Shown here: positions 1 through 64,000 of the stretch, piece by piece
How the letters are laid out: each line of letters begins with the position of its first letter
How positions within the stretch are numbered: the stretch's first letter is position 1
Assembly (NCBI GenBank): GCA_036172245.1
Contig: JAYWIR010000031.1
Coordinates: forward strand, 2,604,001 to 2,668,000
DNA from: Raillietiella orientalis
Lineage: Eukaryota
DNA length: 64,000 nucleotides
Direction: 5' to 3'
The notes under the pieces: generated by a model
The model's input: the letters and a program-made list of their open reading frames with translations, nothing else
Databases searched by the model: none
What the model was told of the DNA's origin: nothing
Translations under genes and position numbers: made by a program

Positions 1-350
1 TGCATATGTTACTATTAATGATATGCAGATCAATAAATGTTAACAAATAGTTATATTAAAATGCATTTGTATATTAATGTATATATAAATATGTATATTA
101 ATATAAATAATAAGCACATGCATATTTTCATAATATATATGATTCGACAGACGCTTCGACAGACGATTTCACAGATATATTGATAGACTCTTCGATAGGA
201 GATTCGTCAGATGGTTCGATAGACAACAGTTCGATAGATGGTTAGATAGATAGACAAGGTTTACAATAAATAGATCTGTTTATTTTTTATGATCTTTCGA
301 GATTTTGGTCGTTCGAGATTGGGGCGTAGGGAATTTTGAACCGAACCCCA
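1..350. repeat. AT-rich island A (truncated by window start) ending in the conserved boundary motif
   Basis: Very AT-rich 1-290. Ends in TGTTTATTTTTTATGATCTTTCGAGATTTTGGTCG (277-311), which matches 10819-10853 at 28/35 without gaps. ATATAAATAATAAG (101-114) is identical to 16931-16944. TTTGAACCGAACCC (335-348) is the exact reverse complement of 16717-16730. Confidence 0.7.
143..255. repeat. Degenerate ~12-bp minisatellite (TTCGAYAGAYNN)n
   Basis: Units ttcgacagacgc / ttcgacagacga / tttcacagatata / ttgatagactc / ttcgataggaga / ttcgtcagatgg / ttcgatagacaacag / ttcgatagatgg, decaying into (GATA)n. Confidence 0.7.
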
Positions 351-2582
351 GGAAAGCGGACCCGTTCGCAGGGCAAAGATCTTGTCACCGGGATACCAGG
401 AATGGGCCAGCAGCGCCGACACGATGACTTGCGCTCCGCGTCCCATATCTTTGCGATGACTGTGTGCATCGGTCGTACCCTCAATGTCTCGAATGCGCCC
501 TCCGAGTGCGCTTCCCTTTGCGCACTGATGGTGGTTCGTGAACCTCCGTTCTTCCGCTCCCTTGGCTGCTCTTTGCTTTACCGCAAGCTCCTGCTGCTGC
601 AGCACTTTGCTCGCTGCAACAGCAGCTTGCAGTAACTCGTCCAGGCATTTCTCCCGATGGAATCCAAGCCCGGAGCCGAAAGAGCGAGGGGAGGAGATTT
701 CTCCGGAAGGAATGGCTCAGAGGAAGAGGATCGCAGACCAAGCGCCTCCTTCAGGGACCATGATCCGCGGGCCGGGAAATTCTCTCTGGGTTCCCGCTCT
801 CCCGTCCTCCTTCCTATTCCCTCTCGTTCTTGGATGGAAGAACTCTCTCCTCTTTGACGAAGGGAAGTTGCATCTAGGAAGCATGACACGAGGCTGTCTT
901 GAATCTTTCCATTGGGCATCTTCCTCTTCGTCTCACTTTGGCAGTTACCTCGAGAGTGCAATGTGCAGTCCAGATGCGCTCGCCTCGTTCCAATCCTTCG
1001 AACGCGAGATATTCGCGCTTTCGCTCTTTCGAATCCCCTCCGAATCTCAGTGACCTCCAGACTACGTGGCATTCCTAGGGCCACCCGTTGCTTGGGCAAC
1101 GAGGCAGTCTCAAAGCTACGGCCAGGACTTTCCGACTGGTCGCACTCGAAGGATAACGGCCGCATGGATCGGATCTCCGTAAAGATATCACGGGGGCAAA
1201 ATGACATTCAGATGCGCGAGAAGAAGAACAGGAGATTTGAGATCAAAGGAGGAGGAGGAAGGAGGAAGCTCAGAGTTTCCGTTCGGCGCGACTCCGATGG
1301 ACGCGCTCCCCGAGAGAAGCCATTTCGACATTCCCCGTTCAAAGAGGGATAGGGGAGGCAGTGAGGACTACGGAGCCCGACGAAAGGCTTCCTCCGAGAT
1401 GGTGCAGATGGAAGTCATCTCTTGCCCCTTCGAACGGTTTCCAGATCGAGCAGCGGAACTCCCAACGAAACTGCGATCCCCCCTCACCCCTTGGCAGCCA
1501 CTTCAAGAGGGGTCGAGCCCTCAGGAGTCGTGTGTGCGTCCCGTCTGGGACAGCCTCCGAGGTGCGCCTTAGCTCCTTGGCCGAACCACCTTGCTCTCGT
1601 GGCGCTGCCCGTCCCGACTTCCGAGTCGGTCAAGCGAGCCGGGGTCGCTGAGAGGCCGCTCCTCTTTGGCGCGAGGGACTCGTAAGTTGGTCACTTCCTC
1701 CCGTGTTAGTCCCCCGGCGCGGGAAGGGTAACTCCAGATCGAACTCGTGAGCCACGCATGGGTAGGGTTTTCGAGCCACCCTCTTCCTCCGTCTCTCGCC
1801 ATCCGCCCTTCCTGCTCTCCCATGCTCCGCCTCCGCATCCCGTGCTTCTGTGTCCGTTCGCCTCCGTTAGGCGATCCGCATTCAGCAGACTCCATCGAAA
1901 CGATCCTCCTGGGGAACCGGAGATCCCATCCCGGAAAACACCGCAGGGCGGAAGAAAAGGAAGAGAACTCCCTTCGGAGCTTCCCCGCGACCTCACGTAC
2001 CAGTAGAACAAATCGCGGTTGCCTCGACCATGCTGAGATCAGGCGAGGAACCGAAAGAGAGGACTGCTGGAAGGGCCGACTTTCCGACATGGACCACCCT
2101 GGGTCCTGGGAAAGAGGAAAACTCGAGGAGACACCCGCATCCAGAGGCTGCCCCCTCGCAGCCACGAAAGAGAATCCCTTCTAGACTGCTAGCTTCAGAT
2201 TGATCTCTAGGAGGAGAAGAGTTTTAGCGGGCAATTCGCGCGAGGGGAGGGGACAGGCATCATGACTGCTGACGCTGCTGCTTCGGATGAAAGAGCAGCT
2301 TCTGTCATGGAGAGAAAACCTACAGCGCTTGTGGAAGACTCTGGGGTGAACCACCCTTCCTCACCTCGGAAAAGCATTCTCAGGAAGTTGAGCCCTGTTG
2401 ACGATGGAGGGAGAAACAATCACTGCAGATGATGCCGCGCTTCCATCCTGCCTCATTCCCTCTTCTGCAGCCTCCCTCGCGGTGCTCGCCTTTCACTCCT
2501 TGAGAGCTCCCAAATAGACGCGTACCCCTTGGGTTGGCTTGGAAGAGACAGGACGCCTACAAGAGGGAGCCGGTAGACGGCA

Positions 2583-2693
2583 GAATGAGGAGAAGGAAGG
2601 GATGAGGAAGAGAGGAAGAAGGATGGAAGAGAGGGGAAAGAGAGGAGTAAGGAATAAAGAAGGGAGAAGAGAAGAGGAAGGGAGGAGGAGGAG
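2583..2693. repeat. Polypurine (GA-rich) low-complexity tract
   Basis: About 110 nt almost entirely G/A (gaggagaaggaagggatgaggaagagaggaagaag...). Similar purine or pyrimidine tracts occur at about 4090-4233, 6316-6420 and 8480-8540. Confidence 0.8.
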
Positions 2694-2875
2694 GCGATAC
2701 TGAAGAATGCAGCATGATGCGCGCACACCTGCCCGCAGAAAGAGACACTCACAGGTTCGTCCTCCGCACTTCTCGAGAGACCACCCTCTGATGAAGGGAT
2801 GTGGATGAAATGCGATTGTAGCGGGTGGTGCGTTGGGTGAGCTTTGGGCTTGCGGCTCCTCTGTAAGAGGAAGGC

Positions 2876-2913
2876 AGGTGCATCGGGGTGTGGGAACACA
2901 CCCCGATGCACCT
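2876..2913. other. Perfect 17-bp inverted repeat with GGAA loop
   Basis: AGGTGCATCGGGGTGTG-GGAA-CACACCCCGATGCACCT; the arms are exact reverse complements. Confidence 0.9.
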
Positions 2914-3115
2914 CCCTGGAAACATGTACGTGGAGGAGGGCTGGGCCCCGGCTCGTGTTCCGTTGGGGGATCCTTGCCAGGCTCAGACTTCTCTCAGGAG
3001 GAGGAGGAAGGGGACGGACTCATTACGATGCGCAGCAGAGAGAGTGGCCGCAACGATAAAGATGCTGCTGCTCGCCAGTCTGAGTCCCACTCTCCTTATC
3101 CACCCCATCTTCCAG

Positions 3116-6100
3116 ATGTGGATGAAGCCTCTGAGCCTCAACGGGATTCTGCTGTACAGCGGCGAGAGGACGAGGATCACCAGCGATTTTATCAACCTGA
3201 ACGTCCTGAACGGTCACATCCAGTTCCGCTTCGACCTGGGCAGCGGCATCGCGGACCTCCTGTGAGTGGTGTCGAGCTCGTCCCGGCAGGCGACCGGGGA
3301 TCGGCCGTCGTCGTGAAGAGCCGTTCTTCTTCCCTCTACCTCGCCTCCGGCACCTACCGCAAGAGTGCGTGGAGGTCTCTCATCACCGCGGCTTTCCAGG
3401 ACCACCGAAAAGGTGAAGATGGGCAGCTGGCACCACATCAGGGCAGGATGCGTCGGCCGCAGGGGGACGCTGCAGCTGGACGATGGAGAACCTGTCCACG
3501 GGTACTCCCTGCCCCCCCTGACGGAACTCAACTTACCGAAGAGCATCTTCGTCGGAGGCCTGGGGTGAGGAAGGGTGAGGGGACTTGGAGTTTGCCTCAA
3601 GAGGGAGCACCTCGAGAGGAAGCGGAGACTCTGGCGTCGCAAAGTGCTGGGGAGGGACCGCCGCTCTTCGCCCTCTGAGGCAAAACCATTGGGACTTAGC
3701 CTTCTCTGACAGCCTGGATGGTCCCATCTGAGGCCCAGTCCCCAGAGGAATGCTCTCCAGGCGAGAGTTTTCCACGCAGCTTCGGTCCGGTCACCTTCCC
3801 GGTTGGCAGTCTGTCAGAGCAACGAATTCCTCCAGATCGGAAAGGGGAGGGAGGGAGACTTCGAGCAGGAGGAGCGGCAACTGCCCTCAAGGGATCGTTC
3901 GCCAGCAGTCGCGGAGCGCAGGTCGGGGTGGCCCACCCGAGCTGACGGACCGGAGATCCTCAGGCATCCGATCGAGTTGATGCCTCCTCGTCTCCCTCCT
4001 CAGGAGAACACCGACCCTTGGGGAGAGAAGGGGAGACAGGGAAGCTCTGTCGGAGACAACGCCGGAGAGAGGAAACCGCGGAGGCAGTACGGAGAGCGAG
4101 AGAAGAGAGGAGAAGATCCTTCTCTTCCCCTCTTACTTCCATTTCTCCTCCTCCTCCCCTTTTCCTCTCCTTCTTGAGGAGGCGGAAAGAATAAGGAGAA
4201 GGTGGGAAGGAGGAGAAAGAGGAAAAAAGGAGGTTCCTTGGAAATGCCAGGAGGGCGCCTGAGGGAAGGTGGTGACGGGTGGACAAGCTGATGCTCTGGA
4301 GGCTGAATGTCTAAAGGGTTCTCCATCCTGACGTGATCAGGCGCCGCCGCTGCTCCAGAGAAGCGGATGCTGCGCCTCGGGTCGGTACCCTGCCTTCTGC
4401 TGCCTTCTCCCAGGCTGCTTCTCGCGGCCGTATGCAAAGCAATCAGTTGCGAAAGGGGAGGGTGGGGAAACAGAGATCGCTGTCAGCAGCAGGGAGAGCT
4501 CCCTCGCCCTCCCTCGGGCGAAAGACTCCATCTGCTCCACTCTCGGGTCGCAGACTTTTCTGTGGTCCAAGAAGACTCCTCGCCGACCCTTGGGAGAGGG
4601 TGGCATCGCGGGGAGTAGGCCGAGGCTTCTCTGACGAGCTGCCTGCCCCTGCTTCTCGTCGGCTATCTACCGGGGACCACTCGCCCGCTCCTCCATCCTG
4701 ACGGGATAACCTGCTTCCTCCCTTATACCACTGGACCCGACCCCAATGGTGAGGGAGGCGGAAGGGGGTCCCGGAAAGCGACTGACTCTGCCCGAGCGAT
4801 CTCCTTTCTGTGAGAAGGAGGGCAGAGGGGCGCGAGGCGCCGCCTGGAGCTCCGCTTTCTGTCCTCTTCCCTTATGGAGGAGCCAGCGCACTCCATGATT
4901 GTGACCGATTGCTGCTGGCCCAAGGTCAGCACACCGAGACTGGAGACTTTCCTTTCCCCTCCTCCTTCTCTGTCTTCTGTTCCCGGGCAACTCTGGCATC
5001 CGGGAGCGCAGGGGCCTCCAGGAAGGGTGTTCCTGTGCAGCGCCACCGCTGCCCTTCACGGGAGCAGAAGGCGGATGAAGAGACGCTCTCGAGTTAGATC
5101 GGCAGACAAAGGGGAAGGAGGTCCCTCTCCAGCGCGCATTGCGACGACAGTGCCCAGACCTCTGAGCACAGCAAGGGTCGATCGGCAGAAGGACGCGGGG
5201 TCCCCTGCCGTCGCGTCGTTTCTGGAGTAACCGACTCTTCCTTTCTCTCCCCAGGAAGACTCTTCTTCCCGACTCGTACCTGCTAAACGGATTCCACGGG
5301 ATGATCAGGTCCCTGTCCATCAACGGAAAGAGGTACGCAGACCTGCTCGGCGCGGCGGTTCGCCAGGAAAACGTCACCAGGCGCCACGACTGCCTGAGCA
5401 CCGGCTGCAGGAACGGGGGCACCTGCAGGAAGAGGCCTGCTGACTCGGAGCACGAGTGCCAGTGCAGAAGGGGGTTTCTCGGCAGGCAGTGCGAGAAAGG
5501 TGAGTCCGCACGTGCCAAATAGGAGAGGAAGGGAAGGGAGGAGCGTGTTCGGTCCTGGACACGGGAGTATCGGTCCCGGCCCCCGTTCTCTCGAGGTGCA
5601 CTCGACCCTTTCCTGGTAGCCCGCGATCCTCCCGGAAAAACTCGACGAGCCCGCGAAAGAAGCCCGGAGAAAGAGGAAGGGGAGGAGCGAAAGCCGGCCA
5701 AGGAGACAGGCAACAGCTTCTTTCCTTGATAAACCCGCACCCTCGCCTCGCACCCACGATCCCGGGTCTGCTCATGTATGTGCAGAAAGCGGTGGTCGCT
5801 GCAGGCAGAGCAATGCGAAGGGGGAGAGGAAGCTCACTGACCCTCCACGAGACATCAGGGAAGGGTCACCTCAACGAGACCGGCATCGGACGAACCGCGG
5901 CGCCGCAGTTCCGCGCTGCTGGGTCATGGAGCGCCGCCCGACGCGCTCAGAACGGAAGGAGCCGGACGCGCCCACCTCCCAGAAAGACCAGCCTGAACCG
6001 CGGGTAGGGCGATAGGTTCCCGGGCGAGTTGAGACACGAAGCGCGTGGGCAGCCCCCCCCGCGGCACTGTCATACGTGCGGGTCGTGATGATGGATCGCG

Positions 6101-9100
6101 TTGCACCTTCTTGCGCTCACTCCCGGAGGGAAGGACGGTGGTTCCCTCTGATCGGGAAAATTTCTGTCTTCGCTCCTTCGGACCACGCAGACAGGAACGG
6201 CGCCGAGCGATGGCCTTTTTCCTTCTTTCTGTCGCTCCTTCCGCTTTTTTGCTGCCTCCTCTGCCGCTCCCTCCCGCATGCATCTCAAGAATGCAGAGAT
6301 GTCTCTTCTTATCTAAGGAAGAGCTGGAAAGAAGGGGGGAGGAGGAAAGGAAGAGGAAGTGAGGAGGAGTAAGACGAAGAATAAGGGGGGAAAGGAAGAG
6401 GTGGAAAAAAGAAGCAAAATCAAGCGGGTGAGGAAAGCTCCTCCTCCTTCGAATAGGTCTCACGCGCCGCCGGCGCCGCGCGTAGAACAAATCTCCGCTC
6501 GCAGTCAGTCCCAACGTCTTCATTACGCCAAGCGGACAGAAGGCCACCTGAGAAGGTGGGCGCTCTCCGGACACCGCTCTTTCGGTCCGTTAGGGATGGC
6601 TGCGTGAGCTCTGGAGCTGACCTCTTGGCATTGGAGAAGAGGGCTCTTCTTTCTGGAATCGGACCGAAATAACCGACGGAGCTCGCGCCTACGAGGTGCC
6701 TTGCTGGGGAACCAGTCTGTCAATCCCTCGGGGAGAGAGCCCCCAGCAAGAAGGAAAAGCACAAACAAATGAAAAAACAGAGAAGAGTCAGTTGGCAAGG
6801 GTTGCCTGGCATTCGCCCATCCATCTTCCGGTGTCATCGATCGGTCCTCCTGCCGGATTTGGAACTTCGTATGACCCGTCCGACTTTCTCCAGTCCGGTT
6901 CCAAGCCAGAGTCATCTCCTCCTCTCCGCCGCCGCCGGCGCATCGTTGCGACGGAGCCCCGAAATGCGGAGGCCGTGGGAGAAACGCATCCTGTCTCTTT
7001 CTCTCCAAAAACCCTGTCCTCACTTGAGCACAAACGCGCAGCAAATCCTCCGTGGTCACCGCTTGCCCAGCTACCGCCTGTGGGAAGAACCCGACACTCT
7101 GGTAGAGAGCTGCGGAGTTCTTCCCGTCTTCTCCCCCTTTCTTGAACCTGACGTTGCCGGTTCTGACGTCATCGGGGGCCGCCGGGAAGGATCCGGCCCA
7201 CCGAGGAGGCGTTCTGAGACGGCAACAGGGCAGAGGCCGATGTCGAGGAGTATCAAGGGTTCCAGGAAAAAAAGGGCAGAGAAGGAAAATTCCCTCTCCT
7301 TCCAAAAGGAGATTAGATGGGGGAAAGACGGCTCGGCGTCCACAACGACGGGGGACGGGGCCATCTTGGGATCACCAAAGACGTGAGCTAAGATGGAGGC
7401 ACCCACAATCTCGGAGGGCCCGCTTTCTGGTTGATCCTCAAGGACAAGGGTCTGCATCTAGAGCGAAAGCCTTCGGAACGCTGCCAGAGTGCTGTTGAGA
7501 GGCCCTGTGCGCAGGGAAAACGCCCCCGCACGCCACCGAGTAGGGAAGGGACGACTTGTCAAAGGCGGCTGCTTCACGGCTGGGGGACACACTCCACAGG
7601 CAGCAAACTCTCTTTCCGTTTGAGGGTTCCGCTCCCGGGAATGCCTAGGTAGCTCTTCTCTCTTTGATCCTCCTTCTCAGGAGCAGTCCGGTCTGCATCC
7701 CCCATTCCCTCCATCCTGCATCCCTCTCCCACCTCCTCCTCCTCCTCCTCTCCAAGTGCTTTCTGTTGCTTGCAGCGGCTTTTCCTCGTCACGGATGCGA
7801 CGCAAGGGCCTTTCCCCCTTCCTTTCCCGGTGAGCGAGCCCCGCCCCAGAGTGCCCCTGCGGACGCGATCACTCTATGCACTCCTGGAGCAAGAAGCAAG
7901 AATCCTGCGAAGAGCTTAGGCGAGCGTCTCCGGCCTCTGGACCGAGAGAGCCGCGGCCTCGGTGGAAGCACCCCGGGCACGGAAAAGTGGGCAGCAGCTC
8001 CTCTCAGGGAGGGAGGAGGAGGGCGCCTTGCCGGTTTCCGCCCCTACCGAGGCCACGCAAAGTGCTGTGGAGACTCCAGATTCTTCCCCTGAGCTCATCT
8101 CGGCTTCGGAACCTGCGTTCTGGCTGGTCCCTCGACTCGCTCAACAGGTGCTGAACTGCACCCCTTTCACCACCTTGTTCCTTCCTTCTCACCCGATCCC
8201 CCGCAAACCACGTTCTCCAGAAGTTGTCGAAGTCGAGGTCGGCTACACAATTTGGCACGCCCGAAGGGACAGTCGCGCGGGAAGCGGCAGCTTCAACCGG
8301 CCGTATAGGCGCACGCTTGTGGGGGCTGCAACCTCCAAGGAGAACCCCAAAGAATGAGAGGGCGTGACCCACTCCTCGAGTAGATAACGACCGCGCGCTC
8401 AGAAGGCATTTCTGGACCAACGCAGCGGAGATGACGCAGATACGTAGGTGTGTCGCTGTTGCCGTCTCCAGCGCCAACACTCCTCCGCCTCCCTCTCCCT
8501 TCCTCTCTTCCTTCTATCCTCCTCTTTTTTTTCTGCCTCCTCACTGGGGTACCTCGTAGCCTGAGCTCAAAATCCTCGCCGGTGGGTGGAAGCTGAGCCG
8601 ACAGCAGGCAACTGTCGCGTGCCTCCCTCTTTCCTCCCTCAGGCATCCTCGGCAGATTTAGTCAGACTGCCGCGCTCCTCTTGTCCTCCTCTTCTTTTTC
8701 CTCCTTTCTTCTTTGGTTCGCTCAGCAGGGCGTGGCGTGTAAACTCTCAACGGCGCCCACGGTCATCCTTGAGTTTGCCCTGCCTTTGTTTACACGGTGG
8801 CCGCTCCCTTTCGCTGAGGAGGTTGAAGGAAGTCTCTGGCGCTGCCACCTTCCCTGCGTGACTTGGCGCCTTTCCGCTCTGCTATCTACCACCGGTGGGG
8901 CACCCCGCAATCCTGAACGAACTGCGAGCCATCCTTCCACCTCCCACCCTTTCGATAGCATGACAGACCGGACAAATGATGGGATCCCCTGCGTCTTTGC
9001 CGAACAAGATGGAGCCAGCAGTCGTCCGCAGACTTCGTCTGCCCTCGGAGTAGAGGGGTGCGGGAGTCCTGCACCCTCGCAGCCTAAAGGGTGGAAAGAA

Positions 9101-12100
9101 GAGGAAAAAGGGGGATCCAAGGGCTGAGAAGGGATGACCAAGGAGGATGAGATCCTCTGGAATGACTGACTGGAACCAAGCGAAGAGTCCAGCTCTTCCG
9201 CTTGGTTCCGCTAGCCCTGCCGGGTCCCCTCTCAAAGGAGCAGCCTCTGCGGACATGCTGGCAGGAGCCCGATGGACGTTCTCCCCGCAGCATTCAAAGG
9301 GGTTCTCCCGACGCGGATTTCGGGAGCCATGGGAACCCCACGTCCACACGGAAAAAATCCGACCAGGGAAGCCCCGGCACATCCCTTCTGGAAGCATCTC
9401 CAGAGACATTCCCTCAGGGGTTGTCTCTGACCCAAAGAGAACCGCCCTTCGTCCTTTGGCTCACGGTGCCGTTCCCGCACTTCAGCTAGACCTGCGAGAA
9501 TACAAACGATGAGGCCATTTCTTCCTCTTCCTCCTTCTTCCTCGTCGAGTTTCCACCCTTAAAATCTGACCCTTCGCTGACCGATGCCTGATGATGCTTT
9601 CGTTCCAGAGAAACCCCTGCTGTCCAAAAGAAGAGGGACTCGCTTCCGTGGTTCGACGTACTTTGGTTTCCCGAACAGGAATGCTGGGATGTAAGTCCCC
9701 CACTTTTCTTGCCGCCGTGTGAGTACGGAATGGGTTCCGGGGTCCTGTGCACCGCTGGTCAGCCCCTCGGTCCCGTGCGTTCCCTGCCCGGGCTCTTGCG
9801 GACCGAGCGCTCCGCGGGGCAGACGGTTGTCGCTCCTCGGGAGCGACGCGCCTTCCTGGCCCGCGGCTCGAGCTCAGGAAAGAACCTTGCGGCAGTTGCG
9901 GACGCTCGATGGGAGAGGTGTCGGCGGATCCACGGAAGAGGAAGCCGAAACCAGAGGCAAGGAGAAAACCGGGCGCTCCTTTACGTGCGACCACCTACCG
10001 CGCAGCGAGGCTGAAAGCGCTGGAGCCAGGTGCGACGCCACGCGTCGCCTCTGGCGTCCCAAAGAGAGAGAGCGACTCGCTTGATCTCTGTGACCTTTGG
10101 CTCCAACCGGCTGTGTGCTTGCATCCGCGTGCCGTGGCCTCTCGAAAAGCACCAAACGCGCGACAGTGGGCAGGGCCGCTTTGTTTGCCCGGTTGCCGTC
10201 AGCAGCGGCCTTTTTCTCTGGCGCCGCCGCGCTCGTGCACGTCGGGAGCTCATGGAATTCCTGAGAGAAAAGCGCGCGCCACCGCGTGTTGGTGGCGCGA
10301 GAGGATGCGCCGGTGGGAAATGGCTGTCGAAGTCCGCGCAAGTGGGGGTTAAGCTTGCTTGGCCGAGCGACCTGCTTGCGTGGTCACAACGACCCTGGCC
10401 ACGGACAACCAAGTGCGAGGTGCTCCAGGAAAGCCACCAAGAACACGTCGCGCCGGCTTTTTCCACTGATCTTTCGGCTCGCCTCGTGCTGACCAAATCG
10501 TTTGGGCATGCCTGAAAACCCCGAAAAATCATGAAAAGTGAACATGCATGCTTATTCTACGGAGTTAAATATCCACATTTATTTTAATATACATAGTTAT
10601 TCACATTTATTAGCGTGATCCTTATTAAAAGTAATATTGTTTAAATGCAATATATTTATTAACATTCATTGACATAGATTTAATAAATATAATTAATAAG
10701 TTGATTGCATTGTTGATATAAATTAAAGATTATAAAAGTAAATATGTACTTATTACATGCATCAGAATTTATAGGTGCCATAAATATTGATGCATATAAT
10801 GAACATATTTTATGCATCTGTTTGTTTTTCACTATCTTTCGGGATTTTGATTGGGATCGGAGTGCCTCTTGCCTGCCGCCTAGTGGCAGTGACGTGAATT
10901 TGGAGGACTGCTCTTGAGGGCGAGAGCGCTCAGCCCTGCGTGCAACCGCGTCGGTACAGGACCGACGGCGTGAAATCGGTCAGTAGCCCTGCTGGCGCCG
11001 TGGCAGCTCCAGCCAGGAGCAGACGAACCTCTCCCGCATCGGGGTTGCTAGTGGTGCCCTCCGAGGTAACCGACCAGTCGGGTCCCGCCATCTGCCATCT
11101 CTGGATGGGAAGCCGATGCTACCGCTCGGTCACGCGTCCCGGACGACGAACAGCTGAGGAGACGTAGCCGTTCGCCCCCTAAGGCGCGGAAACTCCCGGC
11201 CGGGACGTTGCTGAGAGACCCAGGGCAGGGGGTGGCCGCTCGCTCTTCGTTTCTCCCTTTGCTGACTGCAGATGTCCCAGGGCGCACCTTACGCCCCTGG
11301 GACGTGTGGAGCGCGTCTGCCGAGTACGCGCGCCAGTCCGAGAAGCGAGGGAGCTCCTCAGCTAGCCCGGGGGCGTGGCCAGGAAGTCAGTCTTTCCCAT
11401 ACGAAAGCCAGAGGGGCAACTCGGCTGGGAGTTTGCGCTCGCGGCCGCCACAGCTCTCGGAGGAATTCCGACCGCAAGGAGACGAAGCGATCGCCGTGAC
11501 GTCACGCGAGCGCGAGGGACGGCGCCTCCAGTGCACCAGCGTCCCTAAGAAAAGATGCCACCGGGTTTTCGCGGGGATAGCGAGGAAGCAGAGAGGTCAG
11601 GGGCAGTGCTAGAGGCCTACTCTCCTTGGGAAAGGAAGGGAGGGGGGCGGGAAGAAAGGATCGAGCGTTGGCGACCGTCCGCTGTGACGAGTTTCCTTTT
11701 TCCCTCAGCAAATACCGGGAGAAGAGGAACCACTTCTCTATCACCTTCCGGACCAGGAAGGACTCCGGGATGTTGGTGTGGGCAGGAGACACGTCCCGAC
11801 AGAGGAGCAACTTCTTGGCCATCTACGTCGCCCGCGGCCACCTGGAGCTCTCCTACGATCTCGGCAAGGGGGAGGATAGGGGCCACTTCGCCTTGCGGTC
11901 GCGGGTAGGTCGTTGAGAGGAGGGCCGGACCGCAATATTGGGCGTACTCGTGCCCAGGTGAGGGTCAGCGACGGCCGGTGGCACCAGGCCATCATCAAGA
12001 GGGACCGACGGCTGGGGTCCATCAGCGTGGACGGAGGTCTCCCAGACAGGGGCGTCTCGTCGAGGGGGTCGGGCATCCTCAGGACGGACGGCAAAGTGTG

Positions 12101-12776
12101 GATAGGTAAGCGGTAAAGGGGGGACGCGGAGGCGTCGGTTCACACAGCTTCCCTGCGCGTCCCACAGCTGAGCTTCCTCTCCTCACCTTCTCATCCTTCT
12201 GATCCCGTACCGGGAGGGGGAAGACGCCTTCCCGGTATGGAGCGCTGGATGATGTCTTCCTTTCCTGTATTCCCTCGCGGGAAAGGAAGAAGAACATTGT
12301 TCCCGGATTTCTCACGGAGCAAGGGAGGGGGGGAAGAACGTCCAACTCTCAGGAATCGCGCGCGTCGGCCCTTGCGGCCGGCCCTCAGCGCCTTACGGCG
12401 GAGTCTCGGGCAGCTCCGCGCGGAACGCGTCGTCCCGCTTCCTGCTCGGAGCGGACCTCCGTCTGCCCCCCAACTCCGTCGGCGTCGCCAGTGCCCTTGA
12501 GAACTCCCTTTCAAGGTGGGGGAGAGAAAGGAGAGGTAGCGCCCTTTCTTTCTGGGAAGGGTCCCGGGAGCTGCGCCGGGTGCGCCTCCGCGGCGTTCCA
12601 GGATTCTGGCAGCAGCGAGATGGTTCTTTTCTTCAGGAGGATTCTCCGAGTTCCCTCCGGGAACGCCCATGCACCGCTATCCCGGATTTTCGGGATGCAT
12701 CTCGTCCCTGGAGATCTCCCACTCTTCCATCGACCTGGACTCCTCGAGGAACTACTCGAAGAACGACAGCTGCTGA
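3116..12776 (+). CDS. AGRN: Agrin-like protein, C-terminal LamG-EGF-LamG region (5'-partial, 7 exons)
   Basis: GT-AG exons with matching phases: 3116-3261, 3400-3564, 5255-5499, 9609-9690, 11709-11904, 11958-12105, 12637-12776 (TGA). Translation: MWMKPLSLNGILLYSGE..DFINLNVLNGHIQFRFDLGSG..WHHIRA..GTLQLDD..PLTELNLPKSIFVGG (LamG); CLSTGCRNGGTC..ECQCRRGFLGRQCE (EGF); RFRGSTYFGF..NHFSITFRT..GMLVWAG..GHLELSYDLG..DGRWHQ..LRTDGKVWIGG..GFSGCISSL..DSC* (terminal LamG). The NHF..LW.G..L.TDG..W.GG pattern is closer to agrin LG3 than to pikachurin or perlecan (from recall of the families). Upstream exons were not identified. Confidence 0.85.
10511..10853. repeat. AT-rich island B bounded by inverted copies of the ~35-bp motif (foldback/MITE-like element)
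   Basis: Left end 10511-10544 reverse-complements to TGTTCACTTTTCATGATTTTTCGGGGTTTTCAGG; right end 10819-10853 is TGTTTGTTTTTCACTATCTTTCGGGATTTTGATTG. Interior 10653-10703 aligns to 16897-16947 at 39/51 without gaps. No clear TSD. Confidence 0.7.
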
Positions 12777-13194
12777 GCACCGTGCGGACTCCCCCCACCC
12801 TCCCCGTGCCTTTCGAGCCGGCGTCGGAGTCGCCCGCAGCGGAACGGGGCATTCAGTCGCTCTCGCCGAAGGCTCGCGGGTCAGTCGAAACCGCAGCCAC
12901 TGGTGCATCGCCCCGTGGAGACGGGAGGAGACGGACAAGGAAGGGCCCGTTCCGGAGGCAACAGCCCTTTCCAGGGAGGGGACGGGAAAGACATCCGACT
13001 GGAAATAACCCTGGCCCCACGCCTCCTGCATAGTCAGCGTCTAGTCACTCGCATCCCGTCTGGCCGCGGGACGCGCCCGGATGCGAGGAAAAACTCGCCG
13101 CCCATCCCGTGTTTCGTGCACCTCCCTCCCCGGGCCAGAGTCCCCAGCATCCCAAGTCTCCTCGGGCCCCTTTCCCCTTCTCCAGCATCAAGCG

Positions 13195-13200
13195 AATAAA
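13195..13200 (+). terminator. Candidate polyadenylation signal of the agrin-like gene
   Basis: First AATAAA downstream of the stop codon at 12776, in otherwise GC-rich sequence, followed by a T/GT-rich stretch (cctgtttgtccctttg). Confidence 0.6.
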
Positions 13201-16200
13201 AAAGCTTCCTGTATTCCGAGTCCTGTTTGTCCCTTTGCACCGTCGCAGAAACCAGAGGAGCGGCGGAAGAGCATAAGACAAGCACGGCTCTGGAGCAGCA
13301 TTCCCCGGCTTACTAGTCTGGAAGCAGCTGGAAGACCTGGGGACGCTCTCCGAGAACGAGGAAGCTGGAAAGGAGGGAGAAGAAGCTTCCTTGTCCGGGG
13401 AACAAGCAAAGGGGAGTGGAAGATGAAACAAGACGCTCCTGGGGAGGGGCGCCAGCCGGTGCCGGTACCAGCAGGAGACGACCACGGGCGCGCGCTTCTC
13501 CTCAGCAGCTGCGGCGCCAGCTCTCACCCCTTGTTGGCGGTGGCTCTGAGAACTGGGCTACTCGTGAGGAAGGAAACGGCTGCTGCTCCCAAGCCTCCCG
13601 CTGCGCGCTCCCTGGAGGTCAGACCTGCCTCGTTGCTCCCCGTCCTCCCTCCCGCTGCTCCTCCTAAACGACAGGGTGGTCGGAGCCACCACCGGGGAGG
13701 ACGGGTTGGACCCCGGTCTGCTCCCTCCTCCTCCTCCTCGTTCTTTGGGTGGTGGTCGGCAGCTCAGGATAGAGGCAACCTTCTCGCGCCGGGGACCAAG
13801 AACGAGGAGTCTGCTTGAGACGAAGAAGACCCAACAGTCTGCCAACACCCACCGCGCTCTGCAGAGCTCCTGAGGTTATCCCTGCGCAGTGCCGCTGCGA
13901 AACCTGGGGGAGCGAAAATATCCTCAGCGGATAACCCAGGAAACCCTGGGATCCTGTGGGTTCGGCTATGAAAGGACCTTCGCGACAGATGTGGGCGGGC
14001 AACGGACCTCCTTCGCGTCCTCTTTGCCGGAACTCGAAGAATGCCCTGCGCTCGAAGTGCCGACGCCGAACGGGACAAGAGAGCCACCTGCGAAGATCAC
14101 AAGACGAAACTGGAAGGCCGAGATGGTGAAATACCGAAAGGTGACCCCTTCCCGTCCTTCTTTCGGGAGCGTCCCTCCCATCTGCCCTTCTCCCCTCAGG
14201 AAACTCGCTCGCCAACCCTCTGGGTGCGGCTCGTGGGCGCCACCGGATGGGGATGGAGGGGGAAAAAAACGATGCCGGTTCCCTCCGGGGTTCCCCTCCA
14301 AAGGGATGAACAGGAGGAAAACTGCATCCCCATGGTCCTTCCTAGGTATTCGTGGGCTGGTCCCTTCGGGTCCTTTTCTTCCAACTGCGTCACATGCACC
14401 CTCGGGAGTCGCGACAGTGCGTCGTCGTCGCAGGGCTGGTTCCGATGCTCCCATAGGATGAAACATTGGTTCTCGAACATCAAGCGGGGCGCAAAAAGAA
14501 GCTGGAAGGAAAAACCCACGGGATTCCGTCAGTCTAGGCAGGAGACCCCCCGAGACCGGTTCGGATGCTTGGGAAGCGTCCAGTCTCTTCGGGAGCGAGT
14601 CAAGGCCCCACGAAGCATCCATATGTGGACCCGGAGGCGACTTCGTTCAGTGCAGAGGGCCGTCGCGGGCGCGGTTCCCTGCCTCCTTCCAGGTCGTCGA
14701 CCGGCCAACAGGGGGCCCGAAACGAGGGCGGTGCCCGCTACCGTACGGTGGCCAGATGGACGTCCTTCCAAGAAGGGTAGACTGCACACCGGACAGCCCC
14801 GAGGTGGACCATCCCCTCTCTCCTGCGGAAGTGCATCGAGATCGATCGGACCTCTCCCGCTTCCGCTCCAGGCCAGGGTTGCTCTCTGGGGACCAGAGCA
14901 GGCATCGAGCTGGCCCTCTCGTCCTGCTCCAGGTCAGCTGGGAGGCGACCCACCGTCCCAACAGCCAGAGAGAAGCCGTCACATGTGCCGCCCACGAGGA
15001 TCCTCGATGCAGCGCGTCTTCTCAGTGCAAGGGCTCTCTCCTCCACCTCATTACGACCTTCGGACACCTGGCTTGGTAGGGAGATCCAGCCATTCCTTCC
15101 ACTCGCCAGTAACGGCGATCCCCCTCTGCGATCCGGAAGCTGTAGCATGGACCTCTGTGTCAGCAAGCTGGGCTCGTCGCAACTCGTAACACTATGTTCT
15201 CACACTATGGCCAGGGGAGCGGGTGGGCGGATGGCATCGAGGCTGTTCCACGGTGAAACCCCTATGGCCATCTTATGAAGGGACATTGGATCACCACAAA
15301 AGGACAACTCCTCCAGCCACAGGACACTTTCTTTTGCAGAGGAAGTTGCAGAGGAAGTGTCTCTCGTTGCCGACCACCAGGGCAACGGCAAACCTGCCGT
15401 CAGAGGGCCTGCACGAACCTGTCGTCTTATGATTGGAGGCGCTCCGAAGCGCTGCCATCCACTGCTGTGGCTCTCCGGTCATCTTCTCCTCGAGCCACGG
15501 CAGCTGAAGAGGAGGCAAGAACGTCACTCCTTCGTCTCCCTTGGAGAAGCGTCCATCGCCAGTCGGAGGAAAATACAGTGGAAATACAGAAGCTGTCTGT
15601 TCGATTCTTCGAGCGGGATTCAGAACGAGGTCGGGGTTCCAAATTCGGCTCCTCTGAATCTGAGCAGGTCAGGCAGGGAAGCAAAAGACGCCGTGCCTCG
15701 TGGGACCGGGACTCACCAGCAAGGCAAATGAATTCTTTCTCCCAGGGGGAAGGGCAACCCTGCGGCAATCAAGGAGTGACTCTCTCCGCCTGAAGACGAG
15801 CACGTGTCTCTTCTTCCTCGAAGCCAGGTTAGCAATGGACTGCTGAAGTAATCCTCACCGTGCATGCCACGGTACGTGTTGGCAGTACCTGAGGGTGTGT
15901 GTGACACAATTCTTCTTCCCCAAAGAGGAGTGAGGACTGATAACACCTCAAATCCAGGAAGGGGAAACTCTCGCTGGATGCCTTCCTCCCCTCCGATCTG
16001 TGTACCCTTTCCCTTGAGTGAGCCTTCCTCTGGCGTGAGAAGGCGGCAATCGATCTCTTCTTTCTCTGCTTGTTGCTCTTGTTTCCCTGTCTCACGAGGA
16101 AGGCGTCTTCGAGTAGCCTGCGGTTCCACTCCTCTTGGAACAGTCGAAACGCACGCCAACTCGTTTGCAGCCGCCGTCCTTCCCCAGGAGGCACCGGGGC

Positions 16201-16716
16201 GGGTGGCGAGCAGCAGAGGCAGGGGTGTCACCCAGACTCCAACGCTTCGAGCAAGAAAAGGGAAAGTCACGTCAGGCGGAGATGTCCTCTCTCCTGATGC
16301 ACACGGATCTCCGAATGACCAGCTCGTGAGAAACGGCGGTACCCGGAGAGGAGTTCAAGGACATTATCTTCTTCTGTCGAGAGCACCCAGCACAGTCCCT
16401 TGAGGGCACCATCCGCGCTCACGGTGTTCCCCGGTCACGGGTGGCGCTTGCAGAGCATCTGGTGCGATGCGTAGGCCGTATAGAGGTCGACTGGAAGGTC
16501 GTCTGAGAGCTGAGAATTCCTGGGCGCCACGCTCGGAAAGGGGGACCGGGGTTCGGAAGGGGCATCTGACGCGATGATCGCTGCAGCGTCCGCCACCGAC
16601 CACCGCAGCTTCCCACGCAGAAGAGCAAGAATGCCCGCGAAGTTCCTCAAAGAGCCTCTCTATGTGGACACCGCCCTGACGTGCCCTGGAAATGCAGCAG
16701 TGCCTCTTCTTTGTTC

Positions 16717-17647
16717 GGGTTCGGTTCAAAGCACCAAGGAATCTCACAAAACAAATACACGTGTTTGTTAATATGCATATTTATATGTAGGTTAATATAG
16801 AGATTATTATATATTGTAAGGATCAAGAAAAATACACACATATATTCGCATATACATTTATACGTAGATTAATACGTAAATGTATTTTAACATACGTATT
16901 TATCAACATTTATTAAGATACAAACAATTGATATAAATAATAAGGTGCATTAACATATTATTAACATATATATTGAAGATTACGAAAAATAGATATATAT
17001 GTGCTTTTCATGTATTATATATATATAATAAATGTATATTAAGTAAATATATAAATATCGAACTATAAAAAATGAAAAATAGCGGTAGCAATTAAAAATA
17101 GTGGAAAAAATAAAAATAAAAAGGGAATTTTGTATTTCATTTTCCCATCATTCTAAATAACACTCAAGAAATGCAGCTCGGTAAACGGTGAACTGCATTT
17201 CCGGGAATTTGATCGTTTGATGAATGCATATGTTTAGAATTCGATATCTACATATTCCTGAAACACATATTTACTGCATGTATGCTAATGCATACTATTA
17301 ATTATATCAATAGATGTGTATGCTACAATAAAATTTTATAGTAATCTATCTACATATCAATGTGCACAATGTTTATTTTTATAATCTTCATAACGTATAT
17401 ATAATGAACATATAAACATTATAATCATATATCTGTATATAATAAACATATTATTAATTATATTAGCACACATCATAAACATATGTATTTATTCCTTAAT
17501 CACTTTTATAATGTATAATTTTTATAATGTGTGAACAAATGTCAACCACCCTCTCCAGTAATCTGCATATTAGCATAATATACATATTAGCACATATACA
17601 ATAAATACATGTCTTTCTTTCTTATGATCTTCCGGGATTTTTGATCG
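16717..17647. repeat. AT-rich island C (composite member of the same family)
   Basis: AT-rich from about 16750 to 17625. Right motif TGTCTTTCTTTCTTATGATCTTCCGGGATTTTTGATCG (17610-17647), internal partial motif CCGGGAATTTGATCG (17201-17215), left partial inverted motif at 16818-16840. Interior is homologous to island B. Confidence 0.7.
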
Positions 17648-20600
17648 GCATCTGTTTCTTCAGAGGTCGTGCGGGGCAAGCCGCTTGCTGCTGCTGCCTG
17701 ATCTGGGCAGCAGGCTGAAAAGGCAGCTGGCTAAGATGAAAGCGGGGGGGGGAGGGAGGGAAGAAAAACTTTTCTCTATTGGAAGACAGTCGACTCTGTG
17801 CGTGCTGGCGGGCCGTGGTCGATGCGTCCAAGGAACTGGATGTGAGATCGAGGAACAGGAAGAGTCCTGCTTCCTGAGCTCCCTGGCGGACAGCAGTAAT
17901 GGCGAAAAGTGCAGCAACAAAACAAACGGAATTCGGGTTGATCTGCAGCAAGAGTAAGAGAACGACGGAGTAGGATATGCGCTGGCGCAGCTCGGTCGGG
18001 ATTCGACGCGATTCCGCGTTCCTACGCAACCACTCTTGCTGGCGAGGGTACAACCTACGTTCCTCTGAGCCCGTCCAAGACGTGAGCTGAAGTGTGGAAC
18101 GACGTCCCGAGGCGGTGCTGGTGTCCGCAAAGTCAGCGATCGAACCAGCTTGGACCGGGATGCAGAATTCGGGCACGAGCAAGGCTACAGAAACAACGAA
18201 CGAACGATTTGGTTTTTCCAGGCTGCTTTCCAGGGTCCACAGCAGAATCCAGTGTTTTCCAGAGTCAGTATCACGGTTCTCTCCGCCTTACGGCGGATGC
18301 CTGATGGTCTTTCCAGGAAGGCAACTGACCCGCGCCCCAGCAAAAGTGCTTCTCTCGTCACAATCGGAGCAGGGCTATGTGTGCGAGAAGAAGGAGATGG
18401 GTAATAAAGAGAAGAACCGTAAGAATTCACCGGATCTGGACGTACGTATGAACAAACGTCAACCAGCTCTCCAGTATCGAACGACCGCATCGCCGTCACG
18501 GACTTGCATGTCGTTTTCGTCTTCTTTCCTCCTTTCTGGAAAGTTCCTGCGAATACTCAAGGATGAAAACCATCATTCAGATGGGAACACAAGGTCCGTT
18601 GAGGTCCGTTGCGCTCTGGGTAGCTTCGAGGGCCAGCCAGAGCTTTCTGGGACAGAGAGTCACCATCAAAAATCGTGGCACCCTCCCAATAAGGCCTATT
18701 TGATGTTCACTGAGCCCACTCGATTAAGACGTCCTTGATGGAGTCGGAAGCAGATGGAAGCTGTGTATAGGCATTCGCTGTCTCATCATGCGGCGGCCCC
18801 TGCTAAAAGGTTGGCTCGCTCGCTTCAAATTCGAACTGTTCTCTCAGCACGCCAAACACCGTGGAGCTCTTGAGGACCGCTACAAAGAAAAGAAAAACAA
18901 AACCAAATCGCCACCCTCGAGCAGCTCCACAAACGAGTAACCAGCGTTTCCGTGGGCCCGTTCCGAACGTCCTTTTCCTTGCTTCCGTCCCTCTCTCTGC
19001 TGGAATTCTGCTGCGACAGTCTTCCTGAGAAAATATTTCACTGCACCGATGAGACTTGGCTGAGGCTTGGCTCCAAGTTTTAGAGTTCCGTTCAAACGCA
19101 TAGACTTCGTCCAACCGTATTTAGAAAGAAACTGGAACCGAAAAGCCCATGGCCGAGGTTTCTCCACAAAGAGATGTGTGGTGTTGTTGCCGACAACACC
19201 CCTTCATGGTCACTTGAATCGAGGCACTTGCGAAAGACAAAGCAAGGTTGTAACAAACAGTTCAGGTCATCAGAATCGCTAGCTTGTTTCGCAAAGAGGC
19301 TTATCCTGCGGTGATGCGATTCCTAATGCCGTCCTAAGCTTTTCCACCCACGACAGCTACCCTCTTGATCGCTTTTCGAAGGACGCTTGTAAGAATTATC
19401 ATCCGAATACAAGAGCACAGTCGCCTGCGTCGACAAATGCAGCATTCTTGCATTGCTTCTCTGGCAATAAAAGACAATGACAGTGATTCATGTGTACCTT
19501 AGTGCTGATGTTGATATTCTAATGCGTTGCTGAAATACGTGAAGGGATTTATTTTGCAACAAAACGGCCCCATTTTCACCCTGGAGGCGATACACATGGA
19601 TTGCATGTAGATTTCCAAATGGGGAATGTGCTCAACAGCTTGCCGCTCGTGTTTCCTTTAGCTCTCCGTGCAGCCAATGAATCCTACCAAACCGTCACCG
19701 GTTTCTCTTGAAGAGTTGGAAGATGCAGGCTCGTTTTCTTTTCTTTTCTTTTTTTTCTTCTTCTTCTTCTTCTTCTTCCAAGAGAACCATTTTCCGAGAC
19801 TTATGACGCCATTGTCGATCTCTCTTCCGCCGTTCTTGTTCTCATTTGCATCCATTTCATACTCTTCTTGTAAGCCGATAGCTGTTCGGTATCCTCTCTT
19901 CATTTCCATTAGCAGAGGCGCCGTGGAATTCCAGGCCGCCATTCTTACTGCTGGTCATTGCGGATGAAGTCTTCGCGTTTTAGCAGAGCGAGCAGCAGCG
20001 AAGCAGAATTCAGAAGCAGTTGCAGGCGCAGCATGCATCCAACAGCAGACACGCGGTTTTCCTATATGATTAACTGACTGAAGGGCAGTTGATTTTTGCA
20101 TGTCATTTTGCTTTAGCGCAGTTGTGCCAATCAGGCACCAATGCGGCTCACCTGTTAACGGCGGGTGCAAGCTGTTTTGCAAAGGGGTAGAATTGTGATT
20201 GAAAAGAAATCGTAAAAGTCGCGCTTCACGTTCTTTACGTTCCACCTTTTTTGCGGTGTGTTTTTCCTTCAGCTTGTTACAGGTAAGCGGAAAAGAGATT
20301 ACGGAGAGCGGGCGTCGCTCCTGCCTACGTGCCTAGAGTGGGTGCACATGACGATCCCCCCCCCCCCCCCATCTCTCTCTCGAAAGCTCTTCAGCGAAAT
20401 GAGCAAAGCACACACACACACACGGCTCATCCTGTGGGTTTCAACTCCTTCATCCTCCATTTTACCTCACAGGGAAGCCATGGTGACCTGCGCAGAAATC
20501 AGCGAAACCCTCAACAGGGAAAGCTCCAGATGCAATAAACATGATTCGCTTCACAAGAGTGAAATAAGTAAGAATAACGATGCAAAAAAATCGGGCACCA

Positions 20601-23116
20601 TAGGTCCGGAATTCCAATGGCATTTTTTTTTCCTGATAAGGGGACGGTTTACAAAAGCGCTATTACATTCCTTAATGTCATTTGTTAGGGAGACGCCCTT
20701 TGAGCAGGCAGCGTACTTTTCTAGCCTGTGATTTCACACGTCGCCTGCCTTAAGAACCGGGTAAACCCCACGTGGAGAAAAGCAGTTGTTATTGGTCACT
20801 GGAGATCAGACGGTGGATTACGCATTGGGCTCAGCGTTCTCGCCTTTCAAAAAGTTCTACGGTTCTTTACGGTTAGCACGCGCCGTCCCTTCGTTTGAAC
20901 GCGTGACCTATGCAGCCAATTGACCGAAATTGCATGAAAGGCTGCCGATAACATCTGAGGTTGCAGCGTCCGTTTCCGTGCCGCGCTGCGGGGCTGTGCA
21001 AGGGAGCGCGGTGGCTGAAGCCTTCGGGATCCACTTGCCCCGAAACGGGATGACCGGGAGCACGGACGACTACTTACGAACGCTGTTTCCATGCTACACC
21101 CTATTTTAAAATGGGGCCACGTTTCCTTTCGATGTCCGCGCCTAAAACGCTTGTTGCCACTGATTTCTTTTGCGACTCGAAACATCTGATCTGCATGGGA
21201 GAAACCTACGGTCCCCAATTTCACTTTTTACTGCATTAGTTTTGCTTCGCATGGGATGTTGGAATGCTCGACGAGATGACGGGAAGCTTGGGAACCGCGC
21301 CCCTCTTTCCTGACTGGTTCGTGAGGAAGGACCGCTTGGTAAGAAACAGAAACTCCAAATCGCTGATAACATATGACTCATCTGTAAGGGCAGGCTGTCG
21401 TCGGTGCAACGAAGGGTGTTGCTTGTGACGCACCTCTTTTCGACGAAGAACTGCACGAACTGCAACTCTTACAACGTGCAGCCGCTGACGTATGACGCAG
21501 CCCTTCCTTCTTGTGAAATCATCTTTACTTACGACACGAGAAAACAAAGGGCCCTCACATGGGAGGCAAAATTGAATGCGGTATGACGAAAGCAAGACGC
21601 CGATGCGAAATGTCAGGATTTGGCTGCTGCTCTTTTGTGTCAGGGTGTGTTCGCCCATCTCCAGGGCCATTCGTGTCCTACTATGCGATCGGAGAGTAGG
21701 TGCACCTTACGATTCTCGTTCATATGATGGATTGATGTTGTTGTTGTTGTTGCATGTCAGAACTGCTTGGTGAGTTTCCTTTATACGTTCGTTCATGTTT
21801 AAAAACAAAAAAAAGAAAAAAAAAAGAAGAAGAAGCACATATCGTACAATAGAGTTGGGACTTCGGTTGAATCAGGTGCAGCAAAGCACAGCAGCACAAT
21901 CTCGTGTTGATTTGTGCGTTTCTTCTGAAGATGGGTCTCAGCAGAAAGGCGAGACCACTTGTCGATTATCCCCGAGCCAGCACGAAGGTATTTCACCAAA
22001 AGAGAAAGATGGAGGAAACTAAGTATCGATTGCGATTCGGGTTCTGGACATCTGCATCTGCGCACGCTGCGCCTGGGGTTAAAAAACGGTGTGAAATGGG
22101 ATGCCGAGCCGGAAGCAAATCCTCCGGATCGCGCCATCCAATCCTCAAGATCCAAAGATCCAGCTGGAAGAAAAAAGGAAATGCCCACGTCGGCTCTGGG
22201 CGTGAGAAAAATTCAAAGACCCCTCGATTCCTGCCGAATCCCAGGTTTTTAACCGCTAGTGGTCAACATTCGCTGTGCACAAGATGAACCACAATTTTTC
22301 CAACTGCTTCGATGCACGCAGACGAGGCAGTTGGCGCGGTCGGAATATCGGTTTCATATTTGCATTCATTTTGTTAGTGGGAACAAAGTCCGCAAACTTC
22401 GTGCTCTGGAAATGAAAAAAAAGTGTCGCCAAGTGAAGCTGCACAATTGCCACCTTCCGATCGGATAAACTGCAAAACGGGTCCAGCAAAGCGAGACGAG
22501 AGTTTTCCCGAACCTTCTCGTGTGTCGAGTCTTGACAAATGCACAGCTAAATTAAATCTTTGCAACGCTCCACGATCTTTGAAGTGTGAATCTGTGCGAG
22601 GAACGCTCCATTCGCACATTCTGCGAAATTATTTAGAGCCACGATAAATTTTCTCCTCGAAGCCCTTCACTGAGTTTGCAATATCTGGAATGCTGGAATT
22701 GATTCCCCTTCCCTTCAAAACAGCTTCCGTAGAGATTTTTCCTTTTTTACGCAAACAGGAAGCAAAGTAAAAGTAAAAGAGAGATGAAATGATGTATGTG
22801 CACAGGAACTTTCAAGGCAATTTTGTGCTTTTAACAAACACAGGGACACGGAACTTAATCTGGGATTAACTATGAAAAATGCTACACACACAAGTCAGCG
22901 TCCACCAGCCCGACTTAAACGAATGGGAAGAAGTCGTTAGCAGAAGGTGCCCACCCGCTTGTACACACACGGGACAGCGATGACGTAACGCCACACTCGA
23001 AATGACCAAAGCACTGATATGCTGGGAATTAAACTAGTAATTTTATTTATACCTCTTAGAATTACATATAAAACTTTAGCCAATAAATATTTCATGGGCA
23101 TGGGAAACACAGGATG

Positions 23117-23118
<2 letters not shown>

Positions 23119-23148
<30 letters not shown>
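23119..23148. repeat. (AC)15 microsatellite
   Basis: Read directly; lies in or near the presumed Imp 3' UTR. Confidence 0.95.
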
Positions 23149-23154
<6 letters not shown>

Positions 23155-24381
23155 AATTGCAAGTCAAACGAGGAAAACAAAGTGCGTTTATCCTGCACAC
23201 AACATTACGTTGCTTCAAAAAAAAAAATAAAACGAAATGAGATAAATAAAATAGCATTCTTTTTGGAGGAATGAAACACAAGGCTGAGTTGGTGTCTACC
23301 GGCACATTAATATGCAAATGCTCAAAGGAAAGAAAAGGAACAAAGGAAAAAAGAGAAGAAGAAGAAGAAGGAGGAAAAAAAAAAAAAAAAACTCGAATAC
23401 TTGGCAGAAATCAATTCAGACGGCGACTTCCTCACGACATTAATGATTTTAAGAGTTGTAGGCAATGAGTACAGGTACACATTTCGAACTGGGGGTGAGT
23501 CACAATGAAGTCAGTACACACAAGAAATAAATTCTCTCCGATGTTCGAGACATCGTAAAAATGACTATCCCATGCTTGATGAAACTGGACAACGCTTACA
23601 TTCGTCTGAACTGTTTTAATTCTCAATCAGATAAGGTGATAAGCTGGGATGGCACAATTCATGTTAACATAAAAAATATTTTCTTCAATCAACAAATACA
23701 AACAAGTAACAAACAGGAGGATTTTAAACACAGTTCCTTATTGTGTTTGTTGTTGTTCTCTTCGCCTTCATCATTACAGCATTACTTTTCCATGTTAAAA
23801 AGACTGGTTGAAAATTCCTGAGCGTGTTCAATTCGAAAAACGTGCTATGCACTCAAGTGCGGAAGGATGAATCCAAAAAAGAAAGACTAATTAATGAAAT
23901 GATGAAAAAACTTTAGTGGGCACACAACATGAAGGTATGAATACATTGTAAGCAAGTAGTGAAAAAATTCAATGGCAATGAGTAGTGACAAGCATGTTTC
24001 AAGACAATGAACTTGGACCGAATCCTTATGGGTTACCAATCTTGAGACACGTCCGGTTTCTGAATGTCGCTGAACACAAAATGAAAAATGCAATATATAC
24101 GAAACAACTGTTTCCAATAGATGGCAATGCACTATGGAGTATATCAATTTGTACATACGAGGACCCATCACGAACCAGTTGGGATCACGTCGAAACCTAT
24201 GCATTTTGACGCATACTCACAACGTTCGCAAATACATATGGTACAACACATTCAGAAAGTTGTTAATTCCATGGCAAACTACAGTCTTGAACGTCCCAAC
24301 CACATGGAGGGCAATGCACAAATTTTTTCAGAACAAACTTGTAAGAGACAATTACAAGTTGTGAGATGAACAAACGTGTGG

Positions 24382-30517
<6,136 letters not shown>

Positions 30518-31280
30518 ATTCCTAGATTGAAAATTTTCTTGGAAAAATTCATAGGTGTTTATCCTTGTAATTTTAAACTGCTGGGATCTTGAAATCAAAT
30601 GCACTGAAAGTTCTCCTTGTCCACATAACGAAGAACATTAACAATGGAGCAAAAAGAATCATGATTCGTTACACTTGTCACATGTCTCTTATTCTTTAGA
30701 TTGTTGCCTGGAAAAACATCAAACATTTAGCAGCACGGTTTTAATAAATCGGAAAGAACATAAACAAGCAAATGCTGAAAACGAGAAAATCGAAATACAA
30801 TGAAATTACGTATCACAATGTATACGGGCAATAAAACGGATTCGTGTGATCTCAAATGCCCATTTTTCGTATATTCTGAGTACTTGACGTCGAATGCATT
30901 TACGATGCACACACAGGGTAATGAGGCGGTTTTTAAGAACCTGAAGCAGAAAAAAAAAAAAAAATATTCTGGAGGAACCCTTTCCGAGCAAGGAAAAAAA
31001 AAATAGAAACGGGCATGTTATTGATCAAATTGTTATTTCTTCTTCTTCTTCAAATAATGACTGAAAAATTTCACACAAAAAATTAAAATGCTTTTAGATA
31101 TAGTTTTCATCATTATACACAAAGGGAAACCTAATATTTTTTTCGTGAAAAATGCAATATTTTTCTGAAGGAAACAAATAAGACGATTCTCACATTTTAC
31201 AAAATTCAGAATGAATACTTCATTCTTAAATATGCATCCATTTCAAATAAACTTTTAAAAATTAATGCTCAAGGAATTAC

Positions 31281-31286
31281 TTTATT
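31281..31286 (-). terminator. Candidate polyadenylation signal of TMEM177
   Basis: TTTATT on + (AATAAA on -) about 140 nt downstream of the TMEM177 stop codon. Confidence 0.45.
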
Positions 31287-31425
31287 TTACTTCCAAGTAT
31301 GAATTCAGTGCCAGCATAAAAATCTTAAATGCAAGAGTTGAATAAATCAACTCAGTACACTGAACAGGAAACAATTTAAAGTTTCCAAAAAGTAAATCAT
31401 GCTAGCTGATAAGAAATGATTCGAT

Positions 31426-33275
31426 TCAAGATGTAGTTTCTTTTTGAGACATGAAAAAAGATTTTGACCAAATGAGAAAACTTGAATCCGTTTGCATAAA
31501 GGGATTCCAGAAGTTCCCTTGCATTGTACTAATTGCTTTAAAAGCATTATTACGTTTAATCATCTTATCAGAATATTCGACTCCACCATTCACATAACTT
31601 CTGCCAAGTTTGGCTACAAATCGGTCTGCATTTTTTTTATATATCTTTTGTATTTCATGCTTGATACTCCAAAATACAATAATCCCTAAAGAGATCACTA
31701 GAGAGTTGACCAGTGCTCTGAGGCTTACTGGACGGTGATATAAGTTCATTTTCATATTAAGTTGCCGTGCCATAATATAAGTTAATACTGTGCTTAGGCC
31801 ACAAAGACCACCTTTCCAATACACATGTGAGCAAGTTAGATGATATATTTCTCTTGCAATGGCATATTTTTGTGCTTCTTCAGAAAGAACTAAGGAGTCA
31901 CAAAGATCAGACCCATGCTTACTTGACCATGGTACAGGTTTAAAATTAATCTGAAACAAAAAAAGGACTTTTGTTTTAGCACACTTGCACAGATGACATA
32001 CATGAACAGTCAGCTGCACATATACCATCACTACTCCCAAAATGCAATAAAAACAATTACATGCTGCACATAATTCACAGTAGAAAATTCTCATGGGTGA
32101 TAACTTGCCTTAAGTAAAAATACTCATCAATAAAACCAATGTTTATGACATGTACACAAACTTAAAAAATTAATTAGAAACTTACATTAATTCTTTCTAA
32201 ATCTACATCATTAGTCGATTTGAAAATGAAATTGATGGGAAGCCCAACATATCCTCCATTATTTAGATTCACTGAACCAGCATAAAATGTATCAAAGCCA
32301 TACACCATGAAAAAATGAACAAACTTTTTTCTATATTCTTGCAGAGGATAATCTTGCAATACAGAATCCGCCAAACTCTGCAAATCGGCTGGTACAGGAT
32401 AAGGTTGCATCCACCTTAAAAATCATTACAACTAGAATGTTAAGAAGGCCGGGACGGTGTGAACATTTGATATATCAAGTAACTACGGTCCAACTCATCT
32501 CACTGATAACAGTGATTTCATGATACGAAAAAAAGGAATCATTACTTAAGTCTTGCATGAACCTTCTTTGCCCTTAATTTTGGAATCGTAATTCTCAATT
32601 CAAGAAAGTATCCCTCACAAACATTAGCCTTCTTGAATACGTTTCATAAAATATTTACAGATTTCGAATTTGATGCCATTTGAATTTTCGCTAAATTTAA
32701 AACTCTTTACCACCAAAATCAGTAAATCAGGCCTGAATTTCATGTTGCTTAGAAATATGCTTTTTATAAAATGCGATAACATTACGAAATTCAGAAGTCA
32801 ATGTCCTGAATTAAAACCAACTTTAACTTATTTCATCACACATTTTTGAAACAGTGCTCTTATGCAAATGACAATCAATTTTGTGGATGACAGAACATGC
32901 ACTCTATCACACATAAATGGAAAAGCGAAACACATTTTATAAAAAAGAAACGACTTCATAATTCAACTATCACTATGATTTACTAATGGTGTCTTCTTTG
33001 GATAATCTCTAATGATTTTTACCAAATACTGAATCATTCAATATCAATAAATTCTAATTTTATTTTACTCAAAAGCAATTTTATAATTAGGTGGTACTAT
33101 AGAACAATAATTACCTGTAAAAACTCATTGCCTTCACGTATCTTTCGACACAAAAATTCTGAACAACAACATAGGAACATAACCCACATGTAGTCAATCC
33201 AAAAGTAAAATATGCATAAAACTTTTTTCTTCTGGTTATATCAAACCGCTTAAGAAACTGGGATAAGACCACCAT
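31426..33275 (-). CDS. TMEM177: Transmembrane protein 177-like (mitochondrial inner membrane), ~304 aa, 3 exons
   Basis: Exons 33115-33275, 32186-32414, 31426-31950, GT-AG and phase-consistent. Motifs FFMVYGFDTFYAGS..GGYVGLPINF, W.SK.G..L.DSLVLSEEAQKYAIAREI, AD..VA.LG.SY..GGVEY.DK...RN match the TMEM177 family as recalled. The extreme C-terminus is less certain. Confidence 0.88.
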
Positions 33276-36206
33276 GGTACACAACTTTAATTAAACAAAT
33301 AAAAATACGGCGAGAAATGAACAGTTTGGGTGATCCAAAATCTTAAAATGGAATCTTAAACTACTCGCCGGAACTGAATCTTATGTTTTGCTCACACAGT
33401 TGCTCTACAATTGAATGGATTAAATCAAACTACGGTGATGTTATCTTAAATGGACTTTGTGAAGTATGCAATTGAATCAACAACCATGCAAGCTCATTTT
33501 TAAATTCAGCAAAGCTGTTCATCAAATAGATTTAACGCTAACCGATTTTGGAAAGCACGTGGGAAGCCACGAAATGTGGAGTGAAACTATGAATTTTTTT
33601 TTCGTCTTCCAACATCTCCTCCATCCTGTTTCCATTTTTTTGCACAAGTTTATCGTAATCATAATGCTTAATCGACCTTGAATCAAATTTCTACTTGTCA
33701 ATGGAATTTTAAACGAAAGCTTATTAATCTAAGCTTTTTTCATAGAGAAACTTTTAGAAATGCCCAAATTGCCATCATCCGATTTTTTTTTTTTTTTTTT
33801 TTTTGTTGTATTAACTAAACATTTCTGCCGTTGAGACGTAACGTAAGAATTTTCGACACTGATGTTTTTTATAAGAAATGAATACATGTATTCAATAGGC
33901 ATTACGATATCAAAACAAATGAACACAATGTTCAAGCATACGACAACATGAAAACACAATGAGATTTCGAAAGATATGTTTCTGTGATTTCAAACACTAC
34001 AGCATCTCAAAATCAAAAAAGGAATGATCAATTTTTATCCAGTCAACTGGACTGTTGCAGTAGCAAACATTAAAAGTTTTCAGCCCAACTAAGAATCGAA
34101 ACTGGAAACTGAAATCTCACGGTAAGTTAATATGCTTGAACCTGAAAGCACACTAACCAACATGCCTGCAAGAAAATTCCAAAATTTTGTAAACTGATAA
34201 GCTAATACTATTGTGATAATCACAAACAGTGATCAATGCTTGAAATCCAATTCACCAATTCAATTCAATTGAAGAACCTGAGCACACACCGATCGTTCAA
34301 AGCATTAAGGGAATTTAATTAATAAATCATACTTTTGATATGTATGTCGCTGGAGCATTCAGATTTTCTTGCAGGAAAACAACTAATTTTATAACTTGAG
34401 CAAGTTAATACTCATAATAAAACTTTTATGCAAATTACTCAAATCCCAGAGTGAAAAAGGAAAAAAGCAGTCTTAGAAGGGGCATACGAAAATAATAAAA
34501 GCAAGGAAGCATATGTTCTTAATGTCTGAACGACACTCATGACTTTCAGTGTGTTCATTTAAACGAATTAAAATAGTCTGTTTTTCCTGTGGAGAAACGA
34601 TTTTGATATAATGTCGGTCCCCTACAAAAAACACCGAGTAGCTGTTTAATCCACAAAATTCGAATCTGTCCAAATACTTCGCGTGTGTGAATTTGGCATT
34701 ATGAACAAGGTGTCTCAGATACGTAAAACAGTACGTTTCAAATGATCGATGAGGACAGTTATTAATATTGAAGGAGTTTATCACACGTTTATGCACAATA
34801 TCCGTATACCATGTTAATTTTTTTTTTTTTCTCGCTATGACTGCATGTAATCGAATTTTAAGTGAAACTGCATTCTATATACTGAAACAAGTGATGCATC
34901 ACTATATTTGAAGGCAAGTAGAAGCAGCAGCCATCTTCTGTTTTTCCAAACATTGAAGGTATTTGAAATAGAAGTTCAATTAATTCCGTTGTTAGGAATC
35001 AAACACCTGAAAATATCGTCTTTCCGAGGGCCAACAAGTATAAGAGTAAAATGTTGTGAAAATTGATTTTCCAAAAATTTTGTGCCGTTGACATTTGAAA
35101 AAAAAATGTCAACAGCACAGTGGAACCAAGTCAACAACTGTATAAAGCTTTACAAAAACAGCACGACAGCACAATACTCTCTGGGAATTTTTTTTCAAAT
35201 TTCTTGGAGAGTGTATAAAACTTAATGCGCTTATTAAGATTTTTCCTACTCTTGTTTTATCCATGCCAACTTTTCCTAGACGTTTGGTGGTTTTGTAATG
35301 CCCGATCTTGTTACCTTAGTTGGATTAGACAAAGGCAATTCTAAAAAAAAAAAAAAATGCCTAAAACATGACAAAATTATCTACATTTGAGGATCTCTGA
35401 AGAGGTGTTATATGAACTAGAATCAGGTGCTTCATTATATGCACTGGATGAATAAGGGATCGCGAAGACTTTAATGTTACAGCATTGATCGCAGAAGTCT
35501 GCTTTTTGATTTTTGTGTTTGTCTATGTTTGTTCCCATTACTGAAGGGTAAATAGTTTTCACTCAGAAGTTCTACTTTAAATGTAGCTTATAAAGAGACA
35601 TGAATGAATCAAATGCCCTATTTCCTTACTGTCCCCTAATTAACTCCTTGTGTCATTTATTTTTGTACTTTTTTACTTCACGAAGAATGAAGAAACTTCT
35701 TTTTAAAAAAAATATGTTCGATAGAACGAAAAATTTTGAAATGGTAAAATCCTTTATTTTCAAATCGAGTTAGAGCTGGAAGAGTTACAAAGCAAGCCTA
35801 TCAATCATATTTGGAAGTGAACAAGAGTAATTCCAATGCTTTATACAACTCTCTGAAAATTTCTGACTTTTTATCCAATAACGTTTCGCGTTGCATTATG
35901 CATCTATAAAAGTGAAGCATTTATAAAAGTTATGCATTTATCAAAGTAAGCTACGCTTCAAAATGCCTCTCACACTCGAAGCACTGAAGATAAAGGACGC
36001 TCACAAACTCCATTCAACTGAGTAGACACGGTACCAACATCTTCATTTTTATTTACAAAGATGAAATGTTTTCTCGAAGACCATTTCATTTATTATCGAC
36101 TCTTCTCAATAAAGGATAGGCTAAATCTTTTCGTTCAGGATAAAATCGCTACCTTATTGATAAATCTGACTACAATGCAGAAACACTTTTTTTCATTGGC
36201 CAGGCA

Positions 36207-36958
36207 GCCTTTATTATGACAGTACAAAATCTACGCCGCCATCATACGGGAACAAGATAAAGACATCAGTACCCTCCAAGAAGCTGCCCATCGCTACGGG
36301 TCTGACACATTCAATCTGTTGGCGATAGGGCCAACGCCCTGGAGGAGTAACCAACCGCCGGACACCCAGCGCAACCTCCTGATGTTCTATCATGGAGGAA
36401 TCGTGAGCGGGACCAGGATGAAATACTTCACAGGAGCAGCAGAAGACAGAGACTGCAAAGCATTTGGGGATATCCCCACAACAGATTAAGACCAGCAGGC
36501 TCTGAAAAGGGTCACAGGGCTGCAGAACTATTTGCCGACGGAAGTCTGGCCAAGATGTTTCAAGGAACCAGTAACGTCCTTTGTTACAGTCTCATGGTTA
36601 GGACGACCATTGCCCTGTTTATTACGGCCATCCTAGTCGGATAGTGGAAGATGAGGACCAGTGGAACGGCCGTATCTCTTATGGAAATCCTGAAAGGGAT
36701 TATCCGAAAAGAGACCGTCAGATGGAACTGTGATAGAGTACCAGCATGGACATACCGATATATCCTGAAAAGGATTGGGGACAATGTCCAAACACACCCT
36801 AGTGCAGAACCTTAGTGCAGTGACTCATCGAAGTAAAATTCAATGAAAAAATAACAATGAACACTGTTCGAAGTGGAATGAATGAGTTTGTAGAGTGAAT
36901 GCAAAAACGAAATAAAATGACCCCACCCTAGTGGGGCTGGGGAAAGGCCTTTATTATG
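36207..36958 (+). mobile_element. 5'-truncated L1/Tx1-like non-LTR retrotransposon with 12-bp target-site duplication
   Basis: GCCTTTATTATG at 36207-36218 and 36947-36958 flanks a GC-elevated insert. Translation IYAAII..PW..NQPPDTQRNLLMFYHGGIVSGTRMKYF..DCKAFG* resembles the decayed C-terminal zinc-binding region of L1-clade ORF2. Ends in AATAAAA plus a CCCCACCCTAGTGGGGCTGGGGAAA stem-loop. Confidence 0.75.
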
Positions 36959-38571
36959 GCTGTGTCCTGAATCGGGCAGAAACAATTTTCATTACGGTGT
37001 TTCGGCTAATGCTTCCCGTTCTTTGTAACGAAAAGAATATCGGTTTGTTAGTGGTTGTGCAAGAAGCATTTAGTGCTGTTCACAATAAACAAAGAGCTAC
37101 TCGTGCACTTTTTCAATACCATTGATTTGCAGGACGTCAAGAACTAGATGGAAGTCACTTCCATAAATTCTGCAAAAATAGTGAGGACAGAACTAGCAAA
37201 TCGCAGTTTGAAATTTGTTTTCTCGCATTTCTAAAAGGTTTTGTACCTAGTAAATTTACACGGAAGTATTTCATTTGAAAGGAAACAAAATAAATAAATT
37301 CTAGTCAGGTGATTACATAGGAAAAGCATTCTTCTTTAAACTCTAGAACAAATAAGATAAGTGCTTGACATAAATCCTTGAAGCATTCAAAGACCTCCTC
37401 TCAATAAAAGAATTCAAACTTCTAAAATTGGATCTTGAGTTCATGCTTTAAAGAATTCAAAGCAAAAGTTGAGAGCAAGGAAAATTTACAATGAATAATT
37501 TGAAATGGTCTATGTCGTCATGATAGCAATGTATGCAACTGGCTTAAAAGGCTTAAATGCACAGTTGCATAAATCGCTGTCATATATCGAATCTCTAAAG
37601 AATCTCGGTATGAATGAGGGCACCAACATTCATGGTCTAAATCAACGTATTCTTTAGAGAATGTTTTAGTAAACAATTCAGAATATGAATCCTTTGCATT
37701 TCCGCTAGCCTAACGAAGATGGAATTCTCACTTACCCTTTAGGAAAAAGATATGATCTATAACAGAGATATTATTGAGAAAAGGGAATTTCGAAAAGCAA
37801 AAATTAATATTTCTTTGTTTATAATTTATTTTGATCTTATTGTGAAAGTTAATTTCTTATCGCAATTCGATGGCTTAGTAATAAAAAGATTGTGAATACA
37901 GACGGCAGAAGTATTATAAAAGGGAAAATTACAACAGGTTCTAACTTCATAAGATAAAACTTGTCTAATTGTATAAGTTCATGTAGGAAAATAAAAAATC
38001 AATTTTTTATTCTATAATATTCGAAAATAAATACGAACAAACGTTAAAAACTTTATTATAACGAATCCAAAGATAACAGCAGTTATGCTAATAGTTGGAT
38101 CAGTTAACAATAATATATTTAAAACCGTCAAATTGATGTGGTATTACATCCTTCAAGATATATGCCCATTAGCAAAAAGCATCATCTCTCGTTTAATAGC
38201 GATGCAGTTGAATGAAGATAAGTAAATGGGATGCTTGAAGCAAAAAGAAGGCACTGATATTCTTTAAATGCGATTTTTTAAAAGAGGGGAGAGAAGCTCA
38301 AGAGAGGGACAGAGTGTTCTAATATCTAAGGGAAGTTCTTGAGCACCATTTGGATTTCGAACTGCAACTGGGAATGCCAATTTTTACATGAGAAGAAAAA
38401 AACAAAAAACAAAATGAGGATGAAAAGTTCGATGAGTCCAAATTTCTAGGAACCTCACGTTAAAAATATGAGTCAAAAACTGCCAGAAAAGCGCTACTTT
38501 TATATGAGTCTGGGCTATTTGCAATGATATATTTCACATCATTAATTTGCAATCAATTGTATCAACTGCAC

Positions 38572-38626
38572 AATAAGATTTAGGAACACCCCCTGTGGGA
38601 CTGGGGAAAAATAAGATTTAGGAACA
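38572..38626 (+). mobile_element. 21-bp LINE 3'-end micro-insertion flanked by a perfect 17-bp target-site duplication
   Basis: AATAAGATTTAGGAACA (38572-38588) + CCCCCTGTGGGACTGGGGAAA + AATAAGATTTAGGAACA (38610-38626). The insert matches the 3' end of the element at 36924-36945. Confidence 0.8.
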
Positions 38627-41600
38627 AAATCTGCCTGGAGTCACGGATCTCTTGTCATTAGCGGTTAAGTATGAAATTTTTTACTCACTGTTTTTCGATT
38701 AATTGAGTTGAAAAGTATTTATATTATCTCTTGCAACGATTTGAGAGATGAAAAACAATTATTTCATTACTACATGTAAACAGAATTTGACAAATGAACT
38801 ATAAAGACCGGTAGAGACTCTGGAATCTGGGACTCATTTCTGCAAACCAGAGTGAAAATGCAATAGCAAAATATCTATTAATACAAATGTTGGATATCTC
38901 TTTTTATAATACGTGAGAACAAACTCTTGTAAAATGAAATTTGTATTGTCAGCTTATGCCTGCTTGTTAGGTGTTATAACTGACTGCTATAATTCTGAGT
39001 CATCAAAATTAAAAGAAAAAGCTCTAGTTTAGAACCTGATCAGCTGACTGATAACTGGAAAATTAGTGATGATGACAAGGAATACGTGTGAATGTGAGAT
39101 ACAATTGTTCTTGTAAGACCAGCTTACTAAAGAAACGAATGTTGCGTCATATTTTGAAGAGGAAAAATAATTTCCTGGAAACATGTGATCCGTAGTCTAG
39201 AATAAAGTTTTCTAATGAGGGGTGAAAAATCTGCTGAGTGCTTCTTGATAATTCTAGAGCAGTTTTGAGTAATTAAAGCTTTTTTATATTTCAAAGTTGA
39301 GGTTTTTAATTTTCAAGCTTTATCTCCTTCCTAGCAATGTTTCTCTCTCTCACTGCCCTTCAACATGTACCCAGAAACAATTCGTTGTTCTCTATATATC
39401 CAACCTTTAGAAATAATGGAATTCTTATTCTAAGGTTAGTTACTTGATCGATTTGCAATGATGATTCCTTTATATAAATTTTCAGTTGCAGGATATAAGC
39501 AAACGTAGAACAGAAAATGAAAAATGAAAAAAAAAAAAGAAAATCTTCCAGTGCTTTTGGAGTTATATAAGTGTACTGTCTCTGTGTGTGTTTTTTATTC
39601 TAGTGCTTAAACATCAGATAATAGAGCAATTATCCAAATCCAAGTACTTATCATGGAGCGATTTCGCGTGCATAATACAATCCATATTCTATATGCTTAT
39701 AACTATTAATATGCACATACACGTGTTCCTGTATGCACTGAACAGATGTGGCTCAAGCATATGTGCACCCGTTACATTGAGATCGAAAATTATGCACATG
39801 TGTGTTTGAAGTTAAAGTCATTTTATGATAAAGTACTAAATTTTTTATTCCATTTTTGTTTCGAAACTTCAATCTGCAGCTTGCTTACTTAAATAAACTT
39901 CCTTTATATTATTCCTTGGTGAATTAATAGTTTATTTCAATTTACTTTTAATAAATGATAGTAAATAACTTACCAACATCCATATCAATTTTATGCAAAC
40001 CATTGATGGATCTTCAAGAATCTGGATACAACTCTTGGATGAACGATCACAATAAAATGAAGTACGTGAATGGTTTTCATCAGGTGTATGATACTCAAGA
40101 TATGAATCATTTGTTTGAAAGAGCGTGCTGATATACTTTTGTTTTGATACTAAGTTTATTATGTATTAGATTCAAATTTTCAAATCAAGCAATTTCTACA
40201 TTAAATATGTTACATAAATGTTGAGTGTGCTCTATACACGTATTTGAATTCATTGTTCAGCTTTTCAAGGAACAAACGTAAACTTTAAATTCTGTGCCTT
40301 GTGTAATGTATTCGTACTGTCCACAAATTCCCATTATTTAAAAATATCCATATTTACCTCGATGTGGCTTGTGCGTTCCATGGAGAAGTCTCCAAATAGT
40401 GTAAAAATGTATACTTAATCGCTTCCATATATTCTTTGGCGGATTGTGTAAAGATTGGAAACCCACGGCCACGAAAGCTATAAATTTTGAAACAAATGAT
40501 AAAAACTGTTATCAACGTTTGGTTGTGTGGTTTTTATACATGTATTGATTGATCATTGTGCAATTGGTTGAATTTTAGTATAGGCGAGGATTTCATATAT
40601 AATTCAAATAAATTGTAATGAATGAACTTGGTATACTGAACGGATTTTATTTTGGGTCGTTTTATCGTGCAATTCAAGTGGAATAAAAAAAAAAAAATAC
40701 ATTTGGAGATTCATGAAGTTTAGTTTGTGTATACACTACATGCATCGTGTTGGGTACTTTAAAACAAAATGAAAGCTATGAATTGTGTAGTTAAAATTAA
40801 TTCCAATGAAATGGTATTATCGCATAATGGAGTAGCTTGTCCGTATAGTATTGAAAGTACTTTTACAGTTTTTTATTACTAGAAATGTAAAAGATAAGCT
40901 TTTTTTATTAAAAGACTTTAAATTTACCAAACTTATTATATAAATAAAGGTCTTGTATGATAATTCTTAATAACTGTTTGTTTTCAGATTTCATTAGGAT
41001 TTATGGTGCTAAGTGTTAAATATGTAACGTCAGATTATTTGTCGTTTAAGTATCCCGAGTCGTATCAAAAATTTAGTAACTCGTAAATTGTAGCATATCA
41101 AGTTTCCACATTGGAGGGAATGATGGTGATTCCGATTTAAGTAGTAGGTTAGACAAACTATGCATACTAAGTCATGCTATTGTTGATTATTGAAATAAAT
41201 GGTATTAATAATTATGTATTTGATTTATTTTCATCGCAAACTATGTATCTTAGTGAAAAATGCTCATTTTTAACCATATAATATAATCAGCTATAAGTAT
41301 ACACCTATTCATTAACATATATGAATTTGACTCATGGCTTTTTAGAATGTATTAAGAATTCCCTTGAGTGGTTTTTTAAACTTAGTGGTGGTGTTGTCTT
41401 AAACAGTAATCTCCAGTATTAAAATGTATTCCAGGTTATGAAAGTAAAGTCTGTTTTTGATTGTAAGTTGATTTCTTGGAACAATTTTGTAGTATTGTCC
41501 CTGCGACAGTTCTTCGGAGTTCAGTACATAGGACTTTATTTTTTGTGAATCAGCAATAATAAATTGTTTATAAGGTTTTCATATTAATCCCACTATAAAG

Positions 41601-41748
41601 GAGATTAAGCTGTGCTATACATTGGTCGCAATTTTGCATTTGATAGAGAATTCAGTGGTTATTTTTAGAGGATCTGTTGATTCGTGGTTTTATTTTCAGC
41701 AAAAAGATGAGAAATTGAGAAGTTCCGGATCCCTTCAAACCAATAAGA

Positions 41749-44700
41749 ATGCAAATGCTTAATCCTCCTCAAGGAAATCTTGCTACAAACCAGAATGCAA
41801 AATATTCAAATCCGAAATTTTCTCCAGGACAGAATCAATATCAAAAACCAAACCCTGTATCACCTTATCAGTTAAAAACTCTATTCCGACCTGTTCAAGA
41901 TTTCGGAATGGAATATGATGGAAAAAGACTCAGAAAAAGCGTTATGAGAAAAACTGTGGACTATAATGCATCCATTGTAAAAGTTTTGGAGGTAGCACTT
42001 TTGCTATGAATGTTCTAATTAATTTGGATCAATTTCCTATATAGCAAAGAATTTGGCAAAGAGATCATCGTGACAAACGTGCTTTGCAACCAGATCAGTG
42101 CTATTATCCAGAACTTGTTACACCAGCTTTCACTCCTGAAAATCCTATCAATGCAGTAACCACAAAATTTGTACGTTCAGCAACTAATAAAATGAGGTGT
42201 CCAATATTTTGCTTGGCATGGACTCCTGAAGGACGGCGATTGGTTACTGGAGCATCCAGTGGTGAATTTACTTTATGGAATGGGTTAACTTTTAATTTTG
42301 AAACAATTTTACAAGTAAGTGACTCTGCTGTAGCTAAAAGGTTATAGGATTTAAATAGGCTCATGATACCCCAGTAAGAACAATGGTTTGGTCTCATAGT
42401 GATATCTGGATGATCACTGGAGATCATGGAGGGTACATTAAATACTGGCAAAGTAATATGAATAATGTTAAAATGTTTCAAGCTCATAAAGAGGCTGTGA
42501 GAGGTTTGAGGTATGTGTGTCAGCTCAAGTTTTTCATTCCTTATTTAATAAAACATTTTTTGAATATGTTATCTATTTTGTAGTAAACAATCAGCAACAT
42601 CAATGCTATTGAGCTAATTTAACTGAATTTTTAATGTTGAGCACCAATTTGTAATACTTAAATTTAGTTATTGGATGTTAATTTTATTTTATGGTGCATA
42701 GTAAGAGCTAGTATTTTTTTTCTAGTTTTAGTCCCACGGATCATAAGTTTACAACGTGTTCAGATGATGGAACAGTACGAATTTGGGATTTCTTAAGGTG
42801 TTATGAGGAAAGAATTATGAGAGGTAGTTATGAAGAAAATATATATCATAAGTTTCAGGCTCACTACAAATTTCTTTTTTGTTGTTTGGCTCCTTTTATT
42901 CATTTCAAGGAGATTAAAAAAAAAAAAATGTTATAATTTTCAAGTGTGTTTTTTGTGATCTAATATGTGATCTCAATCTGTGAATTGCATTTAAAATTAT
43001 TTTTGATTGTGCTATCTGGAAAGGGAACAGTAAAATTTACCTTGATAAGCATATTTTACAATCTGATTCCATGATAAAATATAACCAAAAATGTCTGAGG
43101 TATTCAACTAAATTGTGCTAATGATTATCATCAATGAAATGACATGTTTCCATATTAATGCATTGCAGAAATAAAAGAGAAATACATGGAGCTTTAGGTA
43201 GCACCTCAAAGAACCCTCTGTCAGTTTTTGAGGACCATTTAATTTCCTTTTCGTTTCATAAATATTTTTGGCATTAATGCAGTGTTTATATGTTTATAGT
43301 GATTTGTGATGCCGCAATAACTTTGGTAGATGAGTATACTTTGCATAGAAAAGCATATTGTGGGTTCTCAATTTGCAGTTGGGATTATAATGCAGTGAGA
43401 ATGGAAAGATTTTTTTATATGATACAGAATGAGAATTCTTTGAATTCAGGAGTCTTTTGAATCCTAAAATTTAACTGTGCGTGAATGGTGAAAGAATGAA
43501 AAGACAAAAAGAATCAGCACTGGATTATTGTTAGCTGTATTTGCAAGGTTGTGGTAATCTTTCTTTACTGGATCAATTAGTAGTAGTTATTAGTTATTGG
43601 TACGATTATTAATTTTGAGTATTAATGAGTATTTGTGCTTTCATGTTCCTAATTGAATTTTTCGTTGATTCATTTGTTTGGGTCAAGATAATTGTGCATT
43701 TTTATCTAGTAGTTTTATACTGTATAGTGAAGCTTTATTTTTTTATCAATTTTTTGGAAGTTTTAGTTTAGGGTGGTGCTGCTAGCACAGCTGATGATAA
43801 TAGTTTGCATCTTTGTAATTTTTCAAAGGGTAGTTTGCACTAATATTGTTGGAATATAAGGATTACCATGTTATGTAACGTCCAAAAGTTTTATTAAAGT
43901 TCTAAGAATTTACAATTTAATTTTATACTTATTTAGGACATGGAGCTGATGTAAAGTGTGTAGACTGGCATCCTCACAAAGGTCTTGTTGCTTCTGGAAG
44001 CAAGGACAATCAACAGCCTATTAAATTGTGGGATCCCAAAAGTGGTCAGAACATTGCTACATTGTAAGGGAAATTCTTTATTTCTTTATTTTTTTTTTGT
44101 CGTAACGATTGTAAATCACAATATTGTATAATATAGCTTATCCATTACAAAGATGGACTTTATCTTACTTATTAATGACAGATTATGTTATGTAATTAAT
44201 TTGCAGTTTTTTTCAGAGAATCATGTTACTTTGTTGCATTGATAGAGATATCAATTTTATAATTTGCTGTGAAATATTTGAGTTGTTTTTTAATGGTAAA
44301 TAGAATCTGATTAAAATTTAAAAAATTTACTCTTGCACTTTTTAGGTAAAAACATTACCTAAAAAGTGCATGGATAAATTTTTACGGAAATGTTTCTAAT
44401 GCTTTGAAATTTAAAACCTAATATGTGCATTCAAGTGTTTTTAGTCTGATTGTATTCCTAGTGATAGATAGATACCACCATGTGTTATTTCTCTACCTAG
44501 CTCCCATGCAATTTTTTAAATGTCTACAATACTGATTCGCAGAATATTTCGATTGTATAGACACTTTTTATTTCTAGGCATGCTCACAAAAGTACTGTGA
44601 TGGATCTCAGTTGGAATCAGAATGGAAACTGGCTTATCACAGCCTCTAGGGATCATTTATTAAAATTATTTGACCTTCGTATGTTGAGGGAAATTCAGAT

Positions 44701-47700
44701 ATTCAGAGGACACAAGAAAGAAGCTTCAAGTGTTGCCTGGCATCCTGTGCATGAAAGTTTATTTTGTAGTGGTGGCTCTGATGGTGCATTGATGTTTTGG
44801 CATGTTGGGTAAGAAACATTATCCTAACTTTCCTGGTGTTGAGCATTTACTAAAGAGAATCGAACTTTAAATTCCGATAATCCAGTAATTGTGAATTCCT
44901 AATTGTTAATCGATAATAGTGTATCTTGTGTGAGGGTTATGTTAGGGCGTAACAGTGAACTGAATTTTAGTGATTTTTTGATTCATAAATCCATTGAGGT
45001 TTAGAAAACAACCAATACTTAAAAATTAGGTATATTTAATTGTTTTAGAGATAGTTGCACATCATTCATCCGATAGATTTAATCAATGATGGTTCTGTTA
45101 TAATATAATATAATCAAAGAGAATGCAGAAGTGCATTGGGTCGATTTAAATTGTTGTGAAGGATGATAAAGTGTGGAGTCTTTATGTTTCATGTGTGTGA
45201 AACTCCCTAAACAAGTTTGTTTCATGTGTCAAGGAAACTGTTTCTCTGAATGTTTCAAATCCAGGAAAACTTGAATAAAAAGGACACAATTAGCCTGGAA
45301 TTTACATGAAAGAGGTGAATACAAAATTTCTGATTAACTAAATGAGATTATTGCTATTTGGAATATCATAATTTTTGATTTTACCAGGAGGATTTTCCAT
45401 AATAATTTGGTATTACTACATGTAAGCAATGTAAAATATTTAGAATAGAAAGACCTCGACAAGTAGGGTAATTTATTGATATAAAGATTTGTATCAAAGG
45501 CTCTCTGCAGTGAATTAATACTCTTGCTTATCTGTGAACATGTAGTGCAGTATGCCTTATCGTTTATGCCCATATTTATATGCCACGTAATTAAAAGCCT
45601 AAATTTACCTACAAAGACAATCGCATCGTCATCATTATTGTCTATCGTAGAAATCGTTTTTCTCTGTTTATTTAAATAATAATGTTGTGTATTTGACGTC
45701 TGCCGTATGCAGTGAGATTCATTTCCATCAATGAATCTCTGAGAATTCATAAAAATGCTTTACTTTTATAATTTTGCAAACAAAGTTGTGGTAGCGTATG
45801 GCAGTTTGACATCAAAGATGATAGAGAATAAGTCAAAATTTTATGTTGGAGAAGACACGTCCATGTAAATGTTTTCTGAGTAATGTAGATGTAGATAAGT
45901 AAGTGATCTGACCTGACCCTGAGTAAGTGATCAGTTGCCAGGGTTTTTTTTTTTCTTTCTACCGGCAATTGCGTATCGTCTTATAGGAATGGATATTTTT
46001 CTATTCTTCTTTGGATATCGATGCGCATTGAGTATCTCGTAAAATTATGAACCGCTTTAACGATGTAATGAAAAATCGGTGCTATCTATCGTTCCCTCCC
46101 TCTCCTCCCCGCTCCTATTTGCTAGAGTTCCCAGTTGCGTCTGTGAATTTTTCTTCCCTTAAATTTGTACAGGTATTGACGATTGAAGCGTTCGTTATTA
46201 CCGAGAAAAAATTAAGGGAGTATTTCTTCATATGTATTTAATGCACACATTGCTGGTTTCTGTTTTTAGGAAAAGGAAATTATTAATTCGTTGACAGTTC
46301 CATAATTGTTTTCCATTTATGGTTATGCTTATTGAAATTTGCATCATTATAATTCGCATGACATGTGAAAAAGGTCATCATGGAACGCGATATTCCTTCA
46401 GGAATGTAAATTAAAAAAATGAGTAAAAGAAAATATCATAATGAACCATTATAATTCAATTCTCCACAGACGCAATTAAAAATACACAATTAAAAATGTC
46501 TTAACGTCAACATGAGACATGAGTTGTCAATGATATTCGCAGTACGGACAAATGAGAATCCCAAGTGTACCGATTCGATCTGGCAGGTAACTCAAGAGGC
46601 TGCACCTCAGGAGCTTGCAAACGTTAAGCACAAAGCATCCTGGTTTCTCCAGGATGACGCATCCGCACGTACTGATAGGGCTGTCCGTGTGGTCAAGGAG
46701 AGCACAGTTTCCAGCAGGAAGAATCGTTCCCAATGAGAACCGTAAATCTTTTCGCGGAGTGGACTGAAAAGTGGCACAGAATGAGAAAGGAGCGCCTGCA
46801 CCGCCAAAGTTCCTCTGCAAAGTGATGGCCTCATCGACCAGCTTTTATTTCTAGGCGTGAGAAGAGGAAAGAAGGGGAAAAAAAATCCGCTTCTAAAGAT
46901 TGGTTTTGTTTTGTATGAGCTCTCTCGAGTTTGGTGGTTGTGTACACGGTTGCTGTTATGCAGATCAGAAAACGGTACGAATGAATGGACGAGTCCGCGT
47001 TGTGAGCAGCGTTGATAATAGCCTGGCACGTCTTTCGTGTTCTTGTGATCTGGACAACAGCAAACTAAAAACAATAAATTACTGTAATAAATTGGAAAGA
47101 AAACGTGAATTACGCACCTACGCTTCTGGGCGGCCGTGTTCTACGAACTTTGTTGAGCAAAGCTTTGGAACTTTCAGTTGACCATTGCACTGCTTTAAGG
47201 TTTTTGCTCAAGGGGAGAAAGAGTACAATGAAGCAGCTTCTGCAATTCAAGTTAAGGGGAACGAAGTTCTGCTGTTGGAGATTGCCTCAAACACGAAAGC
47301 TTTTTTTTGTTTTCGTTTCAAAGTGTCACAGATGTTGGGTTAGTTGATGTATAGTAATTAGACATCAACGTGAAGTGACAGAACACGGTTTGTTTTTTAC
47401 CTAAGCAAATATTCGCTTGCAAACATTTTGCGGTGGACCAATGGACCAATGTTTGTCTGTTGTTTCGTTTCCATCTTTGATTACCGCATGGTCGGGCACT
47501 ATTGAGTATGGAGTCAAACCTGTATTAAGTGATGCTTATATAGAGTCCGCTTTTGTCTGTTTTGGATAATATTAGCTGAATGATTTTATTGATTTGATGT
47601 TTTGATCTGACGCTTCCCATGGTTATCTGTTAAATTTGCAAAATGGAATGCAAGTAAAGCTTTGCGAATGCAGTCAAGCCAATTAGTTTCCTCTGTACGA

Positions 47701-50700
47701 CATCAGTGTTATCACAAATGCAACTATTGCATTTGCCCGCCGAACTTTATTACCTTTCCTTAATGCGACACTCTGCCTTGTATTATCAGATAGTAATATT
47801 AGCAGTAGGTCAAGCAATCACGAGAACGAAGTGCACGTCGAAGCGATAAACGAATTTGTTCCCCTATTATAAAACGTTATTCTGCCTTTATTGTACTTCG
47901 AAATTCTACATGGAGATACGTGCAGTCATGGAAAGACAGGACGAGATGCTGCGGCAAATCTTTCTAAAATCATCGCGTGGCTGTAGGCCGTGTCATATTC
48001 CGGTATTTAGCTAGCTCGTGGTCAGCGAAAGATCTACTCCACTCTGGAGGATTATGGTTTTGCAGAAAGCATCAGATAGGCAGAGGATGACCATCGCTGA
48101 ACAAGTATATGATGAGAGGTAGCTGTGTGTCGTTAGGTACTTGGAGATCGATAGCTCACAGGCCGCTGAAAACATCTTAATTGAATAGCATAAGTCAACC
48201 ATTTTGCTGGATGCTCTCAAATCACATCAGGAGTTTGATTCCAGATATAATTGGCAACAAAATTGTTTCAAAAATCGAAAACTGCTGTTTTGTATTCGTG
48301 TTTCTTTACTGTACCCAACTGCATAAATATCATTTCGTTACGATATTTGTGCAGTTAAGAAAGTAATCGTCAAATATCGACATAATTTTGTTTATATTCT
48401 GCTTGAAGTCAACTTATTTGTAACTTGTGAAAATAAAAATGTTTTACAGTGCAGATAAAGAAGTGGGGGCCATTGAACAAGCACATGATAGTATCATTTG
48501 GGCATTAGCGTGGCATCCCCTTGGGCATATCCTTTGCTCTGGTTCTAATGACCACACATCCAAATTTTGGACGAGGAACAGACCTGGCGACAAAATGAGG
48601 GACAAATACAATCAGAACAATCTTTCTGGTGGCCTTTTAAGTGGTGATGATGTCGATGAAGGTAAACATTATTCTAATCTTAACGGTAGAATTCATGTTT
48701 TGAAACGTTTTCCATTGGTTTCCCCTTCATTTGGGATTGTTTGCTATTTGTTTGATTCCCGGAGAATGGCACTCTGAATGTCCAAATTAATAGCACTTGA
48801 AAAAGGGTTAACGGAACTGTTTTAAAAATTTATTTCCACCTGTCCATAATTTCTAAAATAATAATAATGACGATAAAAAACTTGACGCTGAAGAAAAGAA
48901 GGAGAGGGAAAGAAAGCAAAGGAAGTTCGACGAAGTTCAGCATGATATGATAATTGCGAGTGACATTGCCTTCTAGCCGTCATTGGAACCCTTAGGTACC
49001 CAAACTGACTGTCTCTCCGAGATCTGAAAACAACTTAGGAGGCTCTTTGTCTTTCTTTCTTTCTTTTTTTTTTTCAAAATGGTGCTTGGATTTTTCGATG
49101 AGTGCTTATTTTGGAAGCTTCGTTTGTCGCTGAAGATGAAACCTTTTTCCAAGCAACTCATTCTAAAGGTATTCAACGGAGGTTGTAAAGATACTGAACG
49201 GTCTTCATAAAAAGTAAGATTGCGTAGTATTCTCCTTAAAATAGAAGCTGATTCGCTTTCCAAACAAGGCGACGAATCTGATGAAGTCCACAAAGGATGT
49301 TTTCATTTCATCTGCCACTGTGGTGCCCAGCCTTTCAGTTGCATATCATTCAACTGGTTGCATCGTTAAATCTTCTTTCTGATTTAAGGATTATGACCTT
49401 CTTGGTCTTTTTCACTGCGTTTCGCAGCTTCATCCATCCACACGCATTATCGTTCGCAGTTAGATGCATTTTGAATCGTTATTTTACTGTGCACGTTTTG
49501 CCCAAACTCGACATCTTGAATTTAAAGTGTGTTAAAAGTAAAGATTTCGAAACTGTGAATGCGCAAAATCTGGACCACCAAAACGTATTCTGTGCAGAGG
49601 GATCACAGCTCTGATCAGTTTCGATTTTTACGTGGTGATAGCACAGACCATGAAATGCTGGTGAAAAAAGAACGATTTTTGATTTAAGCCCAGGATAACT
49701 AATGTTTGTTTGCCAGCATCTATAATTTGTACTTTGATTTTTTTTTTTTTTTTCTAATTCCATGTTTGTATTTCTCAGTTTTCGTTTTCTCATTGCTCAG
49801 TTCACGTCTTTGCTATCTCTGTTTCAAACTCTTCTTTGGAAAGGATGGGCGACTCTTGGCCATTTGGAATGTCATAGCAGCTGTTGGCATCAAATTGATC
49901 ACTCCAGAAATGTGTCCAGATTTCAGTTTTTTTTTTTGTCTTTTTCTCCAAAGGTTTTCTTGATCCATGGTCCGCTGGTTTAGAACGAGCGGATGGAATA
50001 ATTGGTTGTGGCAGGAGATTCCAGCCACTGCGTTTCTGCAGAACAGTGTGATGCTGCCGCTATTCAGGGCATCTTGAAAGGATTTTCGGAAGTTCACCAA
50101 ATCGTTTGACGTAGTATGTTTCGTTAATCAGGTATTCGACTCTTCATGGGAGCACTTCAGTCCATCACGGAAGAAGTGCATGCTGTCTATCTCTAAAGCA
50201 ACTCTTTGAAAGGTTGAGGGATTCCGTTTGCAATTCAAGCACCCAGGTATCCTCCATCATATTGACTGATGTTAGGATCATGAGCTGTAGGCATCAAACT
50301 TCGTGACGGCAATGTTAATTTATCGTGTTGTTGTGTGATTCATTCATCAGTGTTTTCATTTGCGACCATAGCCTTAACTGCAGAGTAGCTACGTTCAGGT
50401 GCTCTAAAAATGCCATTATTCAATATCAATATGTTCTTTTTTTAAAAGAAAAATAAAATAAAAATAAAATAAAAATAAGAATATAATTTTGATGCCATAG
50501 CATACATGATAAAATCTTTTATGCAGCCGTTTTGGATATTGCTGGCAAGTGCACCAGTTTGAGTAAGTTTCATTGATATTTAAAGTAAACGTTCAAAAAG
50601 ATTTTGTTGCAATTTGGTTAACAAAGTTTTTTTTTTCTTTTTTTCTAATCACACTTGTAACGAGTCTCTGCCTTTTCAATAGAACCCTCAGCTTCTATAC

Positions 50701-53259
50701 CTGGAATGGGCCCCGACGACAAATTGCCTTCAGAAGGGATGAATGGTGAAATGCCTATTCCTGGTTTAGACTTTTCATCCTTGGATGAAAAGCCTCATAA
50801 GAAAGTACCTTACGCGAAACCTATTCCAAAGAGTTTTCAGCAGCAGTGGAATGAAGCTCCCAAAAAGGCTTTGCTTCCACGACCAGGTACAGTTCGACCA
50901 TTCTTTTTCACTGTTTTGAGCAGAACAGAATTCTGATTTCTGCTTGCCGCAGAGTTCGCTCAGCCTTTGGCTGCGTTGGCTGAAACAGAGATATCCGTTG
51001 CACCGAATGTGTTCGCTTGCGTCTTCGTTTAAGTTGCAGCATCCCATGCACGTCTTACGAAAATGCAACACTCCGGGTGTGATAGCGCCCGGAGTGTCAC
51101 GAATGAATGCGTCAGTACACATGGCAAAAGGAAACGACTTTAGATTTTTAATTGTGAATATTCGCCGTGTTTTTATTCAAGTGTACGATCTGTGTAAAAA
51201 TGTATTAGGAAAGAATGATATCCGCATGGGCGTCATTCTGTCTTCGGACACGCTTTACGATTGAGATCTGTGAACTCGTATTGGAAAGATTTTTGAAAGT
51301 CTTGGTTCTCGTGCAGATCAGTTTGCGGAGCATGATCATTCCTGGGGAGCAGCTGAAGATTCTGGTGATTTTCACGGCATGGTTCCCTCAAGAGCCGATG
51401 ATATTGATCTCGGAATAAAAGATTTGGATCTGCGCTCCGAAAAGAATTGGGGAAAACGTCACAGGTTTGGGAATGAGGAAGAGGATGGCGAAGAAAAGTA
51501 AGAAAGTAATACGAATTCTTTTTGTCTCCGAGCATTACACATACTCCATCTTCATATTTCCATTTTTTTTTTTTTTTTTTTTTTTAACTCATTAATAACG
51601 AATTAATATTTGAGACTTTCTTAAAACAGAATATTCGCCCAAAGTATTTTTCACTATTTAAAATTAAATACCAGATGTATTTATAATGATCAGCGTTGAC
51701 TTGGTACTGTAATTTGTTGTTATTGATGATTATGTATTTTACCCCTTGCATGGTTCTGCATTTTGAACGTAATAAGTGATTGTATTTTACCTCATGTCAT
51801 CTCGCAGCCAACTATCGCCACTCGTGCTTCCACAAGTTGTCCTTCTTGTTGAACTGCGTCAGTACATTCGTTCGAACACAAATGTACATTCCCCGCAAGT
51901 TGTTGAACCAAACACGCACGCTGTGTCGTGTTGACCCATCACAGCCTCGTCAGTACACGAAAGCCAAGAACCGAAGTCACAGCTCACCCTCTCCGCCTTC
52001 TGGGCAGGCGGTCGCTGGTTGTACGCGAGGCTTGGTACAACCCGCCTCGTACAACTCCGTTTTGCCTTCATAAGCGGCTGGTCGTAACTTTTCAGTGGTG
52101 GACTTTCTTCAGTTGATTTGTTCCCAATTTCACTTTCAATTTCGACTCGTTTCATGATGATCATTGAACAACTTGTTTTGCCAGGGATTGTACGTACGTG
52201 TTATTTAGCAGGAAAAGTTGGGTTCGGTATTTTTTTCGCACAACGAAATTTATTTGTACTTTTTAAGTATTTGTATAGCACCTTATTTAAACCGGATGCA
52301 CATTGAGCACGTGTTGTTTGCATTGATTAAGCAAATCTGTTTATTATGCAAGGAAATGATGAAATATCGAATTTGTGGATCAGGAATGTTTCCACAAAAA
52401 AACGTACATAAAGTCACCTTTATATTGCCAGTGGTACTGACTGCAATAAAATACCCAATTGTATCATTCATGAACCACGAAAGTCATTAATTGCTTGCTC
52501 CACTACTATGCCCATTGATCACACAGATCAGAGCGTATAATCAATGGTGACGAAGGTAATTTGTTGGTAATGAAGGTTATTATGTTGGTTGCTTTGTGTA
52601 TCATACCGATTTTCATAGCTGTACGATGAGTACTTTGCCTGGAATGTCGAGTATGTAAACTTGTATGGTGTGAGGATCACTTTGGAACCTCTTACGGAGG
52701 GGGACTTTTCCCGATCAGAATGAGTCGGATGTGTTGAATTTTCAAATAGCTGGAGAGAGTATAATTAGAATAATTATGCTGTTGTGACACATCCGTTTAT
52801 CTCCAGAAAGGTCTCCGTTGAGATTTTCTCTCTCTCTCCCTCTCTCTTAATCTTTTCAGCTTCTCTGGATCCGAATTCTTGAAATTTATTTCGATAACCC
52901 GTTCGATTTCCTTCCGAATTTGGGTATGTGTCATTCTTTATGTATTCAGATACGTTAAAGACCGACGTATGTATTACGTATTTTCCTGGTATTCCTTTAC
53001 CGTGACCTCACAGTTTGTAAGCAGATCGCTCGGTTATCAATGCCAGTAACTCGGAAGTAGCTCAGAAGATTTTAAAAATTGCTTTGATGTCTCGATTCCT
53101 CTATTTCGTTTATCCAATGCATATTGGAACTATAAAATTAACCACAGTAAATGAAATTCAGGATTGTATCAATTCGGGGAATTCTCTATCCGAAAGGCAG
53201 AACAACATTCGGAGAAATTTGAAAAAGAGCAGACATGAGAGCGTGTGCTTGTTTTTGTG

Positions 53260-53310
<51 letters not shown>

Positions 53311-54002
53311 AAGTGGGCTGTTCTATAAATGGAGTAAGCATTTACCGAAAGTTCTTCAATGCGAGTCTTTTGAAGAAATAAAATTGCCCGAACTCCACAC
53401 ATCCATATAACTAAGAAATTTGTTTGTGGTCCAAGAATTCAGCTCACGGGTGAATTGCAAAGGCTCGGTGTTGTGGTGACGGAATGTTGGAATGGTGGTG
53501 ATGCTGATGCTGATGAACTTTTCTTTTTTCCAGTTCGAATCCCAAACGGCACAGATCAAAGGGAGGAGGGGTCATGAAACTTGGACCTTGGAGAGGAAGA
53601 AAAGACGCTCAGGCTTCAAGAGCTGCTCAGCAGCATGCACCCCGCCAAGGTTTATTAGGAGAAAGACCCTCAGAAAGTATGCTTCTTGTCAATATTACAA
53701 AAAGTGATTGTGATTTGATGTGTAATAATGTTGGTGAAGAACTGAGAAACGAAAATGGTGTTAATGAAAGTCATGACTGCGATCGTGTTTCTAAAAGAAT
53801 TTCTCGATGGGAAAGTGTTTCTTGCAGTGGACCACTATTAGGATTTGATAATCGTAATTTCGAATCCAATCAGAATTTATCTCAGACTGATTTTGAAAGG
53901 ACAAGAGATAATACTGGTCGCGGTCGAAGGATGAGAGAAAATGTGTTTCCACCCGGAATTTTCAATAACATGGATCGACATAACAGAGAAAAGGCATACT
54001 GA
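41749..54002 (+). CDS. WDR33: Pre-mRNA 3'-end processing protein WDR33 (CPSF/mPSF subunit, Pfs2/FY family), ~728 aa, 10 coding exons
   Basis: Exons 41749-41991, 42045-42314, 42359-42510, 42726-42823, 43937-44063, 44578-44808, 48450-48661, 50683-50886, 51317-51497, 53534-54002 (TGA). Total 2187 nt, phases consistent. Signatures [106 protein letters not shown]. The last two exons rest on splice sites and phase rather than recognisable conservation. Confidence 0.95.
46512..46860 (+). mobile_element. Decayed Tc1/mariner-type transposase fragment in WDR33 intron
   Basis: [16 protein letters not shown] resembles the WFQQDGAPAH..A..V motif around the second catalytic Asp; downstream PPK..SFYF* resembles WPP.SPDL.P.DF.LWG. 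No TIRs found. Confidence 0.4.
53262..53309. repeat. Poly(T) tract, 48 nt, in last WDR33 intron
   Basis: Direct count; homopolymer length may be affected by sequencing error. Confidence 0.9.
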
Positions 54003-54399
54003 AGTATTTTCCATAAGATTCTGAACATTTTAACTTTAATGCTGCTTAAAACTCGAATCTTTTATTTTTTTGACTTACAGAATCGTATTGCAGTGAGATT
54101 TAGACTGCCACGAGAGTGAATTTAAATTTAGTTCATATTCTGCGAATATCTATCTATGGTCATTCATTGTACATGAACTTAATGATTTTGATGTTGTAAG
54201 TTTTAGAAATGCAATGAGAACGGGAGAGACGTTTATTTGTTATAATTTACTTTTATATTCTTATTATTATTAGTGATCCAGCCATTTATTTCCAGGGATG
54301 AAGATTGGTATCTACTTTAACCAGAAATATATGTGAAAAGTCTATTTTTGAAACTACTCATTATCAAATTATCAAAAGAACTTTTTACTAGTTGTAAAA

Positions 54400-54405
54400 A
54401 ATAAA
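54400..54405 (+). terminator. Candidate polyadenylation signal of WDR33
   Basis: AATAAA about 400 nt after the stop codon, at the end of an AT-rich UTR-like segment and just before the GC-rich island. Confidence 0.55.
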
Positions 54406-54469
54406 AGACTGAAACTTTAATTTTAAGACTGGATTTTGAAAGCACTTGAATTTTTAGCCGAAAATCAGC

Positions 54470-55275
54470 ACCTGTCAAGCGAACACACACGCACACTTTC
54501 AGGCTGAGGTGCTTCCGAGTGTCGTTTCGTTCCCCACTGTTCCGTGGGTGTCGCGTGTTCTCGCCTTTGCGTCAGCGAAAGCACCGTGAAAGCGTGTTGG
54601 TGCACGACGCGACGAGGGAAGGTGCACGTCCAAGCGGGCAGACACCAAAGGGGGGAGGAGATCAGCACCCGATTCGGGGGGGAGGGGGGGGGGGCTTTTG
54701 CTTATTATGTGGTGATGGTAGCGTTCCTACCCGGTTCGTTAGGGTGCTCTTGCAGGGCTGAGGCGCATCGATGCGGATGGAATCATAGGAGGAGAGAAAA
54801 CTCACGCGCCGTGTCCAGCCGCCGTCCAGATCCAGCGCCGGGGGGAGGGGGGGGGGGGCGGGAAGAGACGCTCGGTTTTCGTTGCAGCACAGTTTCCCGT
54901 TTGTTGTTTCCATCCTCTGCAGATTGGTTTCGAGCTGTTCATTTGGCGCCGCTGTTCGCACGGGCCCCGTAGAACATTTTCCGGTGTTCGTTGAGGTGTG
55001 TGTGTGTGTGTGTGTGTGTTTTTTTTTTTTTTTGCGTCTTCGCGCACGCCTAACAGAAACGCGGCAACAGTGGCAGCGAACGTGCCGTGTGCAAGACCTC
55101 TGCGTCACCGAGCGCGCATCCGCTTCCTGCAGGAGAGCCTGCCCTCGTACCGGCAAAGCAGCGAAATTTCGAATTAAATATGACAGATGACGAATAAAGT
55201 GGTTTTTATGAAACTAGTGATGTCTCCTGTGTCCAGATGTTAATTAGGAACTTCAGAAATGGGCTGTATCCTCGG
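54470..55275 (+). promoter_or_regulatory. GC/CpG-rich island, probable promoter and non-coding first exon of the DRAK-like kinase gene
   Basis: Abrupt CpG-rich segment in AT-rich surroundings, with G-tracts (about 54676-54694 and 54839-54862), (GT)12 at 54996-55019 and a candidate donor CG|GTAAAG at 55275. The next coding exon has an upstream acceptor near 61089. The assignment is inference. Confidence 0.45.
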
Positions 55276-55949
55276 TAAAGCTTTTAAGCAAGCCCTTTTA
55301 ACAGTGCTGTGTCACCTTTCTAACAGGCTGCTGCAGGTTGCGTCGTTGGGAAGACACAAGGCGTACCAAGCTTTTTTTGATTTTTTGGCATTGTGAGTTT
55401 TAGCTGCTTGCACACATTTACGAACCTGTGTGTGGCTTGTTCGATCTGAGCCTGTGTGTGTCTGCGTAGGCGAAGTGGTTTACAAACGAAAAGGAACTGA
55501 AGTCAGACTGAAACGGTATCGTGGAAGTTTGTTTTTTTTTATTATTATTATTATTATTTTCCAAAGCACTCGAAAACAAAAGCGTTTTCAAACGTCCTGA
55601 AGAATTTATGTTTGGAGACTATAGTCTTCGAATATCTCCATGCACAATATGGCTACAAAAATTACGAGGACTGTCGAGACGAGATTTTCCATAAAAGAAC
55701 GAAGAAAAGAAGGGAAAAAACCATTTGAGACATATATGTCCCCACAGTCCTCGTAAGCAAGGCATGAATTTGCTTCTTTCCGTATAGGACTGGTACTGTG
55801 TGAAAACAGTAGAACAGAAAGGTAGAACATGAGATATTACTGGATTTAAGGAATCGAATAACCTCTGTCGGATGTTGACGAAGAGACGAACAGAAGAGTA
55901 TCGGCCATGTTAAGGCTTATTGAATGCTCCAGTGTTTTTGTGGGAGCAA

Positions 55950-58900
55950 ATGACTGGACTGTAGGCTTACCTCCTGTACTTCCCTTCCTCATTAAAACTT
56001 TATCGATCTGAAGGTCTCGTCATTGGCCAGAAGTTGCTAATGGCAGATCAAAGTTTCTAAGGGCACGAGTGTAATGCGAGTTTTCGAGAACTCTGGGCGT
56101 CGGCATGTTAGGATGTCCACAGCATGTAACCACATGAGCCTTTGTGTACACTTGGCATGAATGATTAATGAATTTCTTCCCCAGCAGTGTTCCTTCCAAC
56201 GTGTGGTTTGGGAGGATTCCCAACAGCGCATCCCTCTTGACACTTCTAAACCTCGAACGCATCTGCTTTGCCTTTTTCAAATTTTGTATCATCTGTTTCG
56301 ACTTTCGGTCAGATCATTTGGATGTGTTGGTGTTTCCGTGTAAACTTCATTATGAAATGCGTTTCTTGCTTAACGTACGGCTGCCCGGAGTAAAAGAGTT
56401 GTGGGACTCCATGCTTATAGATGTACTTCTTATCCCAACCCTGTCAGTGTGGATCGGGCTCTTTTGCGTTGCTGCTTTCAGAGTGTGTGTGCAAACGACC
56501 CTCATCTTCCTGTAAATCCAACCCCCTCAAACATCCATTGCCCAGTGCTTTCCTGTGTCCGTTTATTTTGCTTCGGTAGACGCGAAGGAAAACCCAACCC
56601 AGAACACCAGCAGGTATTTTGCATGTCTCCTGCCGAACCTCTCATCCGACTGCTTTCCTTACTCATCCGTAGAATCTTTTCATGCATTCTGGTTGTCTTC
56701 CCCTGTGGTTTGCATGATCTTAAGAAACCAATAATGATATGTGTTTCAGACAAAAATCTTGTACCGCTTCAACTTCCACCTGCTGATCACAAATGATTTT
56801 CACACTGCGCTCTTTCTTGCTGTTATAAAACAGCCCTTTCATTGGCAAGTGATCTGTTTTAAGAATGTGATCTGACAACTTACATCTCATGCAGGTTGTG
56901 GTAGTGTTGCTTGTAGCATAAGTTTTTCGCACATAATAATGATGAAATTTCCATGAATTGAAGGGTATTATAGGTTGCTGCCAATTGGAACTTTGTAGCT
57001 AACCTATTCGTTTCTTAAAAGTCTTCCTCGAGCAGTATCTCAATTACTGTAACCCAATGACAAGTTTGGTGAGTTTGTACGGAAGCATTTCCCCGGTTTA
57101 TTCTCTTTTTCTCTTGGTTCTCTAGAAATTTCACTTGCTCTGAATGGAGGGCACTGAACATATCTCTGAATCAGAATATACCACCATTAATCTTCCCACG
57201 ATAACTCTACAGTCAAAATTATTGTCATCACGGTCTTCAAACTTTGTGATTTTTTCTCTTGTCTCCTAAATTGAAGTTGGTACCTTAGAATTACGAATCC
57301 TAGAGTGATTCGGTGTTCTTCAGCTGTTCATTTTCCTGGTATTTAATACCTGGTGATTCATGAATTTAACACCTTTGGTACGCTATTGCTCACATCCGTG
57401 GTCTCACGGCTTCACTCTAGCCAAGTTATGATTTTTTCTTTCTCCTTCAGTCTGCCACCAACCGAACGCACGAATACTACGAAAGTATTTGCAGTTATGT
57501 ATAATTGGTCTACTAATGTTTGTTGTCCAACTACAAGCTGTCAGTAAAGCAGGAGCTATGAAAGCAAAGCAGTATCTTGATGTTTGGTGGGGCGACAGAC
57601 ACAGTCGGCTATAAAAATTCTTCCAAATCTTTGTCACGTATTTGTGCATCTTGTTGGGGTTACCACTGAATCGTTCAAGTTTTGACTTGGAAAAGTTTGG
57701 CTGGCAGATTTTCTTCAGCACGATGGATCTACAGATCCTAGCACTCGATTATAGTGAGATCGATGACTACATGTAAAGCATGGGCTGCTCACGCAGCTTC
57801 AGTGACTGAGTGAAGAGATGAAGGTATGTGTGACTCCCTCGAAACTTGCGCAGCAAAAGTAAACAGTCGGTCCGATCATGACCTTCTGCAACCAAGTGAA
57901 TCCCTTTCAAAGGTTGTTTCCGATTGCATCTTCCTCAAGGAAACTTTTGAACAAACCATAGGGAAAACCGTACTGGAATGTTTTATCCGACGAAGACCCT
58001 TGAGGCACTTCTGAAAAGTGCTAGAGCCGTGTACCGAGTCTATCTTGTATGCAGATGGATCCACTAATTATTCTTGTAAGATTTATAAGCGTGATTTTGA
58101 AGAGATCATTTTAAGTCCATAGAATACTGAGCGATTGGTTAGGAAACTCAGCTTTTTCCTACTGGGCTTTGCAATAATTTCGAGACTCAGAGAAAAGAGG
58201 TGAATGGGTTGAAATGACTCTCCAGAATGTCCATTCGTACCTAAGCTGATGGGAAAAACTCCCTTACTCATTTCCCAAATAGCAATGATGCAATTTGTCG
58301 TCCGGAAAGTCAACCTTATGCCGTTAGTGGCACCTCCACAGCAATCACAAGAAAGGCTTCAGCAATTTTTCGTCGCTTGGAGTAGACAGTGACTATGCTG
58401 CTCATCCAGACCAAGAAATTTTTTTGTTTGTCCCACAGCTCCCCATACTCAAAATAAAAAGATGCAAGTCGATTCTGTCAGACGATGAAAAGAAAGGAAT
58501 TGTTATAGTATATTGGAGTAACTGCCACCATCCTTTTCACTCATTTTTCACACTACTCTTCCCTTTGGGGAGTCTCTCAATCCATTTGTGCGCAAACAAC
58601 AGCGATGATGGCAGATCAGTTACGATCAGTATCTCGTCTTGTCTCATTGCATCACGTTGCTCTTGTTCTCACATGCAGGAAACGCCCAAAAAGTATGCTT
58701 TCACTTTTTGACTTGCTCCCATAGTTTGCAAGAATGTTCTTGAACAGCAAACTCGATGAAGTCAAAGAGCAGATTCCAGCTAATTAGTGCCCTTCCTGAT
58801 TGCTTTTGATGTTAGCCCTTTGCAGCCTCCCAAGTGTGGAACTTCGATTGATTATAATATTGGGAGCGAATATTCCTACGAAATGGTGTTCCTCATGAGC

Positions 58901-59200
58901 ACGAATGTTAAGCAGGTACTTGAATTTTAGATCCCCATTTAATATGAGAATCAGAAGAGCACATTTTGTAAATTGTCGAAACACTTGTTGACAAACCAAT
59001 AAAATGATTTGTTCTTTTGTTGCAGCGTTTTCTGCAAAATTGAATGCATTTGTTTTCCATGTCAATCCTCCCCATGAAAACGGAAAACTGAATGGTTTAG
59101 TTGTGGTGCTTAGGTGGTCAGATGTCGATGTGTCCTTGGGCACTCCAGGATCACTGAGCTCCGATCCTATAAATCACCCGCCTCGTAACTCCGTGACGTT
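55950..59200 (-). mobile_element. Heavily decayed L1-clade non-LTR retrotransposon ORF2 remnant
   Basis: Minus-strand fragments in canonical order: ALLILILNGDLKFKYLLNIRA (~58900-58960; cf. ITLIPK..NWRPI), SDRIDLHLFILSMGSCG (~58430-58480; cf. AFDRV.W.FL...L...G), FPISLGT..PIHLFSLSLEII (~58170-58260; cf. F.I.RG.RQG.PLSP.LF.L..E.L), NFSKSK (~57690), LLGILPN..LLGKKFI (~56165-56230; C-terminal tail). Many stops and frameshifts; boundaries approximate. Confidence 0.55.
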
Positions 59201-61170
59201 TCGTCGTGAATGTTCTTTGCTTCCTGTACCATTCATGCTACATCTGTCAGTCCTATCCCAGTTTGCGTTATTTAGAATGAACTATTTAATGTTTAGTCAA
59301 AAGAGATACTCAACTGAGTATATTGCATATTGGAGGATTGTGTAAGATGTGCTTAACGCATGCTCTACACGTTTATAAGGATTTTTTTGTTACGAAACGT
59401 ATGATTTCCTGGATTGATCCATAAAACATATTTATACTTTGAAATGGGCTAAGTCAAGTAATCAAAGACATACTCATTTCAATAGGTGTAACACAGAATA
59501 TTATTAATAGACCTAAAAACCTACTTAAGTTATACTGCTCAAATAAATCCTCTTGAGAATTTCAGATTTTTTTGAGTATGAAACTGATGTTATGTTTGAT
59601 AAATAAATGAAAAATTAATTTTAAAATGATTTCATTGATTCAATATGGAAGAAAAAACAAAGGTTTCCGATAAAGCAAGCTCATGAAATAAATGCTGCCT
59701 TTCATCAGTATACATGCAGATACCAAACTATGTACAAGACATAATACATAGTGCCCATTACCACAAGAATAACAGTCTCTCTTACACCAAATGGAAGCAT
59801 TCTTATGATAACGTCTGGGCTGACATAATTTGCAGGAGACCAAGAGGTATGTTTTAGAATTTGGTGTCAAAATTTTACAATTGAAAGCATTAACGATTAC
59901 TGCAACGTTACTTATCGTCAAAAATTCTCTATAAAAGTGAAAAGAAATATCCAAAATTGAAATATTTTTTCGAATTCATTTACAACATTATTACATCCTT
60001 CAAAATGCAATTCGGCCCAATTCTGATGGAATGCAATTGGGTTTATCGTATAAAACACACTGGTTTCACTCGCTATGTGTATTATTGACTCTATTTTAAC
60101 AGGCAGTCACTCAACATAGTGGGTTTCCTCGATAAGTTATAGAAGTTTGATTCTTTTGGCTTCTCTGTTGAGTATCATGATTTAAGATATTTAATTCAAA
60201 TATATACACAGTCAGCGTGCGTGCAGGTCTCTACATTGCTTCGTTAATTTTTTAGAAAAAAACGAATTCCTGTACTTCATTCTCGGAAAGTACACGGCCT
60301 GTTAGAAGTGCATATAGCTAATTGATTAATTCTCAACAGGATAATATGATAATATGAATGATTTGCACGAGATGCACATTCATTCAAACGCGGTGTACAT
60401 TTGCGTGTTTGCACGAGTGGGAGGTATCTGCAGATCCTAACAAATTCTGTTTGTAGCTACTTATAGCTATGAAAGATTAAGTTTTGCCAATTGCTTTAAT
60501 ACAGAACAACATATCTTCACAGTGTTCTAAAAATACGACATACTTTTGTGTAAAAAATTCTTGTACTGGATTTGTAGTGGAAAAGGAAAGCAATGGTGAT
60601 CCACTAAATTCAATACAGTAATTAAAATCCATACTGTAGATAGATAATAATATAAGTTTGGCATGAAAGATTGGAATACAACCGAATACCAACAGCAATC
60701 TTGATTTTCCGAGATTATAAGATTAAACATAAATTATGAGTCGTCTACCTCAAAGATGCGTTTTCACATTATTTATAAACATTTTGTAGACACCTGCCTT
60801 TTATGATGGCAAATCGTCTTCATCATTTGACTTATCATCGCATTTCAAAAGAATTCTACCTCTCTATAAAAAGCCTTTTTATTTGTCATCAATTTTAAAT
60901 CCGGTTTTATATTTAACCTTACAAAGATAGGCAATTACCGAAAAGACCACTTCCGATTATGAAGCACACTCAGGGGTGAATTTCAAAAAAAAAAAAAAAA
61001 AGGGAAAAAAAAAAAACAAGACTTGGTACATCCTGATTTTGGAATTAAACGGTTGTGAAGTAACGATTTCAAACCGAGTTGTGCTTCAGGCCCCAGTGAT
61101 GAATACGATGCGTTCGAGAGTACTATGTTGTGACATGAAAGTTATGGGGTTCATTTCCGGTGGTTAGTCG

Positions 61171-63732
61171 ATGGTACCTCCACTACTTCTAGAGGGGAAT
61201 TCAGGTTATCTGACTCCATCGATAGATGCTTTAATCCATCATGTGCCAACAACTGAATTATTATGTAAATTCGAGATAGATTCGTCACCTTTAGGCAGGT
61301 ATATAAACAATAGGCATTTTATGTTCGGTGTTGGTAAATTAACTTTTTTCAGAAGTAGATTTGCCATTGTGAAAAAAGTCACCGATAAAAGCAGCAAAGC
61401 TGAATTTGCAGCAAAAATAATCAAGAAAACTAAAAGAGGTTGCGACATTACGAAGGATATCTATCAGGAAGTTGCAATATTGCAATTATCACTACATTGC
61501 CCCTACATCGTGCAGATGCATGAAGTATATCAGACATCGAAAGAAATTGCAATCATTCTAGAATTGTAAAGCAGCAACTTAATTTGAGTAATTTTTAAGC
61601 GCATGTTTTCAAAGGATGCAAGGTGGAGAGCTGCAAAGTTTGATAGACAAAGAAGAGAAAATCGAAGAAATACATGTTAAGAAGTACATATCACAAGTAT
61701 TGAAAGGTTTGCAGTACTTGCATGACAAAAAAATCGCTCATTTGGATATTAAGGTATATAGTTATATAATTAGGATGAATCGATAATTTAGCCGGATTTG
61801 TTGGATTTTTTTCATAAAAAGTTGTATGTTTATTTCGTGTTTTAGCCACTTAATATTCTTCTTACTAATCCACATCCTCATGGAGATGTCAAATTGTGTG
61901 ACTTTGGAATCTCGCGATATATTGATCAGAGTGCAGATATAAGAGAAATTTTTGGAACTCCCGACTATGTAGGTAAGAATATTTAAAGTTTTCTGTTTCA
62001 TAAATAGATCTAGAATGGGCTGCATGATGTGAAGTGATAGTGAACTTTGTATTTCATACATGATAAAGGTGTACAGTAAAATCGGTGAATATTTGTTTAG
62101 TTTTAACATCAGTTTACCATTTTTTGGCAATTGTTACTGATGCTTGTTTTGCTTGGATATCAGTTTTATAAATGTGTTGTTCAACTTTTTTGTGAAGTGC
62201 ACATAAGTACTTCAAGAGTTTAGAACTCAGTGCTGTTGATTCAAAATTCGTGATTTATGTGAATAGTTGTATTGAAATGACGTATTTTGAAGAAATATTT
62301 TTTAATTAGCTATCATGAGTATAGCACAGGAATTAGATCCGAATAGATACTATTGATACTTTCATGAATGGATGAATCGAAAACGTACTTTACACAACAA
62401 AAGCTTATGCACAACAAAGGTTCATTTCTATGGTTTTCGTTTTTATTGTAACATCTTTTTGTTGCTAGATGTGTATTGGTGATGAAAACAGTACTGAAGC
62501 AAAGGAGTTTTTAAGAAGTGATTCCTTCATTTATGGCTCTAACCACTATGAGTCACTTCATTATAAGCTGGATGCAAATTTTGCATTTTCCGTTTCTACC
62601 CATTCTTTTAATCCGATTGGAAACTAAATATCCTTGGTTTAGCTGTTTAGAATTAAATGCAAATTTTGTTCAATTAGTTGTAAATGTTTTCCAGCTTAAG
62701 TGATCTGGTCAGTCTAGTTTAGTCCAGTTGTTTCCCTGAGGGAAACCAATTTTCTTTTTGTCAAAGGATTTCTTGTGATATAGACTTTCCTAGAATCTTG
62801 TTCAGTCACAATTGAATTTTTTTAGCATTTATTTTTAAACATTGTTGAATCATATTAGTTTATAATTTTATAAAATATATTAAGAATAAGTATGCAGTGG
62901 AAAATTTTTCCATTTCCATCATTAAATAAAATCACCTTTCTTAAACAAAACTGACTGGTTTATACATCATTAAAGGTGTTCAGATTTTTTGTTTGTTGAA
63001 TGAATTTTCAATGTTATATTTTGTATTCTTTGTTATTACGTGCAGTGTTTAACATTCATATCTGAAATACTTCCCAGTTATTTCTTTTGTTTCTGTAGGC
63101 ACTGTTCTGTGTTTGGTTTTAAATTTAGCACTGTGGTATCATAAAATTTCAGTTCCATCTTTGCACTGCAACTGTGCATCTTTTACATTCAACAGTAACC
63201 ATTTTAAAACAGATTTTCGAACAATTCTCAAGTTGCTTTATTTGTTAATCAGTAAAAGCAACTTAAAAACACTCTTGAAATTTTTATCATTCAAAAAAAA
63301 ACTAAGAGATGGGATTAAGTTGTTTTCTGATGTATAATCAATGATTGTTTGTTTAATTCTTTATCTTTTGGAGGAAAACTTCAGCTGTTTATCAGTTGTT
63401 TGTATTTTTAGCCCCAGAAATACTGAATTTTGATCCTATTGGCCTTTTCACGGATATGTGGTGAGTTTAGGAAGACCATGGTTCAAACAATTAAAATTGG
63501 GGAGAAAATTTGTTTCTCATGTTTTTGTCAACTAACTGAACAATTGTTTCAGGTCTGTTGGAGTACTCACCTACGTTTTACTCACTGGCCTTTCTCCCTT
63601 TGCTGGTGATGACAAACAAGAGACTTATTGTAACATTACTACGAGAAACTTCTCATTTCCAGAGGATGTCTTTCAAGAAATCAGTAATGAAGCTAAGCAT
63701 TTTATTGATTCTCACCTCAACATGAACCCCAG
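61171..63732 (+). CDS. Drak: DRAK/STK17-type (DAPK-related, CAMK group) Ser/Thr kinase, 3'-partial
   Basis: Exons 61171-61298, 61353-61565, 61615-61753, 61846-61972, 63412-63460, 63553-63732, continuing. Motifs [93 protein letters not shown] are typical of STK17A/B and Drak. Confidence 0.9.
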
Positions 63733-64000
63733 GTATTTTATATAAAACATAAATGTACCTTGAAGGAACAATTAATATCATAATGGCATGAAGATGCCAG
63801 TTTTAGACTAAGGCAGCATTGTTTCTCAAATTACATGAGCAGGAGTGCAAATCGGATTCTATGATCACTTAAATTGCCATTTTAATTTGAACATTATGTA
63901 GCATTAATGGTTCTATTATGTATGATCTATTAAGGGACAGAAAAATTGTGAAAAGTAGTTTACAACAATTCTTACAGCATTTGAAGATGACCGCACACCT

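Follow-up and report, generated by a model that had tools for sequence, protein, structure and literature searches.

The locus raises the question of what three AT-rich islands are, which lie at 22-26% GC within DNA of ~60% GC. The window, by which we mean the whole 64,000-nucleotide stretch that was analysed, holds them in its GC-rich first part. We conclude that the islands probably represent a small family of DNA transposons, non-autonomous and of MITE or foldback-like type, whose own AT-rich composition persists under regional GC pressure. The features on which this conclusion rests are collected in Table 1.

Table 1. Positions of the islands, their end motifs and the surrounding gene features in the window
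Feature	Position	Strand	Description and basis
Island A	1..311		Copy cut by window start; AT-rich interior, ~12-nt subrepeats at ~140-250, right end motif; interior shares homology with B and C
Right end motif of A	262..311	+	nhmmer 33.1 bits; 21.5 bits left out
22-nt sequence outside motif at A	335..356	+	Inverted match to left edge of C
Host gene context: Laminin-G/EGF exons 3125-3250, 3359-3562, 5286-5498, 11746-11877, 11943-12110	3125..12110	+	Pfam matches; GC3 0.74-0.89; codon periodicity
Island B	10513..10851		Complete ~340-bp element with an inverted end at each side
Left end motif of B	10513..10559	-	32.8 bits; 13.1 bits (E 0.006) left out
Right end motif of B	10804..10851	+	28.4 bits; 14.2 bits (E 0.003) left out
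Inverted partner of 22-nt sequence	16709..16730	-	Abuts degenerate left edge of C; 18/22 identical
Island C	16724..17647		~925 bp; one foldback-like element with inverted arms, or two adjacent copies
Degenerate left edge of C	16724..16771	-	30.5 bits only when in training set; <4.3 bits left out; 50-59% identity to other copies
Possible truncated motif copy (outer half only), borderline	17199..17215	+	15/17 identical to core, score 13, fifth-best match in window; 8/40 shuffles reach 13
Right end motif of C	17597..17643	+	33.1 bits; 19.6 bits left out

AT-rich islands in a GC-rich gene region

The GC content of the islands is 0.26 (A), 0.22 (B) and 0.23 (C). In 500-bp windows, GC dips to 0.39, 0.37 and 0.40/0.23 at the islands, compared to 0.55-0.66 in the surroundings. 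In 40-bp windows, it changes from ≤0.30 to ≥0.53 across one or two windows at the end motif, a switch ~40 bp wide. Both window sizes bear out the claim of the first-pass annotation that three sharply bounded AT-rich islands lie in GC-rich DNA. The GC-rich 17.6 kb contains all three, the remaining 46 kb none (P ~0.02 for chance placement), and the AT-rich 20-64 kb of the window showed neither a match to any island by blastn at E ≤1e-3 nor a motif copy in the profile search. Confinement of the islands to the GC-rich domain, as claimed earlier, is thus seen here for one window and n=3 only. Flanking GC gave a less uniform picture. It is flat at ~0.56-0.64 over the 10 kb between islands A and B, reaches its regional peak (0.63-0.66) next to island B, is lower beside islands A and C, and declines only gradually downstream of island C. 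Because GC is flat between A and B and lower beside A and C, the decay with distance that had been envisaged earlier is not consistently present on all sides of the islands.

The location of the islands is non-coding: they occupy introns, or intergenic DNA, within a Laminin-G/EGF gene region. Codon periodicity recovered the exon regions that matched Pfam Laminin-G (LamG) and EGF domains and found no other plus-strand exon in 1-18.5 kb; neither method placed an exon next to any island, and the ORFs flanking the islands had no Pfam match. Island B sits within the 6.2-kb gap that separates the second LamG domain from the EGF exon. The introns of this gene region have a GC content of 0.60-0.68. 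GC enrichment affects third codon positions as well as introns, which makes the GC pressure regional. A weak match for the host gene was fish Crumbs 2b (53% identity over the EGF part; one of 17 candidates), and tblastn with this protein added no exons. The window is arthropod DNA, whose proteins had no close match in the protein collection searched. A TMEM177-like ORF had no relative by word search. Rfam and tRNA scans of the window returned nothing.

End motif, interiors and flanks of the islands

The motif common to the island borders reads outward from each island. Its 23-mer core, with ≤3 mismatches allowed, had 2 matches compared to 0.00 expected, and a repeat search placed 262-306, 10804-10848 and 17597-17641 in one family. 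An nhmmer profile recovered the four copies listed in Table 1. Each was also found by a profile built from the others (E 1.4e-5 to 0.006), and the best match that was not a copy reached ~7 bits. The four full, outward-facing copies reported at AT-to-GC switches were therefore all robust in leave-one-out tests. The outward orientation of all four implies that island B has a proper inverted pair, and the two ends of B pair with each other when it is folded as single-strand DNA (z -2.45). Terminal inverted repeats are robust at both ends of B and at the right end of C, whose left end is degenerate; for A, the window includes the right end only. Over the 32-nt motif core, pairwise identity is 66-81%, so that copies differ by 19-34%. 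By eye, the outer ~15 nt of the A motif are reduplicated in a short tandem at 296-340.

Two further partial copies had been proposed inside island C. These matches, at 16818-16840(-) and 17201-17215(+), scored 5.5 and 2.0 bits, inside the shuffle noise (maximum 8.1); the local score of both was 13, where shuffle maxima were 13-17 and 10-15. We place the left border of C at 16724-16771(-), beside a 14-mer discussed below. Another fragment, at 10468-10478(+), was rejected as noise. Motif matches in public metagenome contigs (6 loci) and viral contigs (12 loci) were attributed to chance: only the searched word fits, the best score is 11.9 bits at model positions ~27-51, and there is no second inverted copy. 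A literature search with the motif 13-mer returned only three unrelated papers, two on Obelisk RNA and one on goose circovirus primers.

The homology of the island interiors noted in the first pass was reproduced (39/51 identical between 10653-10703 and 16897-16947). With the motifs removed, comparisons of the interiors scored 45.4, 64.0 and 59.7 bits, values matched by 0/100 dinucleotide shuffles for each pair. By blastn, B 10555-10753 aligns directly to C 16858-17058, and A 6-129 and 262-306 align directly to C 17369-17494 and 17597-17641. Island C also contains inverted arms (16743-16957 and 17281-17472) that are 63-64% alike over ~200 bp. Judged from these alignments, island C would be either one foldback-like element or two adjacent copies, the left one B-like and the right one A-like. 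Short subrepeats are present in A and lacking in B. The islands are small (~340 and ~925 bp for B and C) and without coding capacity, in that no ORF of ≥90 aa (stop-to-stop) lies wholly within any of them. No transposase domain was detected among the window ORFs scanned with Pfam (150 of 177 ORFs in one scan, from which six 40-48-aa ORFs in islands A and C were left out).

Outside the motifs, the 2-kb flanks of the islands have nothing in common at E ≤0.01, and comparisons of 150-nt flanks score no better than chance for 9 of 10 pairs. These unrelated flanks fit independent insertions into unrelated sites. The sole flank pair above chance contains the 22-nt sequence shared, in inverted orientation, by A and the left edge of C (score 16, compared to a shuffle maximum of 15; 0/200). 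Within it, the 14-mer reported at 335-348(+) and 16717-16730(-) proved exact, with 0.04 expected by chance. Simple independent insertion would not be expected to yield this 22-nt match beyond the motif. The earlier statement that target-site duplications (TSDs) are lacking was confirmed by a brute-force search at both ends of the two complete copies, in which no offset valid for both B and C gave a duplication; short TSDs may have eroded since insertion. The idea that the GC-rich segments are themselves the mobile units was ruled out by the unrelated flanks, the host LamG/EGF exons, and the gradual fall in GC after island C.

Origin of the islands

The first-pass annotation had named an old foldback/MITE family as the simplest reading. 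The inverted ends, the sizes of ~340-925 bp, the lack of a long ORF, the homologous AT-rich interiors, the subrepeats of A, the unrelated flanks and the non-coding site all agree with this reading, and the missing TSD does not. An objection raised at that time, that conservation is higher at the ends than in the interiors, does not hold, since this is the typical pattern of MITE families. If the transposon reading is correct, the window would contain three copies of one short, non-coding, AT-rich family (four, should island C consist of two neighbouring copies), each bounded by inverted ends of ~35-50 bp. The ends would stay alike because a transposase must recognise them, while interiors would drift or be swapped. 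Inserted DNA would have brought its own composition, not yet driven towards GC, and the composition would switch exactly at the element ends because the inserts carried this composition into a GC-pressured region. We infer that transposition spread the copies, and that the DNA around them became GC-rich before they inserted. The recovery of each of the four end motifs by a profile built from the other three supports the transposon reading. Given a motif divergence of 19-34%, and more inside the islands, the family is not young, yet its copies are still at 22-26% GC. According to one account, transposable elements often differ from their host in base composition and are mostly AT-biased (PMC9099904), and another gives compact size, short terminal inverted repeats and a genic preference as MITE traits (PMC5172404). 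The degenerate left end of C was counted against the transposon reading, as was the lack of a transposase domain among the scanned ORFs of the window. High copy number is a defining trait of MITEs, and it was likewise counted against this reading that the three known islands all lie inside 17.6 kb of one window.

Several of these observations would also be expected of a family of functional cis-elements, perhaps exapted transposons, in which AT-rich cores and a hypothetical protein-bound edge motif form matrix-attachment, insulator or nucleosome-free boundary sites and AT-richness is under selection. The interiors have diverged more than the ends, the islands remain at 22-26% GC where neutral sites are 60-89% GC, the clustering of 3/3 islands in the GC-rich 17.6 kb, with 0 in the other 46 kb, has P ~0.02, and a TSD was not found at B and C. 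Nevertheless, we consider this explanation unlikely. Plain MITEs equally fit conserved ends and diverged interiors, a divergence of 19-34% with one degenerate edge is loose for a selected protein site, the motif 13-mer occurs in the literature only in unrelated papers, and the sample is small, with three islands in one window. Scarcely more or less credible, and in our judgement a shade less, is local duplication, in which gene conversion or a duplication, unequal or inverted, copied one intronic AT-rich module within the locus, with no genome-wide family. Every copy indeed lies within 17.6 kb, no TSD was found at B and C, and A and the left edge of C have 22 nt in common, inverted, beyond the motif. 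Segmental copying would, however, carry flanking DNA, and flanks are unrelated in 9/10 pairs and over 2 kb; nor would such copying be expected to give B a precise inverted end at each side. More speculative still, and improbable, is a composite in which the islands, probably transposon-derived modules, are kept AT-rich in a GC-driven, presumably high-recombination gene domain. Here the edge motif would be a putative protein-binding boundary beyond which neither GC conversion nor a chromatin state could spread, and the modules would serve as attachment, insulator or nucleosome-free anchors along GC-rich genes.

The reading favoured in the first pass, that of an insulator, origin, hotspot or centromeric unit, gained no support, and the inconsistent GC decay counts against it, as does, for origins and centromeres, the 6-10 kb spacing in one gene's introns. 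A recombination hotspot, replication origin or dispersed centromeric unit, with an active AT core and flanks enriched in GC by biased gene conversion spreading outward, would account for GC-rich flanks around a sharply defined AT core and for the top GC of the region (0.63-0.66) adjoining B. Yet a hotspot predicts a decay that the flat GC of ~0.56-0.64 over the 10 kb from A to B and the lower values beside A and C do not show. In models of biased gene conversion, the initiation site lies within the conversion tracts, and a recombination-initiation core would then not be expected to stay at 22% GC. Metazoan origins are spaced far less densely than 6-10 kb and a transcribed gene is an unusual site for centromeric units, so that spacing of this kind within one gene's introns suits neither, and we regard this group of explanations as very improbable. 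Even less plausible are introner-like elements, in which insertion of a transposon copy would itself have given rise to the intron around it; introners are described as transposon-derived introns (PMC9860276). MITE-like elements within a gene would fit this explanation, but no coding signal adjoins any island, and B is deep in a 6.2-kb exon-free gap. The flanking ORFs lack a Pfam match, codon periodicity shows no other plus-strand exon in 1-18.5 kb, and splice-site-like GT or AG is not conserved at the ends, by eye.

If the transposon reading is right, the islands represent an undescribed yet ordinary small transposon family in an arthropod, and the contrast between elements at 22-26% GC and neutral sites at 60-89% GC would be mildly useful. 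Copies of known relative age across the genome could serve to gauge the rate at which inserted DNA is rewritten by regional GC pressure, for instance GC-biased gene conversion, and genome-wide copies could also reveal any preference for GC-rich gene domains. Conserved, bound boundary elements would punctuate composition or chromatin in a new way; no finding here points in that direction.

Comparison with known systems

In fungal genomes, RIP-mutated repeats likewise form AT-rich islands with sharp borders in GC-rich DNA. RIP was ruled out as the origin of the islands, because the genes here are arthropod and the dinucleotide indices, with (CpA+TpG)/(ApC+GpT) of 1.28-1.84, are not RIP-like by the thresholds used for RIP. 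Introner elements resemble the islands in being short inverted-repeat elements inside genes. Unlike introners, the islands lie in existing long non-coding stretches, not in coding sequence, and have no conserved splice signals at their ends; coding sequence that abuts both ends, as introners have, was not seen in the flanks by codon periodicity or Pfam. Foldback (FB-like) elements of insects were also compared. Island C has long inverted arms (63-64%), and A has short tandem subrepeats near its end with the terminal ~15 nt reduplicated. On the other hand, C's arms have only weak similarity, and B is a short and simple element. Drosophila FB elements carry a 9-bp TSD, which was not found here. 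The islands differ from MITEs in that no target-site duplication was found at B and C, and they are like MITEs in being a few hundred bp long and AT-rich, in having terminal inverted repeats and no long ORF, in lying in genic non-coding DNA, and in having ends that are more alike than their interiors.

AT-rich islands and their end motif

GC content is 0.55-0.66 (500-bp windows) across the first 17.6 kb of the window, interrupted by three dips (0.39 at 1-500, 0.37 at 10501-11000, and 0.40 and 0.23 at 16501-17500), and declines gradually to 0.27-0.47 beyond 17.6 kb. The dips correspond to three AT-rich islands, A, B, and C, whose sharp bounds, described in a first-pass annotation, are real: GC content inside is 0.26, 0.22, and 0.23, respectively, and the switch to GC ≥0.53 spans one or two 40-bp windows, coincident with an end motif that in every copy reads from the island outward. 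All results on the islands and the motif come from this one 64-kb window.

Coordinates of the islands, their edges, and the surrounding gene in the window
Feature	Coordinates	Strand	Remarks
Island A	1-311
Island B	10513-10851		complete unit, ~340 bp
Island C	16724-17647
A-right motif	262-311	+	left out: 21.5 bits
B-left motif	10513-10559	-	left out: 13.1 bits
B-right motif	10804-10851	+	left out: 14.2 bits
C-left motif	16724-16771	-	left out: <4.3 bits
C-right motif	17597-17643	+	left out: 19.6 bits
22-nt sequence, A	335-356	+	14-mer at 335-348
22-nt sequence, C	16709-16730	-	14-mer at 16717-16730
Laminin-G/EGF pieces	3125-3250, 3359-3562, 5286-5498, 11746-11877, 11943-12110	+	Pfam

An nhmmer profile built from the five island edges scored those edges at 28-33 bits, all other sites in the window at ≤7.0 bits, and shuffled windows at up to 8.1 bits. 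Because a profile that scores its own edges is circular, each edge was left out in turn. Four copies were robust in these runs (13.1-21.5 bits), bearing out the proposed outward-facing motif; the C-left edge was not recovered. Over a 32-nt core, the robust copies share 66-81% identity among themselves, and the C-left copy is 50-59% identical to the others. The initial description was well drawn except for the left edge of C, which lies elsewhere than the partial copy proposed at 16818-16840, and for the partial copies themselves, since both this site and the one at 17201-17215 are indistinguishable from chance. The latter site, inside island C, ranks fifth among core matches in the window (15/17 identity), though within the chance range. 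In public metagenome and viral contigs, the motif had nothing but chance word matches; it is also absent from the searchable literature.

The exact 14-mer pair noted outside A and C is genuine and forms part of a 22-nt match (18/22 identity), which lies 23 nt past the motif of A on one side and abuts the weak motif at the left edge of C on the other. It may be that one subfamily has a longer terminus, that the target was shared, or that a local rearrangement left this trace.

The interiors of the islands are also related. The match between 10653-10703 and 16897-16947 is 39/51, exactly as claimed, and interiors without motifs scored 45.4 (A-B), 64.0 (A-C), and 59.7 (B-C) bits. For each pair, 100 dinucleotide shuffles all scored lower, and comparison pieces taken from the most AT-rich DNA elsewhere in the window gave only 21-34 bits. 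No match to any island at E ≤1e-3 was found in 20-64 kb, and no ORF of at least 90 aa lies wholly within an island. When B is folded as single-stranded DNA, its two ends pair (z -2.45). Island A, whose left portion is cut off by the window start, contains short ~12-nt subrepeats at ~140-250, and at 296-340, as read by eye, two to three tandem repeats of the outermost ~15 nt of the motif precede the 22-nt sequence. Island C is ~925 bp long and comprises a left part collinear with B (16858-17058 versus 10555-10753) and a right part collinear with A (17369-17494 and 17597-17641 versus 6-129 and 262-306); the two parts are mutual inverted copies (63-64% identity). Accordingly, C is either a single foldback-like element or two adjacent copies.

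Host gene and regional composition

The sole database relative of the Laminin-G/EGF (LamG/EGF) gene in the GC-rich stretch is fish Crumbs 2b (53% identity across the EGF part). Codon-position periodicity (1-18.5 kb, + strand) recovered the Pfam-matched exon regions and indicated no further + strand exon and none touching an island. Moreover, ORFs flanking the islands had no Pfam match (150 of 177 ORFs scanned). Together, these results imply that the islands lie in non-coding DNA. Island B occupies a 6.2-kb gap separating the EGF exon from the second LamG domain. The 2-kb island flanks have nothing in common at E ≤0.01, and 9 of 10 pairs of 150-nt outward flanks are at chance level. Elsewhere in the GC-rich introns, a near-perfect 21-nt inverted repeat (2872-2917; 4-nt spacer, 95% complementary) lies shortly before the first LamG exon, and (GGA/GAA)n-like purine-/pyrimidine-rich low-complexity tracts recur on both strands (2580-2700, 6320-6370, 7718-7753, 8487-8542).

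The GC3 of the LamG/EGF exons is 0.74-0.89 and the GC content of the introns between them is 0.60-0.68, implying that GC enrichment acts on neutral sites region-wide; GC3 in exons of neighbouring genes is 0.29-0.63. The GC-rich stretch is normal host gene DNA subject to GC pressure across the region. CpG is undepleted there (observed/expected 0.82-0.84). Dinucleotide indices were not RIP-like. Composition contrasts sharply between neighbouring genes (1-22000 versus 22000-64000), with the low-GC3 IGF2BP-like, TMEM177-like, WDR33, and kinase exons only 10-45 kb from the LamG/EGF gene. Such isochore-like heterogeneity is unusual for an arthropod and may be of genome-wide interest.

The window DNA is arthropod, as indicated by two genes. 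Among the 120 matches listed for the WD40 exon at 48424-48620, identity to WDR33 is 78-94%, and all species-named ones are arthropods. The single-exon ORF at 31429-32109(-) (227 aa) is TMEM177-like, scoring 0.97 by language-model features, with arthropods the commonest phylum; a word-based protein search gave no relative of this ORF. The species itself seems to be missing from the protein collection searched. The AT-rich part also contains KH, RRM, and kinase exons, of which the KH exon at 25253-25582(-) and the N-terminal RRM exon at 30335-30637(-) presumably belong to an IGF2 mRNA-binding protein (IMP) gene. An uninterrupted 48-T run occurs at 53262-53309. The AT-rich part also has a lone GC spike (0.61) at 54501-55000, with overlapping ORFs on both strands (54450-55213) and a weak DUF3824 match but nothing else; possible explanations are a GC-rich exon, a promoter island, and a repeat.

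Origin of the islands

The islands are probably copies of a small non-autonomous AT-rich DNA transposon family of the MITE or foldback type. Their ends are inverted, they are short, contain subrepeats and lack a long ORF, and their interiors are AT-rich and homologous though diverged; they lie in genic non-coding DNA between unrelated flanks. All of these features are typical of such elements; the defining traits of MITEs are given in PMC5172404. The composition switch would then mark the boundary of inserted DNA that kept its own AT-rich composition, with the surrounding host DNA being driven towards high GC. TEs often carry their own base composition, according to PMC9099904. Against this reading, no target-site duplication was found at the ends of B and C at any offset valid for both, as the first-pass annotation had reported, and no transposase domain occurs among the scanned window ORFs. 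The degenerate C-left edge, the 22-nt A/C match outside the motif, and the mutual distance of copies that are yet still very AT-rich also count against it. The foldback/MITE reading, initially called the simplest, is nevertheless the most likely one.

Functional boundary or attachment modules, possibly exapted from a TE, are a less likely alternative. They would account for the persistence of AT richness and for the clustering of 3/3 islands in the 28% of the window that is GC-rich (P ~0.02), but the motif copies are loose for such a role. The recombination hotspot, origin, and centromere proposed earlier are disfavoured, because GC content is flat over the 10 kb separating A from B and lower beside A and C. 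Moreover, the initiation core of a hotspot would itself be expected to be GC-converted, whereas the island cores are AT-rich, and neither an origin nor a centromere suits the spacing and intronic setting. Local duplication is likewise disfavoured by the unrelated flanks, and introners are not supported, since neither a + strand exon nor, among the ORFs scanned, a Pfam match was found next to the islands.

We conclude that the islands are most likely ordinary in nature; that the family is new assumes no existing entry in TE catalogues (Dfam, Repbase). Conservation of the ends above the interiors had been raised as an objection to a MITE, which fails: in MITE families interiors diverge more than ends, as only the ends need recognition for mobilisation, and the islands fit this pattern.
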